Below, piece by piece: positions 1 through 64,000 of a stretch of DNA of 64,000 nt; within the stretch, counting starts at the first letter, position 1; each line of letters opens with the position of its first letter. The position numbers and the translations under genes are program-made. Origin of the DNA: an uncultured bacterium (GTDB lineage: Bacteria; Patescibacteriota; Microgenomatia; UBA1400; UBA12108); contig CAJAUT010000006.1 of assembly GCA_903945195.1 (NCBI GenBank), forward strand, positions 493-64,492, in the 5' to 3' direction. The notes below the pieces were generated by a model. The model was not told the origin of the DNA, made no database searches, and saw only the letters and a program-made list of their open reading frames with translations.

Positions 1-11
1 TCGAGGAGATA

Positions 12-1631
12 GTGGAGAAACAATCCGCTAAAGCTCCTGGCCGTCCACTCTTTAATCAAATGATCGGTAGGCTAGAAAAAGGTGAGGCGAACGGAATAGT
101 CAGTTGGAATCCCGATAGGTTGGCTAGAAATAGTGTGGATGGCGGCAAAATTATCTATCTCCTCGATACCGGGCGTATTGTGGCGTTGAAGTTCCCAACA
201 TTTTGGTTTGAACCAACGCCACAAGGAAAGTTCATGCTCAATATCGCCTTTGGACAAAGCAAATACTATGTGGATTCGCTTGCCGAAAATACCAAAAGAG
301 GACTCCGCCAGAAAGTGAGGCGGGGAGAATTCCCTGGTTGTGCTCCAATCGGCTATATCAACGATGTGAGAAACAAGAGTATTGCTGTAGACCGCAAGCG
401 GAGTGTAATCATCCGTAAGGCTTTCGAGTTGTACGCCCAAGGCAATAGCCGATTGGAGGATATCAGCACTTTTCTGGCGGAGAATGGATTAAACGCACGA
501 GGAGGCAAGCGACTCCACAAAGACAGAATCAATTTTATCCTCCACAACCCGTTCTACTACGGACACTTTAGGTATTTGGGTGAAACATACGAAGGTCATC
601 ACCAGCCAGTCATCACCAAGCAGTTGTTTGATCAGGTGCAGGTGGTACTCTCGGAGCGTGGTCGTCCATACCAAACCCCCACCTATGCCTCCCAAGCCCT
701 CTGTGGACTCCTGCGGTGTGGCACCTGCCAGATGATGATCACTGGCGAGGCCAAAACCAAACACCAAAAGAATGGTAACGAGCACCACTACGTCTACTAT
801 CACTGCACCAGGAAACATAAAACCATCAGGTGCAGTGAGCCACCCGTAGCCGAGGGTGAGTTAGCTCGCCAGTTATCATCCCTGATCAAACAACCTGCTT
901 TATCACCGAGTTGGGCGGAATCTATGCGAAACAAGTTAGCAGAAGATAAGATAGACTCCGCCCAATCGGTTACTGCGTTTGTGTCAGAGACAACCAATAC
1001 TATTCGTGCCATTGATCATAAGCTACAGCGACTGCTCGACGGCTATCTCGACCAACTGATTGACCAGGATATCTACAAAACACAGAAGAATAAGTTGGTC
1101 AGTTCTAAGAAGTCGCTAACTGATCAATTGGCACGCATGACACAAACGCAGACTCGCTGGGTAGAACCGATGCTCAAATGGATAAATCAGGCAGAGAATC
1201 TGCCTGCAGTCGCCGAGTGTGGCACTCTTACACAGGTCAAGAGTGCAGCCAAAGAAATCTTTGGCTCGGACCTATGGCTTTCCGCGAGCGAAGCGAGCGG
1301 GACAGCACAATCCCCCTGGGATTCTGTGATCTCTGCGACCAGTCGGTGCAAAAAAGCTGAAAATTTGCAAAACAGTTGTGCTTGGGTGGGCCCACTGGGA
1401 TTCGGACCCAGGACACCCTACTTAAGAGGCAGGTGCTCTAACCAGCTGAGCTATAGGCCCACTATTAACTTATATACCCCTGATGCATCTTTATTTGAAC
1501 ACTTTCTGCCTTGGATTCAGAAAATAATGTTCGCATTAATGAATCTGAACCAGACTATCAATATCAGGGTTTACAAAAAAGTATTATACGAGAAAAGTTG
1601 GCTAATTAAAATAGCGGTAGTCGTAGACTAA
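12..1631 (+). CDS. Large serine recombinase (5'-truncated at window edge). The ORF reads across the antisense tRNA-Lys, so the true C-terminus is uncertain.
   Basis: Resolvase catalytic-domain tail (GIVSWNPDRLARNSVDG), recombinase domain and a Cys-rich zinc ribbon (CGLLRCGTCQ...YHCTRK). No upstream start within the window. Confidence 0.8.
   Translation: MEKQSAKAPGRPLFNQMIGRLEKGEANGIVSWNPDRLARNSVDGGKIIYLLDTGRIVALKFPTFWFEPTPQGKFMLNIAFGQSKYYVDSLAENTKRGLRQKVRRGEFPGCAPIGYINDVRNKSIAVDRKRSVIIRKAFELYAQGNSRLEDISTFLAENGLNARGGKRLHKDRINFILHNPFYYGHFRYLGETYEGHHQPVITKQLFDQVQVVLSERGRPYQTPTYASQALCGLLRCGTCQMMITGEAKTKHQKNGNEHHYVYYHCTRKHKTIRCSEPPVAEGELARQLSSLIKQPALSPSWAESMRNKLAEDKIDSAQSVTAFVSETTNTIRAIDHKLQRLLDGYLDQLIDQDIYKTQKNKLVSSKKSLTDQLARMTQTQTRWVEPMLKWINQAENLPAVAECGTLTQVKSAAKEIFGSDLWLSASEASGTAQSPWDSVISATSRCKKAENLQNSCAWVGPLGFGPRTPYLRGRCSNQLSYRPTINLYTPDASLFEHFLPWIQKIMFALMNLNQTINIRVYKKVLYEKSWLIKIAVVVD
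1385..1460 (-). tRNA. tRNA-Lys (anticodon CTT)
   Basis: Reverse complement GGGCCTATAGCTCAGCTGGTTAGAGCACCTGCCTCTTAAGTAGGGTGTCCTGGGTCCGAATCCCAGTGGGCCCA folds as a cloverleaf. Acceptor 7 bp, D arm GCTC/GAGC, anticodon stem CCTGC/GTAGG, loop CTCTTAA, T arm CTGGG-TCCGAAT-CCCAG. Confidence 0.75.
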
Positions 1632-1733
1632 TTTTAAGTGCTTTGGAAATAAATCCCACCCCGGGCGTGCGATGATATACTGATTATATAGATTCTATTT
1701 ATCAAACAACATAATATCTAGATATAGTACAGA

Positions 1734-1762
1734 TCATTGACTATTGACAGTCAATAGTCAAT
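1734..1762. promoter_or_regulatory. 29-bp perfect palindrome CATTGACTATTGAC-A-GTCAATAGTCAATG (putative operator) overlapping a promoter-like TTGACA and a TATAAA 3 nt upstream of the ATG at 1779
   Basis: Perfect dyad symmetry read directly. TTGACA at 1744-1749. TATAAA at 1771-1776 immediately before the start codon, suggesting a short-leader or leaderless transcript. Confidence 0.5.
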
Positions 1763-1778
1763 GATGCTAGTATAAACT

Positions 1779-2756
1779 ATGAAATCTGATACCAGAGATA
1801 AAATCATAGCATATATCCGTGCTAACGGACGAGTAACTCCCAAAGACCTTGTGGAACATCTTGGGATTAGCAAGCAAGCATTTTTTGTGCAGGCTAGCAA
1901 GTTGCTAAAGCTCGGGGAACTTGTCAAAACAGGCAAACCTCCTCGCGTATATTACTCTATACCAGACAAACAAGCAGAAAATAGCGATACAGTAACAGGT
2001 ACCGATTTGCGAAATTTTATTAACGAGCGATATCTATACATCAGTCCGCTCGGGGAAAAGTTGGACGGGGTGGATGGATTCTCAAAGTGGTGTCACAAAA
2101 CTGGGCAACGGGCAGAAAAGACCGCCAAAGAATATGTTGCAGCTCAGAAAAAATACGATCAGTGGGTCAAAGATGGCTTTATTAACGGTGATAAAAAAAT
2201 GTCGAGTACTTTTGACAAGGTCTATGTTGATACCCTTTACTATCTCGATTTCTACAGTATTGAGCGATTTGGCAAGACTAAACTTGGTCAACTCCTTCTC
2301 TACGCTAAACAGAGTCAGAGCAAAACAGTAATTAGCGAACTCACAGATCTTATCCGTGGGGGTGTGTACAGCCTTATTAAAAAAGAAAAAATTAGTAGTG
2401 TCGGGTTTGTACCCGCTACAGTTAGGCGTGAAGTACAGCTTATGAAGGAGCTAGAAAGTGGACTGGCTCTACCTCTTCGCAAAATTAAAATTGCCAAAGT
2501 GCAGTCGGAGCTTATGGTACCGCAAAAAACTCTTGTTAGGCTTCCAGACCGAATAGAGAACGCCGCTAGAACGATAGTAGTCGAGGACAATGATAACCAT
2601 GAGAACATACTCATCATCGACGATGCTGTCGGGAGTGGAGCTACCCTCAACGAGACGGCAAGACAAATACGAGAAAAGAGGATCGTAAAAGGCAAGATAA
2701 TCGGGCTAGCGATTGTGGGGAGTTTCAAAGGATTTGACGTGATCAGCGAGGTCTAA
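1779..2756 (+). CDS. Winged-helix DNA-binding protein with a C-terminal phosphoribosyltransferase (PRTase) domain (PurR-like architecture)
   Basis: N-terminal HTH-like region (ITPKDLVEHLGISKQAF). C-terminal PRTase PRPP-binding motif ILIIDDAVGSGATLNE. Confidence 0.5.
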   Translation: MKSDTRDKIIAYIRANGRVTPKDLVEHLGISKQAFFVQASKLLKLGELVKTGKPPRVYYSIPDKQAENSDTVTGTDLRNFINERYLYISPLGEKLDGVDGFSKWCHKTGQRAEKTAKEYVAAQKKYDQWVKDGFINGDKKMSSTFDKVYVDTLYYLDFYSIERFGKTKLGQLLLYAKQSQSKTVISELTDLIRGGVYSLIKKEKISSVGFVPATVRREVQLMKELESGLALPLRKIKIAKVQSELMVPQKTLVRLPDRIENAARTIVVEDNDNHENILIIDDAVGSGATLNETARQIREKRIVKGKIIGLAIVGSFKGFDVISEV

Positions 2757-2920
2757 TAAATCTCAAATCCCACCTCGGGCGCGCGATGTTTTATCGCATC
2801 TAGCCAAACTCGACGGGAGAAATACAAATATCGATGTACCTATCCGGACTACTTAAACACCGAGATTAGCCCATTATATCAATCAATTTGTACCTTCGAT
2901 AATTGTGCTATGTCTTCTAG

Positions 2921-3000
2921 TGCCGAGGAGAGGACTTGAACCTCCATGAATTACTTCACACGCACCTCAAGCGTGCGCGTCTACCATTTCGCCACCTCGG
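2921..3000 (-). tRNA. tRNA-Leu (anticodon GAG), long variable arm
   Basis: Reverse complement GCCGAGGTGGCGAAATGGTAGACGCGCACGCTTGAGGTGCGTGTGAAGTAATTCATGGAGGTTCAAGTCCTCTCCTCGGCA. Anticodon stem CACGC/GCGTG, loop TTGAGGT. T arm GGAGG-TTCAAGT-CCTCT. Confidence 0.8.
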
Positions 3001-3336
3001 CAATTTGCAAAGATTAGTATTTCTACCAACTTTAGCAGTATTAACTTGTTTGTGTACCATTTCGCCCGCCTGCAACAGTTGTGCTGTAAGCACTGCGGGC
3101 AGGCCACCTCGGCAATTTGCAAAGATTAGTATTTCTACCAACTTTAGCAGTATTAACTTGTTTGTGTACCATTTCGCCCGCCTGCAACAGTTGTGCTGTA
3201 AGCACTGCGGGCAGGCCACCTCGGCAATCAATAAAAGTCAGGTATTGCTACCAACTTTATCTTATTAACTTGTTTGTCTACCATTTCGCCCGCCTGCAAC
3301 AGCTGTGCTGTAAGCACTGCGGGCAGGCCACCTCGG
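2991..3336. repeat. Tandem array of three 112-bp units (2991-3102, 3103-3214, 3215-3326) plus a 10-bp terminal partial (3327-3336). Each unit is the tRNA-Leu 5' end (nt 1-10), a 38-bp imperfect-palindrome hairpin, tRNA nt ~11-23, then ~50 bp of spacer.
   Basis: Units 1 and 2 are identical. Unit 3 has a diverged spacer but a conserved hairpin and tRNA pieces. Period measured from recurring CCACCTCGGC at 2991, 3103, 3215 and 3327. Confidence 0.9.
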
Positions 3337-3387
3337 CTTATTTAACGTGCAGGAGCAATTATACTACACCAAGTATGATTCTTAACT

Positions 3388-3816
3388 TTAGTGATTTTTA
3401 TCTACTCCGGACTTGTACCAAGATTCAAGTGGTGTCATATCATCATGATAGTAATTGTAGTTAATAAATATTTCTTCATCCTGTGCCAGATCTACCAAGC
3501 TCGAAACTTCCATCACTCTCTTGATATAGTTAAATTTATACTGCGCATTTGGCTTGTACGAATGGTTATAGACACTGCCATACCCTAGGACTACGGCAAA
3601 TTCTTTATTTGAATATTCATAAAAATAATAAAACAACTTGGTCTGTTTTATCATTTCAAACTCTTTAATGGGCATAAATATGGCAGGGCACACCTCTAGT
3701 ATTTGCTTCTTCTTAATATTTTTGGCAGCAAAAACTCCATTCCCATCTGCCACAACAGATTTTTTGACATAAACATTAGACAAGCAAATATTATGCATAA
3801 GACATATATATATCAC
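3388..3816 (-). CDS. SET-domain protein (putative lysine methyltransferase)
   Basis: GNGVFAAKNIKKKQIL near the N-terminus, NHSYKPN (the NHSCxPN motif) and EEIFINY (the ELxxxY post-SET motif). Confidence 0.55.
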   Translation of the reverse strand: MIYICLMHNICLSNVYVKKSVVADGNGVFAAKNIKKKQILEVCPAIFMPIKEFEMIKQTKLFYYFYEYSNKEFAVVLGYGSVYNHSYKPNAQYKFNYIKRVMEVSSLVDLAQDEEIFINYNYYHDDMTPLESWYKSGVDKNH

Positions 3817-3822
3817 ATATTT

Positions 3823-4482
3823 TTACATCATTTTCACCCATAAATCACTGAATTCTCCGTCGCATCTGTATTTTTTATCATTTTTCACAAATCCATTGTA
3901 AGAGAGCACTTTTGCAGAACCAATATTATCTGGTGAGATAAAACCATATATCACAAGTTTAGGACGTATTTTGTACAGTTTTTCAAAACCAGCTTTTAAC
4001 TTCTTTAGAGCCAACTTTAGACCTTCCACTATCACACCTTTACGATTCAGGTGGAGATGCAATTTCGTCGTATAACTCAGCTTTTCTAATATTTCATCTG
4101 GCCAACCACCACTCATCAGTTTTTGATAGCTAACCTGAAATATACGAGAGTTCCTAGAAGTCAGACCATATGCGTCCATGACTTTACTAGGGAGTGGATA
4201 TTTTGAGTCTTGATAAAACCAAATCCACCCAACTAGCGCATCTTTTACGTCTACAACCCCGTACATCAATTCATAAGATTTTTTTGTCACTTTATAATCT
4301 ATCTTTGCCAAAGTCTTATCAACATCGTGCAAATCAGTAATTTTGGCAAAATCAAAATCATCTGTAAAATATCCTTTAGCTTTCATCACCTCTGGGTGAT
4401 AATACATCAAATTCATCCGTTCAACGTCTCCAGGATTTTGGGGGTCAAAACTGCGTAAGCGATATGGTACGGAAGTAATCAT
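3823..4482 (-). CDS. GNAT-family acetyltransferase-like protein
   Basis: C-terminal NIGSAKVLSYNGF resembles the GNAT motif. Convergent with the SET gene. Confidence 0.4.
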   Translation of the reverse strand: MITSVPYRLRSFDPQNPGDVERMNLMYYHPEVMKAKGYFTDDFDFAKITDLHDVDKTLAKIDYKVTKKSYELMYGVVDVKDALVGWIWFYQDSKYPLPSKVMDAYGLTSRNSRIFQVSYQKLMSGGWPDEILEKLSYTTKLHLHLNRKGVIVEGLKLALKKLKAGFEKLYKIRPKLVIYGFISPDNIGSAKVLSYNGFVKNDKKYRCDGEFSDLWVKMM

Positions 4483-4517
4483 TTGGGCATTTTACCACAC
4501 ATTTAGCCCTATAGTAC

Positions 4518-5645
4518 CTAGTTAAACAACTCTAGATACTCAATTTCCTCAAAATTCTCATCATTTTTCTTTGCAGATACACTAGTCCCATTTTTATCGA
4601 TAAGACCCACACAAACTGCCCCCAAATCCTTGTTTACATACGCTTCTTTTAAGTCATATAGGATAGTTTTATGTATAGTTTTATGGACCTGTAATATACC
4701 TCTAGAATTGAGAGATTGTATCAAATATTTCTGGTACATTTTTGCGTGACTAGCCATAGTTTTGTATCTATGTAAAAAATATCTATATCCTCCACGCCAG
4801 ATCTGCCTAGGTGGGGTAGCCCACAACATGGGTGGATATTTAGGATCTATCAAATTAGTTTGAGCCAAATAGTCACTAGGAGTTTCCCCAAGCATCTCGA
4901 TTTTTGACTCACTCCTAGCCAAAGTCAGTTTGTAGCCCTCACACACCTCTCCCACTTTACGCACTACATTGATCGCGTAACCGTCGATTAACTCTCCTAG
5001 ACTATTGATCATCTCTACAATATTATTTGGCTCGGCCTCCTCAGGCTTCATCCGCCAGATCATCCATGAGATCATATTGACTAGCACTGGCCTCTCAACT
5101 TCAGCGACACCATTTTCTTTTACAAAAAGCGTATCTATCGCAGTGATTAGCCCACTTTTAAATCCATACAGCCCGCATCCAGGCATGAGATTATTGTATA
5201 CAAGGGTGCACGACCTACCACTAGGTTCTTCAAACGCTATAGTCATCGGATCACTCATATGTAGCTCTATATGTTCGTTGTCGATAAACTCTTCTTCCGT
5301 GTGTAGCAGTGCAACTCCACTGCCGTAGCGTGCGATAAATGACTGGCAACCTGATAAATTGTCCGCTAGTAGCCACATAGCTTGTTCATTTGTGATCTCT
5401 GCACCTCTTGCCCACGCACTCAAACACTCTCTAAATTCACTACACTCCTTTTTATCTTGGATATAAGTCCAACTTTTCTCAGCCACCTGTCTACGTATCA
5501 CCGTCAATTTAGCTCTTTTTTTTGACAGTTTATTTACAGATTCTTGGATATTTTTACCAAATAGCCTACCAACATCACGATATTGCTCAATTAGGGTCGT
5601 TCCTTTAGCCTGGTATATATTTTGCATTACTTCATTATATTGCAT
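4518..5645 (-). CDS. Hypothetical protein. Weak resemblance to an Ntn-hydrolase/C45-type fold (LSGCQSF...YGSG), not verified.
   Basis: Long ORF in a coherent gene cluster. No confident motif. Confidence 0.3.
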   Translation of the reverse strand: MQYNEVMQNIYQAKGTTLIEQYRDVGRLFGKNIQESVNKLSKKRAKLTVIRRQVAEKSWTYIQDKKECSEFRECLSAWARGAEITNEQAMWLLADNLSGCQSFIARYGSGVALLHTEEEFIDNEHIELHMSDPMTIAFEEPSGRSCTLVYNNLMPGCGLYGFKSGLITAIDTLFVKENGVAEVERPVLVNMISWMIWRMKPEEAEPNNIVEMINSLGELIDGYAINVVRKVGEVCEGYKLTLARSESKIEMLGETPSDYLAQTNLIDPKYPPMLWATPPRQIWRGGYRYFLHRYKTMASHAKMYQKYLIQSLNSRGILQVHKTIHKTILYDLKEAYVNKDLGAVCVGLIDKNGTSVSAKKNDENFEEIEYLELFN

Positions 5646-5675
5646 TTATTTTTATATCCTGTATAAAAATACTTT

Positions 5676-6743
5676 GTGGTAACAAATATAGTCAACTCAC
5701 CAAGTACTCGCGGACTCATTGCCAAAGCAAACAGAGCGGGTGGCAAACTCCCAGGAAAAATCGCCATTTTGTATACCGATGCCAAACGGGAATATTGCTC
5801 CACAGACGAAGAATTTCAAACTATCGATGGCTCCTACGAAGAAGCCTTACTTTTTGACCCATATTTTGTAAAACTAGGGATCAAGACTGTCTACATCAAA
5901 GCCGACGCTCACATGACCGAGAGATTGAAAAAAGAAAAGCCAAATATGGCGCTCAATCTGGTCACGACAGTCAAGGGCTACGATTACCTAGGCGCCACAG
6001 TACCTGCTGCTTTAGAACTCCTAGAGATTCCCTATACTGGCACCAATATCCTCGGCTTTTCCCTTGGCTGCAACAAATACCTCATGCATGCACTCCTTTC
6101 GCAACATGGGATCCCTGTCCCACGTTTCCAGCTCATGTCTACCAAGACCACACCCCTCGATCCCACGCTTCGTTTCCCCCTGATACTTAAACTCAACGAA
6201 GAACATAGCAATATCGAGATCAAACAGGAAAGCGTCGTCGAAAATGAAGAAGAGCTTCGTAAGCGACTGCGCTATCTCCTGCGCACTTATCAGCAAGACG
6301 TGCTAGTTTCAGAGTTTATCGATGGTCGCGAATTTGCCTCTTTTCTTTTCCAGTCCTACAACCAAAAAGTCTACACTGTCGAGCGCGTCATCAACATGCC
6401 AGGGGTCAAACATCAGTTTATGGACTACAACCTGGTCTGGAATGTAAGTGTCCAAGAATATGACAAGATTTTAAAAAAGGTTAAATATCATGATCCAATC
6501 TTAGATGCTTTTATCAAAAAAGCTTTCAAAGTCATGCGCATGGACGACTACGGCAAATTTGATATTCGCATGGATGTCCGCGGCAATTACTACATCATCG
6601 ATGCCAATGCCAACTGCCACTTTGCACCTCCGGAATCATTCTGTGATTGCGAGATTTCGCACGTTCTCCCCATGTATGGTGTACCATTTAAAATGTTACT
6701 AAAAAGATTACTCCAAAACACCATGAGAGAGTGGGGTTATTAA
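5676..6743 (+). CDS. Divergent D-Ala-D-Ala-ligase-like ATP-grasp ligase (paralog 1)
   Basis: Ddl-like N-domain motif LELLEIPYTG and the C-terminal ATP-grasp motif DIRMDVRGNYYIIDANAN. Lacks the canonical GEDG motif. Confidence 0.6.
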   Translation: MVTNIVNSPSTRGLIAKANRAGGKLPGKIAILYTDAKREYCSTDEEFQTIDGSYEEALLFDPYFVKLGIKTVYIKADAHMTERLKKEKPNMALNLVTTVKGYDYLGATVPAALELLEIPYTGTNILGFSLGCNKYLMHALLSQHGIPVPRFQLMSTKTTPLDPTLRFPLILKLNEEHSNIEIKQESVVENEEELRKRLRYLLRTYQQDVLVSEFIDGREFASFLFQSYNQKVYTVERVINMPGVKHQFMDYNLVWNVSVQEYDKILKKVKYHDPILDAFIKKAFKVMRMDDYGKFDIRMDVRGNYYIIDANANCHFAPPESFCDCEISHVLPMYGVPFKMLLKRLLQNTMREWGY

Positions 6744-6744
6744 T

Positions 6745-7761
6745 ATGGTTTTATCAGACGATCTCCTTGCCTTACCCAAAAAAGTTGCCATTTTATACTC
6801 AGACGTCAAGCGCGAGTATTTTTCAAACGAAGAAACCTATCTGACAGAAATGGGTGCAGATATCTACGCCGGAGACGTAGCCAAATATGTGGAAAAGATG
6901 GGGATTGTAGTCACGACTATACCCGGCGATGATCACATGGCCGAGAATCTAGTGAAATTCAATCCCGACATGGCCATCAATTTGATCGACTCTGTTAGAG
7001 GTCAAAGTACCCTTGGTTCATCTGTCCCTGGAGTCCTTGAGATCCTCCATATCCCCTATACAGGAGCAGGGACCCTAGGATGGGCGCTTGGGACCAACAA
7101 ATTCCTCATGTATCAGCTCCTACAAACTTCAGGAGTTCCAGTTCCTACGCACCAGATAGTCTCTAGCTCCACCGACATGATCGATCCTGGTATGCGTTAT
7201 CCACTCTTCCCCAAGCTCAACTACGAACATTCTAGTATCGGCGTAGCTGCAGACAGTATTTGTCACAATGAAAAAGAACTTAGGTCCAAACTTAAAGATC
7301 TGATCACCACCTACAAACAACCAGTGCTAATCGACGAGTTTATCGCGGGTATCGAGGTCACTGCCTCTGTTCTAGACGGTATGAACACCAAAGTGTATAT
7401 GGTCCAGCGCAAAGTAGGTGAGGGGATAGAAGACGTCGTGACGTTCGACAAAAAATGGAAAGATTATCTGGATATGACCTACATCAAATATGAGGATCCG
7501 ATTCTCAAAGGTTACGTTAAACAAGCTTTTGATATTCTCAAGATGTCTGATTATGCCCGCATCGACATCCGCATCGACGCAGCAGGCAGGTATTATTTCA
7601 TCGATCCAAATGCCAATCCATTCTTTGGTCCACCCAAAGAAACCCACGCCACCTACAGCATGATTCTCGATATGTACGGTGTCACTTTTGAAGAAACCTT
7701 AAAACGTTTATTCCTCAACACACTTCAAGATGCGCGTATAGAACAAAACGGCTGGCACTAA
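6745..7761 (+). CDS. Divergent D-Ala-D-Ala-ligase-like ATP-grasp ligase (paralog 2)
   Basis: LEILHIPYTGAGTLG and IDIRIDAAGRYYFIDPNANP. Start overlaps the stop of the upstream paralog. Confidence 0.6.
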   Translation: MVLSDDLLALPKKVAILYSDVKREYFSNEETYLTEMGADIYAGDVAKYVEKMGIVVTTIPGDDHMAENLVKFNPDMAINLIDSVRGQSTLGSSVPGVLEILHIPYTGAGTLGWALGTNKFLMYQLLQTSGVPVPTHQIVSSSTDMIDPGMRYPLFPKLNYEHSSIGVAADSICHNEKELRSKLKDLITTYKQPVLIDEFIAGIEVTASVLDGMNTKVYMVQRKVGEGIEDVVTFDKKWKDYLDMTYIKYEDPILKGYVKQAFDILKMSDYARIDIRIDAAGRYYFIDPNANPFFGPPKETHATYSMILDMYGVTFEETLKRLFLNTLQDARIEQNGWH

Positions 7762-8045
7762 GTCAAATCAAATCTCAGAGTCTTACCCACAGCCACAGCA
7801 ATCTTGGACATAAAATCAAATGACGGGTTAGAAGACCCACCTTCAAATCGTGAGATTACAGCTTGTTTCGTACCAATTTTCTTGGCAAGTTGTGACTGAG
7901 TCATCTTTTTGGCCAAACGCGCATCAATCATCTTGCATATCATGTCAAACTTGGGTTGTGATGCTGCATACATCGCTCTAAGACCTGGTCTACCCGCCAA
8001 AGCTTTCTTTTTAAATTCGTCATAACTATCGATAAATGGTTTCAT
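7758..8045 (-). CDS. XRE-family HTH antitoxin (HigA-like)
   Basis: HTH stretch MTQSQLAKKIGTKQAVISRFE. Immediately downstream of a RelE/HigB-like toxin gene. Confidence 0.55.
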   Translation of the reverse strand: MKPFIDSYDEFKKKALAGRPGLRAMYAASQPKFDMICKMIDARLAKKMTQSQLAKKIGTKQAVISRFEGGSSNPSFDFMSKIAVAVGKTLRFDLT

Positions 8046-8066
8046 AACACATTTATAATCTATAAG

Positions 8067-8399
8067 TTATAATCTGTCAAGCCTTTCCTCTGCAAGTTTC
8101 AACTCTTTGCTGGGTAGTTTATTAGTTTTCTTCTTAAATGAATTAAGCAACACAAATTGCGAGTTATGCCATGTATACAATAATCGAATCGGAACTTTAC
8201 CTGAAGTTCGTAGTTCGTATATGGTGCTACTAATTCTCTTAGCATATGGCAAAGATAACTTCGGACCATATACTTTAAGCAAGTCCATAACTCGCATTAC
8301 TTTATTAAAAGTTGCATCATCCAAAGAATAAATAAATTCTTCAACTGGCTTATCGTCGCGACTATTTGCATAAAAACCCAAAATCCATGACATAACCAA
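8067..8399 (-). CDS. RelE/ParE-superfamily toxin (HigB/Gp49-like)
   Basis: ~110-aa protein upstream of and co-oriented with the HTH antitoxin. Typical toxin-first HigBA arrangement. Confidence 0.5.
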   Translation of the reverse strand: MVMSWILGFYANSRDDKPVEEFIYSLDDATFNKVMRVMDLLKVYGPKLSLPYAKRISSTIYELRTSGKVPIRLLYTWHNSQFVLLNSFKKKTNKLPSKELKLAEERLDRL

Positions 8400-8449
8400 A
8401 TTATGACATATCAGATTATTCTTTGGTAGAATACATTCACGTAAATAGC

Positions 8450-8523
8450 TGCGGGATCGTCTAATGGTAGGACTCGGGACTTTGAATCCCGCTATCTAGG
8501 TTCGAACCCTAGTCCCGCAACCA
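8450..8523 (+). tRNA. tRNA-Gln (anticodon TTG)
   Basis: TGCGGGA-TC-GTC-TAATGGTAG-GAC-T-CGGGA-CTTTGAA-TCCCG-CTAT-CTAGG-TTCGAAC-CCTAG-TCCCGCA-A-CCA. Anticodon TTG. Confidence 0.8.
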
Positions 8524-10098
8524 CATAGGATTAGTAGGAATAAGATCAGGTCTTTTGCTCAATATATCAGCATATTTAGTAAGTTCGAACGTTTTCTTTT
8601 CTTTTATTGACCAATCTGAGACTTTTGAAAAAACATAATACGAATTTTTCAGCTGTATAGATACTATTTTATCTTTTAGTAAAAAGTTCGAACCCAAGTC
8701 TCTGACCACTCTACCTTTACCCATATCATCAGCTTTCTTAAACTTCTGACTTGCTGTTAATGCAAACTCCATCTCGTCTAGCAATTCTCGGTAACTACGC
8801 CTAACAGGTAGAGCATCTTCTGTACTTTTGAGTATGGTTATTTGATCAGCAATCTTCTTTTTGGCTGGCTTATACTCAGCATCAGTAATTGTCCCATCTA
8901 GCAACTTCTCAAGTAAAAGGGAAGATCTTTTCTCTAGTACAGCAATATCTTTTGATTTATCAAGAACACTGACAGATTCTTGCTTATTTTCTTCAGTCTC
9001 TAAATATGATGACCATTTACTAGCCCAGGATAAGAATTCTTTAGGAATACGAATACTTTTTACAACCTCCTCTAATTGTTCGTTAATCACCGACTTTGAT
9101 ATAGGAGGTTGTACACATGATTGTTGTTGTGACTTATGAGAACAGCGGTAGTAATCGTACGGAACGGTAGTATTAGAGCTTTTGTTAAATTTAAATTTGC
9201 GTGACCCTGAAACCATGCAAGAACAGTCTGCACAAAAGAATAACCCTCTGTAAGGAAAATCATGCTTGCTTCTGAGTGATTTGTGATTAGGATTAATTTT
9301 GGTTTGCACTAAATCAAAAACTTCCTTTGTGACCATTGGTTTGTGCTTGCCATGATACCAATTACCAGACCTCTTAGGCCACTCGAATTCACCATAAAAG
9401 AAAGGATTAGAGATCATCCTGTAGAACCCTGACCTACAAATCAACTCATCTTTGCCACCAGCATCTTTCCATGCTCTACAACCCTCCTCATAGGCCTCAA
9501 CAGGTCGTTTACCCTGCAAGATGGAGTACCAGCAGGACTTTAGATATGGAAAGCGTTTAGTGTCAGGCACAATAGTGCGATAACCCATAAGTTTTTGAGG
9601 CGTATTTTTGTATCCCTCAGGTACTGGAGCAGGTAGCCATCCCATTTTGGCTTTAGCAGTCATCCCACGTTTCACATCAACACTTTTGTTATCATTCTCG
9701 AGTTTAGCCTGACCCCACTCAAAACCTAGAAAGAATCTATCAGTTGGAGAAGCCACATAAGAACGACTAGGAGTAACAATGGTTTGCAGTAACCCCTGAT
9801 CCATTAGGTAGATCATTGCACCTGAATCAACGGAGTTACGAGATAAACGGTTAGGATGCCAGACCAAGATACCGTTAATCTTCTTCTGACCAATCAGGCT
9901 AATCATCTCGTTAAAAGCAGGTCTACCTGGTTTTTTGGCAGATTTAGATTCCTTAAATGTTGCCACAAGGGTAATTCCTAGCTTACTTGCGAGTTTCTTA
10001 ATCTCATCTTCTTGAGCAGGAAGCGATAAGGCTTGGCGATCATCGCTTTCTGAGGATTTACGAAAATAAGCACAGTATTTAATTTCCATGGCTTGCAT
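8509..10098 (-). CDS. Large serine recombinase (integrase)
   Basis: N-terminal resolvase domain (YFRKSSESDDRQALSLPAQ...ILVWHPNRLSRN), recombinase domain and Cys-rich zinc-ribbon region. 3' end overlaps tRNA-Gln. Confidence 0.85.
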   Translation of the reverse strand: MQAMEIKYCAYFRKSSESDDRQALSLPAQEDEIKKLASKLGITLVATFKESKSAKKPGRPAFNEMISLIGQKKINGILVWHPNRLSRNSVDSGAMIYLMDQGLLQTIVTPSRSYVASPTDRFFLGFEWGQAKLENDNKSVDVKRGMTAKAKMGWLPAPVPEGYKNTPQKLMGYRTIVPDTKRFPYLKSCWYSILQGKRPVEAYEEGCRAWKDAGGKDELICRSGFYRMISNPFFYGEFEWPKRSGNWYHGKHKPMVTKEVFDLVQTKINPNHKSLRSKHDFPYRGLFFCADCSCMVSGSRKFKFNKSSNTTVPYDYYRCSHKSQQQSCVQPPISKSVINEQLEEVVKSIRIPKEFLSWASKWSSYLETEENKQESVSVLDKSKDIAVLEKRSSLLLEKLLDGTITDAEYKPAKKKIADQITILKSTEDALPVRRSYRELLDEMEFALTASQKFKKADDMGKGRVVRDLGSNFLLKDKIVSIQLKNSYYVFSKVSDWSIKEKKTFELTKYADILSKRPDLIPTNPMWLRD

Positions 10099-10099
10099 T

Positions 10100-10296
10100 A
10101 TACCGCCCTCCTAAAATTGTACTTCTCATGCATCGTTTAATGACTGTTAGTAAAGAGTCATTAAACGGGGTCGCAAAAAACATTCTGGTTATGATGTTTT
10201 TCGTCCTATGGCCGAAAAACATCAATTTAGATGATTTTGGGCTTACCCTTGTCAAGGTCGCTTCGCTCCCTTGACAACAATTCCAACCCCTAGCCG
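10100..10296. promoter_or_regulatory. Non-coding region dense in inverted repeats (possible recombinase operator, attP or replication origin)
   Basis: CGTTTAATGACT/AGTCATTAAACG (12-bp IR), GTTTTTCG/CGAAAAAC (8-bp IR) and TTGTCAAGG/CCTTGACAA (9-bp IR), all read directly. Confidence 0.3.
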
Positions 10297-11406
10297 TTAC
10301 CATGTCGCCTCCTCCTCAACCGCAGGCACAGGGAGCAAAGCCTCCTGCGTAGGCTTTTTGAGTAACTCATAACCTAGAGCAAAAGGAGCATTTACTTTGT
10401 TAATGACTAGCTCACTAGGAATGGAAAGGGAAGTAATAGGACTATCCTTCATAACTACCCCAACACCTGACTCAGCAATCATCTTCAGATTACGAGTAAT
10501 TGTGCTGTTGTTGTAGATCATCTTCAAATTCTGCTTTTGCGCAGGACTACCCACGTAGAGCTGGTGAAACAAAAACAGATTTTTGGCTTTAACTTCACCA
10601 TGAACAACAGAAAGTAAATCAAAAATGGTTTTAGGAGAATCAATCCTAATCTCGCTGGAGCGAATGAGTTTAGAAAATAGGGAATTGAGAATGGAGTAGA
10701 CATAGTCTCGATTTTCTAGATCAGCTAAATGGAAACCTCCTCGCTTATCCTTAAAAAGATCATTGAGTTTGGCCTTACGAAGTTGCATCTCAAACCTAAG
10801 TACACCTTCACTTTCAATCTTCATGGCGTCAGCATATTCGCGGTTATACTCTCGCAAATCTCGAAAACCCTTATCAACATACTCAGGACTTTTGAGGTAA
10901 AAGATGCCTGAGTAGGCCTTGCCACGATAAACGATAGAGGTATCGTAATTAGCAGTCATTTTACGTGGGTAGCTATACCCTCGCAGACTATTGAGCAAAG
11001 ATTGAGCTAACTCCTGAGTAGGTAGCTTCCATGCGTAGCAAAGATCTAATCGTTGTAAAACCCAATCATTGACCGGGACGTACTTTACATGAAACCAATC
11101 ACCCATCTCGAGCCTAATCTCATTTAATAAAGCCATCAGATTATCGGGGTAGTACAGATAGACGTTCTGACCATAAACGAGTTTAGGAATGGAAAATTCA
11201 GCATATAGGTCATGGCGAGGAAGCTTCTCGTTGTAAACCATGAACAAGTGAATCGTAAAACTATTATGATATACGAATGTCAGGTTGCACTGTTTACAAA
11301 CAACCTTTCCCTTAAAATCATGTTTTGTAGTAACTACCTGGTGCAAACTCATATCATCAAAATCAACGTGAGTTATGGGAATTTTTAGCTTAATCGTGTC
11401 AATCAT
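10297..11406 (-). CDS. Hypothetical protein, possibly a rolling-circle replication initiator (Rep_trans-like)
   Basis: A Y-x-K then LRFEMQLR stretch recalls the Rep_trans family. Sits in the integrated element next to the IR-rich region. Weak. Confidence 0.3.
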   Translation of the reverse strand: MIDTIKLKIPITHVDFDDMSLHQVVTTKHDFKGKVVCKQCNLTFVYHNSFTIHLFMVYNEKLPRHDLYAEFSIPKLVYGQNVYLYYPDNLMALLNEIRLEMGDWFHVKYVPVNDWVLQRLDLCYAWKLPTQELAQSLLNSLRGYSYPRKMTANYDTSIVYRGKAYSGIFYLKSPEYVDKGFRDLREYNREYADAMKIESEGVLRFEMQLRKAKLNDLFKDKRGGFHLADLENRDYVYSILNSLFSKLIRSSEIRIDSPKTIFDLLSVVHGEVKAKNLFLFHQLYVGSPAQKQNLKMIYNNSTITRNLKMIAESGVGVVMKDSPITSLSIPSELVINKVNAPFALGYELLKKPTQEALLPVPAVEEEATW

Positions 11407-11650
11407 GTGTCTCCTCAGCAGTAAATCTGTAGAGGTCTAGGAGGTACACGGCTAACTTTCTCGCCTCAATCAGGGTTAGAAGTACACCAAACCGCTTTTG
11501 ATAATGAGTCTGAAACTCAATGACTGCCGAATCAGGTAAATTGCCAGCAGAATACCCACGATTACTCGCGTTAGCTAAATTCTTTGTCTGGGAATTACTT
11601 TCTTGAAAATTACACGACAAAGCTGGCGACTTATCGTCCCCATGACCCAT
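11399..11650 (-). CDS. Hypothetical small protein
   Basis: ORF only. Co-oriented with the element genes. Confidence 0.25.
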   Translation of the reverse strand: MGHGDDKSPALSCNFQESNSQTKNLANASNRGYSAGNLPDSAVIEFQTHYQKRFGVLLTLIEARKLAVYLLDLYRFTAEETHD

Positions 11651-11801
11651 ATGATTTCATACAATGGATACCGCTTGTCTAGCACCGCCTAACCAACCGC
11701 CCAATTGGTAAGGTACTTTTACACCTATAGTGTCAAAAATGCAATTAAAATCACAAATTATAAAAAACTTAATATACTGAAACAAAATTCATGGTGAAAA
11801 A

Positions 11802-12128
11802 TCAGTAAGCCTTAAGCTTAAGCCATATTTCCACTAAACCAAGGACTAAGGAACAAAACGCTGTAAAAACACCAACCACAACAGTGATTATTAGGATTTT
11901 ATTTTGCTTTTTTAAAAGATCTAATTGCTGTTGAAAATTATTTTTAGATTCTTGTCGATCCCACTCTGGCTGCATTTGCTCGGATAAGGTCGAAACAGGG
12001 AATTTCCAATCTTGATACAATCTCTCAATAACATGACCTAAACTAAAAATCGCTCTTTCGATGGAGCCAATTTTATTTAACAATCGTTCATCAATAGACT
12101 CAGGCATATCAGATATCCTAAGCATCAA
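11802..12128 (-). CDS. Hypothetical membrane-anchored protein
   Basis: C-terminal hydrophobic helix. Confidence 0.3.
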   Translation of the reverse strand: MMLRISDMPESIDERLLNKIGSIERAIFSLGHVIERLYQDWKFPVSTLSEQMQPEWDRQESKNNFQQQLDLLKKQNKILIITVVVGVFTAFCSLVLGLVEIWLKLKAY

Positions 12129-12444
12129 AAATAGTTATACCGAAAAATGATAAGAAGCGGGAAAAAAGTGATTTACTGCCAGATAAATGTTTAAAAACAT
12201 AAGCATCAGGAGAATTGATTGCATAAGATAGATCCATAAGCAGATCAGAACGATTCTTCAGGGTATCAGAACTAGGAACCTTAACTATTCCTTTTAACTT
12301 TTCTTCTAGATCTCTCCGAATTTCTTCATTATCTGCTAGGATACTCAGAAAAACTGCTGAACCTGTTAATTGCTCAAAATAATCATCAAATACCTTTTGT
12401 TCTTTAGGAATGAAAACTAGTTTTTGTTTTTTTAGGTAATCCAT
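12118..12444 (-). CDS. Hypothetical protein. The internal Met start is preferred so the gene does not overlap the zinc-ribbon ORF; the track ORF is 12118-12576.
   Basis: ORF only. Start choice is an inference. Confidence 0.3.
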   Translation of the reverse strand: MDYLKKQKLVFIPKEQKVFDDYFEQLTGSAVFLSILADNEEIRRDLEEKLKGIVKVPSSDTLKNRSDLLMDLSYAINSPDAYVFKHLSGSKSLFSRFLSFFGITIFDA

Positions 12445-12445
12445 G

Positions 12446-12697
12446 TTACTTAGTTTTTTCTGAGTTAGGCTTAGAAAAATAATAAAAACTATTACAAACG
12501 TTGCATTCCCAATATTCCAAAAGCTTCTCATTAGAAGGTAAAGGTATCCAAAAAATATGCCAGGTACTCCTACCAATTTTTTTTATAAAGGGAGTAATCT
12601 CCTTACAATTATCACAATGAGCCTTCAAAACCTCATCCTCTGGTGCTACCTCACCGCTCATTGCCGTACCAGTACCGTTAATTAATGAAAAATACAT
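12446..12697 (-). CDS. Small zinc-ribbon protein
   Basis: Two CxxC pairs (CDNCKE...CNVCNS). Confidence 0.35.
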   Translation of the reverse strand: MYFSLINGTGTAMSGEVAPEDEVLKAHCDNCKEITPFIKKIGRSTWHIFWIPLPSNEKLLEYWECNVCNSFYYFSKPNSEKTK

Positions 12698-12721
12698 ACA
12701 ACAAGTATAACAGTAATTATA

Positions 12722-12973
12722 TTACTTGAGTAAACTACCCCAAACAAAAAACCAAACTATGCCTAAGACCATTAAAGCTAATATTAAATATAAAAGTACT
12801 TTAAATATTTTGTGAAAAACTAAATAAGCATTTAGTAAACCATATTTTTTTAATAAATTCTCCCACTTATCAATAAAATTCTTTTTGACAATCGGTCCAA
12901 AATAACTTATCAAATAATACAAAACACCAACAAGACCAAGAAAAGACGCTTTTGCAAGAAGATCATTAGTCAT
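12722..12973 (-). CDS. Small membrane protein (two predicted TM helices)
   Basis: Hydrophobic segments. Confidence 0.3.
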   Translation of the reverse strand: MTNDLLAKASFLGLVGVLYYLISYFGPIVKKNFIDKWENLLKKYGLLNAYLVFHKIFKVLLYLILALMVLGIVWFFVWGSLLK

Positions 12974-13116
12974 AAATAAATTATACGCTAATTAGTCTCA
13001 AGATCCAAAAGCATAAGAAGAAGACGGAAAACTATAGGGATGGTTCGCAATCTCGTCCCATATCCGCAACACCTCTGGAGGCGGTTTAGGTCGTAAGAAC
13101 CTGATAAACTTAAATA

Positions 13117-13482
13117 ATGACCGAAACAACCCCAATTCCATTAGACGCAGTAATCTATGAACGTTTTAAAGAATTTGGGGCCATGCAAGCCTACGAATAT
13201 CTTGATGGTGATAAAGCTGCAAGAGAAGTTCAAAAGAAATCGTTCTTGAGTGGGGAAATTGAAAATCCCAAATTAGATTACCCCAAAATTGACCTATCTT
13301 TACTAGAGAGTAGAGAGAATCAACTACTAGATCTCAAAGCTGATATTTTAAAAGATGAACCAAATGAAACCGTAAAGCAAGTATATCGTTGGAAAATAAA
13401 CGAAAAAATTGCAGAAATAGGGTTAAGTGACATTTTGCGTTGGTTTTTCACTCCTGTTTCCGTTTCAGTAGTAAAGCAATAA
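13117..13482 (+). CDS. Hypothetical protein
   Basis: ORF only. Confidence 0.25.
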   Translation: MTETTPIPLDAVIYERFKEFGAMQAYEYLDGDKAAREVQKKSFLSGEIENPKLDYPKIDLSLLESRENQLLDLKADILKDEPNETVKQVYRWKINEKIAEIGLSDILRWFFTPVSVSVVKQ

Positions 13483-14380
13483 TTTGTCGCCTTTGAAGTA
13501 GTTTTGTGCCGCGATGATGATCTATTAGTCGTTGGATCTGGGCATTGATTCCACCCTCAATTCGGTTAGAGGTGTTTGGTATTTGTGGATAGCGGAGATA
13601 CTGAAAAAGATTGGGGAGAGCATTCTTTAAATGCGAGTGAGAGGCATGGAGGTGACCGTGAGTGTAGTGCCACTTGCGACGCCCCGTGGGAGTTAGTTTT
13701 TCTTGATAGGTTCTCTCTTTGAGGAATGCCCGATACTGCTGATACCAAGATTTATAGGTGAGCAACCAAGTTCTCAAATCATCCTTGGATTTCACTAGGA
13801 CGATTTGATTAACAAGGTATTTAAGTTTTCTAGCTGCCTCTGTTTCTGGGTGTTTGGTGAGGAGCAAGTTAATTTGATGGATCACGTGGAACTGGCACCT
13901 TTGGATGATCACTCCAGGGTAGCGGAGCTTGATTGCCTTAAGCATTCCTTTCTGTCCATCACATATAACTGCACGGGGAAAGGCACTGATACTATTCAAA
14001 AAAGTCAGCCAGGTGGAGGAGTTTTCTGTATAAGTGAAGTGCCAGCCAACTACTTGATTGAGTGGATTCTGAGCAATGAGAACGGTTGCACCATACTCAA
14101 CATAGTATCCATCAATAATGAAGATGTCGCTTTGGATGAGGTGACAACTTGGAGTGATCTCCTCATCCCTAAAAGGGGTAAACCACCTATCTAGAGTGCG
14201 ACGAGTGACTCTGTACGCCACCCCAAAGTCTGACAAAGTTAACTTGCTGAGGAGCCATTTCTGATACAGCTGACGGTGATATTTCTGAGTGAGATCGACT
14301 CTTAACCTCGTTTCATTAGACCCACAACGAGGACATCGGTAGTGTGCCTTTCCACTTCTATGGCTTCCCCATTTCTGCAT
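13448..14380 (-). CDS. IS1595/IS1-like DDE transposase with an N-terminal zinc ribbon
   Basis: CPRCGS zinc ribbon and a C-terminal TSNRIEGGINAQIQRL...HHRG motif typical of IS1595-family transposases. Confidence 0.6.
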   Translation of the reverse strand: MQKWGSHRSGKAHYRCPRCGSNETRLRVDLTQKYHRQLYQKWLLSKLTLSDFGVAYRVTRRTLDRWFTPFRDEEITPSCHLIQSDIFIIDGYYVEYGATVLIAQNPLNQVVGWHFTYTENSSTWLTFLNSISAFPRAVICDGQKGMLKAIKLRYPGVIIQRCQFHVIHQINLLLTKHPETEAARKLKYLVNQIVLVKSKDDLRTWLLTYKSWYQQYRAFLKERTYQEKLTPTGRRKWHYTHGHLHASHSHLKNALPNLFQYLRYPQIPNTSNRIEGGINAQIQRLIDHHRGTKLLQRRQIIALLLKRKQE

Positions 14381-14438
14381 CGGTTTTCGACACTTGGAAC
14401 ACCATTTTTTTTGCCATATTAATCTCCAGGTAGCTTAA

Positions 14439-15548
14439 TTGTTTCTGATTATATCCTATCCATCCGTCAAATCACTCGATTTTACCAACGCAAAATGTCA
14501 CTTAACCCCAGAAATACGCATGCTTCATGCATCAGAGTCAGGTGACATGAGGAAATTTAAAAAGTATTCCGAATTTGTATACGGGAAACCATCAGAAGAT
14601 ATTTTCGGATATACCGTTAACTCAATTCGATCCGAAGCAACATTAAATCTCGCAAGTGATGACGAAACAATTCAGGCAGCAGCAAGAGAGTTATTGGAAA
14701 TACTACCAAGCGAATTACCTCATCATGAAATAAGTTTAATACCAAATGATGAGGCAATAGCAAGCATGAGACAGGCTACGCTTGAATCTGCAGGAGACTT
14801 AATAGAGCTCCCCGAAGGCACTACTTTCGATGCTTCGAGTATTAAGACTACTTTTGACAGTGCTCTAGAAACTCTCAAGGCTGATGGATGGCAAGTGGTA
14901 ATAGATACAAGTAGTAAGTCTGGGATTAGTGTCGACCAAGAAAAACAACAAGTTAAAATACCTGAAGGAAGAACGTTGACTCCCAATAAGTTGCAAACAC
15001 TGATAGTACATGAAATAGGAACGCACGTAAAACGCAGGGTAACTGGGGAACGATCCAAACTTAAGCTTTTGGGATTAGGCCTCGATAGGTATGAGACTGG
15101 CGAGGAAGGGGTAGCAACAGCAAGAGAACAAGCTATGTCAGGGAAAGTAGATGACTTTGCAGGATTAGACGGTCACCTAGCAATTGGCCTTGCGTACGGT
15201 TTAGATGGCACACCAAGAAACTTTAGAGAAGTGTACGAAGTACTGAAAAAATATTACAAATTAACCAGTCTAGTCGGAAAAGAAGCTAAGGAAACTGTTG
15301 AAGACAAATCTTCAGATAAAGCATGGAATCGTTGCGTGCGTACGTTTAGAGGAAGTGACTCAAAAACAAAAGGGGCATGTTTCACAAAGGACATCGTCTA
15401 TAGAGAAGGAAATATTGGTACTTGGAATGTTATACGAAACAACCCACAAGAAATGGCGAGATTTGATGTAGGTAAGTACGATCCCAGTAACCCTAGACAT
15501 ATTTGGATACTGGAAACTTTAGGCATTGAAGACGCTGAAATTGTATAA
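14439..15548 (+). CDS. DUF1704/QEGLA-motif family protein with an HExxH (putative zinc metallopeptidase). The true start is possibly an internal Met at ~14520.
   Basis: HEIGTH motif and a GEEGVAT stretch resembling the QEGLA motif. Confidence 0.4.
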   Translation: MFLIISYPSVKSLDFTNAKCHLTPEIRMLHASESGDMRKFKKYSEFVYGKPSEDIFGYTVNSIRSEATLNLASDDETIQAAARELLEILPSELPHHEISLIPNDEAIASMRQATLESAGDLIELPEGTTFDASSIKTTFDSALETLKADGWQVVIDTSSKSGISVDQEKQQVKIPEGRTLTPNKLQTLIVHEIGTHVKRRVTGERSKLKLLGLGLDRYETGEEGVATAREQAMSGKVDDFAGLDGHLAIGLAYGLDGTPRNFREVYEVLKKYYKLTSLVGKEAKETVEDKSSDKAWNRCVRTFRGSDSKTKGACFTKDIVYREGNIGTWNVIRNNPQEMARFDVGKYDPSNPRHIWILETLGIEDAEIV

Positions 15549-15560
15549 CCGATTTTTATA

Positions 15561-15591
15561 CCAGGTTCTAACATAGTCCGTTACCGCCAAC
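15561..15591. repeat. Intergenic repeat module A (GGTTCTAACATAGTCCGTTACCGCCAAC), copy 1 of 3
   Basis: Near-identical copies at 16365-16397 and 17092-17121. Each lies just after a stop codon. Confidence 0.8.
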
Positions 15592-15599
15592 ATACAAAA

Positions 15600-15630
15600 A
15601 GAGACGTACATATCCGTCTTTTTTTGTATA
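15600..15630 (+). terminator. Rho-independent terminator (AGACG-tacatatc-CGTCT then a T-run)
   Basis: 5-bp GC-containing stem followed by TTTTTTT, read directly. Confidence 0.5.
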
Positions 15631-15740
15631 ATGTAGATATAGTTTCGAACCGTAGGTTAGAATCACACATCAAGTCACGAAGTGACCTGAGAAATGTATC
15701 CAGAAACGAAGTATTCTGGGATACCTAGCTCGGCAACTTT

Positions 15741-15790
15741 ACTGGATCAAAATAGATCATGTTTCAATTCGTCAGAACCTGATAAAATCA
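15741..15790 (+). promoter_or_regulatory. Repeated promoter module B, ending in an extended -10 box TGATAAAAT 6 nt before the ATG (leaderless or short-leader transcript). Second copy at 16401-16450.
   Basis: Two ~50-bp near-identical copies, each directly upstream of a HAD paralog. TGATAAAAT at 15780-15788 and 16440-16448. Confidence 0.5.
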
Positions 15791-15794
15791 GTTT

Positions 15795-16364
15795 ATGATA
15801 AATGGAGTAATTTTTGATATTGGTGGCGTATTAATAGATGATCCACAATTTAAATCATTCTGGGGAGAAAGCAAAAAGGGAGCTGAACTAAGGGAACTAT
15901 TTGGTACGGGAAAAATATCACGAGAAGGTTTTGTTAAGGATGGAGCACATATTATTGGAGTATCTCCAGATATTTTTTTAACTCAATATATCGAGGCATA
16001 TTCTCAAATGAAAAGAATCCCCCAGACAATGGAGGTATTCAATAGCATCAATAAACAAAAATATATATTTTCCGACACAAATCCAATTCATTTAGAAATA
16101 TGTCAGAAATTATTCCCTGAAATATTTGAAAGTAGTAGTAAACAATTCTTATCTTATGAAATGAAACTAAGAAAGAATAGTAATAAAGCATTTCAACTAA
16201 TGCTCAACAATCTCCCATATAAAGCACATGAGCTAATATTTATTGATAATAATCCTAATTACATAGAAACAGCAAAATCCCTAGGTCTAAACACAATATT
16301 ATTTAATGCAGAATGCAATTTAACAAAATCCCTACTGCAAATTGATCAAAATATGTTTGATTGA
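15795..16364 (+). CDS. HAD-superfamily hydrolase
   Basis: Motif I FDIGGVL near the N-terminus. Confidence 0.5.
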   Translation: MINGVIFDIGGVLIDDPQFKSFWGESKKGAELRELFGTGKISREGFVKDGAHIIGVSPDIFLTQYIEAYSQMKRIPQTMEVFNSINKQKYIFSDTNPIHLEICQKLFPEIFESSSKQFLSYEMKLRKNSNKAFQLMLNNLPYKAHELIFIDNNPNYIETAKSLGLNTILFNAECNLTKSLLQIDQNMFD

Positions 16365-16397
16365 TACCAGTTTCTAACATAGTCCGTTACCGCCAAC
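16365..16397. repeat. Intergenic repeat module A, copy 2
   Basis: See copy 1. Confidence 0.8.
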
Positions 16398-16454
16398 TTC
16401 ACTAGATCAAAATAGATCATGTTTCAATTCGTCAGAACCTGATAAAATACCCTC

Positions 16455-17084
16455 ATGAAAAAATATCAACTATATCTGTACGATTGGGATGGTTGTATTG
16501 CGAAAACGCTAAATATTTGGCTTGACGCGTACAAAAAATTATTCAGCGAATATGATGTTCAGATTTCGGAACAAACAATCATCACTAAGGTTTTTGGAGA
16601 TTGGGAAGGACCGAAGAAAGTTGGAGTCAAAGATAACGAGCAATTTACCAAAGAATTACTTAACCTAGTAAACACAGGCTTTCAGACACTAGAACTTTAC
16701 CCTAAAGCTAAAGAAACAATAGTTAAATTAAAGGAGCTTGGAGTAAAGATAGCTATAGTTAGCAGCTCCAAGTGGGACTCTATCAAACCTGCTTTCGAGA
16801 AAAACAACTTATCAAAGTTAGTGGACACAGTAATATCTGCAGAATCCGTTACTCATCACAAACCTGATCCTGAATCAATATATAAAGCGATGAAAGAGTG
16901 CGGAATTACTAACAAAGAAGACGTAGTTATAATAGGGGACTCTAACAAAGATGTTGTGTGTGGTGCTAACGCAAATATTGATACGATATTATTTTACCCA
17001 CCTGAAAATCACAAATTCTACGACGAACAATACTTTAAACCATCAACATTTGTGATAACAGACCATTTGAGTATTGTGGAATAG
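16455..17084 (+). CDS. HAD-superfamily phosphatase (beta-PGM/phosphoglycolate-phosphatase-like)
   Basis: YLYDWDGCIAKT motif I, SSS motif II, K...GDSNKD motifs III/IV. Confidence 0.55.
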   Translation: MKKYQLYLYDWDGCIAKTLNIWLDAYKKLFSEYDVQISEQTIITKVFGDWEGPKKVGVKDNEQFTKELLNLVNTGFQTLELYPKAKETIVKLKELGVKIAIVSSSKWDSIKPAFEKNNLSKLVDTVISAESVTHHKPDPESIYKAMKECGITNKEDVVIIGDSNKDVVCGANANIDTILFYPPENHKFYDEQYFKPSTFVITDHLSIVE

Positions 17085-17091
17085 TTTGATA

Positions 17092-17121
17092 ATAGGTTCT
17101 AACATAGTCCGTTACCGCCAA
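17092..17121. repeat. Intergenic repeat module A, copy 3
   Basis: See copy 1. Confidence 0.8.
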
Positions 17122-17205
17122 CAGAAACATCAATGTTAAATACCCAAAATATTTGTATTTGCTATAATTTCTCAGATATTACTCACAATTAAAAAGGAGT
17201 AACAA

Positions 17206-17721
17206 ATGATAATCGCGATTTGTGGTGGCTCATGTTCAGGCAAGACGACAATGGCCAGGCAGTTTAGGGATGCATGCATTTTATCAATGGACGACTTCTA
17301 CAAAGGTAAATCCGTTATGAAAGAACCCTACAATTTCGATGAGCCAGACTCTATCGATTTCAAAAAAATAGCTGACGTACTTCGAGAATTAAAAAAAGGG
17401 GTAAAGAAAATCCAAATTCCAAACTACAACATGAAGACGTCAGAGCAAGATGGTACAAAAACACTCACAAGCAATAAGTTGATCATATTTGAAGGAATAT
17501 TTTCGCTTTACACTCAAGAGCTTAGAGATTTGTGTGATTTAAAAATATATCTAGATATACCAGTAGACGAAAGATTGCGCCGTCGTATAGATAGGGACGT
17601 AGAAAAAGGTAGATCTGCCATAGAGACGATGGAGTGGAGTAAAAATGTCGAGAACATGCACACCTTACACGTAGAATCACAAAAAGATTATGCAGACATG
17701 ATCATACCTTTAAACTATTAG
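17206..17721 (+). CDS. udk: Uridine/cytidine kinase
   Basis: P-loop IAICGGSCSGKTT and RRRIDRDVEKGRS. Overall collinear with Udk. Good SD AAGGAG upstream. Confidence 0.65.
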   Translation: MIIAICGGSCSGKTTMARQFRDACILSMDDFYKGKSVMKEPYNFDEPDSIDFKKIADVLRELKKGVKKIQIPNYNMKTSEQDGTKTLTSNKLIIFEGIFSLYTQELRDLCDLKIYLDIPVDERLRRRIDRDVEKGRSAIETMEWSKNVENMHTLHVESQKDYADMIIPLNY

Positions 17722-17768
17722 TTATTTACAATATTCTGATTAAAAATATCTAGCAGTATAATATCCTC

Positions 17769-18509
17769 ATGCAATTATTTATCGACCCAGCAAACAAACA
17801 ATATTCAAAGTGTCTAGTCCTAGTAGGAGGCAGTGGAGATACGCCAGAAAATCTTAAGCCATTGATCACAAGCCTACTGACCAAAATCACCGACTCTGCG
17901 ATTTGCACTTTTAGTTTTTCTACTCACTCTGAATCAGAGAGTCTACTGGATTTACAATCTAGAGAACTAGAAGAAGTATTTAGCGAGTTAACGACAAAGT
18001 ACGATTTTAAGGAGATCAATATCTTTACTACCAGCATGGGTGCGTATGCCACCACATATTTACTTAGCAACAACAAATACTCAGACATTATCAAGCACGT
18101 CATCTTTTATGACCCAGCAGACTACTACATCTCAGCTAAATTTGCGGGTTCAAACGATGTTACCTGGTCAGGAACTGATCTTTATCGCCCAAACAAAGAA
18201 GTCGTCAGCAACAGACTCAAATTGATAAACTCTCAAACAAAAATATCTGTAGTTCATCTAACACTTCGCAACTACTCAAAATCTGGCTATATCGACAAGA
18301 AGTTTGTTGATAGGGGGATAGATCATGAAGGTGGTTATCCTAGATTAAACAAGCAAATGGTCAAACACTTTTATCACTGTATACCCGATATTAATCGAGG
18401 AGAATATATAAAAGAGACAGGCGTTCCACACGCAATTCTCAGAGACGGGGAGATCACAGCAAATCTAGATAAAGTCACCTCGACTGTCTCATCATTACTT
18501 CTTTTATAA
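17769..18509 (+). CDS. Hypothetical protein, possible alpha/beta-hydrolase fold
   Basis: Nucleophile-elbow-like TTSMGA. Weak. Confidence 0.3.
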   Translation: MQLFIDPANKQYSKCLVLVGGSGDTPENLKPLITSLLTKITDSAICTFSFSTHSESESLLDLQSRELEEVFSELTTKYDFKEINIFTTSMGAYATTYLLSNNKYSDIIKHVIFYDPADYYISAKFAGSNDVTWSGTDLYRPNKEVVSNRLKLINSQTKISVVHLTLRNYSKSGYIDKKFVDRGIDHEGGYPRLNKQMVKHFYHCIPDINRGEYIKETGVPHAILRDGEITANLDKVTSTVSSLLLL

Positions 18510-18516
18510 ACATCCC

Positions 18517-19197
18517 ATGCGCAAACACACATTGATCGGCACAAATTTTGAGTATTTTGTCCACGGTGCAAACCCATGCCTACTTTTGCACGCTGGCACC
18601 CACGGGGATGAGCATGAGGTCATAGACATCGTCACAAATGCGATTAAAAAATTCGAATCTCGCCTACCAGACTTTATTTATGTCCCACATGTCTCTCCCT
18701 CAGCAGTACTACATAAAACTCGACACAACGGCCACGGTCTAGATTCAAACCGCATCTACCTAGACGGTTCAGACATCCACGAAGTAATCTGGAATCAAGA
18801 AGTCATGATGATGTCTAGTTTCGACCTAGCTGTCTCTTTCCACGAAGATCCAGAGTACTCTACCTACTATATCTACGATGAAGGGGGGATTACAGACAAA
18901 TCAGATTTAATCCACCTCCACAATGCATTTCTCACAAAAAATGATATCGCCCTCCTTACAGGACCAGATGATATTCACGACAAAAGTATCAACCAGGCAC
19001 ATTTTGTAGATGGCTACAAAAAATTTGAATTCAAAGAAGGTATATACATGGGCGATGTACTCAACTGGGGAATGAACAAAGGCATTATCAAACACGCATT
19101 GATTCCAGAAACTCCTGGCTGCCTCAGTATTTCCGAGAAAACTTTAATTATCGACAGTTTTTTTGAGATGGTTATTCTTAAATACTTTTATCGCTGA
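18517..19197 (+). CDS. AstE/AspA (succinylglutamate desuccinylase/aspartoacylase) family, M14-like zinc deacylase/carboxypeptidase
   Basis: HAGTHGDEHE zinc-binding motif and a downstream DSNR motif. Confidence 0.5.
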   Translation: MRKHTLIGTNFEYFVHGANPCLLLHAGTHGDEHEVIDIVTNAIKKFESRLPDFIYVPHVSPSAVLHKTRHNGHGLDSNRIYLDGSDIHEVIWNQEVMMMSSFDLAVSFHEDPEYSTYYIYDEGGITDKSDLIHLHNAFLTKNDIALLTGPDDIHDKSINQAHFVDGYKKFEFKEGIYMGDVLNWGMNKGIIKHALIPETPGCLSISEKTLIIDSFFEMVILKYFYR

Positions 19198-20214
19198 GTC
19201 TACAATTTTGCCAATATAGTCTTTAAACTTGATCCCTGGTATTACCTCCTCGTTTGGATCTGTGAGACTTCCGTCTCCGTCATATACAGACGGATTAGCA
19301 TTTGTCTCAAGCATATATGGCACACCATCTTTTAGCCTCACGTCAAACCTAGCGTAACCCATAAATCCTAGTTTCTTAAATATTTCCATACTTGTCTTTT
19401 CTATGATTTCTTGTTCCGCTTTGTCTAGTTTTGCCACTACTACTTCCGAAGTCTTGTAATCTTTATGTGTCGTCTCCCACTTTGACTCATATGTCTGAAA
19501 AGCTAGGGGATTTTGATTGCTAAATATCACTTCTTCAATTGGTAGTACTCTGACATCGTCATCATCTTCTATCAGATAAACAAGCAGCTCTCTCCCGATG
19601 ATAAATTCCTCTGCGATGACTATCTGGTGGAATTTATCAATTTGTCTTTTTACGATTAGTTTTAGTTCATCACCATTTTTCGCTATCGAGTCATAAGACA
19701 GTCCAGTACTACAGTGTTCGTAAGCTGGTTTTACGATCACAGGAAAATCTAGATCCAACTGCATATCTTCTTGTTCTGTCTCAAAATATCTGCCACGCGG
19801 GGTAGGGAACCCATATTTTTGTAACTCCGTCTTTAACCTAGATTTGTCACCACTAAGTACAAACAACTCTTTACTCGCACCAGTCACGGGTATATCTAGC
19901 ATCTTGAAACAATCAAAAGCTTTCTCACTCAAATATATGTCATGCCCACTCCACTCTATCAAATTAAATATCACATCTGCCTTGATATTTAAAATAGCTT
20001 CAATATTATCTTCTTGAATTACATAGATGCTAGGAGTCATCCCATTTGCAGCTAGCCCTAGTACCACCTTTTCTGCAATTACTCTAGAGTCTTCATCCGT
20101 TTCGCCATATTGGGTAGCTAGTATTCTTTTTGAAGGTAGACTATACACAACCGCAATATTCATGATCTTCAGTATATAATATCTCTCATGAACGTCCACA
20201 AAGTCACTAGACAA
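19144..20214 (-). CDS. Divergent D-Ala-D-Ala-ligase-like ATP-grasp ligase (paralog 3)
   Basis: MLDIPVTGAS (Ddl-like) and ARFDVRLKDGVPYMLETNANP (ATP-grasp C-domain). Confidence 0.55.
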   Translation of the reverse strand: MSSDFVDVHERYYILKIMNIAVVYSLPSKRILATQYGETDEDSRVIAEKVVLGLAANGMTPSIYVIQEDNIEAILNIKADVIFNLIEWSGHDIYLSEKAFDCFKMLDIPVTGASKELFVLSGDKSRLKTELQKYGFPTPRGRYFETEQEDMQLDLDFPVIVKPAYEHCSTGLSYDSIAKNGDELKLIVKRQIDKFHQIVIAEEFIIGRELLVYLIEDDDDVRVLPIEEVIFSNQNPLAFQTYESKWETTHKDYKTSEVVVAKLDKAEQEIIEKTSMEIFKKLGFMGYARFDVRLKDGVPYMLETNANPSVYDGDGSLTDPNEEVIPGIKFKDYIGKIVDSAIKVFKNNHLKKTVDN

Positions 20215-20496
20215 GTCAAAAAGGTCTCAGATATCTACGCCAAAAAGTTTGGGATACGTCGCGATAGCAACTGGTACATCCTCAAACTCCAGGAAGAAAT
20301 GGGAGAGCTCATCCAAAGTTACCTCATGATGACAGGCAGAGGTCGTCAAAAAGACAAAACCAAAGAACAGATCGTTGAAGATTTTCACAAAGAGATGGCT
20401 GATGTTTTTTGCCATGTCTTACTCCTGGCCAAGCATCACAAAATAAACCTAGAAAAAGAAGTAGAAGAAAAGTGGTTGGTCTGGGACAAAGACTAA
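20188..20496 (+). CDS. MazG-like nucleotide pyrophosphohydrolase (small)
   Basis: EEMGEL motif in a ~100-aa all-alpha protein. Confidence 0.45.
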   Translation: MNVHKVTRQVKKVSDIYAKKFGIRRDSNWYILKLQEEMGELIQSYLMMTGRGRQKDKTKEQIVEDFHKEMADVFCHVLLLAKHHKINLEKEVEEKWLVWDKD

Positions 20497-20534
20497 AACT
20501 GTACGCCGTAAGCCGTTTGCTGTAAGCTATATAA

Positions 20535-21137
20535 ATGAAGTCTTTTCTAAAGGTTCTATTGTGGTTCCCGCTTACTCTCATCACGCTAGTATTATCTATT
20601 ACTACCTACTCTCATATCTCCCTAACTCGTGGTATCCATGGTCTCATCCGCCAAGAAGTCACAGACTTCAAATCTCAAGGAGTCACTTTTGCAGCCCTAC
20701 CTAGAGTAGCTTTCGAGATCAGAACAGCTTTAGCTAAAGAAGATGCCAGACCTCTACTGATCAACAAATACTTCGCTCATTATGACTCACCCATGGCAGG
20801 GATGGGGGATTACATCGTCAAAGTCTCAGATAGATTCAATCTAGATCCCTATCTCGTAGTTGCCATCGCCCAACAAGAATCCAATCTAGGCAAACTTATG
20901 CCACCAGATTGTCACAATGCCTGGGGTTGGGGCATCCACTCTGCAGGCACACTCTGCTTCGACAGTTGGAACGAAGGAATCAATACTTTTGTCTCAGGTC
21001 TAGCTGAAAAATATGTCGCCTACGGCCTCAAAACTCCAGATGAGATCATGACCAAATACAATCCTACTTCCCCTGGTGGAGCCTGGGCCAAGGGAGTAAA
21101 CCAATTCCTGGAAGAACTCAGGACAGGATCTTGGTAA
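20535..21137 (+). CDS. Secreted/membrane-anchored GH73 (glucosaminidase)-like peptidoglycan hydrolase
   Basis: N-terminal TM/signal. AIAQQESNLG...HNAWGWGI resembles the glucosaminidase-domain motifs ALAQAALESGWG / NNLFGIK. Confidence 0.4.
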   Translation: MKSFLKVLLWFPLTLITLVLSITTYSHISLTRGIHGLIRQEVTDFKSQGVTFAALPRVAFEIRTALAKEDARPLLINKYFAHYDSPMAGMGDYIVKVSDRFNLDPYLVVAIAQQESNLGKLMPPDCHNAWGWGIHSAGTLCFDSWNEGINTFVSGLAEKYVAYGLKTPDEIMTKYNPTSPGGAWAKGVNQFLEELRTGSW

Positions 21138-21195
21138 CTCCAGAGTAAATCTCACGTATTGACAATCCCATAGTCTGTGGTAATATCCGCAGACT

Positions 21196-21687
21196 ATGAA
21201 TAAAACATTGGTCCTAGTGATCTGTACCTTAATCCTACTTATATCTGGTACAAAAAAAGTTTCAGCAGTTGAACACGATCTACGTGCTGAGCAAATGCGC
21301 GTTGTACTTTCAAAATACAACTCACCCATGGTAGGCCTAGAAGATGTACTTATCAGTACTGCCGAAAAATATGGTCTAGACTGGACTCTCATGGCCGCTA
21401 TTGCTGGCACCGAATCTAGCTTTGCCAAACGCATGCCTTACCAGTGCAACAACCCTTATGGTTGGGGTATCTACGGCAACAACAAGCTATGCTTTAAATC
21501 CCTAGAAGATTCCATAGAAGGCGTGGCTTCTGGCCTAGCCAAGAAGTACAATATTAGCTCTATCGAGTCTATCGCTCACACCTACAACACTGTCTCTACA
21601 GATGGCTGGATTATGCACACCAAGTTTTTCATGAATAAGATCAAAAATGCAGAAGTACCTGTATCTGCTCTCCCAATTGAGTTATAA
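21196..21687 (+). CDS. Secreted GH73-like peptidoglycan hydrolase (paralog of the upstream gene)
   Basis: Signal peptide. AIAGTESSF...NNPYGWGI. Confidence 0.4.
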   Translation: MNKTLVLVICTLILLISGTKKVSAVEHDLRAEQMRVVLSKYNSPMVGLEDVLISTAEKYGLDWTLMAAIAGTESSFAKRMPYQCNNPYGWGIYGNNKLCFKSLEDSIEGVASGLAKKYNISSIESIAHTYNTVSTDGWIMHTKFFMNKIKNAEVPVSALPIEL

Positions 21688-21700
21688 TCTCCACTAAGTA

Positions 21701-21928
21701 GCCGAGGTGGCCCGCCTGCAACGCTTGTGCGTAAGCACTGCGGGCAGGTGAAATGGTATATACACAAGTTAATAAGCAAATCATACTTGAAAGGGTATAA
21801 TCTTTCTTGTATTAGCCGAGGTGGCCCGCCTGCAACGCTTGTGCGTAAGCACTGCGGGCAGGTGAAATGGTATATACACAAGTTAATAAGCAAATCATAC
21901 TTGAAAGGGTATAATCTTTCTTGTATTA
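21701..21928 (+). repeat. Two tandem 114-bp units (21701-21814, 21815-21928). Each is tRNA-Leu nt 1-10 (GCCGAGGTGG), a 38-bp hairpin (CCCGCCTGCAACGCTTGTGCGTAAGCACTGCGGGCAGG), tRNA nt 11-20 (TGAAATGGTA), then spacer carrying GGGTATAAT.
   Basis: Units are identical. Immediately 5' of the intact tRNA-Leu(TAG). Same architecture as the 2991-3336 array but the hairpin is in the opposite orientation relative to the tRNA. Confidence 0.9.
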
Positions 21929-22012
21929 GCCGAGGTGGTGAAATGGTAGACACGCACGCTTTAGGAGCGTGTGCTTTACGGCATGGAGGTTCAAGTCCTC
22001 TCCTCGGCACCA
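21929..22012 (+). tRNA. tRNA-Leu (anticodon TAG), with encoded CCA
   Basis: GCCGAGGTGGTGAAATGGTAGACACGCACGCTTTAGGAGCGTGTGCTTTACGGCATGGAGGTTCAAGTCCTCTCCTCGGCACCA. Anticodon loop TTTAGGA. Confidence 0.8.
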
Positions 22013-22482
22013 TACAGAACTTTTTAAATAGCTTTTCAAATTATCCCGATTTGACGAGCTATTTTCGGGTTCAAGCGGTCCACTTTTATCATTACTCTCT
22101 TTTGCACCCTTCTTTAACTTCAAAAAGATAAATCTAGGCTGATACTCCAGTTTTTGATCTAGTAAGATCGGGTTCAAGCCGATTGCCTTGAAAATGACTT
22201 TTTTGTCCTCTGAGTCACCGTTTTCAAACCTTTGATTTGCCAGTAGCGCAAACTCAAATGAGTCCTTTGCGATATCCGCCCAATCAGATCCATTCTTGTT
22301 AGCGTGCGTTAACTGTTGAGTAATATTATCTTTCTCTATCATCAGCTCCCGCTTTCTATCCGCAAACTCAGTATCAGACAGTAAACTCCCATCATTCTCT
22401 GGAGAAATCTTGAGTGCTATCAGATTATCAATCCTGCGGTTTACCCCGTCTAAAGCGGTCTGGAGAGCCTCTGATTGGATAA
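22013..22482 (-). pseudogene. Remnant (C-terminal ~150 aa only) of a large serine recombinase. Its 3' end abuts and reads into tRNA-Leu(TAG).
   Basis: Translation ...SDTEFADRKRELMIEKDN...SFEFALLANQRFENGDSEDKKVIFKAIG parallels the C-terminal tail of the 8509-10098 recombinase (...EMEFALTASQKFKKADDMGKGRVVRDLG). An in-frame stop sits upstream at ~22483 and there is no catalytic domain. Confidence 0.45.
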
Positions 22483-22508
22483 TCTATAAAAACAGTTAGC
22501 TTAAGAGT

Positions 22509-23288
22509 CTATTCTTGATCAGAAGAAATAATCTCAGTCAACGGTAAATTCTCAATCATTTTTTTAATTTGAGTATCGTCTACTTGCCGAGAATAAAAAA
22601 TTTGACGCATTTCTTGCTCTTTTTGCGTACCGATAATTGACCAATTATTAAGGATGTTGGCTTTATTGATCGTGTGTCTGATTTCTTTTTGTTTAATATA
22701 CTTTATGATTTCAGCCAAATCAATTTTGTAAGAATTAAGGATGAGATAGAGGTCATAAAAATCCCTGTATCTGGCCCGATCATTTGTGGCTCGAATCTTC
22801 TCAGCACATATTTCTTTAATATCCATCACGTTTACTTCAAAATCTAAACCCCAAACATTAGTGTATTTCATCTTTTGAGGTGGAAGTAAAACATTTTGCA
22901 AGAAATCTATTTCAACCTTGAGTGAATTAGGCTGTAGGAGCGGGCCAGTATATTGGAGTTTTTCTAATTTAATGGTTGCGTTTGATAAAAAATCCTTCTT
23001 GATTGCCAAGAAATCAATCCCGGTAAACATTCCCCGTACAACCTCGAGAGTTAGATTGGTTTTGTTTGACGAAAAATCCAAATCTTCGGAAAAACGATAT
23101 TGGCTGAGATAACAATGATGTAGTGCCGTACCACCCTTAAAGATTAAGGTTTTCCCCAAAGTAGATTTTGAGATAATCTGCATTACAATTGCTAAAAAGT
23201 AGTCCTTTTCAGCGATATGAAGAGGATAATGTAGTGTCTTCCTACTGATTATTTCCAATTGTTTGCGCGTAATCAGAGGTGAGGTCAT
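22509..23288 (-). CDS. AbiEii/AbiGii-family nucleotidyltransferase toxin (type IV TA / abortive infection)
   Basis: FKGGTAL...RFSEDLDF motif characteristic of the DUF1814/AbiEii nucleotidyltransferases. Confidence 0.6.
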   Translation of the reverse strand: MTSPLITRKQLEIISRKTLHYPLHIAEKDYFLAIVMQIISKSTLGKTLIFKGGTALHHCYLSQYRFSEDLDFSSNKTNLTLEVVRGMFTGIDFLAIKKDFLSNATIKLEKLQYTGPLLQPNSLKVEIDFLQNVLLPPQKMKYTNVWGLDFEVNVMDIKEICAEKIRATNDRARYRDFYDLYLILNSYKIDLAEIIKYIKQKEIRHTINKANILNNWSIIGTQKEQEMRQIFYSRQVDDTQIKKMIENLPLTEIISSDQE

Positions 23289-24073
23289 TTTGATTGGTAT
23301 TTTTCAAAATAAGGATTGTAGTATAGGCGCCATTTTGCATTAAACTTCGTGTCCCCTGGAATCATCCAATGAGTTCCACTTTTACTCTTCACAGTCTCAT
23401 ATAGCGTTTTCGAGTCAAACCCAATTAGATCAAACAATAATCCAAAAATTTTAATTGTGGTTAGTGAAAACCTAGCAATATATTCATTAAGTAGATCGAT
23501 ATTTAAATCTTTTTTGTGTTCTAGTAGTTTTTCGATAACCAAGTCAATTGAATATTGGCTCTTATGAAAATTTACTATATCTATTAAAGCCTTTTCCGGA
23601 GTAGCGATACGGGTAAGGTGACCATCTATACTTATTTCTTTCCAACCAAAGTAATAATCGGCTTTTGTTTTGATAAAGGAATATTCAACGGAGTGCAAAA
23701 CAACTGACTTATATTTTTTTAACGAAACAGAAACTGTTTTGTCTGTTAGCTGGTCAAACATACCGTACTGCTGTAAGGCAGACTCAAATGAAACATAGGA
23801 CTCAGAAACCAATAAATTGGCTACTGTTGAGGGGGTTAATGATAGTGACCCTCTGGTACTTAAGTCAGAAATGGCATAGAGACTACGTTTAATTCTAATA
23901 AGCCAGCCATTTTTGACTAGTTTGGTAATCAAGTTTTTAGCCTGCTTGTAATCCCAGTTCACCTTAGCTTCATCGTAAATTTGGTCAAATGTAACAATCT
24001 GGCTATGTTTTACGATCAAATTCTCGAGTAACTCGCTCTGCTTGGCTGAAAGAATAGTTTGTTTTGTAGTCAT
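23285..24073 (-). CDS. AbiEi-family antitoxin/transcriptional regulator
   Basis: Upstream partner with a 4-bp overlap. Winged-helix-like N-terminus. Size typical of AbiEi. Confidence 0.5.
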   Translation of the reverse strand: MTTKQTILSAKQSELLENLIVKHSQIVTFDQIYDEAKVNWDYKQAKNLITKLVKNGWLIRIKRSLYAISDLSTRGSLSLTPSTVANLLVSESYVSFESALQQYGMFDQLTDKTVSVSLKKYKSVVLHSVEYSFIKTKADYYFGWKEISIDGHLTRIATPEKALIDIVNFHKSQYSIDLVIEKLLEHKKDLNIDLLNEYIARFSLTTIKIFGLLFDLIGFDSKTLYETVKSKSGTHWMIPGDTKFNAKWRLYYNPYFEKYQSK

Positions 24074-24209
24074 ATAGTCATTAGTATGTGTGACTTAATA
24101 TATACAGACTAAACCAATATTTAGCACCTGTCAAGGGGTTAGGGAAGAAAACACCTAAACTATAACCAACTAGCACACATCTTTAAAAAAGATCTGTTAA
24201 ATTACCACC

Positions 24210-24461
24210 ATGTTAAAGCGTAAAACAACATACGAGCAGATTGGCCAGAACTTGCGAACAATCAGACAACAAATGGGATTTATGCAAGTTGATGTAGCTG
24301 TAGCCGCTGATTTAAACAGAACATATGTCAGTAGAATTGAAACGGGCAAAGCTAGGATTACATTTAACCTGATCGTGAAATTAGTGCATGGTCTAGAAAT
24401 ATCCTCAAATGAATTACTTTTTTGGAAAGGAGATGAAACTGATCATGCGAAAATATCTTAA
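24210..24461 (+). CDS. XRE-family HTH transcriptional regulator
   Basis: QVDVAVAADLNRTYVSRIETGK helix-turn-helix. Confidence 0.5.
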   Translation: MLKRKTTYEQIGQNLRTIRQQMGFMQVDVAVAADLNRTYVSRIETGKARITFNLIVKLVHGLEISSNELLFWKGDETDHAKIS

Positions 24462-24684
24462 ATGGGTTGATGCACCAATTTGGGTGAAAATTGGTAGGAA
24501 CATAAGAGACTGTCGAAAATGGAAGGACTTATCTGCAGAACAAGTTGCACTTAGGTCAAAAATTGATTTAAGACGGTACAAAAGAATGGAGAGAGGTGTT
24601 ACAAAAGACATAAACTTCGATGAGACACATCGAATTGCGTTAGCCATAAAAGTTGACGAAGAAGATATTGATCATCATCATTAA
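24409..24684 (+). CDS. Second small HTH-like regulator (overlaps the first)
   Basis: LSAEQVALRSKIDLRRYKRMERG, weak HTH. Confidence 0.3.
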   Translation: MNYFFGKEMKLIMRKYLKWVDAPIWVKIGRNIRDCRKWKDLSAEQVALRSKIDLRRYKRMERGVTKDINFDETHRIALAIKVDEEDIDHHH

Positions 24685-25159
24685 ATTAACACTATCGAAT
24701 ACCTAAAAGATAAACAATATAAAATCTTCTATGCCCAGGGCAAATGGAAGTACCTGCCGGAAATAGTATGGAGGATTCCAGTATTCAGGTATATAAAACG
24801 GTGCAAATATTGCAAACGGCAGCAGTAGTAATCCTCCTAACAGCATTTCCCGTCGTAGATCCTTTCGTGCAATATAGATACAGACAAACGGTATTCCCAG
24901 AATCAGACTACCAATTAAATATCCGCTTTCAATTCCAAATGTCATATAAAAAGTATACAAACAATATTCACAATTGACAAAGCCGAACAAAGAACAATAA
25001 AACAAACCCCCGATGGCACCAATATAATCTATTGCCTATACACGAACGGACTTTCGATAATTACCTCGTTCTGGCTTTTCTCCGAGTCAGTGAGAAAATG
25101 AGAAGACAAGGTCTTTTCATCGTGTAGAGGGGTTGTAATCGAGTTTAGGTTGATTGATA

Positions 25160-25232
25160 ACATCCATTAACCTGATAAAATGCACTAGGTAATTGTCGGA
25201 GAGTGGTTCAAAATAAAAATCGTCCTCCGCAC
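25160..25232. repeat. ~75-bp direct repeat (copy 1), with CCTGATAAAATG and GGTTCAAAATAAAAATCGTCCTC. Copy 2 at 26885-26960 flanks the other side of the DUF4143 ATPase gene.
   Basis: Alignment of the two regions read directly. The 28-bp core is identical except for 1 nt. Confidence 0.6.
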
Positions 25233-25336
25233 TAGAAGAGATAGCAAAATATCAGCAAAGAAAATATTTCTGTGCCTGGTAGACAATATGCAAATACAAT
25301 AATTTTGATATTTTGTTACAAAATTATTGACCAGGA

Positions 25337-25362
25337 GGACAGGACTTGAACCATTTTATTTC
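25337..25362 (-). other. Orphan tRNA-Leu-like 3' fragment (GGTTCAAGTCCTGTCCTCCTGG), a likely att-site or decayed-integration scar
   Basis: Matches the T-arm and 3' acceptor of the tRNA-Leu genes (GGTTCAAGTCCTCTCCTCGGCA) but there is no 5' half. Confidence 0.35.
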
Positions 25363-25648
25363 CTAGCCCTATACCAGAATCAACTATGGGTCAAGACGTG
25401 ACAAAAATTCATTTATCAATTACAGAAGCTAGAGAAATACTTGGTGAAATCGCCGTCAGCATGTCAGATAATGAAATAGAAATACAACTTGAAAATTTGA
25501 AGTATTTAGCAGAATCCTGGATTGATAATTTCGAAAAATCAAATTTCTGACAAAATAGCTAACGAAAATAGATTGTGTAATATTGCAGTACGATTGCAAA
25601 ATTGCACAGAAAGTGTATTATTAACTTAATATATAAAGCTATAAAAAT

Positions 25649-26824
25649 ATGTATATTAATAGAGCAATCAAACAACAAGTTTTAGAATTAAAAAAAGGTT
25701 TTCCTGTTGTGGTTATTACCGGCCCAAGACAATCAGGAAAAACTACATTTTTACAACACAATTTTCCAAAAAATAAATACTTTAACTTGGAAGATCCAAT
25801 AACTTTACAAATTATTAAGGACGATCCTGTAACTTTTTTCAGAGACAATCCTAAAGATATAATTATTGACGAAGTACAAAGATTCCCAGAGCTTTTGTCT
25901 CATATTCAAGTTTTGGTTGATAAAAGACAGGAAATGGGTAGTATTCTACTCAGCGGATCACAAAACCTATTACTTTCAGAAAAAGTTTCGCAAACCCTTG
26001 CAGGAAGAGCAGCGTATCAAACAGTATTACCTCTAAGTTTTGATGAACTAGCAAAATCTAAATTTCTCATCAAAAATAGATTTAATCAGATCTTAAAAGG
26101 TGGATATCCTAGTATATACACCCGGGATGTGTCACCAAAAACATATTTTAAACAATATATAGCTACATACACAGAAAGAGACATTAGACAGATCAGAAAT
26201 GTTAGTGAATTATCCCAATTTCAAAAATTTATGATTTTACTTGCAGGGAGAGTAGGACAACTCCTTAACGTTTCTTCTCTAGCTACTGATGCAGGAATTT
26301 CTCCAAACACAGCAGAAGACTGGATTTCTATTTTGGAAGCAAGTTATGTGGTCTATAGATTACAACCATATTTTAAAAATGTAGGTAAAAGGTTAATAAA
26401 ATCACCAAAACTCTATTTTTACGATACAGGCTTATTGACTACTTTACTTAATATTCATGACAAAAAGATACTTCAATCTCACTATCTAATAGGTAATATC
26501 TTTGAAAACTTTATAGTTTCTGAATTTGTTAAAGAAATTAATAATAATGAAATTTCTGCACAACTGTATTTTTTCAGAGACAATCATGGCAACGAAGTAG
26601 ACCTAATAATCGACAGTGGAAGTACACAATTACCTGTAGAAATAAAATCATCCGCAAGTTACAGTCCTGAATTTTCAAAAGGTCTAAATTATTGGAACGA
26701 GATAGTCAAAGGAATTACCGGATATATAATCTATGGTGGAAGTGAAAAGATTACAATTAAGGACAAAATAATCTTGCCATGGACAGATTTTGCAAAAGTA
26801 TTTAAAAACATATCCAATAAATAG
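25649..26824 (+). CDS. DUF4143-family AAA+ ATPase
   Basis: Walker A GPRQSGKTT, Walker B IIIDEVQ and a C-terminal DUF4143-like region. Confidence 0.65.
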   Translation: MYINRAIKQQVLELKKGFPVVVITGPRQSGKTTFLQHNFPKNKYFNLEDPITLQIIKDDPVTFFRDNPKDIIIDEVQRFPELLSHIQVLVDKRQEMGSILLSGSQNLLLSEKVSQTLAGRAAYQTVLPLSFDELAKSKFLIKNRFNQILKGGYPSIYTRDVSPKTYFKQYIATYTERDIRQIRNVSELSQFQKFMILLAGRVGQLLNVSSLATDAGISPNTAEDWISILEASYVVYRLQPYFKNVGKRLIKSPKLYFYDTGLLTTLLNIHDKKILQSHYLIGNIFENFIVSEFVKEINNNEISAQLYFFRDNHGNEVDLIIDSGSTQLPVEIKSSASYSPEFSKGLNYWNEIVKGITGYIIYGGSEKITIKDKIILPWTDFAKVFKNISNK

Positions 26825-27018
26825 ACTAGCGATGAAGATTACTTCTTGTGATCATTTTCTTCTCCTACAACTGTATAATCTTCCATCATTCTGGTAAAAT
26901 GTATCAGGTATTGGGACGAAACGCTAGAAAGCGGTTCAAAATAAAAATCGTCCTCGGCACAAAATAATTCCCTCCCATGTATTACATGAAAGGGAATTAT
27001 CTATATTTAACTTTAAGA

Positions 27019-27648
27019 TTACTGTACTTCTAGTCTTGTACCACTTACCAAACTAGATCCAGTAGTGGATGTTCCTTGCCATTTGACAATCTTCCCAACA
27101 GCAATAGATCCAGAAATAAGTTTAATTTTTGTCTCTGCTGAAATTAGCAGTTTAGTATTACCTACTAATAAGTAGTCAACATTAAACTCTACTATTTTAC
27201 CTTCTCCCTTATATTTCACCGCAACTGCACTAGGTGCAGGAGTTGGCGTAGGAGATGGCGACACTACGGCTGGGTTTACATTTACTTGTGCACCTCCCTG
27301 TACCAATAGGGCACCAGATGCATCATAGCAATCTATTTCATAGTTATACCCTGTAACTACAGTAGGATAAGGAGCTACAGCTAGATCTGTTCCTGCCAAG
27401 CCACCAAGGACTTCACCAGCACCCCATACTCCCCATTTTTTACAATACGCCACATTATTCGCGCTCCATGTAATATTTAAGGTATCACCTGCATTTGCGG
27501 TAACAATTGAAGACGCTCCATCGATTCCGTTTACAAAATATGAAACACTTGGAGAAAGATCTGTAGTAATGGCTGATACATGCCTAACACCTTTAATACC
27601 AATTATCGAAACAGCTGCTAAGAACACAGCAACTACTAATTTTTTCAT
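27019..27648 (-). CDS. Secreted protein of unknown function (signal peptide MKKLVVAVFLAAVSIIG)
   Basis: Start placed at the internal Met with a signal peptide. The long ORF upstream of it is probably not translated. Confidence 0.35.
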   Translation of the reverse strand: MKKLVVAVFLAAVSIIGIKGVRHVSAITTDLSPSVSYFVNGIDGASSIVTANAGDTLNITWSANNVAYCKKWGVWGAGEVLGGLAGTDLAVAPYPTVVTGYNYEIDCYDASGALLVQGGAQVNVNPAVVSPSPTPTPAPSAVAVKYKGEGKIVEFNVDYLLVGNTKLLISAETKIKLISGSIAVGKIVKWQGTSTTGSSLVSGTRLEVQ

Positions 27649-27735
27649 ACATTTTCCTCTATAAATAAATAATATATATAAATGTAGCCGTAACAAAGCT
27701 AAATTTATTACACATCATGTTATAATTCAGCAAAT

Positions 27736-28536
27736 ATGACAAAAATCACTCAAAAACCAGATGGTACAGTCTCATTTGAGATGGTCATCCCCAAAGAAAC
27801 TATTGCTAAAGAATACGAACATGCACTTGCAGAAGTAGTCAAAACCGCCAGCATCAAAGGCTTCCGTCCAGGCAAAGCCCCAGCCAAGATGGTAGAAGCC
27901 CAGACAGACAGGTCCAGATTGCTCTCTCATGTCTTAAACCACGTTTTATCACCTGCCTACTCAGAAGTGATCCATGAACACAAGCTAGTACCCCTCATAG
28001 ACCCCCACGTGAACCCCAAAAGCATGGAAGATGGTAAAGATTGGGTTATGGACGTGACCGTAGCCATAGCCCCTACAATTGATCTGGGAGACTACGAGAA
28101 GTATGTCCAGACGGGATTAAAGAAATTTAAACCCAAAAAAGACGCCAAACCAGAGGAGGTCAAAGACGAAAAGCTCAATACCATATTTGACTTACTCCTA
28201 GACAAAGCCAAGATAGAGGTGGCACCAGTCTTAGTTGACGAAGAAACCAGATCCGCCCTAGAGCGTCTAGCCAAACAGCTTAGTTCCCTAAAGCTTAGTA
28301 TCGAAGACTACGCCAAGTCCATCAAGAAATCTACCGATGATCTGGTAAATGAATACAAAAAATCAGCAGTTTCCAATCTAAGACTCGAGTTTATCCTCCA
28401 AAAACTAATTGAACTCAAAAAACCAGAAGTCACAGAAGCCGAAGTGGCAGAGCTCAAACCTCAAAAAGGGCAGGAGTCATACGCCAAATACGTCATCCAA
28501 AAACGCAAGGTACTTGACATCCTAGCCGCATTATAG
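27736..28536 (+). CDS. tig: Trigger-factor-like chaperone (short form, N-terminal ribosome-binding domain recognisable)
   Basis: GFRPGKAPAKMVEAQ matches the Tig signature GFRxGKxPxxxV. 266 aa, so it lacks a full PPIase domain. Confidence 0.45.
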   Translation: MTKITQKPDGTVSFEMVIPKETIAKEYEHALAEVVKTASIKGFRPGKAPAKMVEAQTDRSRLLSHVLNHVLSPAYSEVIHEHKLVPLIDPHVNPKSMEDGKDWVMDVTVAIAPTIDLGDYEKYVQTGLKKFKPKKDAKPEEVKDEKLNTIFDLLLDKAKIEVAPVLVDEETRSALERLAKQLSSLKLSIEDYAKSIKKSTDDLVNEYKKSAVSNLRLEFILQKLIELKKPEVTEAEVAELKPQKGQESYAKYVIQKRKVLDILAAL

Positions 28537-28565
28537 GATACTCCGTGTGTAAGTAGGATACACAT

Positions 28566-29240
28566 ATGACAAACGATCCATTCAAAAACTTTAAACCACT
28601 AAACTCCAAGCCTGCTCAAAAGCAGACTTCTAAAACCACCAACAACAATAGTTTTGTCGAATCCATGCGCGACATGGGTGGCTCAGTCATGAAATCACTC
28701 AAAAATGATGTAGTTAAAGGGACCGCTCAAAGTATCTTTGATCAACTCCTAGGCAGTGCTTCTACAGGTCGTATGCCTACTACTCCAGACCAAGCTATCA
28801 ATCCAGATCTAGAAAAATACATTACTGAGCGCGAAAATGCCGCCGCTGAAGAAGCCAAGATGCAAGAGCGTGCTCGCCACGCTCCTTCGCACCTAGAAAA
28901 CAAAGTTCTTTTCTCCTATGCCGACGAAAGTCTCAAAAAAGAAATCGATGGTGTCCGACAAGAGCTACAGATGCTCGTAGCTACCATGGGCAAAGTCGAA
29001 AACCAAATTGAGCAAGCCATGATGGACAACATCGTGGGTGGGGGAGTCTATCACCTCAATTACTTCCAAAAACTCAAAACCTGGATCAAGTTTATGCGCA
29101 AGAGTCTCGAAGACAGCTCTGCCTGGCTTCAAATGTCCTCAAACCGCAAAGGTAAAGGCTATTTCTGGACCCAGACAGCCGCCCAAGGCAATAAATACTC
29201 ACAGTCCTCCGAGCGCAACGTCCAAATGGGTGCCGGTTAA
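28566..29240 (+). CDS. Hypothetical protein
   Basis: ORF only. Confidence 0.3.
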   Translation: MTNDPFKNFKPLNSKPAQKQTSKTTNNNSFVESMRDMGGSVMKSLKNDVVKGTAQSIFDQLLGSASTGRMPTTPDQAINPDLEKYITERENAAAEEAKMQERARHAPSHLENKVLFSYADESLKKEIDGVRQELQMLVATMGKVENQIEQAMMDNIVGGGVYHLNYFQKLKTWIKFMRKSLEDSSAWLQMSSNRKGKGYFWTQTAAQGNKYSQSSERNVQMGAG

Positions 29241-29283
29241 GAATAACTTTTCAATAATTTTCTGTTAAAATACACTTTGTCCA

Positions 29284-29357
29284 GGGCGGTTAGCTCAGTT
29301 GGTACGAGCGCTACATTGACATTGTAGAGGTCGCGAGTTCGATCCTTGCACCGCCCA
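29284..29357 (+). tRNA. tRNA-Val (anticodon GAC)
   Basis: GGGCGGT-TA-GCTC-AGTTGGTAC-GAGC-G-CTACA-TTGACAT-TGTAG-AGGTC-GCGAG-TTCGATC-CTTGC-ACCGCCC-A. Confidence 0.8.
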
Positions 29358-29360
29358 CTT

Positions 29361-31148
29361 ATGGCACAACATACACCAGATCAGCTCTTAGCCATGCGCC
29401 ACAGTGCCGAACACGTCTTGCACCAAGCGATGAAAGAACTCTACCCACGTATCCATCTTGCCATGGGACCTGCAACAGATGAAGGATACTACTTTGATTT
29501 TGACGCTACCCCAGATGGTAGAGAACCAGTTACCGTAACTGCAGCCAACTTTGGCAAGATCGAAAAACGCATGGGAGAGATCATCAAAAAAAATCTCCCT
29601 ATCACCAGGCATGAAATCGATATCGCTGAGGCTCGCACACTATTTGCTGACAATCCATACAAACTAGAATGGTTGGATGCGATCGAGGGTAAAGGTGAAA
29701 AAGCCACAGTCTACTGGACAGGTGAACCAAACAAGCTAGGGTCTATGGTAGATCTCTGCAAAGGTCCTCACGTTGCAAGTACTGGAGAGATCAAAGCATT
29801 CAAACTCCTTTCCATAGCTGGTGCCTATTGGCGAGGCGACGAGAAAAACAAAATGCTTACTCGCATCTATGGCACTGCTTTTTATTGCCAAGAAGATCTC
29901 GATACCTATGTGAATCAGCTCGCCGAAGCCAAGAAACGTGACCACCGCAAACTCGGAGTCGAGTTAGATCTATTTGCTTTCTCAGATTTAGTAGGCAAAG
30001 GCCTCCCTATGCTTACTCCAAAAGGGGCCACCATCAGACGCGAACTAGAACGCTTCGTGGTCGACGAAGAGATAAAGAGAGGCTATCAACATGTAGTTAC
30101 CCCACCTCTAGCCAAAGTAGATCTTTATAGAAAGAGCGGCCACTACCCATACTACAAAGACACAATGTATCCGCCCATGATTGTCGACGAAGACGAGCTC
30201 ATCCTACGTCCCATGACCTGTCCTCATCATTTCCAGCTATATGACTCTCGTCCACGAAGCTACAAAGAGCTGCCTGTACGCTACGCCGAACTAGCTGATC
30301 TCTTTAGATATGAAAAAAGTGGTGAACTTTCAGGCTTGATGCGTGTCCGCATGTTCTGTCTCGCCGACGCCCACATCATCGCAACTCGTGATCAAGCCAC
30401 AGATGAAATAAACGGGGTATTAGATTTGATCGAGTACATCAACCAGATTTTTGGTATGGTCAAAGGTGTAGATTTCCGCTATCGTCTCTCTCTTGGCAAG
30501 CGCGAAGATACCAAAAAATATTTTAAAGATGATGCTGCTTGGGACCACGCAGAAGAAATCCTTCGAAACGTGCTCAAATCCAGAGAAGCTCCATTTTACG
30601 AGGCAGAAGACGAAGCTGCTTTCTATGGTCCAAAGATCGACGTCCAAGTCAAAAATGCTTTAGGCAAAGAAGAAACTGCCTTTACCTGCCAGTACGACTT
30701 TGTCATGCCCAAGAGGTTTGAGCTTAGCTATATAGATTCAACAGGTGCCAAACAAGAGCCTATCGTCATCCATCGCAGTAGCGTAGGAGCATTTGAGCGC
30801 ACCATGGCTTTTCTAATCGAACATTATGCCGGCGCTTTCCCAGTCTGGTTATCTCCTATCCAAGTAACTCTTCTACCTATCTCTGAGCACGAGCTAGAAT
30901 ACGTCAAGACTATCGCTACTGCCCTGAAAAAAGAGGGAATTAGGGTAGAGATCGACGAATCAGCAAATACTTTAGGCAAAAAGATGGTCCGCGCTCGCGA
31001 CCAAAAAGTGCCCTACATGGCTATCATGGGCAAACAAGAAGTAGAAAACAAAACCATCACCCTAAAAAATAGAGCAGGTGAGCAGATCACTCTAAATCTC
31101 GACGAAACTATAGCCAAAATCAAACAGGAAATCATAAGTAAGCTATAA
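29361..31148 (+). CDS. thrS: Threonyl-tRNA synthetase (lacks the N-terminal TGS domain). Start moved to the ATG at 29361, just after tRNA-Val.
   Basis: HSAEHVLH (editing-domain HxxxH), class II motifs and a C-terminal anticodon-binding domain. Conserved thrS-infC-rpmI-rplT order. Confidence 0.85.
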   Translation: MAQHTPDQLLAMRHSAEHVLHQAMKELYPRIHLAMGPATDEGYYFDFDATPDGREPVTVTAANFGKIEKRMGEIIKKNLPITRHEIDIAEARTLFADNPYKLEWLDAIEGKGEKATVYWTGEPNKLGSMVDLCKGPHVASTGEIKAFKLLSIAGAYWRGDEKNKMLTRIYGTAFYCQEDLDTYVNQLAEAKKRDHRKLGVELDLFAFSDLVGKGLPMLTPKGATIRRELERFVVDEEIKRGYQHVVTPPLAKVDLYRKSGHYPYYKDTMYPPMIVDEDELILRPMTCPHHFQLYDSRPRSYKELPVRYAELADLFRYEKSGELSGLMRVRMFCLADAHIIATRDQATDEINGVLDLIEYINQIFGMVKGVDFRYRLSLGKREDTKKYFKDDAAWDHAEEILRNVLKSREAPFYEAEDEAAFYGPKIDVQVKNALGKEETAFTCQYDFVMPKRFELSYIDSTGAKQEPIVIHRSSVGAFERTMAFLIEHYAGAFPVWLSPIQVTLLPISEHELEYVKTIATALKKEGIRVEIDESANTLGKKMVRARDQKVPYMAIMGKQEVENKTITLKNRAGEQITLNLDETIAKIKQEIISKL

Positions 31149-31155
31149 TAACCTC

Positions 31156-31671
31156 ATGAAATTTACGGCAATCAATCAATTTATCAAAGCAGCAGAGCTC
31201 CGCGTTGTGGACGAAACCGGTAAACAGATCGGGATCATGTCTCGCATCGAAGCTCTAAATATCGCCCACGACAGAGGCGTAGATCTGGTAGAAATCGCTC
31301 CTATGGCAAAGCCTCCTGTCGCCAAAGTCATCGATTTTAAAAAATTCAAATATGTAGAAGCCAAAAAAGAACGCGATGCAAAGTCCGCTAGCGGTAAAGT
31401 AGAGATTAAAGAAATTCGATTCTCACCCTTTATCGGGACTGGAGATATGGATACAAGACTCGAGAGGATCAAGGATATTTTAGGGGATGGCGACAGAGTC
31501 AAGATTGTGGTAAAATTCTCAGGTCGCCAAATTACAAAGGTCGAGTTTGGACATGATTTAATCAAAAAAATTATGTCCGCACTTGAGGGTATAGCTACTT
31601 CTGATGGAACTCCCAAGCTCCAGGGTAAGCAGCTATTTCTTATTTTAAACCCGACAAAAAAGAAAGCTTAA
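31156..31671 (+). CDS. infC: Translation initiation factor IF-3
   Basis: Collinear with IF-3 (ELRVVDETGKQIGIMSRIEALNIAHDRGVDLVEIAP). Confidence 0.85.
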   Translation: MKFTAINQFIKAAELRVVDETGKQIGIMSRIEALNIAHDRGVDLVEIAPMAKPPVAKVIDFKKFKYVEAKKERDAKSASGKVEIKEIRFSPFIGTGDMDTRLERIKDILGDGDRVKIVVKFSGRQITKVEFGHDLIKKIMSALEGIATSDGTPKLQGKQLFLILNPTKKKA

Positions 31672-31673
31672 AT

Positions 31674-31877
31674 ATGAAATCAACCAAAAGACGCAGCAAG
31701 CGATCACTTACTAGACGTGTCAAAGTGACAGCTACCGGTAAAGTTATCCGCCGCACTCAAAACATGCGTCATCGCAGAGCTCACAAAGGCAAAGCTCAAA
31801 TTCGTCGTATGAAAGCAGTCAAATTCCTCACGGGTGGAACCGCACGTCGCATTAAAAAAATACTAGGATTAATCTAA
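31674..31877 (+). CDS. rpmI: 50S ribosomal protein L35
   Basis: Basic 67-aa protein, MKSTKRRSKRSLTRRVKVTATGKV. Confidence 0.85.
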   Translation: MKSTKRRSKRSLTRRVKVTATGKVIRRTQNMRHRRAHKGKAQIRRMKAVKFLTGGTARRIKKILGLI

Positions 31878-31881
31878 ACAT

Positions 31882-32235
31882 ATGAGTAGAGTCACAAACG
31901 GTCCAGCCAAAAGAGCACGCCACAAAGCAGTCCTAAATCGTACCAAAGGTTTCCGCATGTCCAAGCATCGCCTCTGGAAAGTGGCCCACGAAGCCTATCT
32001 CCACGCTCTTGACTACTCCTTCCAAGGTCGCAAAGATCGCAAAAGTAACTTCCGCACACTCTGGATTGTCCGTATCAATGCCGCTCTACGCGCACTTGAC
32101 GCCACTTTCACTTATGGCCGCTTCATCAATGCCATGACTAAAAAGAATGTCATCCTAGATCGCAAGATCCTAGCTGACATGGCAGTAACAGATCCAGACA
32201 CCTTTGCCAAAGTCGTCAAACAAATCAATGGTTAA
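31882..32235 (+). CDS. rplT: 50S ribosomal protein L20
   Basis: MSRVTNGPAKRARHKAVLNRTKGFRMSKHRLWKVAHEA. Confidence 0.9.
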   Translation: MSRVTNGPAKRARHKAVLNRTKGFRMSKHRLWKVAHEAYLHALDYSFQGRKDRKSNFRTLWIVRINAALRALDATFTYGRFINAMTKKNVILDRKILADMAVTDPDTFAKVVKQING

Positions 32236-32408
32236 TTTTGCCCCCGTGCCCCTAGCGTAGTCTACCGACAAAGTGGGGCTTGCGTTTCATAGACTCATAG
32301 TGTATAGTTCCAATTTGCGAGAAGCAACCATCCGCACATTCCCACTAATAAGGGTTTGCTGACTGGAAGGTTGCTTTTGGCGTATCTAGGGGGTATATTG
32401 AAAACTAT

Positions 32409-32702
32409 ATGACACCTAAAAATCTAACTTCAGATCAAAAATTAGACTTACTACTTGAGAAGGTCTCCACGCTGGACTCCAAGGTCTCCACACTCGATTC
32501 GAAGGTCGAAGCGCTTACAATCACAGTCAATCGTATTGATATAAATGTTAAAGAGATCATTGCAACCCTCGCCGAAATTGCCTTACTCGCTGGAGAAACA
32601 GCTGATCGCGTCACCAAACTTGAAAATAAAAGCTCACCAGCCTCGACTAGCTCGAGTCTAGGCGGGTTTACCCCCTTTAAAAGCGGGGCGTTTGTAGCGT
32701 AA
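32409..32702 (+). CDS. Small coiled-coil protein with a duplicated VSTLDSK heptad, unknown function
   Basis: ORF only. Internal tandem repeat visible at the DNA level. Confidence 0.3.
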   Translation: MTPKNLTSDQKLDLLLEKVSTLDSKVSTLDSKVEALTITVNRIDINVKEIIATLAEIALLAGETADRVTKLENKSSPASTSSSLGGFTPFKSGAFVA

Positions 32703-32729
32703 ACTTTTCAAAGATTTTTACCCAAACCA

Positions 32730-32756
32730 CCCCGCAAAGCAGCGGGGTATTTTTTT
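32730..32756 (+). terminator. Rho-independent terminator (CCCCGC-aaagca-GCGGGG then TATTTTTTT)
   Basis: Perfect 6-bp GC stem plus a U-run, read directly. Confidence 0.6.
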
Positions 32757-32792
32757 GCCCCGCAATTACAAACATATAAATTTAAGGAAACT

Positions 32793-33032
32793 ATGAAAGA
32801 AAAAAGATTAATAATAATTAATAATACAGTCACACCAGACTCGAACGGGAATGACTTAGAAAAACTATCTGCACTACTAAATGAAGGAGTTGTGCCATCA
32901 GCCTCTGGAAATCTAGTATCACGTATAGCTCACGCATTGTCCAGGGTGATATCTGCAGAAGAAGCAGTACATAGAGCAACTCATCCTGGCGTAGATCATA
33001 GCGAAAGACCACTAAGTAAACCATTATCATGA
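32793..33032 (+). CDS. Hypothetical small protein
   Basis: ORF only. Confidence 0.25.
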   Translation: MKEKRLIIINNTVTPDSNGNDLEKLSALLNEGVVPSASGNLVSRIAHALSRVISAEEAVHRATHPGVDHSERPLSKPLS

Positions 33033-33047
33033 TGTTACAATAATCTT

Positions 33048-34832
33048 ATGACAGAAGCATTGTATTTATCAGACTCCTACCAAACTACCGCCACTGCTCA
33101 GGTGGTAGAGGTAGGAAGTAACTATCTAATCCTCAATCAAACAGTTTTTTACCCCCAAGGTGGCGGTCAGCTATCAGATAAAGGTACTATCAAATCTATA
33201 TCTGCGGAGCTACATGTCAAATCTGTCGAATACAATGGTGGAGAGATCAAACATGTTGGTACATTTAACGGACAGTTTACAGTAGGGGACAAAGTAACTC
33301 TGGAGATCGACTGGCCACTCCGCCTCAAAAATATGCAGCTACACACTGCGGGACATTTAGTAGATTTAATCGTCAGACAGATATATCCTACTCTCGTCCC
33401 AATTCGCGGTATGCACGGCATAGGTAAGAAACTCTTTGTAGAATACGAGGGAATTCATGATCTAGATCTAACCAAGTTAAATTCTGAGCTCACAACCCTA
33501 GTCGTTTTAAAACCCTCCATCAAAACCCAATTCGTCACACTAGAAGAACTAAAAACCATGTCCAATTGGATCCCAGAAAAACTCCCAACCAGCAAAAAAC
33601 TACGAGTACTGAGTATTGGAGATACTTATCACGTCCCAGATGGAGGCACTCAACTAAAATCTGGAGAGGCTATCTGGCCGATCACAGTAGGTATGGTAGA
33701 GCACGCTGAAAATTCTACTTTGATTCATTATCTAGTCGCAGAGCCATTATCTAAACCAGTCATAATAGAAAAGTTCGATGGTTCGAACCTGCCTCGCGTC
33801 AAGGCGGGCCATCGAACCGCCTCACCTACAGATATCGATAGCTCGATATCGCAATCAGGCACTACTTTTGCAAACGATCTAGATACGGTCAAATCTTCTT
33901 CAGATCTAGACGCTCTTTACCTCAAATACTTCGGCAAGAAGGGTATCACCACAGAGCTACTAAAGAGCCTGCAAGGCCTGGCCTTGCAGGACAAAAAGAC
34001 CTACGGTCCAGTCTTAAACGAACTGAAAAAATCCCAGGAATCTCAAATCGAACAAAAGAAAAAAGACCTTTCACTTCTCACATCCCATTTCTCGATTGAT
34101 TTAACTATTCCAGGTCACGTCAAACCCATCGGTCGCCTCCACCCCACAACCGAGATCATCCGCGAGATGAACCAGTTTTTCACGCGCCAAGGATTTTCTA
34201 TCGGCGAAGGACCAGAAATCGAAGATATCGAGTACAACTTCCGCCGTCTCAATCTGCCAGAAGGTCATCCCGCCACAGACTTGCAGGACTCTCTATTTAT
34301 CGAAGAACCAAATCTACTCATGCGCACCCACACTTCTTCAGTCGAGACTCGCATGCTTAGTGACCACAAGCCACCCATGCGAGTCGTAGTTCCAGGTAAA
34401 TGTTATCGCAACGAAACCACTAGTCTCACCAATGCCGCCTTCTTCTACCAGTACCAAGGGTTTGTAGTAGACAAAGGTATTACCATCGGGCATCTTAAAG
34501 ATACCCTCACCAAATTCCACCAGTTTTTATTTGGTGATGATGTTGTACTTCGTTTCCGCTACAAATATTACCCCGAAGTTAGCCCTGGAATGGGTGTGGA
34601 CATGCAGTGTCAATTTTGCAATGGATCTGGTTGCAAAATCTGCAAATTCCGCGGTTTTGTCGAGGTACTAGGGTCAGGCATGATTCACTACAATACTTTA
34701 AAAGCATGTGGTATTGATCCAGAAATCTATTCAGGTTTTGCCTTTGGCATGGGACTAGATCGTTTAGTCATGTCCAAATACGGCATTACAGACATTCGCA
34801 AACTCTACGGAGGTGAAATAGCATATCTATGA
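33048..34832 (+). CDS. pheS: Phenylalanyl-tRNA synthetase alpha subunit carrying a ~260-aa N-terminal AlaX-M-like (tRNA_SAD/trans-editing-type) domain
   Basis: N-terminus: FYPQGGGQ Gly-rich motif and HTAGHL (HxxxH). From ~residue 270: LYLKYFGKKG plus class II catalytic core motifs of PheS. Single uninterrupted 594-aa ORF. Confidence 0.75.
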   Translation: MTEALYLSDSYQTTATAQVVEVGSNYLILNQTVFYPQGGGQLSDKGTIKSISAELHVKSVEYNGGEIKHVGTFNGQFTVGDKVTLEIDWPLRLKNMQLHTAGHLVDLIVRQIYPTLVPIRGMHGIGKKLFVEYEGIHDLDLTKLNSELTTLVVLKPSIKTQFVTLEELKTMSNWIPEKLPTSKKLRVLSIGDTYHVPDGGTQLKSGEAIWPITVGMVEHAENSTLIHYLVAEPLSKPVIIEKFDGSNLPRVKAGHRTASPTDIDSSISQSGTTFANDLDTVKSSSDLDALYLKYFGKKGITTELLKSLQGLALQDKKTYGPVLNELKKSQESQIEQKKKDLSLLTSHFSIDLTIPGHVKPIGRLHPTTEIIREMNQFFTRQGFSIGEGPEIEDIEYNFRRLNLPEGHPATDLQDSLFIEEPNLLMRTHTSSVETRMLSDHKPPMRVVVPGKCYRNETTSLTNAAFFYQYQGFVVDKGITIGHLKDTLTKFHQFLFGDDVVLRFRYKYYPEVSPGMGVDMQCQFCNGSGCKICKFRGFVEVLGSGMIHYNTLKACGIDPEIYSGFAFGMGLDRLVMSKYGITDIRKLYGGEIAYL

Positions 34833-36682
34833 AAATCCCACTAATTTGGCTTAAAGATTATGTGAGTTCTGATAAATCAGCTAAGGATCTAGCCACTAGC
34901 TTCACCCAGCTAGGCCTCATGCTGGACAAGCCACTTGATGATTCTAATGTCCTAGATCTCGAACATCGCATGGACCGCTCTGATTGGCTATCCATCCTCG
35001 GCTGTGCCCGCGATCTCTCAGCTTTTGAAGGGATCAAGCTCAACTACCCCAAACTATACAACAAACCTGGGCTAAAAGTATCTGAAGAAGAAAAAATCAA
35101 AATCCAAGTAGATACCCCAGTAGTTAAACGTTTTGAGACCAGGATCTTCAAAGGTGTCAAGGTAGGCCAGTCACCTACATGGTTGGTAGATCGCCTCAAA
35201 GCTTATGGCATGGAGTCCATTAACAACATCGTAGATATCACAAATTTTGTCATGATCGAATACGGCCAAACTTTGCACGCTCAGGATATTGCCAAACTCA
35301 AAGGCAGAGATATCACTATTAGACAAGCCAAAGATGGTGAAAAAGTTACAACACTGCTTGGGACCGAAGTAAAATTAGACAAAGATATTTTTGTTCTAAC
35401 CTCAGGTGGAGAGGTGACTGTAATAGGAGGCATAGTAGGTGGCAGAAACACAGGAGTTACAGACTCAACTACTGACATCATCCTCGATTCTGGCAATTAC
35501 GATTCGCGAATTATTCGAAAAACTTCTCGTAGGATAAAGATACTCAACGAATCAGTCTCTCGCAACGACAAATTTCTGGACCCTAGAGCTATCGACTTTG
35601 CCCTAGACAGAGCCACTGGTCTCATCCTAGAGCTAGCAGGAGGTACCTACTACACAAACGACGATTACTATCCCGTTCCAGTTGAGCCAAAGACCATGAC
35701 TCTTAGACTCTCCCGTCTAAAACTCTTGTCAGGCATGGATCTAAATCTGAGTCTTGCCTCAAAAATCTTAGAATCTCTAGAGTACAAAATCCTACAAAGC
35801 AACGAGGATACTCTCACAGTCGAGATCCCATATTTCCGCACCGATATAGAAGTCGAAGATGATCTAGTCTCAGATATTTTGCGTATCAATAACTACACAA
35901 ATATTCCACTTACCCCGCTTTCTACTCCAGTTCCATTGGATTTAACCCCGGCTATTTATAGATTCGAAGAAAAACTCAAAGACTTACTAGTCGCCCAAGG
36001 TGCCCACGAACATATCACTAGTTCGCTGACTACTTCAGAGGGGCTTAGTGACGAAGTAGTCCTAGCCAATGCCTTGTCTAGCGATCAAAATGCTCTACGT
36101 CGCAGTTTAAACCCTGGGTTAGTTCATGTGCTATCTACCTACAAAAAACACAAAATAAAAAACGCTTTAGTCTTTGAAATCGGCAAAGTCTTCCGCAAAA
36201 ACAATACAGCCTATTTAGAAGGAAGACTTTTGACCATCATGGGAGGAGTAGACTCACTTGCCACCTTACTTTCTTCACTGGGGATCACTAAATATTATGT
36301 AAATGACAAATACGAAATTTTATTAGACGACAATATTGTAGGGACAATCGATGCTGTCAGCTACACCTTAGTTACCACAGCTCTTATCTCACATATGACC
36401 CCATATACAGGCATCATTTCTGAGTATGGGCACACGACTTCTCTTGATTTATCCCTCTTAGTCAGAGCAGATTTAAAATACTCAAATATTTTAAAAGCAC
36501 TTGAGTCAGTGAAAGGGGAGTGGGAGAGTATTTCCTGTAAATCCATGACCGTCATGGATGACAAAACTCACAATTATTTGATTTCAGTGTCTTGGGACAG
36601 TAGTACAAAATCAATAGACTCTGACAAAGATCTAATCCTAAAAACTCTGAAAGATAAACTAGAAATCAACTCGAAATCTTAA
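34829..36682 (+). CDS. pheT: Phenylalanyl-tRNA synthetase beta subunit (short form)
   Basis: Follows pheS with a 4-bp overlap. B3/B4 and B5-like regions. 617 aa versus ~800 in E. coli. Confidence 0.75.
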   Translation: MKIPLIWLKDYVSSDKSAKDLATSFTQLGLMLDKPLDDSNVLDLEHRMDRSDWLSILGCARDLSAFEGIKLNYPKLYNKPGLKVSEEEKIKIQVDTPVVKRFETRIFKGVKVGQSPTWLVDRLKAYGMESINNIVDITNFVMIEYGQTLHAQDIAKLKGRDITIRQAKDGEKVTTLLGTEVKLDKDIFVLTSGGEVTVIGGIVGGRNTGVTDSTTDIILDSGNYDSRIIRKTSRRIKILNESVSRNDKFLDPRAIDFALDRATGLILELAGGTYYTNDDYYPVPVEPKTMTLRLSRLKLLSGMDLNLSLASKILESLEYKILQSNEDTLTVEIPYFRTDIEVEDDLVSDILRINNYTNIPLTPLSTPVPLDLTPAIYRFEEKLKDLLVAQGAHEHITSSLTTSEGLSDEVVLANALSSDQNALRRSLNPGLVHVLSTYKKHKIKNALVFEIGKVFRKNNTAYLEGRLLTIMGGVDSLATLLSSLGITKYYVNDKYEILLDDNIVGTIDAVSYTLVTTALISHMTPYTGIISEYGHTTSLDLSLLVRADLKYSNILKALESVKGEWESISCKSMTVMDDKTHNYLISVSWDSSTKSIDSDKDLILKTLKDKLEINSKS

Positions 36683-39240
36683 GGGGTTGCTGACGGACTA
36701 GCGGTAGGAGCGTTCCAGTCTACATTTATTCCAATGTTTAAAGTTGTTTCCTTTTCTTGTCCATCTTTAGTTCTCACCACGCCTTTTAGTTCATAAGTCT
36801 TATTATTGTCCAAAGTGATAGTAGTACTAACTAATTTTTCTGGGCCAAAACTTTCTCTTTGTGAACCATTTACATAAAGTTTTACCCATTCTATTTCTTT
36901 AGATGTAGTAGTACGCAGTCTCACTTCAAAAGTTGTGTTGTTTAGCTTTTCATGGTTTCCAGGTTTTTCAAATCCTATGACTGTATCTGTACTAGCACTA
37001 CAATATTCAGTAGGCACTTTAAACTTGTCATTACTTTGGCCATTTATCCAGGCCTGTATATCATTTACCCAAGCAGTACTTTCTTGTTTTAGCACATAAA
37101 ATTCTTTTTGGTCATAGTCGTCGCGCGCTATATCAGTCTCTGTCGCTAGTTTCGAGTTATCAGCTCTACACACTTTAACTTTTGTATGGATTGGATCAGG
37201 CTCAGTCGGAGCCGAGCCTTTTACAAAAAAGTCGGCACGTGTCGGATATCCATCATGTTCTGGATATCCAGAAATAGTATCCACCTGTCTACCTTCGACT
37301 CCAGCTGGGGTAGTAAAATCATCGCCTTTATATTTCTCCCAGGATTTAAGTATGATCTTGCGCCAAATAGGGGAAGCACCAGTTACGCCTGACGCCACTT
37401 CTTTCATAGCCGAGTTATCATTGTTACCTACCCATACTCCAACCACTGCTTTTGTAGACCACCCAATTGTCCAGTTATCGCGTTTATCATTTGTTGTACC
37501 AGTTTTTACAGCAATTGATTTTCCAGACATATTTAAATAACTATTAGCTCCAAACGTCATAAGTCGCGCATTGTTGTCCGACAGTACATTGTTTACAAGA
37601 AAGGCTACATCGGCTGTCAACACTCTTTGCTTTTGTGCTTGTTTAGCTTCATAGAGGGTACGACCATCTTTTACCACTTTCATGATCGAAACTGGTTCTA
37701 CTTTTTCTCCACCATTGGCAAACGCAGAATAAGCATGTACTAGGTCAAATAGACGCACTTCGCCGCCTCCTAGTGCCACAGACAGGCCAAACCTGGACAT
37801 ATTGGCAGCGGTAGGTTGTAAGGTATTAAAGCCCATATCATAGGCAGTAGATAGCATATCTTTTAGCCCCACAAGTGATAGTAGTTTTACCGCTGGGATA
37901 TTTAGTGATGAACCAAGTGCGTATCTCAATTGCACTGGACCATTAAATTTGCCATCATAGTTTTTTGGTTCATAAAAATCGCCTTCTTTAACACCAGGGA
38001 ATTTGGTAGGCACATCAAGCAGCATAGTAGAAGGGGAGTAACCTTTTGCAAAAGCAGTAGCATAAACTACTGGTTTGATCGCACTCCCTGGTTGTCTTAG
38101 TGACAAGACTACATTTACTTGACCATCATAATCTGGGGCAAAATAATCTTTAGAACCAACCATCGCCAGTATTTCTCCATTTTGTGGATTCATCACCATC
38201 GCGGCACCATTTGTAACATGGACCTTTTCTAGTTTGTCTATCTCATCTTTGACCGCAGTTTGCGCATAATCTTGTAGTTCGGTATCTAGGGTAGTAGTCA
38301 CTGTATAGCCACCTTCTTCTACAACCGCTTCACCAAGCAGATCCACTAGCTGATCTTTTACATAAAACACAAAATGTGGGGCTTTTAGTGCCGCCGACTG
38401 AGCTCTAAACTCTACAGTTGGCAGTTCTTTGAGACTTTGCTCCTCAGCTGCTTTATCTATATATCCATCTTCTCTCATGCGACGCAGTACTGCCGTCGAC
38501 CTGGCTACGTAAGCTTGCTTATCACTACCATAAGGAGAGTAACGTGAAGGTGCTTGTGGCATACCAGCCAGTATTGCCGCCTGAGTCAAACTCAAGTCTT
38601 TTGGCTCTATGCCAAAATATCGCTCGCTTGCTGCCGCTATACCTATAGCGGTACCACCATAAGGAGCTTCATTTAGATACATCTGCAAAATTTCATCTTT
38701 AGAGAATTTCTTCTCTATCTGCATGGAGAGAACTAGCTCTTTGATCTTGCGGGTGATCGTGCGATCAGAGGATAAAAGTACATTTTTTACTAGTTGCTGA
38801 GTGAGCGTAGATCCACCAGTTGCACGTCCGGTGGTAACTAGTCGCACTATCCCACGCAAATACCCAGTCACACTAAACCCTTGGTGACTATAAAATTCCT
38901 TATCTTCTATCGAGATGGTTGCTTGCTGAATCACTTTAGGAACATCCGCGATCTTTACAGGGATACGATTATAATCTTGGTACAGTTCATAAAGGGTCGC
39001 CCCATTTCTGTCTTGGATGCGAGTAGAAAATCCGTCGCGTCGCACGATCTTGTTTGGATCAGGCAGTGTACGAGATACCCATACAAACATAAGAAACATC
39101 AGCACTATAGCTGCAATCGTCCCAAACAAAGCTGCCATACCCAGGTATTTCATGATTGATTGCTTATCAAAACGCATGCGCCCAAATCTAGACCTCGTCC
39201 TCATACTTCGCATTTTCCATGTCCGCAGCCAATCTTGCAT
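36679..39240 (-). CDS. Class A penicillin-binding protein (glycosyltransferase GT51 plus transpeptidase) with a C-terminal extension
   Basis: N-terminal TM, GT51 motifs (EDKEFYSHQGF..., QQLVKN), transpeptidase SAIKP (SxxK) and KTGTTN. Confidence 0.8.
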   Translation of the reverse strand: MQDWLRTWKMRSMRTRSRFGRMRFDKQSIMKYLGMAALFGTIAAIVLMFLMFVWVSRTLPDPNKIVRRDGFSTRIQDRNGATLYELYQDYNRIPVKIADVPKVIQQATISIEDKEFYSHQGFSVTGYLRGIVRLVTTGRATGGSTLTQQLVKNVLLSSDRTITRKIKELVLSMQIEKKFSKDEILQMYLNEAPYGGTAIGIAAASERYFGIEPKDLSLTQAAILAGMPQAPSRYSPYGSDKQAYVARSTAVLRRMREDGYIDKAAEEQSLKELPTVEFRAQSAALKAPHFVFYVKDQLVDLLGEAVVEEGGYTVTTTLDTELQDYAQTAVKDEIDKLEKVHVTNGAAMVMNPQNGEILAMVGSKDYFAPDYDGQVNVVLSLRQPGSAIKPVVYATAFAKGYSPSTMLLDVPTKFPGVKEGDFYEPKNYDGKFNGPVQLRYALGSSLNIPAVKLLSLVGLKDMLSTAYDMGFNTLQPTAANMSRFGLSVALGGGEVRLFDLVHAYSAFANGGEKVEPVSIMKVVKDGRTLYEAKQAQKQRVLTADVAFLVNNVLSDNNARLMTFGANSYLNMSGKSIAVKTGTTNDKRDNWTIGWSTKAVVGVWVGNNDNSAMKEVASGVTGASPIWRKIILKSWEKYKGDDFTTPAGVEGRQVDTISGYPEHDGYPTRADFFVKGSAPTEPDPIHTKVKVCRADNSKLATETDIARDDYDQKEFYVLKQESTAWVNDIQAWINGQSNDKFKVPTEYCSASTDTVIGFEKPGNHEKLNNTTFEVRLRTTTSKEIEWVKLYVNGSQRESFGPEKLVSTTITLDNNKTYELKGVVRTKDGQEKETTLNIGINVDWNAPTASPSATP

Positions 39241-39276
39241 AGATTTGAGTATATCACTTGATGTACAATAATCATT

Positions 39277-40431
39277 ATGAATACAAATACTGATCTACTT
39301 ACACGTCGGGTAGCCAAGATCCTTCCTTCCAAAGAAGGACTAGAAAAATTGATCTCAGGCAAAAAAATCCGTCTTTACCAGGGATTTGACCCTACCTTCA
39401 ATCAACTTCACCTTGGACATACCATAGGCTTTCGCAAGCTCATGGACTTCGCCAGAGCTGGCCACGAAGTTATTTTTCTCTTTGGCACTGGCACAGTCTT
39501 AGCAGGAGATCCATCTGAAAGAGATACAGGTAGGAAACTCATCACTCAAGAAGAAATTGACGAAAACATCAAAAGCTGGAAAGAACAGGTTAGTAAAATA
39601 GTTGACTTTGATCTAGTCAAAATTAGACAAAATGGAGATTGGCTAACAGAGCTCAAACTCAAAGATATTATCAAAATAGGCAGCAATATCAGTGCCACCC
39701 AGCTATTCAAAAGAGAAAACTTCACAAGACGCATCGCAAAAGGTGACGTGGTCTGGTATCACGAAACCATGTACCCCTTACTGCAAGGTTACGACTCAGT
39801 AGTTATGGATGTTGACCTTGAAATAGGTGGCACAGACCAAGAATTCAACATGCTTATTGGTCGTGAACTCCAAAGAAAAATGAACGATAGAGAGAAATTT
39901 GTCTTAACTACACCTATGATTAATGGTGTCGACGGCAAAAAAATGAGTAAATCAGTCGGCAACTGCATTTGGTTGACCGATAAACCAGAGACAATTTATT
40001 CCAAAATAATGTCTATGGCCGACGATATGATCACAACATATTACGAATTACTTACAGATATCCCCATGGACGAAATAGCCAATTTAGATCCTTCAAAGCC
40101 TATTGAAAACAAAAAACGTCTAGCCTACGACATTACACGTCAACTACATGGGGAGGCTGGAGCCAAAATAGGAGAATCTCACTATAATACTGTCATTCAA
40201 CCAAAAGCAGCTCCATCAGAAATGCCAGAACTAAAGATACTACCAAATACCAGTATTTTAGACGCTCTAAAATCTGCTGAGCTCGGAGTAAGTAACGCCG
40301 ACATCAAGCGAACACTTGAGCAAAATGGGGTAGAAGTGGACGGCGTCAAAGTGTCTGACCCACAAGCAGTAGTCACCGGCCAAATCCTCAAATTCGGCAA
40401 ACGCACCTACCGCAAAATTGTTATAAAATAA
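39277..40431 (+). CDS. tyrS: Tyrosyl-tRNA synthetase
   Basis: HLGHTIGF (HIGH), KMSKSVGN (KMSKS) and a C-terminal S4-like domain. Confidence 0.8.
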   Translation: MNTNTDLLTRRVAKILPSKEGLEKLISGKKIRLYQGFDPTFNQLHLGHTIGFRKLMDFARAGHEVIFLFGTGTVLAGDPSERDTGRKLITQEEIDENIKSWKEQVSKIVDFDLVKIRQNGDWLTELKLKDIIKIGSNISATQLFKRENFTRRIAKGDVVWYHETMYPLLQGYDSVVMDVDLEIGGTDQEFNMLIGRELQRKMNDREKFVLTTPMINGVDGKKMSKSVGNCIWLTDKPETIYSKIMSMADDMITTYYELLTDIPMDEIANLDPSKPIENKKRLAYDITRQLHGEAGAKIGESHYNTVIQPKAAPSEMPELKILPNTSILDALKSAELGVSNADIKRTLEQNGVEVDGVKVSDPQAVVTGQILKFGKRTYRKIVIK

Positions 40432-40601
40432 CTTGATGGACTTTATAAACTTGAAAGACTTGAGGAACTAAGATATGACTCTAACTAAAAATCAGCGCAA
40501 AGTATGGACAATCATCACCGCAGTAGCTACTGTAGCCCTCCTTGCCTCCTCATTTGCTCCATTCTTCATGAACTAACTGTCTCATGTTATACAATTGAGT
40601 C

Positions 40602-42569
<1,968 letters not shown>

Positions 42570-42659
42570 TATCAAATTGACGCTACCTACTCTGGTCAAA
42601 TGCACAAACTGCGGTCAAATGAAAAAATCCCACACCATCTGTACCAACTGTAATCAATA

Positions 42660-42974
42660 ATGAAAACATCAACTGACCCTAGACACAAAAAACGCGAGTT
42701 AAAAGTCGCCAAGCTATTTGCATCTAGTTTTATCCCAGGATTTACTAGTCCCCTAGATGATCACATCAGCAAAGCCGCTCCAGAGTGGCCGCTCAAAAAT
42801 ATCAATCGTATCGATCTGGCTATTTTAAGAGTTGCCACAGAAGAGCTGCTAATCTCAGATACACCAGTCAAAGTCATCATCGACGAAGCAGTCGAAATAG
42901 CTAAAAAATATGGCGCTGAAAATTCTGCTAGTTTTGTCAATGGTGTCCTAGGTACTATATTAAAAAACAAATAA
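42660..42974 (+). CDS. nusB: NusB-like transcription antitermination factor (short)
   Basis: Small all-alpha protein between rpmF and rnc. RRxAR-like N-terminus (RHKKRELKVAKLF). Confidence 0.5.
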   Translation: MKTSTDPRHKKRELKVAKLFASSFIPGFTSPLDDHISKAAPEWPLKNINRIDLAILRVATEELLISDTPVKVIIDEAVEIAKKYGAENSASFVNGVLGTILKNK

Positions 42975-42978
42975 ACTT

Positions 42979-43671
42979 ATGAATATCGCATTAACTAAAC
43001 TGCTAACTACCTTAGGCCTAGAGATCAAAGACGAGCATCTTATCCAAAATGCCTTCGTACATAGATCATATTTAAACGAATCGCATGAATACAAACATTC
43101 AAATGAACGACTGGAGTATTTAGGAGATGCTGTCCTAGAACTGGCTACCTCAAATTTTCTTTATGCCACTTATCCAGATTTTCAAGAAGGCATGCTTACA
43201 AATATGCGCGCCGCTTTAGTTCGCACCGAGTCTCTTGGAGATACAGCAAGCAATCTAGGCTTCTCCAAACTACTTCTCATGAGCAAGGGGGAAGAAGCAA
43301 CTGGAGGTAGAAGCAATAGATCTATCCTAGCCGATACTTTCGAAGCTTTTCTAGGCGCTGTTTATTTAGATCTGGGTTTTGAGACTTGTGTCAAAATACT
43401 AGAATCTCATCTTTTCCAAAAAGCCGCAGAAGTCCTTAAATCCGAAACCTACAAAGACAACAAATCACTTTTACAAGAGATCGCCCAATCTCGTTTCAAA
43501 TCTACTCCAGAATATAAACTCATTTCAGAATCTGGTCCAGATCACGACAAAGAATTTGTCATGCAGGTCGTAATAGCTGGTACAGCTTATCAAATAGGCA
43601 AAGGCAAGAGCAAGCAATCGTCCCAGGAAGACGCTGCCAAAAGCACTCTTGAGATGATTACTCATTCCTGA
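42979..43671 (+). CDS. rnc: Ribonuclease III
   Basis: ERLEYLGDAVLEL signature. C-terminal dsRBD. Confidence 0.85.
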   Translation: MNIALTKLLTTLGLEIKDEHLIQNAFVHRSYLNESHEYKHSNERLEYLGDAVLELATSNFLYATYPDFQEGMLTNMRAALVRTESLGDTASNLGFSKLLLMSKGEEATGGRSNRSILADTFEAFLGAVYLDLGFETCVKILESHLFQKAAEVLKSETYKDNKSLLQEIAQSRFKSTPEYKLISESGPDHDKEFVMQVVIAGTAYQIGKGKSKQSSQEDAAKSTLEMITHS

Positions 43672-43684
43672 TACAATACGCACT

Positions 43685-43939
43685 ATGCTAAAAATCAAAT
43701 TAACCAGAATCGGTAAAAAAGCTCAGCCACAATATCACGTGGTAGTAGTCGAAGACAAAACCAACTCAGGTACACGCAGTGTCGACAATATCGGTTATTA
43801 CAACCCATTATCCAAGCCCAAAGAATTCCGTCTAGATGTCAAAGCTTACGAGTCATGGATGGCCAAAGGTGCCAGACCCACAGATACCGTCCGCTCTCTT
43901 GCCATAAAATCAGCCAAAGCTACCAAATCTACTAAATAA
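43685..43939 (+). CDS. rpsP: 30S ribosomal protein S16
   Basis: MLKIKLTRIGKKAQPQYHVVVVEDKTNSGTRSVDNIGYYNP. Confidence 0.85.
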   Translation: MLKIKLTRIGKKAQPQYHVVVVEDKTNSGTRSVDNIGYYNPLSKPKEFRLDVKAYESWMAKGARPTDTVRSLAIKSAKATKSTK

Positions 43940-43957
43940 ATATACAAGGAGTCTTCC

Positions 43958-44302
43958 ATGCAAGATATATTGTCCTTTATCCTCAAAAACATTACTACAG
44001 TCCCAGACGATGTCAAAATCGAAGTCGAAGACCAAGAAGGTACCTCCAACTATATAGTTACAGTCAATCCAGCTGATGTAGGTCGTATTATCGGCAAAGA
44101 AGGCAAAGTCATCAAAGCCATCCGCACCATCATGCGTGTCATCGCCATCCAACGCGGCGTCCACATCCGCATCTCAGTAGTATCTGAAAACGATATGCAT
44201 CCGGCAGGTGAATCCGTAGGGGTCGACACTCGCGTCGAACAGGCAGTCGAAACACAACAGCCTGTTGCAGAAGATGATGGCAGTATTACTGTAGAGGTGT
44301 AA
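43958..44302 (+). CDS. KH-domain RNA-binding protein (YlqC-like)
   Basis: GRIIGKEGKVIKAIR KH motif. Conserved position after rpsP. Confidence 0.6.
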   Translation: MQDILSFILKNITTVPDDVKIEVEDQEGTSNYIVTVNPADVGRIIGKEGKVIKAIRTIMRVIAIQRGVHIRISVVSENDMHPAGESVGVDTRVEQAVETQQPVAEDDGSITVEV

Positions 44303-45026
44303 TTCCCATTGGTGCAAATAAATCAGCCTTACCAGAAGTTGTATCCATAGGCACAGCAATAGTATCAAATTTTCGGTAACTAGCCAGTTGTGTAAAAACC
44401 TTATCTTCCTCAGCACCAAAAAGAGTAATTGGTCCTTTTACATCTGCCGTACCAGCGTCAGCCCACAACATACCTAAAGTCAATGATAACGAAAGTTCAT
44501 TGCCCCCAGAGAGCCCCACTTTAATATCATTAATTTGCATCAGAGGCAATACCGTTTCAATAGTACGTAAAAAAGTATAGATATTATCTTGATTTCCCCT
44601 CATTTTAATTTCTGTTTCCAAACTCTGCAATCCAGCCACTTTTCTGGTGGCAGTTTTAGCGCTTACAGTTTTAGCAGACTCAGTTGCTTCAGTAATATTG
44701 CCTGGTGTCAGCGACAATCCACCCAGAGTCAACCCAAGCTCACTAGACAATCCATCAATCGACGCCAGATATAAAAGGATATCCTTCCTTGGCGGCAAAG
44801 CGTTATCCATCGTATTCATTCGATCTTGCAATACATTTTGGTCTAACTTTGAAAGAATTGAAACTTTGTTGGTTACAGCGTCCAATTCTGCCGATCTAGT
44901 TTTAACTTTATTCAGGATTTTGCTAGCATTTTGATATATTGGCAACGCTGCTACAAAAAGCAACAATAGCGAAGCAAGTCCTACAGTCATTGCTTTAACC
45001 AATAGTTGATGAGTTTTCAACCACAT
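44286..45026 (-). CDS. Type IV pilus assembly protein PilO-like
   Basis: N-terminal TM. Position downstream of pilM-pilN. Confidence 0.4.
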   Translation of the reverse strand: MWLKTHQLLVKAMTVGLASLLLLFVAALPIYQNASKILNKVKTRSAELDAVTNKVSILSKLDQNVLQDRMNTMDNALPPRKDILLYLASIDGLSSELGLTLGGLSLTPGNITEATESAKTVSAKTATRKVAGLQSLETEIKMRGNQDNIYTFLRTIETVLPLMQINDIKVGLSGGNELSLSLTLGMLWADAGTADVKGPITLFGAEEDKVFTQLASYRKFDTIAVPMDTTSGKADLFAPMGITPLQ

Positions 45027-45027
45027 A

Positions 45028-45576
45028 TTATTTTGATGCCTTAGGTAGAGTTAATAATAAAGATAATTGGTAACTACTATCGTCAGCCCTAGAAACTCCC
45101 GTACTTACTACTTGAGGGTAATAGCCAGTATCGCTTTCATAGTACTTCACTAAATCACTTAAATTTGCGCTATTACTAGCCACATACGATACACCTAAAG
45201 TTGCATCATCAACAAATCCTAAATTTGATAAATGAGTTCCCGCAATATCGGTAGACAAGATCTTTTGCAATGATTCTCTAGCCACAGACCGATCTGACAA
45301 GAAACCTGTCAGCAAGTTCAATCTACTTTTCAAGTATATTTGCTGAGCACTAGCTTGAGAAAGTCCTTGCATCTGTTTATTTGTAGATGTTATGGAATTT
45401 TCAATACTTGAAAGTTTTGAAGTCAAGACAAAATTCCAAATTGAAACAGCAACAATAACCACTACTACCACAACTAAAGATACTATCGAAAAGCGCAAAT
45501 AATTCTGTTCTTTTTGGTATTCTTTTTCACTCAAAGTTCTTCTATTTTTAAGAAGATTTGTTTTTATATCTACCAT
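45028..45576 (-). CDS. Type IV pilus assembly protein PilN-like
   Basis: Single TM after a basic N-terminus. Between pilM and pilO. Confidence 0.45.
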   Translation of the reverse strand: MVDIKTNLLKNRRTLSEKEYQKEQNYLRFSIVSLVVVVVVIVAVSIWNFVLTSKLSSIENSITSTNKQMQGLSQASAQQIYLKSRLNLLTGFLSDRSVARESLQKILSTDIAGTHLSNLGFVDDATLGVSYVASNSANLSDLVKYYESDTGYYPQVVSTGVSRADDSSYQLSLLLTLPKASK

Positions 45577-46599
45577 TTAAAATATCCTTTGTGATAATCC
45601 AGTTGCCACAGAATACACGGCTTTCTCTCTAGGTATTACCGCCCCTTTATTGACCTTTCCTTTAGCAAAAGAATCAGCCACAATGACCTCTATACCACCA
45701 AATACTCCAGATAGGTGTGACCCCAGTGATGGCAGATACGCTCCACCACCAGACAACACAATTCTAGACACGTGAGATTTTCTGGTAGTTAAGTGATATT
45801 CCATAGCTTTTCTCATTTCACTAACTATAGTATCTAGTACTATCAACAAGCCAGATCTAACTTTACCTTCCAACTGATTTTCATCTAGACCATACGTGCG
45901 CTTGTATTCTTCTGCTTGGGGCAGGGGCAAAGCAAGAGACTGAGCAAGAGCTCTGGTCAATGCAACTCCCCCAGATTCCACAACATATGAAAAAGTCAAA
46001 GCGTTAGTATCCACGATAGCTAAAACACTTGACATAGCTCCCATGTGTAAGATGAGGGTAGTAGCTCCAGTATCTCCAAAAGTTAACGCTCTAGATACAG
46101 CCACCATCTCACTTTCTATAGCAATTGGCTCTAAACCAACGCTTGTCAAAAAGTCTACCATAGCTTGTAAATATTTTTTGGGTGCAGCTACGAGATAAAC
46201 CAACATTTTTTTATCTTCACCAGGAATTGATGGTTGTAAAATTGAAAAATCAAGTTCAACCTCACTCACTGGAATCGGGACAAATTGCTCAGCTTCCCAT
46301 TTAATAGCCGATGCTAGTTCAGCTTCTGACATAGAAGGCATTGTCAAAATTCTACTAAAAACTTTTGACTCAGATATTGATACCACTACTCTTTTATCTT
46401 TGATTTTCAAATCTGCAAGTAACTGTTTTAATGAAACTTTCAACTTGTCAGAGACTATTGGGTTAGAAAAATCTACAGATCCAGCAGGGTTTACCACTAG
46501 TCCAACAGAATTAACTCCAAATGTTTTTGCTCCCATCATGGTTGTCTGTACAGCCTTTATGCTAGAAGATCCTATGTCGAGTCCAAAATATGCTGTCAT
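45577..46599 (-). CDS. pilM: Type IV pilus assembly ATPase-like protein PilM
   Basis: Actin-like fold N-terminus YFGLDIGSSSIKAV. Confidence 0.7.
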   Translation of the reverse strand: MTAYFGLDIGSSSIKAVQTTMMGAKTFGVNSVGLVVNPAGSVDFSNPIVSDKLKVSLKQLLADLKIKDKRVVVSISESKVFSRILTMPSMSEAELASAIKWEAEQFVPIPVSEVELDFSILQPSIPGEDKKMLVYLVAAPKKYLQAMVDFLTSVGLEPIAIESEMVAVSRALTFGDTGATTLILHMGAMSSVLAIVDTNALTFSYVVESGGVALTRALAQSLALPLPQAEEYKRTYGLDENQLEGKVRSGLLIVLDTIVSEMRKAMEYHLTTRKSHVSRIVLSGGGAYLPSLGSHLSGVFGGIEVIVADSFAKGKVNKGAVIPREKAVYSVATGLSQRIF

Positions 46600-46630
46600 G
46601 GGCAGTAATCTCCTTGTTAAGTAATGTATC

Positions 46631-47389
46631 TCATTTTATTATCGTTCCAGCACTAAATACTGCAAAATCAAAAATAGTAGGAGGAGCATCTAGCCCTCTC
46701 TTTAGTTCAATTTCTTTTTGTGCATCACCACCAATTGCCCTAGAGTTGATGACATACAATTGATTTGGTAGACCAATGCCAGACACAGAGATCGTTGCTC
46801 CAGCATATATTGGTCTAATCCTCACAGTATCCGCTCCACTTATTGCAATTGTTGCTTTACTCAAATAAGTTGGGCTTCCGTCAATTGAGTTAACAAATCC
46901 ATTAGAAGGAGAACAGCCATTTGGGTTGTAATAATATCTATCTATAGCAGCTCCACTAACTACCGAAACCTCAATAGCTGCAGGCGCCTGACCAGACGCA
47001 TCTACACACGCTTGGATATTTTCGGATGAATCTGATTTCTTTGTCCAAAAAATATTTATATCACCAATAAAACCCTCTACGTTAAGATGGGAAGTTTCTA
47101 GTTCCTTTACAAAAAGGCCAAAAGTAGTTGTCTGGGCAACTTTATATTTCAACGATTCTGAGATTGTGTACTCTCTAGTGGCATTGTCGGGATTACCAAC
47201 TAAAGAGCTCAGAGCATTCTCAACTCCAGTTTCTGCCAAAGAAAAAGCTGTACTACTTTCTTTTTCTTGTCTAGACAAAACAGTATCAGAAAAACTTTTT
47301 GAAGCTATAGATAGCACAAGTGCCACCACAACTCCCATGACAACCAGAAGTAACAACCCTATTTGACCAGTTCGAATATTTTTTATCAT
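46631..47389 (-). CDS. Membrane-anchored protein in the T4P locus (not a canonical prepilin)
   Basis: N-terminal TM without the G/FTLIE cleavage motif. Confidence 0.3.
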   Translation of the reverse strand: MIKNIRTGQIGLLLLVVMGVVVALVLSIASKSFSDTVLSRQEKESSTAFSLAETGVENALSSLVGNPDNATREYTISESLKYKVAQTTTFGLFVKELETSHLNVEGFIGDINIFWTKKSDSSENIQACVDASGQAPAAIEVSVVSGAAIDRYYYNPNGCSPSNGFVNSIDGSPTYLSKATIAISGADTVRIRPIYAGATISVSGIGLPNQLYVINSRAIGGDAQKEIELKRGLDAPPTIFDFAVFSAGTIIK

Positions 47390-47442
47390 GCTTCTATCAT
47401 TGCAAACTTGACGACATTCGTCAAACTGTCCATACTGATCGT

Positions 47443-47919
47443 ATGATAAAGAATAAATTAGGGTTCACACTTGTTGAGTTATTGATCGTTATTGCGATTC
47501 TCGCTATCCTTGCCACCGTTAGCTTTGCCAACTTTACTACCTCAAGAATCAAGGCAAAGGATATCTCGCGCAAATCCGATTTACAAACAATTGCCAAGAG
47601 CTTAGAAGCTTACGTCAACGACCATCGAGCATACCCTAGTTCTGATGCAAGTGGCAGGATAGTCTGCAAACCTACCGGAACTCCTTCATATTGTGCATGG
47701 GGAGAAATATTTTCAGATTCTACCGGAACCATCTATGCAGCCAAATTACCATCTGATCCAGGCGGATACAACTACTACTATGTTACAAGTGGGACTGGCT
47801 ACAATCTATACACACATCTAGAAAACGCACAGGACCCCAATCTCTTAGTTACGCCTATCGCAGGCTGCGGAGGATCAGGTAGCACGTGCAATTACAAAGT
47901 ATCAAGTAGCAATTTATGA
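47443..47919 (+). CDS. Type IV prepilin (class III signal GFTLVELLIV)
   Basis: Prepilin peptidase motif K-LGFTLVELLIVIAI. Confidence 0.7.
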   Translation: MIKNKLGFTLVELLIVIAILAILATVSFANFTTSRIKAKDISRKSDLQTIAKSLEAYVNDHRAYPSSDASGRIVCKPTGTPSYCAWGEIFSDSTGTIYAAKLPSDPGGYNYYYVTSGTGYNLYTHLENAQDPNLLVTPIAGCGGSGSTCNYKVSSSNL

Positions 47920-48398
47920 TAAATATTTTCAAAAAAGGCTTCACATTAATAGAATTACTAATTGTCATTGCCATCATTGGGATTCTCACGGCTTTAGTTA
48001 CTACCAATCTATCTGGAGCTAGATCTCGCGCCAGAGACACTAGGCGAAAATCAGATTTAAGATCTATAGAACAATCGTTACGTCTTTATTACAACGACGC
48101 CAAAAAATTCCCCACAGATGACGGCAGTGACAACATCAGCATCGCCAGTTGGGGATCACCATTTGCTGTAGGATCTACAATCTACATGTCCTCATTGCCC
48201 AAAGATCCAATTTCTACTGCTACCTCAACAGTAACCTACAAATATGATTCTCTTGGTGATGATAAATATCTCATCATAGCTGTACTGGAAAATGCTTCAG
48301 ATCCAGACATAGCAGAATCTCAACTCAAATGTACTAGTAATTATAGTAGTTATATCGGGGTCAAAACAACCACAGATTATCTAGTCTGTGCTCAATAA
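47916..48398 (+). CDS. Type IV prepilin
   Basis: KKGFTLIELLIVIAIIG. Confidence 0.7.
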   Translation: MINIFKKGFTLIELLIVIAIIGILTALVTTNLSGARSRARDTRRKSDLRSIEQSLRLYYNDAKKFPTDDGSDNISIASWGSPFAVGSTIYMSSLPKDPISTATSTVTYKYDSLGDDKYLIIAVLENASDPDIAESQLKCTSNYSSYIGVKTTTDYLVCAQ

Positions 48399-48400
48399 AT

Positions 48401-48799
48401 ATGAACAAATTAAAGGGCTTTACATTAATAGAACTATTGGTAGTTATTGCAATTATTGCAATTATCACAAGTATAGGTGTTGCCAATCTCATCACCGCTC
48501 AAAAACAAGCTCGTGACGCTGCGCGTCGTGAGATCATAGGCAATGTCCAGTCTGCTTTTGAGCAGTACTTTGCAGAAGAAAGTCTCTATCCAACCGGAGT
48601 AGAAGGATCGGCCTTTGAAGGTGGCTCCAAACCAAAAGACCCAAGAGATAGTAGTACCCCCATCATCTGGAGCGTAGCAAATTATACATATTGTGTCTGT
48701 GCTACACTGGAAATGGGCAATGGCAACTCATCTACTAGCGCCTGCGCGTGGTCAGAGCTTAGTACAAACAATTATTATTGTGCCATGAACAAACAATAA
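48401..48799 (+). CDS. Type IV prepilin
   Basis: LKGFTLIELLVVIAIIA. Confidence 0.7.
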   Translation: MNKLKGFTLIELLVVIAIIAIITSIGVANLITAQKQARDAARREIIGNVQSAFEQYFAEESLYPTGVEGSAFEGGSKPKDPRDSSTPIIWSVANYTYCVCATLEMGNGNSSTSACAWSELSTNNYYCAMNKQ

Positions 48800-48802
48800 A
48801 TT

Positions 48803-49159
48803 ATGACTAAAACAAAAGGGTTTACTTTAATCGAGCTATTGGTAGTTATCGCCATCATTGCAATACTTATTACGGTAGGAGCTGTCAGTTATACTAGAGC
48901 TTTAAGACTATCGCGTGACGCCAAACGCAAAACAGACATAGAGCAAATCAGGCAAGCATTAGAGACATATAGGTCCGAACTTGGCTCTTATCCAGCTACC
49001 AAAGATTTACTAGATCCCGATTATATTTCGATCGTACCATTAGATCCAAAAAATCCTGACTACTTATACGTCTACTCAAAATTATCCGCTACTACCTACA
49101 CTCTCTGTGCCACCCTAGAAGCTGGAGATGTCGCAAGTTATTGTTTAACACAACCATAA
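48803..49159 (+). CDS. Type IV prepilin
   Basis: TKGFTLIELLVVIAIIA. Confidence 0.7.
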   Translation: MTKTKGFTLIELLVVIAIIAILITVGAVSYTRALRLSRDAKRKTDIEQIRQALETYRSELGSYPATKDLLDPDYISIVPLDPKNPDYLYVYSKLSATTYTLCATLEAGDVASYCLTQP

Positions 49160-49168
49160 AAACTCATT

Positions 49169-49624
49169 ATGAAAAAAGGCTTTTCGTTAATTGAGTTGAT
49201 GATAGCCATAACTATCATCGCAGTCATGACAACTCTAGGCATCTCTGCCTACAGCAAAGGCAGTGACAAACAAATAGCCAAAAATTCAGGAGAAACAATA
49301 GTCTCAATATTAACTGAAAATCAAAAACAAGCAAATATTGGTCACGAAGATTGTACTGGCAAATACTTGGGACAACAGATCTCAATTAGTTCAGGTGGCA
49401 ACACTATCACAGCAGTTAGTCTCTGCACAATTTCAGTAGGGGAGCCTTTAGTAACAAGCATAGACAACATTACCTTCAACTCATCTACAACCATGGTATT
49501 TAATCCTTTATCTCAGGGAGTCACAGATGCTAGCTCCATCACTTTTACCGGACCAAACGGATCTATCTACACCGTTCGCGTAGACAGTTCCGGCACGATC
49601 GAATATAGCGGGGTGCAAAAATAG
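49169..49624 (+). CDS. Minor (pseudo)pilin
   Basis: KKGFSLIELMIAITII. Confidence 0.6.
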   Translation: MKKGFSLIELMIAITIIAVMTTLGISAYSKGSDKQIAKNSGETIVSILTENQKQANIGHEDCTGKYLGQQISISSGGNTITAVSLCTISVGEPLVTSIDNITFNSSTTMVFNPLSQGVTDASSITFTGPNGSIYTVRVDSSGTIEYSGVQK

Positions 49625-50055
49625 TGAAAACAAAAAAGGGGATGTCAATCATTGAGATTGTGATCGCAACAGCCATGATTAGCATGGCGGTCATTGCTGC
49701 TTTGTCTCTCACCAGCAAATCTCAAAGTCAAAATGTATATTCGAGACAATCGGCAGAAGCCAGTAAATATGCCACACAAATCATAGACTGGGTAAGATCA
49801 GAAAGAAACTTAAAAGGATGGGCCACTATCAATGCCAAAGCAGCAGGAACATATTGTCTCAACACAATACCCTCAGATTTTACTACTCTCAGTCCCGGGG
49901 CCTGCCTCGCTAGTACATATATTTCAAATACTATTTTCACCAGGACCATGATTATCACAAAAGATGCGGGCAAAATCATTATTAGCGTAGAGATCACTTG
50001 GGATGAGAGAATGCCACGTTCGACAATCATCAATTTGGAGCTTACACAGTGGTAA
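49624..50055 (+). CDS. Minor (pseudo)pilin
   Basis: KKGMSIIEIVIATAMI. Confidence 0.55.
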   Translation: MKTKKGMSIIEIVIATAMISMAVIAALSLTSKSQSQNVYSRQSAEASKYATQIIDWVRSERNLKGWATINAKAAGTYCLNTIPSDFTTLSPGACLASTYISNTIFTRTMIITKDAGKIIISVEITWDERMPRSTIINLELTQW

Positions 50056-50549
50056 AAGGTTTTTCACTCATTGAATTAATTGTGGTAGTAGGACTACTTG
50101 CCATCCTTATGCTCGCCATATCATCTTCTATTCTGATGAGCGTCATTAGTAGCAATCGTATTCGTACGGTCACCATCACCAAACAAGCAGGAAACTACGC
50201 TCTAGATCAAATTCAAAGCATGATTAGAAACGCCAAAGACATCAGTATCTGCGATCCCGCCATAGTATCTATAGTTCATAGTGATGGCTCAAGTTCTGTA
50301 CTTAGTACTCAAACCAACAATGGTGTAAATAGAATCATCTCAAACTCAGATGTTTTTTTAACACCTGCAAACGTCTCTGTTTCAGATTTTCTTTTTTCCT
50401 GTCTGCCTGACCAGACTCCACCAGCTAGCAATCTAGGCAACACCGATCTTATCAAAATCTCCTTTAGTCTTAAAAACACCACGGTATCAAGAACTTCCGA
50501 AAATCCTACACTTCATTTTGAAACTTCTATAAACCTGCGTAACCAATGA
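50049..50549 (+). CDS. Minor (pseudo)pilin
   Basis: VKGFSLIELIVVVGLL. Confidence 0.55.
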   Translation: MVKGFSLIELIVVVGLLAILMLAISSSILMSVISSNRIRTVTITKQAGNYALDQIQSMIRNAKDISICDPAIVSIVHSDGSSSVLSTQTNNGVNRIISNSDVFLTPANVSVSDFLFSCLPDQTPPASNLGNTDLIKISFSLKNTTVSRTSENPTLHFETSINLRNQ

Positions 50550-51324
50550 TTTGATTTCCCCACAACAGAGTTACAAGTATAGCTATTACCATAAACGGTA
50601 CAAATGGCACTGTATCTTTACGACTTCTAAGTTTTGTCGCTATTAGTATCACTCCAACCACAGCACCAATTATGAAGCTGCCCATGATAGCTACAAGCCC
50701 CTTTGGCCACCCAAGAAGTATACCCATGTATAAAGCCACATACATATCTCCATCAGCCATTCCTCGGCCTTTCGTTATTTTCCACAAGCTCCAAAAAAAT
50801 GCATAAAATCCAAAACCAGTGAGTATAGCCAAATAGAAATCAGTAGCTTGATAGGCTCCAAAACATCCAAGCAGTAAACGGTAAACTAGGGCAGTGGCAC
50901 ATCCAAGCCACACTACATTCATTAACACTACCCCGTAAAACAAATCAGCAAGGAGCAGGATCAAAAGAATCACCCCTGTAAATAGCCAAAAAAGTGGCTG
51001 CACCACTGTCAGTGGTGCACTCACAAGCCGGAAAAATACAAACCCTACAATCATCCACCACGCAAACAGCAGTCCCACAATCGTCTCGACTATTGGATAC
51101 TGAAAAGATAGGGGAGTACGACAACAACGTGACTTGGCACCATACATGACAAAACTTAGAATTGGGATCATGTCATACCATGCCAGGGTCTTGTGGCAGT
51201 GATCACACTCTGATCTACCTCGCACCCAGTCTCGTCCCGAGATCGTACGATCAATCAGTACATTTACAAAACTACCTACCGCAGCACCAATAAAAAATGT
51301 GAGGATGAAATACATCATCCTCAC
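50527..51324 (-). CDS. pilD: Prepilin peptidase (A24 family)
   Basis: N-terminal zinc-binding CDHC region, multiple TM helices, GAAVGSFVNV motif. Confidence 0.75.
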   Translation of the reverse strand: MRMMYFILTFFIGAAVGSFVNVLIDRTISGRDWVRGRSECDHCHKTLAWYDMIPILSFVMYGAKSRCCRTPLSFQYPIVETIVGLLFAWWMIVGFVFFRLVSAPLTVVQPLFWLFTGVILLILLLADLFYGVVLMNVVWLGCATALVYRLLLGCFGAYQATDFYLAILTGFGFYAFFWSLWKITKGRGMADGDMYVALYMGILLGWPKGLVAIMGSFIIGAVVGVILIATKLRSRKDTVPFVPFMVIAILVTLLWGNQIIGYAGL

Positions 51325-51358
51325 ATTCTATCAGTTTAATCCTGAGCTTGTCGAAGGA

Positions 51359-52024
51359 CTATGGTAGACAGATATAACAATCAATTGCTAAATCAGAAGA
51401 ACTAGCAGTTGCACAATTAGCTGTGACTGGACATGCACCAGGTGGGAAATCTCCAGGCAATACATTGAGCACGTAAGAGCCACTTCCTGGGGCCGTCTCT
51501 GCTGCACAACGTTTCCAGGCTTCTTCACGGAAAGAGTTAGATTTTGGCTTGAAACATGCGTAAGTACTTTCACCAGACACACCATCGTTGTAGATCGATA
51601 GATAGTTGGAAGCAGCTGCATCAGTAATACGAGTTACAAACGATGCTTTAATTTCGGCAGTGCCACCAGAAGATAATAGGTCTAATATATCTTTAGCATC
51701 ATCACCCAACAACAGTCCTGGAGCATTGATCTCTACCAAATCACCCGCATTAGCCACGCCTACAGCTGTTCCTGCTGGATCAGTCCAAGTATTGTCACTT
51801 GTTCCATTTGTCATCCAAGGATAATATCCTTTTGCCGCATAAAATCGATCAGTTGCAGATATCAGTTGCTCTGCATCAGACCTAGTTCCAGTGTCACGTC
51901 CTCTATTGATTTGTTCGATAGGGTTAATAGCAGACAGCACGGCCACAGCCAAGATACCTAGTACCGCAATCACGATTAAAAGCTCGATCATGGTAAACCC
52001 TAATTTCTTTAAACTGCTAAACAT
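51359..52024 (-). CDS. pilA: Type IV major pilin-like protein (long, 221 aa)
   Basis: KKLGFTMIELLIVIAVLGILA prepilin signal. Sits between pilD and pilC. Confidence 0.6.
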   Translation of the reverse strand: MFSSLKKLGFTMIELLIVIAVLGILAVAVLSAINPIEQINRGRDTGTRSDAEQLISATDRFYAAKGYYPWMTNGTSDNTWTDPAGTAVGVANAGDLVEINAPGLLLGDDAKDILDLLSSGGTAEIKASFVTRITDAAASNYLSIYNDGVSGESTYACFKPKSNSFREEAWKRCAAETAPGSGSYVLNVLPGDFPPGACPVTANCATASSSDLAIDCYICLP

Positions 52025-52069
52025 ATGTATCTCCTTAGACTTTATAGTATCTATCTCTATAACATCATA

Positions 52070-53266
52070 TTAGAACGCGCTCGTCAAGTTGTATATAGGT
52101 ACTATGATCGCAACGATGAGGAATCCTACTCCCAGTCCAAGCAGTACCATGATAATGGGCTCCATAGCAGTTGAGAGGTTTTTTATCACATGTTCAGATT
52201 CATTTTCAAAATATCCCGCCACGCGGTTCAGGATTTCATCCAACTTTCCAGTTTGCTCACCAACCGAAGTCATCTGTGACACAAGCATGGGAAATACTGG
52301 ATGCTTGGCCAATGATGTAGCTAGGGCATTTCCTTTTTCTACATCTTTTGCTACTTCATCAAGCGCTCTCCGCATGACTTCACTATCTGCCACTTCGCGC
52401 ACGATTCCTAAAGACTCAACTAGAGATACACCAGCCGAGGCCAGTAGCGCCAATGTCCTACTAAACTCTGCCATCAGGACCATAGACTTGATCTTGCCAA
52501 ATACTGGCAACTTCAAAACAATAGCATCCCATTGGTATGATCCCATTTTTGTCTTACGCCAGGAATTAAAGCCATACACAGAGCCAACGATAGCTACTCC
52601 CATAATGTACCAAAAATTCACCATAAAATCAGAAACACTTATTAATATCCTCGTAACAATTGGTAGTTGAATATCAAAATCTTTATACATCACGGTAAGT
52701 TTTGGCAACACAAAGATCATCATGACACTGGTGACCAATGCCATACCTATGAGCACAATCACAGGATAGATCATGGCTCCTTTAGTTTTCTCTCTAAATT
52801 CGCGTTGTTTTTCTAAAGTGTCAGCCAGTCGGATCAAGATAGTATCTAGTACTCCAGCAGACTCTCCCGCACGAACTAAAGCGATATAAACTCTAGAAAA
52901 TGTTTCAGGATGATGCACTAGAGCATCGGCAAAAGTCGACCCACCCTCTATTGATCTCAAGATGTCTGCTACTTTAGACTGCAAAGCTATAGGCACTTGC
53001 ATCTGCAAAATAGACAAAGCATCAGTCAAAGGTAGTCCAGCTCCAATCATAGTTGAGAGTTGACGGGTAAAATTGACTACATCGTCAAATTTTACTTTCT
53101 GACCCATAGAAAAAATAGATTTGCCTACCGCTATTGGATGCAACTCTACGATAATCAGTTTTTGATCCCTGAGTACTTGTACGGCAGTCGTTTCACTTTG
53201 AGCCTCAACAATACCTTTTCTCAACTCTCCATTGTCTGCTCTAGCTTTAAAACGAAATCGTTCCAT
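52070..53266 (-). CDS. pilC: Type IV pilus inner-membrane platform protein PilC (GspF family)
   Basis: Duplicated T2SS-F domains and three TM segments. Confidence 0.75.
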   Translation of the reverse strand: MERFRFKARADNGELRKGIVEAQSETTAVQVLRDQKLIIVELHPIAVGKSIFSMGQKVKFDDVVNFTRQLSTMIGAGLPLTDALSILQMQVPIALQSKVADILRSIEGGSTFADALVHHPETFSRVYIALVRAGESAGVLDTILIRLADTLEKQREFREKTKGAMIYPVIVLIGMALVTSVMMIFVLPKLTVMYKDFDIQLPIVTRILISVSDFMVNFWYIMGVAIVGSVYGFNSWRKTKMGSYQWDAIVLKLPVFGKIKSMVLMAEFSRTLALLASAGVSLVESLGIVREVADSEVMRRALDEVAKDVEKGNALATSLAKHPVFPMLVSQMTSVGEQTGKLDEILNRVAGYFENESEHVIKNLSTAMEPIIMVLLGLGVGFLIVAIIVPIYNLTSAF

Positions 53267-53269
53267 ATG

Positions 53270-54328
53270 TTATTTACTCCCCACAAGTCTATTTAATTCT
53301 TCTGTGTTAAGCGCATATTCCCTAGCTACTCCTAGACTAATCTTGCCGCCTCTATAAGCTTCAACCAAAGCCATATCCAGTGTACGCATACCTACATCAG
53401 TCGATGTCTGCATCACATTTGTAAGCATGTGCGATTTTCCGTCACGTATGAGTGATCTCACAGCTGGAGTAGCCAGCAATACTTCTGCCACAGCAATACG
53501 CGCCCCGTCTTCAGAGGGTATCAATCGCTGCGCAATAATGGCTTCAAGTGAGAGCGATAGTTGTCCGCGGATTTGTTGTTGTTCTTTTTCAGGAAATACA
53601 TCAACGATACGATCAATTGTTTGTGCTGCAGAATTTGTATGAAGGGTAGCAAACACTAAATGTCCAGTTTCTGCGATAGTCAGGGCCGCCTCGATAGTTT
53701 CATAATCGCGCATCTCACCAATCAGCACCACATTTGGATCTTCACGAAGCACCGATTTTAAAGCGACCCCCCATGAATGAGTATCTGAATGTAGTTCTCG
53801 TTGAGAAATAATACTCTTGATTGGAGTATGTACGTATTCGACAGGGTCTTCAATGGTCACAATATGTTCACTACGTTCTTGGTTTATACGCTGGATCATT
53901 GCTGCTATTGTGGTTGACTTACCATGTCCAGTTGGACCAGTCACAAGTACAAGACCTTGTTTCATTTGCGTTAAACTGCCAAATATTGGTGGTAAATGCA
54001 GATCTTCCAATGTTTTAATTTGTGCAGGAATATAACGCAAGGCCGCAGCCACATTTCCTTTTTCATAGTACACATTTACACGAAATCTCTCTCCTCCAGG
54101 GATCATGTAAGAAAAATCAAGTTCTCGGTCTACCTTCAACAATTCTCGTTGTTGTTCATTTAAAATACTGTTTACAATTTCTTCAGTTTGCGTAGGCGTA
54201 AAAGCAGTAGTTTCTGGTACGGTCAACAATTTGCCATTCAATCTTAGCATTGGCGGAATACCCACCATGATATGTACATCCGAAGCTTTGTATTGTACGC
54301 AGAGTTCCAATATTTTCTTTATTTCCAT
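53270..54328 (-). CDS. pilT: Twitching-motility retraction ATPase PilT
   Basis: Walker A GPTGHGKSTT. ~350 aa. Confidence 0.8.
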   Translation of the reverse strand: MEIKKILELCVQYKASDVHIMVGIPPMLRLNGKLLTVPETTAFTPTQTEEIVNSILNEQQRELLKVDRELDFSYMIPGGERFRVNVYYEKGNVAAALRYIPAQIKTLEDLHLPPIFGSLTQMKQGLVLVTGPTGHGKSTTIAAMIQRINQERSEHIVTIEDPVEYVHTPIKSIISQRELHSDTHSWGVALKSVLREDPNVVLIGEMRDYETIEAALTIAETGHLVFATLHTNSAAQTIDRIVDVFPEKEQQQIRGQLSLSLEAIIAQRLIPSEDGARIAVAEVLLATPAVRSLIRDGKSHMLTNVMQTSTDVGMRTLDMALVEAYRGGKISLGVAREYALNTEELNRLVGSK

Positions 54329-54337
54329 ATTTCTCCT

Positions 54338-56053
54338 TTATGTTTTTGCAACGCGCATAACTTCTTCCAAAGTTGTAAGTCCATCAAGTGCTTTAATATA
54401 GCCATCTTGCTCCATTAGGACCATCCCATCTAGTACAGCTGCTTTTTCTATCTGGATAGCCGGTGCACGCTCTAGTATTAGTTTACCAATTTTTTCAGTA
54501 ACTTTAAGTACTTCAAAAATAGCCAGTCGTCCACGATATCCCGTATCCCCACATTTATCACATTTACGACCCCTAGTCATCATCACTGGTTTGCCATCCA
54601 ATTTACTAACGTAAGCATCATAAAGTGGCCCAAGCACTTTCTTCATTTCTTCAATCATGATAGGAGTTGCAGCATATTGCTCACTACAATTATCACAAAC
54701 CTTACGCAGGACACGTTGAGCCGCCACGCAGGTCATAGAAGAAGCTAGCAAAAAGGGCTCTGCTTGCATATCCAACAAACGTGGCAAAGCACCAGAACTA
54801 GAATTTGTATGAAGCGTTGAAAAAACCAGGTGACCAGTAAGTGATGCTTGAATAGCCAAGTCAGCCGTCTCGTTATCACGGATTTCACCCACCATGATAA
54901 TATTTGGATCTTGACGCAGGAATGAGCGCAGGCCAGTTGCAAAAGTAAGACCTGCTTTTACATTGATCTGCACTTGGTTCACACCGTCTATCTGATACTC
55001 GACTGGATCTTCAAGAGTCACAATATTTACACGAGGTGTATTTAGAATATGTAGGACCGAATAAAGTGTAGTTGTTTTACCAGATCCAGTAGGTCCGGTG
55101 ATTAGCACAATACCATGCGGCACTTTGATGGAATCCTCAATGTTTTTTAGCGCCATTCCACGCAGTCCTAGTTCAGACAAAGAGGGGATGTTGGATGATT
55201 TACGTAGGAGACGCATCACAATCTTTTCACCATCCACCGTCGGAAGAGAAGACACACGCAAATCTACTTCTTGATCATCCGAGCGAAAAGAAAAACGTCC
55301 ATCTTGTGGCAAGCGTCGCTCATCGATCTTGAGCTCAGCCAAGATCTTGATACGAGACACCACAGCATCATGCACTTTTCTTGGTAGTACTAGTTTTTCT
55401 TGCAAAATACCGTCAATTCGATACCGCACACGAGTATGAGCTTCAAGAGGTTCGATATGTACGTCAGAGGCACGAGCCTTGACCGCAAACTCAAGTACTG
55501 TGGCCACAATTTTTGCAATTGGAGCCTCACGTATTACATCCCCAATCTTTTCCACATCAATTACCCTACGATTTGCATCAGAATCAACAGATTCTTTCAG
55601 GACCTGACTAACTTCAGCTGATAGACCTTGAGAGTAACGTTTTGGAATCTCTGATACAAGCTCGTCTTTCATTGCCATAAATGGCTTTACTTTGGTCGCG
55701 GATTTTGCCTCAAGAAATGCGATTGTCTGTAGATCCAGAGGGTTAGCCATTGCGATAGACAACAGTTGTGTTTTTGCATCAAATTCAAAAGGCAGTGCTT
55801 GATAATGCTCTGATACTGATTCAGGGATTTTCGCTAGCGCCTCAGGAGAAGAGGCTAGTTCTTTCAGCGTTACAAAGGGGATATTGTACAAAGTAGCTTT
55901 TGCCTTTGTAAGCCCAATAGAATCCACCACTCCAGATCGCTCGACGATTTCATCCAAGCTCATACCAGTGGTATAACTCTCAGTTTCCAGGCGCGAAAAA
56001 TCCGCGTCAGATAATAGACCATCCTTTTTTAGGATGAGGGCAAGATCCTGCAT
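54338..56053 (-). CDS. pilB: Type IV pilus assembly ATPase PilB (GspE family)
   Basis: Walker A GPTGSGKTTT, tetracysteine CDNC...CDKCGD and an N-terminal GSPII-like domain. Confidence 0.8.
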   Translation of the reverse strand: MQDLALILKKDGLLSDADFSRLETESYTTGMSLDEIVERSGVVDSIGLTKAKATLYNIPFVTLKELASSPEALAKIPESVSEHYQALPFEFDAKTQLLSIAMANPLDLQTIAFLEAKSATKVKPFMAMKDELVSEIPKRYSQGLSAEVSQVLKESVDSDANRRVIDVEKIGDVIREAPIAKIVATVLEFAVKARASDVHIEPLEAHTRVRYRIDGILQEKLVLPRKVHDAVVSRIKILAELKIDERRLPQDGRFSFRSDDQEVDLRVSSLPTVDGEKIVMRLLRKSSNIPSLSELGLRGMALKNIEDSIKVPHGIVLITGPTGSGKTTTLYSVLHILNTPRVNIVTLEDPVEYQIDGVNQVQINVKAGLTFATGLRSFLRQDPNIIMVGEIRDNETADLAIQASLTGHLVFSTLHTNSSSGALPRLLDMQAEPFLLASSMTCVAAQRVLRKVCDNCSEQYAATPIMIEEMKKVLGPLYDAYVSKLDGKPVMMTRGRKCDKCGDTGYRGRLAIFEVLKVTEKIGKLILERAPAIQIEKAAVLDGMVLMEQDGYIKALDGLTTLEEVMRVAKT

Positions 56054-56085
56054 ACTTTCTATAGTACATTAAAAATTAATCGATT

Positions 56086-56105
56086 GCATTCTTTACAAAG
56101 TTACG
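56086..56105. repeat. REP-like hairpin repeat, copy a (CAAAGTTACGATCTTTGCAA), just upstream of the HUH transposase start
   Basis: Family consensus TTGCAAAGTTACGATCCTTGCAA. The self-complementary TTGCAA hexamers can pair around an 11-nt loop. Confidence 0.6.
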
Positions 56106-56124
56106 ATCTTTGCAATAATAAATA

Positions 56125-56820
56125 TTGATGTCAAGTATTTGCTATCAACGCATTTTTGTACCTGGATGTTATTACCACATCTATAATCGCGGTGCCCACC
56201 AACAACTAATCTTTAAAGATGACAAGGACTATCAAACGTTTGTAGATATTCTCGGATACTACCTGACTCATCCAAATGGTATTCCTCTGAGTATATTAAG
56301 TCGCAAATCCGAAAAAAACAAAGTTACGATCCTTGCAAAAACGTCACCATCTTGCTCTCTACTTGCATATTGTCTTATGCCGAATCATTTCCACCTTATG
56401 CTAAGACAAGAATCGAGCGACTTAACAATCTCTGATCTTATGAGAAGAATTTGTGTTGGTTACGCAATGTATTTCAACGAAAGATATCATCATTCAGGAA
56501 CTATTTTTCAAGGAAGATACAAAAATATACTTGTTACAAATGAATATCAATGGATATACCTATCCAAATATATTCATCGAAACCCACTACATTTGCAAAG
56601 TTACGATCCTTGCAAATTATCCAAATACAGATACTCTTCATATCCTACCTACTTAGGTCTAACTCAAACAAATTGGCTAGACACCTCAACTATTTTAGAC
56701 AGACATTACAAAAACAAAATCAGTGAATATCAAAAATTTGTTGAGAACGGAGGAGACGTAGGCAATATAGAAAAAATCACTATTGATGTAGAAGAAGATC
56801 AAGAGTTGCAAGGATCGTAA
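56125..56820 (+). CDS. IS200/RAYT-like HUH (Y1) transposase
   Basis: YHIYNRGAHQQLIFKDDKDYQTF N-terminus typical of the Y1_Tnp (IS200-like) family. HUH motif NHFHLML. Confidence 0.6.
   Translation: MMSSICYQRIFVPGCYYHIYNRGAHQQLIFKDDKDYQTFVDILGYYLTHPNGIPLSILSRKSEKNKVTILAKTSPSCSLLAYCLMPNHFHLMLRQESSDLTISDLMRRICVGYAMYFNERYHHSGTIFQGRYKNILVTNEYQWIYLSKYIHRNPLHLQSYDPCKLSKYRYSSYPTYLGLTQTNWLDTSTILDRHYKNKISEYQKFVENGGDVGNIEKITIDVEEDQELQGS
56319..56338. repeat. REP-like hairpin repeat, copy b, inside the transposase CDS (encodes KVTILAK)
   Basis: Exact CAAAGTTACGATCCTTGCAA. Confidence 0.6.
56593..56615. repeat. REP-like hairpin repeat, copy c, inside the transposase CDS in a different frame (encodes LQSYDPCK)
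   Basis: Exact TTGCAAAGTTACGATCCTTGCAA. Confidence 0.6.
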
Positions 56821-56828
56821 CTTTGCAA
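56806..56828. repeat. REP-like hairpin repeat, copy d, inverted orientation, spanning the transposase stop codon
   Basis: TTGCAAGGATCGTAACTTTGCAA is the reverse complement of copy c. Confidence 0.6.
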
Positions 56829-56832
56829 AAAG

Positions 56833-57501
56833 ATGCCTTATACTACACATATGCACGCATATCTATTATCCGGCGGAACAAAAGAGGACAGATCAACCTA
56901 TCTCAAGGATCTACTGGATTTAAAAACCGAGCTTATCCATGTCATAAACGAAAAAACCACGATCACCATCAAGCAAATCCAAGATTTAAATATCCCACTC
57001 AGTATCGCGCCACGCCTCCCTCGTATTGTCTGGATCGAAGAATCGGGCCTCATGACAATTCCTGCCCAAAATGCACTCCTAAAAATGCTTGAAGAGCCAC
57101 CAGACAACACAACTTTTTATCTCACTACAAAATCTGCCATGACCATGCTCCCCACAATTCGCTCAAGAGTCAAAATATTGTCTCTCGAAAATCAACAAAC
57201 TAAAGAAGATCCTCAAGTTCTCTCAGATTTAAAGCTAATTATGGCTATGACAGCAGGGGATAGGCTCATTAATATCGTAAAAAGAGATAGAAGCGAAAGC
57301 ATCCTCTGGTTATCAGATATAGAGCGCGAAATTAAGGCCAAATTAAAAGATAAAAACATAAATGAAAAAGGTTTGACTATGTTAGCTAGAATCGCAAAAT
57401 CAGCCCAAAATGCGCATTCTCAATTGTCTAGCAACTGCTCAGTTTCTCTAGTCACCCAAAACTTCTATCTCTTACTACCTCATACCGGATCCCAGACCTA
57501 G
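56833..57501 (+). CDS. holB: DNA polymerase III delta'-like subunit (short)
   Basis: HAYLLSGG N-terminus typical of delta'/clamp-loader subunits. 222 aa. Confidence 0.4.
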   Translation: MPYTTHMHAYLLSGGTKEDRSTYLKDLLDLKTELIHVINEKTTITIKQIQDLNIPLSIAPRLPRIVWIEESGLMTIPAQNALLKMLEEPPDNTTFYLTTKSAMTMLPTIRSRVKILSLENQQTKEDPQVLSDLKLIMAMTAGDRLINIVKRDRSESILWLSDIEREIKAKLKDKNINEKGLTMLARIAKSAQNAHSQLSSNCSVSLVTQNFYLLLPHTGSQT

Positions 57502-57577
57502 ACTGCCTAGTCTACCCCTGCTACAATCAAATGTGTTATAGTTTTCTTTTGCTTACTTTATAAACTTGATAACTTGA

Positions 57578-59536
<1,959 letters not shown>

Positions 59537-59612
59537 ACTAATAAAAATTATGTGTCGTCCTGAGCGAAGTCGAAGGACCGCGCAGACGTATAATAAATAA
59601 AAGGAGAATCAT

Positions 59613-60113
59613 ATGTCCGACCAAAACATGCAAATCAAAGTCTATATCGAGATCCCAGAAGGATCTAAAGTTAAATACGAACGTGATGAAGAGACGGGTA
59701 TGCTTATGTGCGATCGTATCCTCCACACTCCTATGGCATTTCCTTTCAACTATGGATTTGTTTTAGAAAGCAAAGGCGAAGATGGCGATCCAACAGACGT
59801 AGTTGTCCTTACCTCCGAAGCTATCGTTCCTGGCGTAGGCATGAAAGCCAAACTTATCGGTATGCTTGAGATGTCCGACGAAGAAGGGGTAGACACCAAA
59901 CTCATCGCAGTACCTGTGCAAAAAGTCGATCCACTATTTGGTACCTGGAACGATATCACCGATGTCCCAGAGCATACCAAAAACAAGATCAAGCATTTCT
60001 TCGATCACTACAAAGATCTAGAGCCAGGCAAATTTGTCAAAACAGGCAAATTCTTGCCAGCCGCTGATGCTGCTAAAATTTTAGAAGCCGATATGAAAAG
60101 AGGACAGAAATAA
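59613..60113 (+). CDS. ppa: Inorganic pyrophosphatase (family I)
   Basis: DGDPTDVVVL active-site region. 166 aa. Confidence 0.85.
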   Translation: MSDQNMQIKVYIEIPEGSKVKYERDEETGMLMCDRILHTPMAFPFNYGFVLESKGEDGDPTDVVVLTSEAIVPGVGMKAKLIGMLEMSDEEGVDTKLIAVPVQKVDPLFGTWNDITDVPEHTKNKIKHFFDHYKDLEPGKFVKTGKFLPAADAAKILEADMKRGQK

Positions 60114-62873
60114 ATGGCTGACGAATCGATCGTAAAACCACTAGACCTAGACGAACCCGGGGATCAAACCCCCGAGGTTGAATCGTCCTCTGTGATTGAA
60201 ACCTCGGGGGTTTCAAGCGTTCCCACCGACGTGGTCACGACCGACCGCACCTCATTCCTCACCGTTGGTGCCCAAAAACCTTGGGATATCGAAGAAACCA
60301 AATTTGGCAAGATCGCAACCGTCGGAGTAGTTGATGAAATGAAAAAGTCCTACCTAGACTACGCCATGTCTGTCATCGTTTCACGCGCACTACCTGATGC
60401 TCGTGATGGTCTAAAACCAGTCCATCGCCGTATCCTGTATGGTATGAAAGAGCTCGCACTTTTACCACCAGCCAAATACAAGAAATGTGCCCGTATCGTG
60501 GGAGAGGTCCTAGGTAAATACCACCCACATGGTGATACCGCCGTTTACGATGCCTTAGCTCGTTTAGCCCAAGATTTCTCTATGCGCTACATGCTAGTTG
60601 ATGGACAAGGCAACTTTGGTAGTGTCGATGGTGACAGTCCAGCTGCCATGCGTTACACAGAAGCACGTCTAGCCAAGATCACAGGCGAAATCCTGGCCGA
60701 TCTAGACAAAGAGACAGTCGATTGGATCGACAACTTTGACGGTACTTTCCAGGAACCTACCGTCATGCCAGCTCGCCTACCAAATCTACTTCTCATGGGT
60801 TCAGACGGTATTGCCGTAGGTATGGCGACCAAGATCCCAACTCACAACATTGGCGAGATCATCGACGCTGTCACCACTCTCATCAGCATGGGCACTTCTC
60901 CTAGAGCCAAAGAGCTTACCAAAATCGAAGAAGATGATATCCAAAATATTTCTTACAAAGAATTAACCGGCGACTTTACCTCGCAGGCTTCCGTCGACGA
61001 TCTCCTCAAGCATGTCCAAGGACCAGATTTCCCTACAGGCGGCGTCATCTATGATGCAGCAGCTATCCGCGAAGTCTATGCTACCGGCAAAGGTCGCGTC
61101 GTCACCCGCGCAGTTGCCGAGATCGAAGAAACAAAGACTGGCAAATTCCAGATCGTCGTGACCGAGATCCCATACCAAGTCAACAAATCCAAGCTCATTC
61201 AAAAGATCGCTGATCTAGTTCGCGACAAAAAAATAGATGGTATCTCCGATCTACGTGACGAATCCGACCGCGAAGGTATGCGCATCGTCATCGAGCTCAA
61301 AAAAGCCAGTAAACCAAAGAGTGTCTTAAACAATCTCTACAAACACACAGAACTACAAAATAGCTTCCCAGCCAACATGGTCGCGCTAGACGAAGTGGGT
61401 ACTCCTCACCTCATGAACTTAAAGACCATTCTTTCTCATTATGTTAAACATCGTCAAACTGTTATAGTTCGTCGCTCACAATATGAGCTCAAAGAAGCTA
61501 GGGCTCGCATCCACATTCTCGAAGGTTATATCAAAGCGCTGGACCACTTAGATGAAGTCATCAAAACTATCCGCGGTAGTAAAGATACAGATGATGCCAA
61601 AACACAACTCATCAAAAAGTTTGGTTTTTCCGAGATACAAGCAGTTGCCATATTAGATATGCAACTTCGCCGTCTCTCCGCATTAGAGCGTAAAAAGATT
61701 GAAGACGAATATAACTTACTCATGATCAGGATCAACGAACTTTTGATTCTTCTCAAAGATCCTATTTCGATCTTAGGCACCATCACCAAAGAGCTAGCCG
61801 AACTTCGTGAGATCTATGGCGATCCTCGTAAAACCAAAGTCATCAAAGGTAAACTAGGTGAGTTTAGTGAAGAAGATCTAGTAGCTTCTGAAGACAATTT
61901 AGTTGCAATCACTCGCGATGGTTACGTCAAACGTATGCCTCTATCTACCTACAGAACTCAGCGTAGAGGTGGCAAAGGCGTTGTAGGCATGACTACCAAA
62001 GATACCGACGAGATCCTCCACATGACTGTCGGCAATACTCACGACTTTGCCTTATTCTTTACAAACACAGGCAAGGTTTACAGTATGCGCGTTTTCGAAC
62101 TTCCAGAGGGTAGTAGAACCGCCAAAGGCCAAGCTATCATCAATCTCTTAAATATAGAGCAAGGGGAGATGGTCCAGGCAGTGCTCACTGTAGGCAAAGA
62201 CTTGATCGGCGACAAAGGTCACTTTATCACTATGGCCACAGCCAATGGCATGATCAAAAAGACCCCACTTTCTGAGTACTCAAATATCCGCGGTAGCGGC
62301 AAGATCGGTATCTCACTTCGTGACGGTGACCAACTCATCAAAGTAGAGATCAGCCACGGTCAAAACTATTTAATCCTAGTGACCAAGGGTGGCAAATCCA
62401 TTAAATTCAAAGAAACAGATGTTACCGCCACCGGTCGTGACACCATGGGTGTCAAAGGTATGACCCTCAAAGCAGGTGACTCTGTAATAGCCATGGAGAC
62501 AGTCGAGATCGCCCCGCCAAAGCCAGACGACAAAAGACGCAAATTCTTTAGAGAAATCCTCGTAGTCACTCAAAATGGTCTAGGCAAACGCACAGACGTA
62601 GGTGAATATCCAGATCAAAAGAGGGGAGGACAAGGTGTCAAAGTAGCCGAGCTATCCGACAGAACTGGAGAGATTGCTGCCGTACGCATGGTGACCGAAG
62701 ATGATGAGCAAGTAGTCATCACCACCAAGCAAGCTCAAGTCATCAAGTTGCCTCTCAAAAATATCAAAGTCCTAGGCCGCTCTACCCAGGGTGTCATCCT
62801 CATGCGCCCCGCCACAGGCGATGTGGTCACCTCTGTGACCACTCTCCAGGAAGCCGAAGAAGAGGAAGCTTAA
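60114..62873 (+). CDS. gyrA: DNA gyrase subunit A (with a ~60-aa N-terminal extension and an acidic C-terminal tail)
   Basis: [26 protein letters not shown], active-site Tyr region, C-terminal beta-pinwheel repeats, terminal EEEEA. Confidence 0.9.
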
Positions 62874-62909
62874 TAGATTCTTAATCTAGCTTCAGGTAAA
62901 CTGGTATCT

Positions 62910-63182
62910 ATGGATATTACTTTGCTAGTACACATCGCGACCTCAGTAGCTACTTTGCTCATCTCCAGCTTTGCTTGGTATAAACCCAGTATCAACATCG
63001 AATCATATCTAAACAAATTTTCCCTCATCTCTATCATCACAGGACTTCTGGTAAGTCTAGGACAGCCACTAACTTTGGCTTATTGTGCTAAACTGGGCCT
63101 GTATCTGAGCGCGATTATCGCTACAAAATATATGCTTTTTATACAAAGCAAAAGGAACACATATGATCAAAATAGGGGATAA
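62910..63182 (+). CDS. Small membrane protein
   Basis: Three hydrophobic segments. ORF only. Confidence 0.25.
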   Translation: MDITLLVHIATSVATLLISSFAWYKPSINIESYLNKFSLISIITGLLVSLGQPLTLAYCAKLGLYLSAIIATKYMLFIQSKRNTYDQNRG

Positions 63183-63729
63183 AGTCAAAGATCTTTCACT
63201 CGACGTTTTTTACGAAGAAAATATCAAGAAAATAAATCTAGGTGATTACGCGGGCAAATGGCTAATCTTACTTTTTTACCCAGCCGACTTTACTTTTGTT
63301 TGTCCCACAGAGTTAGAAGATGCCGCCAAACATTACAAAGAGTTTAGTGACCTAGGTGCAGAGATCATCTCTATCTCTACAGATACTGCTTTCGTCCACA
63401 AAGCTTGGCACGACAATTCCATCGCCATCAAAAAAGTCACTTATCCCATGGGAGCAGACCCAACCGGCAATATCTGCCGTGAATTTGGTACATATATAGA
63501 TGATGAAGGTTTATCCCAAAGAGCCACATTTATCATCGATCCAGACGGAAAAGTAGTAGCTTACGAAATTCACGACAACTCTATCGGTAGAAACATAGAG
63601 GAGATCTTGCGCAAACTCCAAGCCGCCAAATTTGTGCGGGACAATGATGGCGCCATAGTGTGTCCTGCGAGCTGGCACCCAGGGGAAAAAACTCTAAAAC
63701 CTGGTGTCGATTTGGTTGGGAAAATCTAA
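63163..63729 (+). CDS. 2-Cys peroxiredoxin (AhpC/TSA family)
   Basis: FTFVCPTE peroxidatic-Cys motif and a resolving Cys near the C-terminus (IVCPASW). Confidence 0.8.
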   Translation: MIKIGDKVKDLSLDVFYEENIKKINLGDYAGKWLILLFYPADFTFVCPTELEDAAKHYKEFSDLGAEIISISTDTAFVHKAWHDNSIAIKKVTYPMGADPTGNICREFGTYIDDEGLSQRATFIIDPDGKVVAYEIHDNSIGRNIEEILRKLQAAKFVRDNDGAIVCPASWHPGEKTLKPGVDLVGKI

Positions 63730-64000
63730 CTTATCTTCTTGCCGCTGATCATCACAGTCACCATCTTGCCTTGCTCACTAAACTCAAGTGTCAGGTCGTG
63801 CATCTTACACATATCAGAGACAATAGACATACCTATACCGTGCCCGGCAGTCTCACCAGTCTTATATTTTCTTTCTACTATTCGTGCTTCGTCCAAATTA
63901 TTTTTAGTCGTATTTGATAATTGAATTTGCCATTTATCTTTTTGCATATTGGCCTTTATAATAATTTCCCCTTTATCTTTATTGTGCTTGATTGCATTAT
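63726..64000 (-). CDS. Sensor histidine kinase, C-terminal HATPase_c part only (gene continues beyond the window)
   Basis: G-box-like GHGIGMSIV in the last 73 aa. The reading frame stays open to the window end. Confidence 0.4.
   Translation of the reverse strand, partial: NAIKHNKDKGEIIIKANMQKDKWQIQLSNTTKNNLDEARIVERKYKTGETAGHGIGMSIVSDMCKMHDLTLEFSEQGKMVTVMISGKKIS

What the first reader, a model, noticed from the sequence alone, without database searches (positions are those of the whole stretch)
21701..22482. Second fragment-hairpin array, intact tRNA-Leu(TAG) and a decayed serine-recombinase remnant: a fossil integration hotspot
Three serine recombinases or remnants in this window (12-1631, 8509-10098 and the 22013-22482 fragment) all end by reading into the 3' end of an oppositely oriented tRNA (Lys, Gln, Leu). 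This points to a family of tRNA-targeting integrases whose attachment core lies within their own 3' coding end.

The remnant here keeps only the C-terminal ~150 aa. An in-frame stop upstream marks the truncation. The neighbouring AbiE pair and HTH regulators are probably cargo of the degraded element.
Basis: partly seen in the sequence, partly recalled or inferred. Interest (0 to 1): 0.55.

Follow-up and report, generated by a model that had tools for sequence, protein, structure and literature searches.

The report
Two mobile-element relics flanking tRNA-Leu
A working leucine tRNA gene of a Microgenomates (CPR) bacterium has two unrelated genetic parasites beside it: upstream, two copies of a gutted small nuclease-gene cassette, and downstream, a 3.2-kb element that has lost its integrase yet still turns up as an excised circle in another sample.

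Summary
tRNA-Leu(TAG) at 21929-22012 is intact. Two exact 114-bp units lie upstream, and 157 open codons of a large serine recombinase (LSR) C-terminus read into the tRNA 3' end.

The interpretation needs splitting into two unrelated stories.

3' side: the remnant is the left end of a 3,222-bp integrative element (22011-25232). It carries the AbiE pair, two HTH genes and a small membrane ORF, and is bounded by GCAC cores.
- A near-identical strain has the empty site (L168).
- Another sample holds the closed attP junction at 99.8% identity (L001).
- The element therefore lacks a catalytic integrase but still recombines.
- An intact 569-aa homolog exists (P0061).
- The crossover lies in the integrase's own W-C codons.

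5' side: the array is not an integration scar. Each unit is tRNA nt 1-20, split after nt 10 by a conserved 38-bp quasi-palindrome, followed by vestiges of a small GIY-YIG nuclease gene. A syntenic relative (L138) has the intact gene at this spot. Similar cassettes sit beside tRNA-Leu, Gln, Ser and Arg genes in other Patescibacteria. I found no published description of them. The palindrome's role is unknown.

The parts
21701..21814 (+). Array unit 1. It consists of tRNA-Leu nt 1-10 (21701-21710), the palindrome (21711-21748), tRNA nt 11-20 (21749-21758) and a 56-nt tail (21759-21814) that contains TATAAT at 21796-21801.
21815..21928 (+). Array unit 2, identical to unit 1. Its palindrome is at 21825-21862. 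Its TATAAT is at 21910-21915, ending 13 nt before the tRNA start. The near-identical strain L168 has only one unit.
21929..22012 (+). Intact tRNA-Leu(TAG). The attL crossover core GCAC is at 22007-22010, so the last two bases of the CCA come from the element.
22013..22483 (-). C-terminal 157 codons of a large serine recombinase. It lacks the catalytic, recombinase and zinc-ribbon domains. An in-frame stop lies at 22484-22486.
22011..25232 (.). A 3,222-bp non-autonomous integrative element. It holds the recombinase remnant, AbiEii (22509-23288, minus), AbiEi (23285-24073, minus), two HTH genes (24210-24461 and 24409-24684), a 100-aa membrane ORF (24703-25005, minus), a P arm at 25203-25228 and the attR core GCAC at 25229-25232.
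25233..26960 (.). A second inserted segment, absent from L168. It starts with TAGAAGAGATAGCA and carries a DUF4143/AAA_14 ATPase gene (25649-26824). It ends with a second copy of the P arm (26927-26956) followed by GCAC.
   Evidence: (D12)
2991..3337 (-). The sister array: three 112-bp units upstream of tRNA-Leu(GAG) at 2920-3001. The palindrome is the same but inverted relative to the tRNA. The syntenic contig L147 has a single unit.

Best explanation
The interval is a composite of a functional tRNA-Leu(TAG) gene and the remains of two independent selfish elements.

(A) 3' side.
- A large serine recombinase integrated a small element at GCAC, at the discriminator/CCA end of the tRNA.
- In this recombinase family the attP core lies about 25-40 codons before the stop of the integrase gene (24 residues after ..WC in P0061, about 40 in P0001 and P0007). 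Integration therefore swaps the protein's tail for tRNA-antisense codons.
- The copy in the window has lost everything upstream of the last 157 codons. The break sits next to the AbiE toxin-antitoxin pair.
- What remains is a 3,222-bp non-autonomous element with intact att arms.
- Inferred: an integrase supplied in trans still excises it.
- Inferred: older integration debris lies beyond it, so newcomers insert at the tRNA and push older DNA outwards.

(B) 5' side.
- Related Microgenomates carry, at exactly this place, a roughly 300-bp cassette that encodes an 80-90-aa single-domain GIY-YIG nuclease of the UPF0213/SLX1 type.
- The cassette sits after tRNA nt 20 and ends with a fresh copy of nt 1-20, so the tRNA stays whole. 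A -10 box lies in the last codons of the ORF (..R-Y-N = AGG TAT AAT).
- The displaced upstream copy of nt 1-20 is split after nt 10 by a conserved GC-rich quasi-palindrome.
- Inferred: in the window the ORF has been deleted down to its ends, and the resulting 114-bp mini-cassette was duplicated in tandem by unequal recombination between the repeated tRNA 5' sequences.
- Inferred and untested: the cassette spreads by nuclease-stimulated gene conversion that uses tRNA sequence as homology on both sides.
For: (A) 3' element.
- L001 (3,223 nt, Logan ERR12084920) is a closed cycle collinear with window 25203 down to 22001 at 99.8%. Its last 30 nt return to 25232-25203. This gives the junction ..AAATCGTCCTCC|GCAC|CATACAGAAC.
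- L168 is 99.9% identical to the window upstream of the tRNA. It has the empty site ..CTCCTCG|GCAC|ATTATTTAATAC and then runs straight into the gene found at window 27721 onwards.
- The remnant family reaches LSRs. P0006 has Zn_ribbon_recom (26.1 bits) and aligns collinearly with the window LSR at residues 285-495 (E 4e-9). hhalign gives 92% probability. P0061 (E 2e-76) has all three LSR domains.
- Homologs share ..KSS(V/L/I)WC and then diverge. They continue into tRNA-Leu antisense, into a P-arm-encoded tail TIW(N/D)DVGTYLTS.., or into other tails.
- The tRNA-Gln LSR cluster diverges after ..NPMW.

(B) 5' array.
- L138 is syntenic: its upstream gene is 80% identical and its tRNA 98% identical. 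It has the layout fragment, hairpin, fragment, intact GIY-YIG ORF (Pfam E 1.6e-15), tRNA. The ORF's last 7 codons are tRNA nt 1-21.
- The last 25 nt of the unit tail match the 3' end of the L138 ORF, with 7 of 2000 shuffles scoring as well.
- The tail of array-1 unit A matches the L120 ORF, with 11 of 300 shuffles scoring as well.
- Six loci were reached through protein homologs alone. All six lie beside a tRNA gene. Five have a partial tRNA duplicate (two at tRNA-Leu, one each at Gln, Arg and Ser). Four have a GC-rich palindrome inside that duplicate.
- L135 has the window's palindrome family together with an intact ORF at tRNA-Gln.
- Among 25 tRNAs checked, only Leu and Gln genes had an upstream copy of nt 1-9 together with one of nt 11-19 (L135 Leu-CAG matched nt 1-9 only); one Gly (L127, nt 1-9 only) and one Leu (L165, nt 11-19 only) had stray 9-mers.
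- Unit number varies: 1 in L168 against 2 here, and 1 in L147 against 3 here.
Against: - The window contains no GIY-YIG gene (tblastn).
- Apart from its 3' end, the unit tail is not significantly similar to the ORFs, which are AT-rich.
- No nuclease activity, target site or homing has been shown. The protein has no DNA-binding domain.
- The palindrome's origin and role are unexplained. It occurs in both orientations and at other positions (after nt 1 and nt 18 in L163, nt 14 in Ser, nt 20 in Arg).
- Solo palindrome copies exist outside tRNA fragments (window 32637-32666; L162).
- The circular form rests on one short-read contig and could be a tandem dimer.
- No helper integrase of this family is present in the 64-kb window.
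- L138, L120 and L135 were found with a DNA pattern that required the fragment-insert architecture, so they are not an unbiased sample.
Confidence: 0.75

Rival explanations
1. One reading: the fragment-hairpin units are scars left by repeated serine-recombinase integrations at this tRNA.
For: - The units lie next to a tRNA that is a proven integration site.
- The palindrome is an imperfect inverted repeat of about the size of an att site.
Against: - The recombinase crossover is at the 3' GCAC. The units hold tRNA nt 1-20 and lie on the 5' side.
- Arrays occur without a remnant (L138, L147, L135, L145).
- The remnant occurs without an array (L003; L165).
- The palindrome is unlike the P, P' or B arms.
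- The same architecture surrounds intact GIY-YIG genes.
Confidence: 0.04
2. The units are kept for a host function. They could form a tandem promoter or leader array that boosts tRNA-Leu expression, or they could produce small hairpin RNAs.
For: - Each unit ends with TATAAT 13 nt before the next GCCGAGG.
- ORF-less units persist in six or more loci.
- The copies are 100% identical.
- The hairpin folds stably, at -27 kcal/mol as RNA.
Against: - The consensus scan finds no -35/-10 pair in the array.
- No Rfam family matches.
- The hairpin occurs in both orientations relative to transcription, which argues against a sequence-specific RNA role.
- Many tRNA-Leu genes in relatives lack the units.
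- Folding z-scores are modest, from -1.4 to -3.4.
Confidence: 0.12
3. The hairpin is an autonomous REP/MITE-like palindromic repeat unrelated to the GIY-YIG gene. It accumulates in redundant tRNA fragments simply because insertions there are harmless.
For: - Solo copies exist: one in frame inside ORF 32409-32702 and one in an intergenic spot in L162.
- Both orientations occur.
- Insertion points vary (L163, L169, L173).
- The L162 solo copy is 38/39 identical to the array-1 hairpin although it comes from a different organism.
Against: - About 25 of about 28 copies in about 170 kb lie inside tRNA fragments. That is far more than neutral tolerance predicts.
- Most sit at the same nt 10/11 junction in two different tRNA species.
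- No transposase is associated with them.
Confidence: 0.2
4. The 157-codon remnant is not dead. It is a retained C-terminal protein, for example one that modulates a helper integrase, and the 3.2-kb element is a dedicated satellite.
For: - The frame is open, with an ATG at 22342.
- It is identical in L001.
- Many homologs in the databases are short.
- The attP arms are intact and apparently in use.
Against: - Relatives are truncated at different points or frameshifted (P0009, P0016, L165).
- The frame has to stay open across the P' arm anyway, because the att site overlaps it.
- No ribosome-binding site or expression evidence is available.
Confidence: 0.12

Closest known systems
Large serine recombinase integrases of phages and integrative elements (phiC31, Bxb1, A118, TP901-1 type)
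   Same: - The intact homolog P0061 has the Resolvase, Recombinase and zinc-ribbon architecture plus a C-terminal region.
- The identity shared by attP and attB is very short (GCAC).
- The arms carry imperfect dyad A/T tracts.
   Different: - The target is the 3' end of a tRNA gene. To my knowledge this is typical of tyrosine integrases and unusual for serine integrases.
- The crossover lies inside the integrase's own coding sequence, so the C-terminal tail changes with integration state.
- The copy in the window has no catalytic domain.
Elements whose attP lies inside a gene: SSV1-type archaeal integrases, and integration-dependent immunity in mycobacteriophages (Broussard et al. 2013). Cited from my own knowledge.
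   Same: Integration changes the 3' end of an element gene because the attachment core is inside the ORF.
   Different: - Those systems use tyrosine recombinases. SSV1 splits its int gene, and the mycobacteriophages truncate a repressor.
- Here a serine recombinase gene loses only its last 25-40 codons.
- No regulatory consequence has been shown here.
Non-autonomous integrative elements (CIMEs, mobilizable islands, satellites)
   Same: - The element is flanked by functional att sites and lacks its own recombinase.
- It lies in tandem with other inserts at one tRNA.
- It carries an addiction or defence module (AbiE).
   Different: - The known cases depend mostly on tyrosine recombinases.
- This element is very small (3.2 kb).
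- Its helper has not been identified.
Free-standing GIY-YIG homing endonuclease genes (T4 Seg proteins; SegB acts in the T4 tRNA gene cluster, PMC2330249)
   Same: - A small GIY-YIG ORF inserted between or at conserved genes.
- Present or absent among close relatives.
- Placed so that the host gene stays functional.
   Different: - The protein is a bare 80-90-aa catalytic domain of the UPF0213/SLX1 branch (nearest PDB entries 1ywl, 1zg2 and SLX1). It has no DNA-binding domain.
- The cassette rebuilds the tRNA by a partial duplication.
- A conserved palindrome splits the spare copy.
- Cleavage has not been demonstrated.
Short palindromic repeats (REP/REPIN, Rickettsia palindromic elements)
   Same: - Imperfect GC-rich palindromes of 30-40 nt.
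- Conserved ends with variable interiors.
- Copies can sit in frame inside ORFs (window 32637-32666).
   Different: - There is no GTAG head and no RAYT nearby.
- Copies are concentrated in tRNA 5' fragments next to GIY-YIG genes rather than dispersed between genes.

Membership tests
Large serine recombinase (remnant 22013-22483) | N-terminal resolvase catalytic domain with the serine nucleophile (PF00239) | tested here: not met
   Pfam finds no domain in the 157 to 185 aa. In-frame stops lie upstream. The domain is present in the intact homolog P0061.
Large serine recombinase (remnant 22013-22483) | Recombinase domain (PF07508) and zinc ribbon (PF13408) | tested here: not met
   Both are absent from the remnant. 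The zinc ribbon is present in the longer homologs P0006 and P0060, and both domains are present in P0061.
Large serine recombinase (remnant 22013-22483) | C-terminal region homologous to that of bona fide LSRs | tested here: met
   - hhalign 92% probability, E 5e-7, against window LSR residues 319-485.
- E 2e-76 to residues 358-545 of P0061.
- BLASTP E 3e-5.
Large serine recombinase (remnant 22013-22483) | attP x attB recombination with only a few shared central bases, giving attL and attR | tested here: met
   All four sites were recovered and share only GCAC: attB in L168, attP in L001, attL and attR in the window. Catalysis itself cannot be tested here.
Type IV toxin-antitoxin AbiE | Adjacent AbiEi antitoxin and AbiEii nucleotidyltransferase genes | tested here: met
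   AbiEii E 5e-31. AbiEi_4 E 6e-7. The two ORFs overlap, at 22509-23288 and 23285-24073.
Free-standing GIY-YIG homing endonuclease cassette (array units) | A GIY-YIG ORF within the unit | tested here: not met
   tblastn finds none in the window. Only the ORF ends remain. The ORF is intact in L138, L135, L157, L163, L156, L169 and L173.
Free-standing GIY-YIG homing endonuclease cassette (array units) | Presence or absence at a conserved target among relatives | tested here: met
   - The same tRNA-Leu(TAG) locus holds an intact cassette in L138 and mini-units in the window and L168.
- Other tRNA-Leu genes have none: L003, L165, and tRNA-Leu(GAG) of L135.
Free-standing GIY-YIG homing endonuclease cassette (array units) | Site-specific cleavage of the cassette-free allele, followed by gene conversion | not testable with these tools
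   This needs in-vitro cleavage of tRNA-Leu or tRNA-Gln gene DNA by the L138 or L135 protein.
REP/RAYT or MITE-type palindromic repeat (the 38-nt hairpin) | Dispersed multicopy distribution with an associated transposase | tested here: inconclusive
   - The window has five copies, all in the two arrays, plus one copy of a sister family at 32637-32666.
- A solo copy occurs in L162.
- No RAYT or transposase link was seen.
- Whole genomes were not available.

The most novel reading that the evidence does not exclude
Patescibacterial tRNA genes (Leu, Gln, Ser, Arg) are colonised by an undescribed kind of selfish cassette.
- It encodes a bare SLX1/UPF0213-type GIY-YIG nuclease and is inserted in the D-arm coding region.
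- It keeps the tRNA alive by carrying a replacement 5' (or 3') part and its own -10 box.
- It is accompanied by a conserved GC-rich quasi-palindrome that splits the redundant tRNA copy.
- ORF-less mini-cassettes persist and amplify as tandem arrays such as the two in this window.
- The palindrome would be the nuclease's structural substrate or an immunity device, not a passenger.
Probability: 0.4. Interest if true: 0.72.

Novelty: new variant of a known kind. Interest (0 to 1): 0.6.

Why it matters
- It gives a complete, sequence-defined att set (attB, attP, attL, attR) for a serine integrase that targets a tRNA 3' end and carries its crossover inside its own coding tail. That is directly testable and possibly useful as a recombinase tool. 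It also bears on how mobile DNA moves in CPR bacteria, which cannot be cultured alone.
- It shows a 3.2-kb integrase-less element carrying an AbiE defence/addiction module that still excises. This is a minimal satellite of an unknown helper.
- It uncovers a recurrent tRNA/GIY-YIG/palindrome architecture. This may be the first clue to what the very common single-domain bacterial SLX1-like nucleases do, and it explains otherwise puzzling tRNA 5'-fragment arrays in CPR genomes.

Tried and rejected
- Pfam and NCBIfam on the remnant gave nothing. Homology had to be reached through longer homologs and profiles.
- The genome-contig scan used too loose a pattern. It returned about 120 hits that were almost all chance.
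- The viral-contig scan gave two chance hits.
- Rfam finds no family for the hairpin or the unit at gathering threshold or at E<=10.
- The sigma-70 and terminator scans find nothing in the array.
- I first suspected that a 19-kb inversion between the two inverted tRNA-Leu genes explained why the downstream flank of L138 matches the window's tRNA-Leu(GAG) flank. I dropped this. The shared stretch is only about 86 nt and is better explained by related inserts at both tRNA-Leu genes.
- I looked for a tRNA-Gln 3'-end repeat that would mark the far end of the 8509-10098 element. Only chance-level matches appeared.
- A formal covariation test of the hairpin was not run. MAFFT does not align the variable interior in register, so the compensatory changes I list were read by eye.
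- IS200/IS605-type strand-specific insertion was considered for the hairpin. It was rejected because the left flank differs between the two orientations.
Full report
WHAT IS THERE

ARAGORN and Rfam both call an intact tRNA-Leu(TAG) at 21929-22012 on the + strand. Two 100%-identical 114-bp tandem units lie directly upstream, at 21701-21814 and 21815-21928 (TRF score 480).

Read against the tRNA, each unit has four parts:
- GCCGAGGTGG, which is tRNA nt 1-10.
- The 38-nt imperfect palindrome CCCGCCTGCAACGCTTGTGCGTAAGCACTGCGGGCAGG.
- TGAAATGGTA, which is tRNA nt 11-20.
- A 56-nt tail that contains TATAAT 13 nt before the next GCCGAGG.

The palindrome pattern occurs five times in the window and never in 100 shuffles. 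The other three copies are in a sister array of three 112-bp units upstream of the oppositely oriented tRNA-Leu(GAG) at 2920-3001. In that array the palindrome is inverted relative to the tRNA. Both arrays therefore carry it in the same orientation on the window's + strand.

Downstream of the tRNA, the minus-strand frame is open for 157 codons (22483 to 22013). In-frame stops lie just upstream, and the frame continues through the tRNA antisense.

THE REMNANT IS THE C-TERMINUS OF A LARGE SERINE RECOMBINASE

Pfam and NCBIfam find nothing in the 157 residues. BLASTP to the window's recombinase 8509-10098 is weak (E 3e-5 over 53 aa). Longer relatives settle the matter.
- P0006 (72% identical) carries Zn_ribbon_recom above Pfam's cut-off. 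It aligns collinearly with residues 285-495 of the window recombinase (E 4e-9).
- A profile of nine family members matches that recombinase at residues 319-485 (hhalign 92% probability, E 5e-7). It matches the other recombinase, 12-1631, more weakly (65%, E 6e-5).
- The exhaustive HMMER search finds 1,358 relatives. Among them is P0061, 569 aa, E 2e-76 over its residues 358-545, with Resolvase, Recombinase and Zn_ribbon_recom domains.

THE REMNANT BELONGS TO A PRECISELY BOUNDED ELEMENT THAT STILL RECOMBINES

The exact remnant protein is encoded on L001, a 3,223-nt Logan contig from run ERR12084920.
- L001 is collinear with window 25203 down to 22001 at 99.8% identity. Its last 30 nt return to window 25232-25203. 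It is a closed cycle of 3,222 nt.
- Its junction reads ..GGTTCAAAATAAAAATCGTCCTCC|GCAC|CATACAGAACTTTTT... That is the right end of the window segment joined to its left end.
- attL and attR share only about 10 nt of imperfect similarity. A k=31 assembler cannot invent this join, so the junction exists in the reads, as a circle or as a tandem copy.

The distance between the two GCAC cores in the window (22007-22010 and 25229-25232) is exactly 3,222 bp. The element contains:
- the recombinase remnant;
- AbiEii (E 5e-31) and AbiEi;
- two HTH_3 genes;
- a 100-aa membrane ORF.

A contig from a near-identical strain shows the empty site. L168 is 99.9% identical to the window over 3.4 kb upstream. 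It reads ..CTCCTCG|GCAC|ATTATTTAATACTTAAGG and runs straight into the gene found at window 27721 onwards. All four att sites are thus in hand, and they share only GCAC. This is the signature of a serine integrase rather than a tyrosine integrase with a long identical core.

Relative to L168 the window carries 5.7 kb of extra DNA:
- the 3,222-bp element;
- a 1,728-bp segment (25233-26960) that ends in a second, 91%-identical copy of the P arm followed by GCAC (D12), and that carries a DUF4143 ATPase gene;
- about 740 bp more, with one ORF.

'Integration hotspot' is a fair description. 'Fossil' is not.

THE CROSSOVER LIES INSIDE THE INTEGRASE'S OWN 3' END

GCAC is read on the minus strand as part of the codons TGG TGC (W-C). 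Family members share ..KSS(V/L/I)WC and diverge immediately afterwards.
- Integrated copies continue with tRNA-Leu antisense (RGEDLNLH..).
- L001 continues GGRFLF*.
- P0001 and P0007 continue with a conserved tail of about 40 aa, TIW(N/D)DVGTYLTS... Its DNA is a homolog of the P arm (GGTTCCAACATCGTCCCAGATGGT|GCAC), so this is the attP form with the frame intact.
- P0061 has yet another 24-aa tail.

The tRNA-Gln recombinase shows the same geometry. Eleven cluster members agree up to ..NPMW, where W (TGG) is the complement of CCA, and then read LRD*, LPS*, LPG* or a longer tRNA antisense. The window's third recombinase (12-1631) reads ..CAW and then runs through tRNA-Lys.

To my knowledge, tRNA 3' ends are the usual territory of tyrosine integrases, and an attP inside the integrase ORF is known for SSV1-type tyrosine recombinases, not for serine integrases. 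Two searches of the held literature that combined serine recombinases with tRNA genes, attP or CPR bacteria found no description of this.

THE 5' ARRAY IS A DIFFERENT STORY

The recombinase acts at the 3' end. The units contain the 5' end.
- Relatives with the remnant lack any array (L003; L165).
- Relatives with units lack the remnant (L138, L147, L135, L145).

The decisive locus is L138. Its upstream gene is 80% identical to window ORF 21196-21687, and its tRNA-Leu(TAG) is 98% identical. Between the two, L138 has:
- GCCGAGGTGG;
- a 31-nt palindrome (CCCGCCTAGACTCGCGTCCACGCGAGGCTGG);
- TGAAATGGTA, then T;
- an intact 89-codon ORF, MYFLYILKSETHDKTYVGITDN.. (Pfam GIY-YIG, E 1.6e-15).

The ORF's last seven codons, GCC GAG GTG GTG AAA TGG TAG, are nt 1-21 of the functional tRNA. 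Its codons ..AGG TAT AAT.. supply a -10 hexamer.

The last 25 nt of the window unit (AAAGGGTATAATCTTTCTTGTATTA) match the 3' end of that ORF, with 7 of 2000 shuffles scoring as well. The tail of the oldest array-1 unit resembles the 5' part of the GIY-YIG ORF in L120 through its YVGITD codons, with 11 of 300 shuffles scoring as well. Elsewhere the AT-rich tails are not significantly similar. The window holds no GIY-YIG gene.

I read each unit as an internally deleted cassette. The synteny and the shared architecture carry more weight here than the tail alignments.

THE ARCHITECTURE RECURS

Homologs of the L138 protein are 73-113-aa proteins of Microgenomates and Patescibacteria. Six loci were reached through these proteins alone, so they are not biased by my DNA pattern. 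All six lie beside tRNA genes.

| Locus | tRNA | Layout |
|---|---|---|
| L156 | Gln(CTG) | ORF flanked by duplicated tRNA nt 1-22; no palindrome |
| L157-162 | Leu(CAA) | fragment+palindrome+fragment / ORF / fragment+palindrome+fragment / 24 nt / tRNA |
| L163 | Leu(CAA) | fragment nt 1-27 with two palindromes, after nt 1 and nt 18 |
| L169-172 | Arg(CCT) | intact tRNA / ORF / second tRNA copy with a palindrome after the D-loop |
| L173 | Ser(CGA) | nt 1-14 / palindrome / nt 15-22 / ORF / tRNA |
| L164 | next to Val and Asp | a tRNA 3' fragment follows the ORF |

Pattern-derived loci add three more observations:
- L120 has tRNA-Leu(TAA) with an ORF carrying one stop codon.
- L135 has tRNA-Gln(TTG) with the window's own palindrome family and an intact ORF.
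- Single ORF-less units occur in L145, L135, L147, L127 and L002.

Among 25 tRNAs in these loci, upstream copies of nt 1-9 together with nt 11-19 were found only at Leu and Gln genes; L135 Leu-CAG matched nt 1-9 only, and two other tRNAs had a single stray 9-mer. Unit number varies between close relatives: one in L168 against two here, and one in L147 against three here.

The protein's nearest solved structures are the single-domain UPF0213 proteins 1ywl and 1zg2, and SLX1. This is the structure-specific branch of the superfamily, which has no DNA-binding module. PMC1564403 describes that branch as stand-alone minimal domains of unknown role, and mentions a fusion to the tRNA G18 methyltransferase TrmH.

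Searches of the held literature for GIY-YIG combined with tRNA genes, tRNA-Leu, Patescibacteria or UPF0213 found no description of such cassettes.

THE PALINDROME

Two related families appear. Both share the terminal bases CCCGCCT../..GGC(A/T)GG.
- CCCGCCTGCA..TGCGGGCAGG occurs in the window, L145, L135, L147 and L162.
- CCAGCCTCG..CTAGGCGGG occurs in L157, L163, L127, L120, inverted in L138, and in the window at 32637-32666.

The ends are invariant across organisms. This includes a C.A or C.T mismatch at the third pair. The interiors vary, with changes that keep small stems (ACAGC/GCTGT, ACGC/GCGT, TCGC/GCGA, AAAGC/GCTTT; GTGC/GCAC against ATGC/GCAT). I read these by eye and did not test them formally.

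Other properties:
- The palindromes fold as DNA or RNA somewhat better than shuffles, with z-scores from -1.3 to -3.4.
- Both orientations occur in both families. That argues against a sequence-specific RNA function and for a DNA-level element.
- About 25 of about 28 copies in about 170 kb lie inside redundant tRNA fragments. The exceptions are an in-frame copy inside ORF 32409-32702 and an intergenic copy in L162 that is 38/39 identical to the array-1 hairpin.

Several roles are possible: a substrate of the structure-specific nuclease, a device that disrupts a cleavage site or a deletion-prone direct repeat in the spare copy, or a small parasite of the parasite. I cannot tell which.

HOW IT MOST LIKELY WORKS

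Shown:
- the anatomy, the four att sites, the closed junction and the empty site;
- the intact homologs of both genes;
- the recurrence of the tRNA/GIY-YIG/palindrome layout;
- the copy-number polymorphism.

Inferred:
- An integrase of the P0061 type, supplied in trans, still excises the 3.2-kb element. AbiE may stabilise it.
- Successive elements insert at the tRNA end and displace older ones outward.
- The GIY-YIG cassette spreads by break-induced gene conversion. The tRNA 5' fragment acts as left homology and the whole tRNA as right homology. This would explain why the only sequence duplicated is tRNA sequence, and why it matches the local tRNA species.
- The window's units arose by deletion of the ORF followed by unequal recombination between the repeated 5' sequences.

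VERDICT

The title feature, the array, belongs to a second system that appears to be undescribed.

Taken alone, the integrative element is a new variant of a known kind. The cassette-plus-palindrome architecture is the more novel part. It rests on comparative anatomy only.

Noticed in passing
window 2991-3337 and 1462-2919: The sister array has three 112-bp units at tRNA-Leu(GAG), where syntenic L147 has one. The window also has 1.46 kb, carrying an HTH-phosphoribosyltransferase gene (1779-2756), between tRNA-Leu(GAG) and tRNA-Lys. In L147 those two tRNAs are 4 nt apart. The insert begins TAGAAGACATAGCA, nearly the same 14 nt that follow attR at 25233.
   Followed up: partly
window 32637-32666: A 30-nt palindrome of the sister family (CCAGCCTCGACTAGCTCGAGTCTAGGCGGG) sits in frame near the 3' end of ORF 32409-32702, away from any tRNA. 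A 21-nt tandem repeat lies in the same ORF at 32460-32507.
   Followed up: partly
window 8067-11406: The intact serine recombinase at tRNA-Gln (8509-10098) is followed by a Phage_CRI/G2P-type rolling-circle replication protein gene (10297-11406). A Gp49/HigB-like gene (8067-8399) lies on the far side of tRNA-Gln from the recombinase, outside the putative element. This looks like an integrated inovirus-like or small replicon. Its far end was not found.
   Followed up: partly
window 13420-14508: An insertion sequence with perfect 25-bp terminal inverted repeats and a Mutator-family (IS256-like) transposase gene (13448-14380), lying inside the putative tRNA-Gln element.
   Followed up: no
window 25335-25352 (minus strand): An inverted tRNA-Leu T-arm/acceptor fragment (GGTTCAAGTCCTGTCCTC, 17 of 18 bases), 100 nt to the right of attR. 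It is probably debris of another integration. Its origin is unresolved.
   Followed up: partly
L165 1-100: In the MAG contig that carries P0006, the truncated recombinase gene is bounded upstream by another tRNA 3' fragment in antisense (..TGGTGCTGGACTTGAACCTCCAC..). This suggests truncation by a secondary recombination at an att-like site rather than by random deletion.
   Followed up: no
(protein databases): Most relatives of the remnant's C-terminal domain in the databases are short, 100-300 aa. Part of this is truncation at contig ends, but several are genuine remnants next to tRNA-Leu. Decayed copies of this integrase family seem unusually common in CPR genomes.
   Followed up: partly
window 47933-48891 and 56092-56829: There are three paralogous type IV pilin-like N-termini (D2). 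There is also a set of 24-nt direct and inverted repeats (ACAAAGTTACGATCCTTGCAA), four copies within 740 bp, that look like operator sites.
   Followed up: no

Follow-up and report, generated by a model that had tools for sequence, protein, structure and literature searches.

An AlaX-M-like domain fused to the phenylalanyl-tRNA synthetase alpha subunit in CPR bacteria, with a conserved palindrome at the domain junction

AlaX-superfamily editing domains are known from alanyl-tRNA synthetase (AlaRS), from threonyl-tRNA synthetase (ThrRS) and as free proteins, and to our knowledge their CxGxH motif has been described as invariant from LUCA onward. The window, i.e. the whole 64,000-nt stretch of DNA analysed here, carries a domain of this kind at the N-terminus of the alpha subunit of phenylalanyl-tRNA synthetase (PheS; Table 1). 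The domain shares with the AlaX-M proteins (P. horikoshii PH0108, PDB 2E1B; P. furiosus, PDB 9IUW) and with the barrel and editing domains of AlaRS the two-subdomain fold, the FYPxGGGQ and HxxxH motifs and a length of about 230 aa, whereas AlaX-M is free-standing and has CxGxH where the PheS-fused domain has DxGxQ. In ThrRS, the N2 domain likewise belongs to the AlaX superfamily, precedes a class II core and edits the product of its own enzyme; it has both HxxxH and CxGxH and is a constant component of that enzyme, while the window domain has PheS as its partner, an altered motif and an optional status.

The AlaX-family domain (AXD) of apicomplexan tryptophanyl-tRNA synthetase (TrpRS) also lies at the N-terminus of a synthetase other than AlaRS or ThrRS and is joined to it by a long flexible linker (PMC3680381). 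The Plasmodium AXD is AlaX-S-like, has lost all four metal ligands (replaced by D, S, N and V), is considered non-catalytic and is needed for tRNA binding (PMC3680381). In contrast, the window domain is AlaX-M-like, is dispensable in close relatives and retains both His and a conserved Asp, so that the loss of all metal and catalytic residues which marks the AXD was not found. BesG (AlaX family) and CtdA (B3/4 family) resemble it in being accessory, patchily distributed editing folds, derived from synthetases, that guard one tRNA from one analogue; both are free proteins, often encoded in biosynthetic clusters, whereas the window module is fused to a synthetase and has no biosynthetic genes nearby. 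No published description of a PheS-fused AlaX domain or of a palindrome at such a junction was found in the full-text library searched, and the covalent attachment of an AlaX-type domain to PheS represents a new synthetase architecture.

Table 1 Features of the fused pheS locus. Positions are those of the window and residues those of the fused protein.
Feature	Position	Strand	Description and basis
Segment absent from L088, the nearest unfused relative	32753..33888	+	blastn
AlaX-M-like domain + linker + PheS, fused gene	33048..34832	+	594 aa; single ORF, Pfam and NCBIfam matches to both halves, full-length homologues
AlaX-M-type domain, residues 1-232	33048..33743	+	beta-barrel subdomain and editing-fold subdomain
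Gly-rich motif FYPQGGGQ, residues 34-41	33147..33170	+	alignment of fused homologues
HTAGH (HxxxH), residues 99-103	33342..33356	+	both His in 77 of 78 fused homologues
PDGGTQ replacing PCGGTH (CxGxH), residues 197-202	33636..33653	+	alignment with canonical CPR AlaX proteins
Inter-domain linker, residues ~233-261	33744..33830	+	predicted disordered; pLDDT <50 at residues 236-259
Junction palindrome	33773..33817	.	arms 33773-33787 and 33809-33817; 21-nt GC-rich hairpin insert 33788-33808
Second small inverted repeat	33831..33850	.	just past the junction palindrome; 8-nt arms
PheS N-terminal helical (coiled-coil) region, residues ~262-346	33831..34085	+	Pfam 283-341; AF2 helices 263-346
23-nt palindrome in the PheS N-terminal region	33968..33990	.	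perfect 11-nt arms
PheS class II catalytic core, residues 350-592	34095..34823	+	PF01409; Foldseek matches to PheRS alpha chains
pheT, 617 aa	34829..36682	+	B3_4, B5 and catalytic-like domains; 4-nt overlap with the fused gene

The fused gene, whose product begins with MTEALYL, lies in the usual gene order thrS-infC-rpmI-rplT-pheST. Its PheS portion matched the Pfam families Phe_tRNA-synt_N (PF02912, residues 283-341, E = 1.8e-12) and tRNA-synt_2d (PF01409, E = 6.4e-72), is 73-94% identical over the core to homologues named PheS by their sources, and gave bacterial PheRS alpha chains as the Foldseek matches of its AlphaFold2 (AF2) model, although the core was poorly modelled (pLDDT <50 at residues 388-465, pTM 0.47) and the relative placement of the domains in the model is uninformative. 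Like bacterial PheS proteins (PheRS alpha, TIGR00468), it has an N-terminal helical arm, a class II core and pheT as the next gene downstream; it differs in its N-terminal extension of about 260 residues and in a TIGR00468 score (222.3 bits) slightly below the equivalog cut-off of 237.45. The start of unfused PheS proteins aligns with residue ~262, and an earlier interpretation made from the DNA alone (the sequence-only reading), which had placed an ordinary PheS from about residue 270, agrees with the profile matches and with the helical arm from ~262. The fusion itself is genuine, there being neither a stop codon nor a frameshift in the gene and no in-frame ATG, GTG or TTG in the linker. The idea that PheS is translated on its own from an internal start was rejected, as residues 233-300 are encoded without any of these three codons in frame, and no Shine-Dalgarno-like sequence for such a start was seen by eye.

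The N-terminal domain was assigned to the AlaX-M type from a profile, a solved structure and a predicted fold. NCBIfam AlaXM matched residues 2-216 (E = 1.1e-35, 123.5 bits, far below the equivalog cut-off of 300 bits), and the domain is classed as a homologue, not an equivalog, of AlaXM. PDB 2e1b was matched in sequence (E = 2e-20), as was the C-terminal part of Pfam tRNA-synt_2c at residues 13-89 (E = 2e-15), while Pfam tRNA_SAD had no match in the fused protein. The AF2 model of residues 1-232 has pLDDT values of 91-98, and Foldseek aligned it to 9iuw (P. furiosus AlaX-M) with a TM-score of 0.84 and to 3kew with 0.83, at an rmsd of 2.7-3.1 Å to AlaX-M-type and 2.4-3.0 Å to AlaRS structures. 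The AlaX-M-like nature claimed for the N-terminal region is thus confirmed over its first ~230 residues, both by the structure prediction and by one of the two profiles that had been proposed as a check (AlaXM, and not tRNA_SAD).

Both hallmark motifs named beforehand, FYPQGGGQ and HTAGH, are present as claimed. In an alignment of 13 fused homologues, conservation reaches 90% or more at G38, G39, G40 and Q41, and the entire FYPQGGGQ is invariant in two smaller homologue sets; the only exception to HxxxH among the 78 fused homologues is P0127, with QSAGH. In the second motif the Cys and His of CxGxH have become D198 and Q202. The sequence-only reading was right that the Cys is missing, but its term "degenerate" does not hold, as xPDGGTQ is kept in 73 of the 78 fused homologues; a canonical CGGTH or a close variant is retained in P0134 and P0135, and P0127 has CGATH. 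After the conserved His123, the window domain reads HGIGKK where canonical CPR AlaX proteins have HFPDGP. Residues conserved in the fused homologues include F34-Q41, D44, R92, H99, H103, H123, K183, R186, D198 and T201, and the domain has a dN/dS of 0.135 against the fused relative L086, indicative of purifying selection. Judged by this pattern, DGGTQ is a subfamily signature and not decay, and the domain is assigned to a distinct AlaX subfamily in which HxxxH is retained and the Cys and His of CxGxH are replaced by Asp and Gln.

Fused homologues of full length number at least 78, at 31-86% identity, so that the N-terminal extension is lineage-wide; most are from Microgenomates/Woesebacteria-like CPR bacteria, an assignment based on the names attached to homologues P0312, P0353 and P0381. 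They comprise 68 clusters (at 90% identity) that are 56-86% identical to the window protein and about ten further fusions at 31-41%. A protein search with the N-terminal domain only gave best matches of no more than 43% identity despite the existence of 86%-identical fusions, which reflects a word-index limit and not biology. Among GTDB species genomes there were two fused loci (L003, L004) and one with the AlaX-like gene adjacent to pheS (L005), and JGI metagenome contigs held 20 fused loci. In L001 the AlaX-like part and pheS are separate genes that overlap by 4 nt. When loci were sorted by motif, those with the D type numbered 27 fused, two adjacent and two running off the contig end (31 linked) vs six unlinked, whereas the C type gave none fused, two adjacent (two linked) and 77 unlinked, the loci in these counts not being phylogenetically independent. 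The Cys-to-Asp subfamily is therefore strongly associated with pheS, either fused to it or immediately upstream.

The AlaX segment is absent from L083, L084, L085 and L088, where the gene order is unchanged. Positions 1-74 of L088 correspond to 32679-32752 of the window (98.6% identity) and positions 169-1641 to 33889-35361 (90.3%). The PheS core of the window is closer to the unfused P0339 (98.4% identity) than to any fused protein (91.3% for the nearest). The 5' segment and this core indicate conflicting relationships, and fused and unfused forms are interleaved in the PheS tree. The AlaX-like domain is an accessory, dispensable part of the enzyme, though under purifying selection, and its function is not essential because near relatives do without it. 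Near-identical PheRS with and without the module form matched pairs, in which the benefit of extra proofreading in a minimal genome could be assessed.

The sequence-only reading had pointed to the short pheT and raised the possibility that the AlaX-like domain provides an alternative to editing by the beta subunit. PheT is indeed short, and alignment with S. haemolyticus PheT located the missing part, about 120 residues, in the B2 region. Its B3/4 editing domain is nevertheless present (Pfam B3_4, E = 7e-51), as are B5 and the catalytic-like domain, and its length of 617 aa is alike in fused and unfused relatives. Since PheT keeps B3/4 and the same PheT stands beside unfused PheS, compensation for lost PheT editing was not supported and this explanation was discarded. 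The S. haemolyticus alignment, taken alone, also displays Glu-to-Asp and RFE(R/K)G-to-RNDKF changes in PheT.

As candidate function we tentatively favour, at somewhat short of even chances, an optional extra proofreading module on PheRS, acting as an AlaX-type deacylase. The tethered domain would hydrolyse wrongly acylated tRNA on its release from the synthetic site, with mis-acylated tRNAPhe as the most plausible substrate. Since the Cys that contacts the substrate is replaced, the domain probably differs in amino-acid specificity from classical AlaX, which acts on Ser/Gly, and zinc binding is probably altered or lost. The AlaX family can evolve other specificities, as BesG edits beta-ethynylseryl-tRNAThr (PMC13149037), and zinc is dispensable for deacylation by AlaX-M (PMC12003907). 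Against a deacylase, catalysis may have been lost together with the CxGxH Cys, which is reported to be crucial for proofreading in the editing domains of AlaRS and ThrRS (PMC12003907). Further points against it are that PheRS is not known to require editing of the Ser/Gly type and has a B3/4 editing domain of its own, that near relatives dispense with the domain, and that the AlaXM score is so far under the equivalog cut-off. A conserved, pheS-linked DxGxQ breaks the CxGxH rule and offers a natural test of the roles of Cys and zinc.

It is rather unlikely that the domain is, by analogy with TrpRS, a non-catalytic helper which has lost hydrolysis and would act as an extra arm for tRNA binding or for enhancing aminoacylation, perhaps standing in partly for the B2 region of PheT. 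The change of the catalytic Cys to Asp and of its paired His to Gln would fit such a role, as would the lack of the tRNA-binding B2 region, and the AXD of Plasmodium TrpRS, carried on a long linker and required for tRNA binding, is a precedent for an appended AlaX-like domain that is thought to aid binding and not to edit (PMC3680381). However, HxxxH, the Gly-rich motif, H123 and the Asp that replaces Cys hardly vary over 31-86% identity, as is typical of a working pocket, and the B2-less PheT of unfused close relatives implies that compensation is not needed.

Trans-editing for the alanine system is improbable. The domain would then hydrolyse Ser- and Gly-tRNAAla like free AlaX, and the fusion would only secure co-expression in the thrS-infC-rpmI-rplT-pheST operon. 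AlaX-M and the AlaRS editing domain are its nearest characterised relatives, CPR genomes commonly carry free-standing AlaX genes, and the few fused lineages noted above with a canonical or near-canonical motif are consistent with this role; in addition, roughly one AlaX-family gene in two is found close to an aminoacyl-tRNA synthetase gene (PMC13149037). On the other hand, the tight tie of Cys-to-Asp to pheS linkage suggests a functional shift, and a covalent tether to one synthetase over deep divergence exceeds what co-expression needs. Lastly, an artefactual joining of neighbouring alaX-like and pheS genes through a frameshift in sequencing or a chimeric assembly, as a one-base error could in principle do to the overlapping genes of L001, is ruled out for practical purposes by the independent full-length fusions in NCBI, JGI, ENA and Logan assemblies, by seven more fused contigs checked at the DNA level besides those of the metagenome scan, by the linker's lack of a start codon for a separate PheS, and by linker indels that are all multiples of three (21, 36, 21 and 18 nt).

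The DNA of the domain junction contains a palindrome with perfect 9-bp outer arms (GTTCGATGG / CCATCGAAC) and an inner stem CCTGCC / GGCGGG, and its exact sequence is single-copy in the window. The GC-rich linker singled out by the sequence-only reading stands out at short range, with 63% G+C over 33772-33825 vs 41% for the window (62% is reached by only 0.7% of 50-nt windows), but at 100-nt resolution its value of 0.49 is unexceptional. The folding energy of -23.2 kcal/mol ranks 10th among 12,790 overlapping 50-nt windows, and the shuffle z-score is only -2.3. The palindrome is real and is a conserved element, as relatives have perfect palindromes at this place: L086, L087, L089 and L091 carry an uninterrupted one of 24-26 nt, and others have perfect palindromes of 14-30 nt with differing sequence at the same site. 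The suggestion that the GC-rich part marks the fusion event, in contrast, was not supported, this part being a 21-nt insertion, seen in the window and, in a related form, in L173, within an older and AT-richer palindrome.

Changes on both sides were found in 10 of 14 base pairs, with a covariation of 0.370 against 0.136 ± 0.031 in shuffles (none of 500 reaching it) and no more than 0.123 for slid partners, and, averaged over 10 relatives, the folding energy along the gene is lowest at this site. In comparison with L086, the linker has a dN/dS of 1.15 with a dS of 0.105 vs 0.93-1.25 in the flanks, i.e. the DNA is conserved and the protein sequence is not. Self-complementary insertions lie at or next to the dyad centre in the window, L172, L173 and L174, and more distant fused families do not have the palindrome. 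The junction DNA is thus a dyad-symmetric element kept by compensatory changes. A palindrome under its own constraint at the nucleic-acid level within a coding linker could bear on how such fusions arise or are expressed.

Our leading guess, to be taken as possible rather than probable, is that the mRNA or single-stranded DNA forms a hairpin where the two domains meet, its stem being kept by selection and strengthened by GC-rich insertions at the tip. Such a hairpin might pause the ribosome and let the AlaX domain fold before PheS emerges, or the mRNA might be stabilised or processed through it. The covariation, the folding-energy minimum and the self-complementary insertions are in line with this guess, as are the tolerance of G-T pairs on the sense strand and the location in a stretch encoding a disordered linker whose protein sequence varies freely. 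Yet most copies are perfect through the centre (TTCGAA, TCGA, TTTAAA), which an RNA loop does not need; there is no U-run, Rfam match or downstream start codon, and the distant fused families do without the element. Rfam 15 gave no match at E ≤ 1 on either strand of 32200-34200, and an intrinsic (Rho-independent) terminator was rejected, since the stem is followed by CCGCCTCACCTACAG without a T-run and the reading frame runs on through it. Mimicry of a tRNA T-arm (GGTTCGAACC) was ruled out by the unrelated sequences of the palindromes in other lineages.

Equally possible is a DNA-level origin in which the element has no role in the product and is either a quasi-palindrome perfected by intrastrand template switching or a scar or hotspot of recombination or insertion linked to the acquisition and loss of the AlaX segment. 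It would account for dyads that are perfect with the centre included, for the indel hotspot at the dyad centre in four lineages, for the unusually low synonymous divergence of the linker and for the location 3-4 codons ahead of the unfused PheS start position, and it fits the presence or absence of the AlaX segment with conflicting phylogeny. A further palindrome inside pheS (CCTGCAAGGCC-T-GGCCTTGCAGG, 33968-33990) behaves alike: in L086, L092 and the unfused L083 its differences compensate one another, and it stays perfect even at the cost of amino-acid changes. Against a DNA-level origin, the window yielded no recombinase, no repeat family and no further copy of the element, neither an integron attC site nor an intrinsic terminator fits as judged by eye, and the breakpoint at which fused and unfused forms part at the DNA level (33889) is about 70 nt downstream of the palindrome. 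An attC site and a repeated mobile element were both set aside, the latter because the 21-nt insert and the two arms each occur only once in the window. A loose search for CCYGCC...GGCRGG returned only unrelated GC hairpins and one different palindromic repeat of 20-44 nt at other CPR loci.

A more speculative picture, to which we give little credence, is that related CPR bacteria swap the AlaX segment and palindrome by recombination as an exchangeable "domain cassette" that is added to or removed from the 5' end of a synthetase gene essential to the cell, thereby gaining a new proofreading specificity of PheRS through a Cys-less, Asp-based site, with the palindrome as part of the mechanism. 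The target would be a wrong or non-protein amino acid that the cells encounter in some habitats only, and the palindrome would be either the site of recombination or insertion or an RNA signal for expressing the two-domain protein.

Last, the second small inverted repeat (GATATCGA-TAGC-TCGATATC) was not seen in L090 or L091, and its 8-nt arms are present in the window, L086 and L089.

The AlaX-M-like domain and PheS lie in a single unbroken ORF, as the sequence-only reading had proposed, and the three N-terminal motifs that it quoted are where it placed them. Its AlaX assignment was borne out by the NCBIfam AlaXM profile, though the score of 123.5 bits falls short of the cut-off, 300, and the closest solved structures by sequence are AlaX-M of P. 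horikoshii and P. furiosus. AlphaFold2 gave a confident fold for residues 1-232 (pLDDT 91-98), a linker at residues 236-259 with pLDDT <50, and confident helices from residue 263 on; the pTM of the model is 0.47 and it carries no information on the relative placement of the two domains. Foldseek paired the N-domain with AlaX-M-type structures (9iuw, TM 0.84; 3kew, TM 0.83) and with the AlaRS editing region (rmsd 2.4-3.0 A), and the remainder of the protein with PheRS alpha chains. The fused gene is preceded by thrS-infC-rpmI-rplT and followed by pheT, in a window of ~41% G+C. A strong predicted hairpin near its 5' end recurs only weakly among relatives, whose mean at residue ~21 is -11.1 kcal/mol.

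Features of the fused gene, its surroundings and repeats elsewhere in the window (nucleotides: window positions; residues: fused protein)
Feature	Position	Detail
tRNA-Leu	2920-3001 (-)	
Tandem repeat	2991-3337	112 nt, 3.1 copies, 94% matches
Tandem repeat	21699-21938	114 nt, 2.1 copies, 100% matches
tRNA-Leu	21929-22012 (+)	
97-aa ORF	32409-32702	21-nt tandem repeat, VSTLDSK repeats, coiled-coil-like
Terminator-like hairpin	32729-32748	ACCCCGCAAAGCAGCGGGGT
Segment differing from unfused L088	32753-33888	
79-aa ORF	32793-33032	low-G+C stretch (29-33%)
Fused gene	33048..34832 (+)	594 aa
Predicted hairpin	33071-33120	codons 8-24; -25.5 kcal/mol, ranking third in stability among 50-nt windows
AlaXM	residues 2-216	NCBIfam, E=1.1e-35
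tRNA-synt_2c, C-terminal part	residues 13-89	Pfam
FYPQGGGQ	residues 34-41	
HTAGH	residues 99-103	
PDGGTQ	residues 197-202	PCGGTH in AlaX proteins at that place
Phe_tRNA-synt_N	residues 283-341	Pfam
PheS class II core	residues 350-592	Pfam, E=6e-72
Junction palindrome	33773-33817	left arm GTTCGATGGTTCGAA; 21-nt insert CCTGCCTCGCGTCAAGGCGGG; right arm CCATCGAAC
Second palindrome	33968-33990	CCTGCAAGGCC-T-GGCCTTGCAGG; encodes LQGLALQ
pheT	34829-36682	

The extension proved to be lineage-wide in protein scans and in metagenome and GTDB loci. Among 1.84 billion representatives, scanned in full, there were full-length fusions with identities as low as 31%, and a word-indexed search gave 68 fused clusters at 56-86% identity, one of which NCBI names as PheS from 'Microgenomates group bacterium GW2011_GWA2_46_7'; near relatives without the fusion carry the names Woesebacteria or Microgenomates. 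Seven further fused contigs, found via protein look-up, were checked at the DNA level, a metagenome scan added 20 fused loci, and GTDB species genomes yielded two more (L003, L004) and one pheS-adjacent locus (L005), in which the AlaX-like ORF is separate and upstream. L001, which is more distantly related, likewise has a separate AlaX-like gene, in 4-nt overlap with pheS. Several GTDB records with CPR-type loci (L029 and others) bear implausible organism titles, which are not usable for taxonomy: L003 is entered as 'uncultured Gammaproteobacteria' and L005 as 'Pseudomonadales'. Since there is no in-frame ATG, GTG or TTG within the linker and every linker indel seen is a multiple of three, neither a frameshift nor faulty assembly is, for practical purposes, a tenable explanation.

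The N-domain is optional. Four relatives (L083, L084, L085 and L088) share the gene order and combine a 617-aa PheT with a plain PheS of 333-346 aa, and the flanks of fused L086 and unfused L083 share 90-96% DNA identity, the difference being a clean segment of ~820 nt directly after a common start region. The PheS core of the window is 98.4% identical to that of the unfused protein P0339, compared with 91.3% for the nearest fused protein. In a neighbour-joining tree of this core the fused proteins are thoroughly mixed with the unfused ones, and the nearest neighbour is fused for 21 of the 52 unfused proteins. In the 20 residues preceding the core, proteins cluster with others of their own fused or unfused type and not with those of similar core: the window and P0339 agree at 6/20 of these positions and 307/312 in the core, P0339 and P0340 at 19/20 and 279/312. 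This conflict points to recombinational exchange of the 5' segment, or to its repeated gain and loss. Just 5' of the fused gene the window has an extra insertion of ~255 nt, where fused L086 has ~20 nt; the 79-aa ORF sits in the gap that separates the conserved upstream region from the fused gene. Small ORFs of relatives at the position of the 97-aa ORF have a weak Pfam LPP match, and the terminator-like hairpin after that ORF is common to fused and unfused relatives.

The shortness of PheT, to which the appended domain had been linked, does not account for it: close relatives have the same PheT beside an unfused PheS. Alignment to S. haemolyticus PheT shows that the window's PheT is without ~120 residues of the B2 region; a strong B3/4 domain (7e-51), B5 and a catalytic-like domain are present. 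Some B3/4 motif positions are altered relative to S. haemolyticus, LE to LD and RFE(R/K)G to RNDKF (SEASSRFEKG becoming NESVSRNDKF).

The N-domain is under purifying selection (dN/dS between the window and L086 0.135, and 0.064 for PheS), and its conserved positions gather on known pocket elements, namely the Gly-rich motif, H99, H103, H123, D198 and T201, besides which R92, K183 and R186 are conserved. Of 78 fused proteins, 73 have DGGTQ as their second motif. As three divergent fused lineages retain CGGTH or CGATH, and two fused proteins have DGGTH, the fused domain probably started out canonical. Among 170 loci matching the N-domain (four unfused pheS loci without it being left out), motif type follows pheS linkage: those with Asp in place of the Cys of CxGxH were fused in 27 cases, adjacent in two, running off the contig end in two and unlinked in six, and those with Cys fused in none, adjacent in two and unlinked in 77, counts of related sequences that are not phylogenetically independent. 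The Cys-less variant is wider than the PheS fusion, since free-standing Asp-type proteins occur away from pheS (L006, L008, L010, L031, L038, L041); these read xDGGTQ or xDGGTH and are from CPR and DPANN-type archaeal contigs. Its conservation is noteworthy because HxxxH and CxGxH have been termed invariant and the Cys crucial for proofreading; zinc is dispensable for activity and protects against oxidation (PMC12003907). Loss of the Cys could alter a substrate contact or abolish hydrolysis.

The N-domain may be an optional deacylase tethered to PheRS, a prediction from sequence and analogy that we hold at slightly less than an even chance. It is suggested by the co-occurrence of the altered motif with pheS linkage, by the ability of AlaX-family enzymes to be retuned to other amino acids, as in BesG (PMC13149037), and by the conserved pocket residues. 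The last point bears on a non-catalytic tRNA-binding arm, which we consider rather unlikely: the AlaX-like domain of Plasmodium TrpRS, thought to aid tRNA binding, has lost all four ligands (PMC3680381), whereas pocket residues of the PheS-fused domain are conserved. That the domain is a tRNAAla trans-editor merely co-expressed with PheS seems improbable. With the fusion, an AlaX-superfamily editing fold whose active-site motif is a variant one has a new synthetase partner. The full-text literature searched contained no account of AlaX joined to PheS, whether in CPR bacteria or elsewhere; fused sequences are already public, where their annotation is just PheS or 'alanine--tRNA ligase-related'.

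The GC-rich palindrome noticed at the junction is real and meaningful, although its GC-rich part is a secondary insertion and not the underlying element. The 21-nt insert encodes LPRVKAG and is itself a hairpin; in L086, L087, L089 and L091 the perfect palindrome, GTTCGATGGTTCGAACCATCGAAC, is uninterrupted. Different palindromes occupy the same codon position in other relatives: GATGAATCGATTCATC in L090, ATGGTTCGAACCAT in L092-L094, the 30-nt GTGTTACCATGTTTTAAAACATGGTAACAC in L095 and L096 and, with one mismatch, L097, and the 28-nt TGTATCGATGATTCGAATCATCGATACA in L100, those of L098, L099 and L101 being weak or degenerate. None was present in the more distant fused families L003, L004, L105 and L108-L113. 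The palindrome encodes the disordered linker, ends 3-4 codons before the unfused PheS start position and is, over ten relatives, the site of lowest mean folding energy in the gene. In an 11-sequence alignment both sides have changed in 10 of 14 mirror pairs, and the covariation score is 0.370, against 0.136+-0.031 for shuffles (0/500 reach 0.370) and at most 0.123 for slid partners, with the structure derived from the same, related sequences as were scored. Linker dS is 0.105, about ten-fold below the flanks, with dN/dS ~1.15 (window and L086, 43 codons only). In-frame, GC-rich, self-complementary insertions are present at or beside the dyad centre in four lineages: the window, L173 (21 nt, 15/21 identical to the window insert), L172 (36 nt) and L174 (18 nt, in an unrelated TTTTAAAA-type palindrome). 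By these comparisons the element is conserved as structure, not as sequence. An RNA or single-stranded-DNA hairpin kept by selection would fit it, stem extensions at the apex and tolerated G-T pairs favouring RNA; perfect symmetry right across the centre favours a process acting on DNA, for instance template switching or a hotspot of recombination.

The second palindrome, in the PheS N-terminal region, keeps perfect 11-nt arms via paired changes in L086, L092 and unfused L083, some of them replacing Q by K or A by T in the protein, and is absent from L089-L091 and L095. Both tandem repeats adjoin tRNA-Leu genes, and their units have in common a strong GC hairpin, CCCGCCTGCAAC...GCACTGCGGGCAGG, and are among the window's most stable folds. 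In other CPR contigs a repeated perfect palindrome, CCTGCCTGCCGGCAGGCAGG, was found at 2364-2383 of L109/L110, ~120 nt upstream of the fused AlaX-PheS gene of those contigs, and at ~4275-4318 of L140/L141, where it is lengthened to ~44 nt (tgtcattgcgag...ctcgcaatgaca); these may form a small palindromic repeat family.

Follow-up and report, generated by a model that had tools for sequence, protein, structure and literature searches.

A REP-like hairpin repeated four times in and around a rayT-like gene of a Patescibacteria bacterium

Described class 2 TnpA_Y1 systems and the present locus

In-frame REPs have been reported inside the coding sequences of tnpA_REP genes of subclass 2.4 (group 4 of Bertels; Cyanobacteria and Bacteroidetes) by Quentin, Siguier, Chandler and Fichant (2018, PMC6006769). 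The locus described here, from a Patescibacteria (Microgenomates) bacterium of the CPR with a tiny genome, resembles these genes in that cognate palindromes flank the gene and also sit inside it, with the reading frame intact and in a peripheral loop. The insertion positions differ, however (here one copy precedes HuH and the other follows the Tyr helix), and the REPs of subclass 2.4 are long, GT[AG]G-tagged and dispersed, whereas the present unit is without a conserved GTAG foot and almost confined to its gene. The protein motifs (WQ and YIxNNP for subclass 2.4, but FQ and YIHRNP here) also place the gene outside subclass 2.4. Concerted evolution, loop flips and positional recurrence, all of which we describe below, are not described for subclass 2.4 in the available part of PMC6006769. 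In-frame REPs in tnpA_REP genes are known already; what is new are the insertion sites and the Patescibacteria setting.

The protein can also be compared with TnpA_Y1 of subclass 2.1 (Bertels group 1 RAYTs; the TIRYTs of Di Nocera et al. 2013), with which it shares a length of ~230-240 a.a. and a low copy number. On a comparison of motifs alone, its NHFH, FQ (residues 128-129), YIHRNP and SS (171-172) match the subclass 2.1 row in Table 1 of PMC6006769, where the signature is NH[YF]H, FQ, Y[IV]HxNP and an SS tail motif in proteins of ~238 a.a. Homologues from outside the CPR (L036, L037, L045, L058, L060 and L074, used as outgroups) resemble canonical subclass 2.1 members. Subclass 2.1 is reported to have no REP-like hairpins and to carry terminal inverted repeats of the GGGGWSAS type instead; unlike these, the present gene is flanked by hairpins and has no GGGGWSAS, and its CPR clade often has internal copies as well. 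A large Patescibacteria clade of subclass-2.1-like enzymes, previously thought to be hairpin-free, is a new setting for such elements.

Three other systems bear comparison. The E. coli REPtron includes the TnpA_REP whose structure in complex with a REP hairpin (4ER8) comes closest to the present protein. It too has an HUH Y1 enzyme between cognate hairpins, encoded in E. coli by a single-copy gene, but its protein has 165 a.a. and its bulged, GTAG-tagged REPs number in the hundreds, with none inside the gene. Elements of the IS200/IS605 kind (e.g. IS608 and ISDra2) share the fold, and their subterminal hairpins lie at both ends on one strand, as in most close relatives of the present locus; their Y---Q signature, core-only protein of ~150 a.a., multiple copies, horizontal mobility and frequent tnpB partner are absent here. 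Short palindromes in frame within loops of functional proteins are known as Rickettsia RPEs and as REPs inside ORFs, where a stop codon may come from the end of a REP (Di Nocera et al. 2013, PMC3733652). Those elements, however, lie in unrelated host genes and belong to dispersed families, whereas the hairpins here lie in the gene for their own presumed enzyme and change in concert with the flanking copies.

The gene and its hairpin copies

The window (the whole 64-kb stretch of DNA that was analysed) contains one copy of the rayT-like gene, with no tnpB adjacent to it (Table 1). The gene product matches the Pfam family Y1_Tnp (PF01797; 34.6 bits against a cut-off of 23, E 2.4e-8), which assigns it to the Y1 HUH superfamily, and Foldseek gives 4ER8 as its best match, with the TnpA proteins of ISDra2 and IS608 sharing the fold; an earlier note, made from the sequence alone, was right to call it a RAYT-like HUH protein. 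In JGI the product is named RayT and has 5179 homologues, and the NCBIfam equivalog NF047646 (REP_Tyr_transpos) is matched at 46.8 bits, under its cut-off of 80. With residues counted from TTG 56125, the HUH motif is H88-F-H90 and the catalytic Tyr149 lies within YIHRNP. H88, H90 and Y149, as well as N153 and P154, are invariant among 29 homologues, and YIHRNP carries the Y---NP signature that defines class 2 TnpA_Y1 in PMC6006769. TTG 56125 had been proposed as the start codon; homology gives ATG 56128 instead (P0001 begins MSS...). The AF2 model of the protein has a pLDDT of 81. Against its relatives the gene has a dN of 0.17-0.30 with dS saturated, and it is intact and under purifying selection.

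Table 1. Coordinates of the rayT-like gene and the four copies of the hairpin unit in the window
Feature	Coordinates	Strand	Description	Basis or context
rayT-like ORF, 230 a.a.	ATG 56128..TAA 56820	+	class-2 Y1 HUH tyrosine nuclease of the RAYT/TnpA_REP kind	
c1, upstream copy	56092..56115	+	TTTACAAAGTTACGATCTTTGCAA, 2 mismatches to the 24-mer	12 nt 5' of the ATG
c2, embedded copy	56319..56338	+	exact 20-nt core, read as KVTILAK	repeat search, positions in relatives
c3, embedded copy	56592..56615	+	exact 24-mer, read as (H)LQSYDPCK	repeat search, positions in relatives
c4, flipped copy	56806..56829	-	exact 24-mer	codes for the tail ELQGS

The palindromic unit, of ~24 nt, is TTTGCAAAG-TTACGAT-CCTTGCAAA and has four copies inside 740 bp. 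The number of copies agrees with the earlier note: no further copy was found in the remaining 63 kb of the window, and dinucleotide-preserving shuffles did not give a single unit match (expected 0.00). Their description needs some changes. The upstream copy, previously put at 56086-56105 with one mismatch, is c1 as tabulated; of the two embedded copies, both taken as exact, c3 is exact over the 24-mer and c2 across its core only, the translations given for both being correct. The reverse-complement copy across the stop is an exact 24-mer, with the TAA (56818-56820) in its loop and 3 nt between its end and the ATG of holB (56833). The hairpin, described before as TTGCAA arms with an 11-nt loop, is better represented by a 7-nt loop on a stem of 9 bp, in which a single A.C mismatch corresponds to a G.T wobble on the opposite strand.

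Predicted DNA hairpins of the foldable copies have a dG of -2.5 to -6.1 kcal/mol. In c2 the 5' arm is missing, with A-rich sequence in its place, and no fold is predicted for either strand (dG 0). A conserved 5' GT[AG]G foot is absent, the four copies sharing no flank beyond TTT(G/A)CAAAG. Within the window the strand complementary to the orientation of c1-c3 folds slightly better; over 89 homologous loci we found no strand bias that would point to an active ssDNA strand, either by G.T versus A.C asymmetry or by folding energy. c1 overlaps the best promoter-like site of the region (TTTACA-16-TG-AATAAT, 10 of 12 matches), and in each of the nine close relatives a -10-like TAATAA lies behind c1. 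No intrinsic terminator was found at c4.

The embedded copies correspond to residues 64-72, before HuH 88-90, and 156-164, after Y149. In the AF2 model, c2 codes for part of a disordered loop (residues 61-76, with pLDDT <50 at residues 66-69) between the helix 55-60 and the strand leading into the HUH motif, and c3 for a coil directly behind the catalytic-Tyr helix; sites 2 and 3 (coded by c2 and c3) and the c4-coded tail all fall in loop, coil or disordered regions.

Concerted change among close relatives

Nine close relatives have four copies in matching relative places; they are found at about -35, +190, +465 and +680 in the window and in L082, L083, L085, L087, L089, L091 and L092. Among the close relatives the unit is identical inside each genome and different between genomes: all four copies of L083 show T>A, every copy reads AACGGAT in L085 and L087, and L091 has GGACGGATCC and L092 has AACGGTT, again in all copies. 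The substitutions are common to the coding and non-coding copies of one genome, and the residues at both embedded sites shift exactly as the DNA unit predicts; for example, I>N at site 2 goes together with D>E at site 3, a single base substitution that is translated in two frames. The embedded repeats have a nucleotide identity of 0.86-0.96 versus 0.64-0.71 elsewhere in the gene, and third-codon-position identity at identical amino acids is 0.79-0.94 versus 0.41-0.55 (a comparison of the repeats with the remaining gene from which L087 was left out). Concerted change, a protein that follows the DNA and conservation at third positions together indicate that conservation acts on the unit as DNA and not on a protein motif. 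As the earlier note had proposed, the embedded copies are true DNA repeats that serve as coding sequence; the pattern it had named as speaking against this (the same residues with synonymous divergence in homologues) is the opposite of what we observed, the DNA being conserved and the residues following it.

We consider it extremely unlikely that the copies reflect a protein-level motif with chance-similar DNA, or that the palindrome is a dsDNA operator of an unrelated host regulator, even though close homologues retain KVT.L and LQ..PCK, and a dimeric protein that binds dsDNA could well use palindromic arms at a fixed spacing. The different frames and orientations yield unrelated peptides (KVTILAK, KDPFFVK, LQSYDPCK and, ending at the stop, FTKNGSL and LQGS), and the hairpin varies with the RayT lineage: one other lineage has two divergent RayT paralogues on one contig, each with its own hairpin unit. 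Coincidence of protein motifs is ruled out by the substitutions shared with non-coding copies and by the conservation of synonymous positions in the repeats, which is far above background. Since the copies are maintained as DNA, it is the unit, through its sequence, frame and orientation, that dictates the protein at the embedded sites. Nature provides here a clean example of protein sequence being set by a DNA element, with one 24-nt unit read in three frames and both orientations within one gene, so that a mutation of the unit changes every copy and the matching peptides together.

Covariation is consistent with a hairpin: 81% of cells are paired, six of the ten pairs have changed on both sides, and none of 500 shuffles reached the observed score. 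A signal of this kind is also expected from palindromic dsDNA recognition. c2 is conserved yet not predicted to fold, so that the sequence, and not structure alone, is being kept. In the close-relative set (nine genomes, 35 unit copies) 31 copies point the same way, and all four are direct in the closest relatives, L082 and L083. The inverted c4 of the window is a lineage-specific flip, and the view that inverted flanking copies mark a REP/RAYT-like arrangement does not hold for these genomes.

The flip also bears on a possible function of the repeats as RNA structures in the rayT mRNA (local hairpins or a c3-c4 duplex) that would control stability, RNase III cleavage or translation. For the RNA of the window a perfect duplex of 24 bp between c3 and c4 is predicted (MFE -63.2 kcal/mol, z -6.4), but such a duplex requires the flipped c4 and is absent in L082, L083, L085, L087, L091 and L092; besides, the stem on the sense strand has A.C mismatches where the antisense strand has G.T, a copy of the unit also precedes the probable start of transcription, L091 has one in an intergenic region unrelated to the gene, and Rfam gave no match. 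An RNA function is very unlikely on these grounds.

The rayT-like gene keeps its position beside holB in eight close relatives, with RayT proteins that are 61-80% identical, and PilB and GyrB are 86-96% identical; vertical inheritance of a gene present once per genome would fit this. However, another lineage has the two paralogues on one contig mentioned above, and in L091 the gene has been relocated, inverted and together with its two flanking hairpins, to the other end of the pil operon, and no footprint of the gene was found at the old site. This relocation is what could be expected of an autonomous insertion sequence of the IS200/IS605 type, with c1 and c4 as left- and right-end hairpins for single-strand peel-and-paste and the internal copies as by-products. 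The compact unit with hairpins tight at both ends, the presence of every copy on one strand in most close relatives (like IS608) and the location of the gene at rearrangement-prone junctions are in line with such an element. We nevertheless regard it as quite unlikely: there is one copy in 64 kb, at a position retained despite the divergence of RayT; the signature is of class 2; the protein has 230 a.a. with a C-terminal tail; the tnpB partner is absent; and the flip of c4 puts the 'right end' of the window on the other strand, yet the gene is intact and under purifying selection. No GC-skew switch, the sign of a replication origin, was found within the window.

Both internal copies persist across relatives down to ~60% identity. 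This long persistence could mean that they are kept by selection instead of being tolerated.

Maintenance and spread of the hairpins in the wider family

Among 89 homologous loci an upstream copy is present in 80 and copies on both flanks in 69, with hairpin sequences that change with the RayT lineage, in support of the earlier proposal that the hairpin is the cognate element of the enzyme. Internal copies are less frequent (29 loci at site 2, 28 at site 3 and 16 at both). 57 out of 82 internal repeat blocks fall inside two 15-residue windows, with unrelated hairpin sequences, and blocks at the four positions form hairpins but those elsewhere mostly do not. Many lineages have flanking copies and no internal ones, so the internal copies are facultative.

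These counts are relevant to the reading of the copies as cis-regulatory sites under selection, to which the enzyme would bind (at c1 and the intragenic copies, in DNA or mRNA) and thereby hold down its own expression. The overlap of c1 with the promoter-like site and the -10-like element after it, the recurrence of internal sites at two shared positions in several clades whose hairpins are unrelated, the conservation of the DNA above coding constraint and the conservation of c2 despite its lack of a predicted fold all agree with this reading. On the other hand, about two thirds of the homologous loci have flanking copies without one or both internal ones, which argues that internal copies are not generally required; orientation flips occur without loss of the ORF; and the upstream hairpin of other clades is 50-100 nt away from the gene and does not look like a promoter. 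We consider selected regulatory sites possible but doubtful.

The account that we favour, and hold to be reasonably probable as a whole, is that the locus is a compact REPtron-like unit of ~740 bp, comprising one class-2 Y1 HUH gene and four cognate REP-like hairpins. One hairpin lies on the putative promoter close in front of the start, one on or at the stop, and two in frame where the protein is permissive, in the long loop that leads up to the HUH motif and in the linker behind the catalytic-Tyr helix. All four copies are maintained as DNA elements through copy-to-copy replacement, i.e. concerted evolution, with occasional flips in place via the palindromic arms. The simplest mechanism would be cleavage and strand transfer by the enzyme in cis on ssDNA (TnpA_REP has been shown to carry out both reactions on ssDNA REPs in vitro, PMC8266576), and short-tract gene conversion would be an alternative. 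That the RayT-like enzyme binds or cleaves the four hairpins, and that it drives their homogenisation, we infer from these patterns; copies that stay homogeneous imply ongoing activity on them. The embedded pair most likely represent hairpins that were inserted or overprinted in frame and are tolerated; they would still be live substrates or binding sites and would not be needed for catalysis. Autoregulation through binding of the enzyme at the promoter copy is the most plausible candidate among the consequences. Self-targeting by the transposase, raised in the earlier note, is speculation, and deletion variants bounded by copies, which it had proposed to look for, were not seen among truncated homologues (the ends of P0041 and P0051 are not at hairpin positions).

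An unlikely further possibility is that the four hairpins form a closed set: a domesticated HUH nuclease, with targets solely in and around its own gene, would swap hairpin cassettes among four docks in cis on ssDNA, the swaps would give rise to both concerted evolution and flips, and the promoter and intragenic copies would sense and limit the level of the enzyme. If so, enzyme and substrate would make up a self-contained pair that edits itself, rewriting a part of the sequence of its own protein, and not a decayed REP family.

The gene has, as canonical RAYT genes do, a cognate palindrome on both sides (c1 and c4). The high extragenic copy number that characterises canonical RAYTs is not seen in the window or in the relatives' flanks: dispersed copies are rare, with a single additional copy among 142 kb of flanking sequence from close relatives and about 10 genuine ones in roughly 560 kb of distant-relative flanks, and no large REP family was found in the window or the close-relative flanks. 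It may be that these tiny genomes display a minimal or incipient REP system. An exact-pattern scan of the genome contig collection gave 0 matches and is uninformative on dispersal in the source genome; so is a single match in a metagenome contig, which we attribute to chance (a 20-mer in a GC-rich, unrelated contig, given the large amount of sequence). Each genome provides an enzyme with several presumed substrate copies, and the 89 loci include dozens of divergent pairs, which are raw material for studies of HUH/hairpin co-evolution and for orthogonal HUH tags.

A model of simple insertion of hairpins into the gene received mixed results: loop lengths are overall equal in homologues with and without internal copies, and a difference of ~7 a.a. 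is found in one subclade only. At site 3 the hairpin-coded residues substitute for the canonical segment NP-xRAxxV... of the same length, so this is not a simple insertion. In the CPR clade the flanking hairpins occur as singlets or inverted doublets, and a loop of 16-41 a.a. precedes the HUH motif in place of 7 a.a.

The four hairpin copies and the enzyme that carries them

A pattern scan of the window with the 23-mer unit, allowing up to three mismatches, gave exactly four matches (shuffle expectation 0.00), and the 11-nt loop core is confined to the same four places. The four copies claimed in an earlier note are thus all found, and the remaining 63 kb of the window contains no further one. 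The upstream copy lies 6-10 nt away from where that note had placed it; of the two embedded copies that it called exact, c3 is so in full, and c2 is exact over 20 nt only, its 5' arm being lost. Repeat finding shows that c3 and c4 (extended) are a perfect 24-nt inverted pair. As ssDNA, c1, c3 and c4 fold weakly (dG -2.5 to -6.1 kcal/mol), slightly better on the strand with an internal G.T mismatch than on that with A.C; no fold is predicted for c2 on either strand.

Positions of the repeat copies, the rayT-like ORF and other features (window numbering unless a homologous locus, L-number, is named)
Feature	Position	Strand	Remark
c1, upstream copy	56093-56115 (23-mer match)	+	2 mismatches
c2, embedded copy (protein site 2)	56316-56338 (23-mer match)	+	3 mismatches, all within 5' arm
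c3, embedded copy (protein site 3)	56593-56615 (23-mer match); 56592-56615 (extended)	+	exact
c4, copy at stop codon	56806-56828 (23-mer match); 56806-56829 (extended)	-	exact
rayT-like ORF	56125/56128-56820	+	start ATG 56128 backed by homology
Palindrome ATCTTTAAAGAT	56209-56220; L083 2324-2335		perfect, 12 nt
Solitary unit copy TTTTACAAAGGACGGATCCTTGTAATTA	L091 20387-20414		intergenic
Split PilB-type ATPase	L091 4514-6242		two overlapping ORFs
Match to 20-nt core	L081 1561-1580		GC-rich contig

The ORF matches the Pfam family Y1_Tnp (E 2.4e-8) and, at 46.8 bits (under the equivalog cut-off of 80), the NCBIfam REP-associated tyrosine transposase; an identical database twin of its product carries the JGI name RayT. 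H88 and H90 (HUH) and Tyr149 in YIHRNP are invariant in an alignment of 29 homologues. The best PDB match of the AlphaFold model (pLDDT 81) is 4ER8 (E. coli TnpA_REP with bound REP hairpin), followed by the ISDra2 and IS608 transposases. In the TnpA_Y1 classification of Quentin et al. 2018 (PMC6006769), the protein fits subclass 2.1 (Bertels group 1, TIRYTs) by its signature (NHFH, FQ, YIHRNP, SS) and its length of 230 aa; that study found no REP-like hairpins for this subclass, whereas they are present around rayT here.

In the AlphaFold model, site 2 lies within residues 61-76, a loop that is disordered (pLDDT under 50 at 66-69) and joins a short helix to the strand leading into HUH; site 3 lies in the coil directly after the catalytic-Tyr helix, and the residues encoded by c4 are a disordered tail. 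The unit is open in five out of six reading frames, and the sole frame containing a stop is the one that serves as the real stop at c4. Elsewhere in the coding sequence, the palindrome ATCTTTAAAGAT (encoding IFKD) occupies the same position in the window and in L083, and is probably a by-product of conserved codons.

Concerted change of the unit and its orientation

Nine close relatives have four copies each, at relative positions of about -35, +190, +465 and +680. Copies are identical or nearly so inside one genome and differ from genome to genome: GTTACGATC in the window and L082, GTTACGAAC in L083, L089 and L090, GAACGGATC in L085 and L087, GGACGGATC in L091, GAACGGTTC in L092, and the longer AGATAGACAAAGATC-C/G-GATCTTTGTCTATCT in L093. 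The homologue alignment shows coupled protein changes, N for I at site 2 (KVTNL) accompanying E for D at site 3 (SYEPC); both variants result from one T>A change in the unit, translated in two different frames. Upstream-extended database ORF calls also translate the upstream copy (e.g. YKVTNLA, YKDPFFV).

In codon alignments, nucleotide identity is 0.86-0.96 in the embedded repeats versus 0.64-0.71 elsewhere, and third-position identity where the amino acids are identical is 0.79-0.94 versus 0.41-0.55. Together with the relatives' DNA, these values exclude retention of the same amino acids with synonymous DNA divergence, and so bear out the earlier proposal that the embedded copies are DNA repeats. 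Conservation is of the DNA unit itself, whose copies evolve in concert. dS is saturated and dN is 0.17-0.30 in these alignments; the protein is therefore under purifying selection.

We scored a 10-bp stem for covariation in a gapless alignment of 37 copies drawn from ten genomes. Pairing in the stem is 81%, and six out of 10 pairs are altered on both sides (e.g. G-C to A-T at the fourth position; A.C to G-C or A-T at the eighth). The observed score was reached by none of 500 shuffles and slid registers all scored far lower, with the caveat that the test overstates the number of events, as copies from the same genome are not independent. A palindromic dsDNA site would be equally expected to give this covariation; a protein motif is contradicted by the conservation of the DNA unit above the rest of the gene, third positions included. 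We regard a protein motif or host operator as extremely improbable.

The loop reads ACG(G)AT on the coding strand in 31 out of 35 copies (nine genomes), the exceptions being c4 in the window and L089, c2 in L085 and c1 in L087. Each flip is an exact reversal of the loop between the palindromic arms and alters the encoded peptide (KERIFV versus KDPFFVK at site 2; Q* versus QELQGS* or FTKNGSL* at the C-terminus), and the flipped c4 is already found in an 86%-identical relative. The inverted c4 is therefore a lineage-specific flip, and not, as had been suggested, part of a family arrangement with inverted flanking copies. In chloroplast DNA, short inverted repeats are known to undergo spontaneous small inversions of the loop between them, so the flips alone do not require the enzyme.

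c3 and c4 are 190 nt apart. In lineages with a flipped c4, their RNA is predicted to pair as a 24-bp duplex (MFE -63.2 kcal/mol, z -6.4), possibly an RNase III substrate, and their DNA might permit inversion of the C-terminal 70 codons. That the repeats act as mRNA structure is very unlikely, given that the duplex is limited to these lineages.

A promoter-like site and the possible role of the embedded copies

c1 coincides with the best sigma-70-like match of the region (TTTACA-16-TG-AATAAT, 10/12); in total, the region has no more such sites than chance would give. In each of the nine close relatives, c1 is followed by a -10-like element (TAATAA/CATAAT/TATAAA). The ATG is ~8 nt past this element, with no Shine-Dalgarno sequence (window 56092-56128), which suggests a leaderless transcript from the promoter-like site. 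On either strand, the palindromic arms are themselves similar to a -35 element and an extended -10, so the unit could serve as a portable promoter.

REPs inside many ORFs, stop codons supplied by REP ends and REP-decorated REPtrons in species without REP families have been described (Di Nocera et al. 2013; PMC3733652), and E. coli TnpA_REP is described as cleaving and transferring ssDNA REPs in vitro (PMC8266576). Our literature search, of incomplete coverage, found no paper with a description of this CPR clade, its two recurrent sites, copies evolving in concert or loop flips. We consider it rather probable that rayT and its repeats are a REPtron-like unit, in which the cognate hairpin would have become in-frame coding sequence at two permissive regions of the enzyme that it belongs to and all copies would be held alike through copy-to-copy replacement; the embedded copies would probably be tolerated passengers that are still substrates or binding sites. 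That the enzyme interacts with the hairpin, how the copies are homogenised and what the embedded ones may do are all inferences. Promoter occupancy at c1, with autoregulation as a consequence, is plausible; that the embedded copies and c1 are regulatory sites maintained by selection seems unlikely to us.

Internal copies, dispersal and genomic context in the wider family

80 representative-genome loci (31-50% identity) and the close relatives gave 89 usable loci; the great majority of homologues are from Patescibacteria (CPR) metagenome-assembled genomes (e.g. Woesebacteria, Daviesbacteria, Collierbacteria). A repeated block is found upstream of the gene in 80 loci and on both flanks in 69; internal copies occur at site 2 in 29, at site 3 in 28 and at both in 16. 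57 out of 82 internal blocks lie at window residues 60-74 or 155-169. Hairpin sequences are unrelated from clade to clade (e.g. AAGGTTCGGAACCTT, AGGGTCGGACCCT, GAGGTTGAACCTC, TAGCTTCGCAAGACCACCCCTTGCGAAGCTA); blocks at the four canonical positions form hairpins (median dG -4 to -5.6 kcal/mol), but stray blocks mostly do not. Internal copies are clade-structured, yet present in several separate clades.

In non-CPR outgroup members the site-2 loop has 7 aa and site 3 is the canonical NPLRAxxV segment, and a 10-mer scan found no repeats of at least 13 nt around their genes. Overall, loci that have internal copies do not differ in loop length from those that lack them. Hairpin-coded residues stand in for the canonical segment at site 3, and in one subclade the copy-less members are ~7 aa shorter; therefore overprinting and insertion/deletion both seem to occur.

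Two divergent rayT paralogues (L018 and L080) lie ~10 kb apart on contig JBBTTP010000056.1, each with its own distinct hairpin unit at the flanks and site 3. In their clade (also e.g. L012, L015, L029, L021, L032), a common 5' flank, TTAGC(C/T)TC or TAGCTTC, precedes otherwise differing hairpins in coding and non-coding copies alike, and could correspond, in this clade, to a guide or foot motif.

The 142 kb of close-relative flanks contain one exact dispersed copy, the solitary full copy in L091 (33 nt upstream of the recG start codon, 10.4 kb from rayT), which points to occasional dispersal. In distant-relative flanks, about ten genuine copies are found over roughly 560 kb, mostly intergenic, with a few in long ORFs. 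The units are rare outside the gene. The only metagenome-contig match to the 20-nt core, on an unrelated contig (L081), fits chance.

The neighbours of rayT are housekeeping genes: a PilB-type ATPase gene upstream (minus strand) and holB, gyrB, ppa and gyrA downstream. Eight relatives with PilB and GyrB of 86-96% identity retain rayT beside holB. In L083 and L087 an inserted GT87 glycosyltransferase gene separates rayT from holB; in L082 and L090 the atp operon takes the place of the upstream pil operon. The L091 gene, together with both flanking hairpins, is found inverted at the opposite end of the pil operon, and the pilB|holB junction has no hairpin footprint left. The rayT junction is prone to rearrangement; that the gene and its repeats are an autonomous IS200-like element is, in our view, quite improbable.

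The + strand GC skew is negative in 29 out of 31 4-kb windows over 1-64000 (weakly positive only at ~12-18 kb), and the cumulative skew declines over the whole length, without a lasting switch. Most ORFs of at least 150 aa (gyrB, gyrA and holB among them) nevertheless lie on the + strand; either skew and strand are not related in the usual way in this organism, or these genes are head-on to replication. In L091, the holB-adjacent PilB-type ATPase appears as two overlapping ORFs of 297 aa and 292 aa versus one of ~571 aa, which may be a frameshift or a pseudogene.
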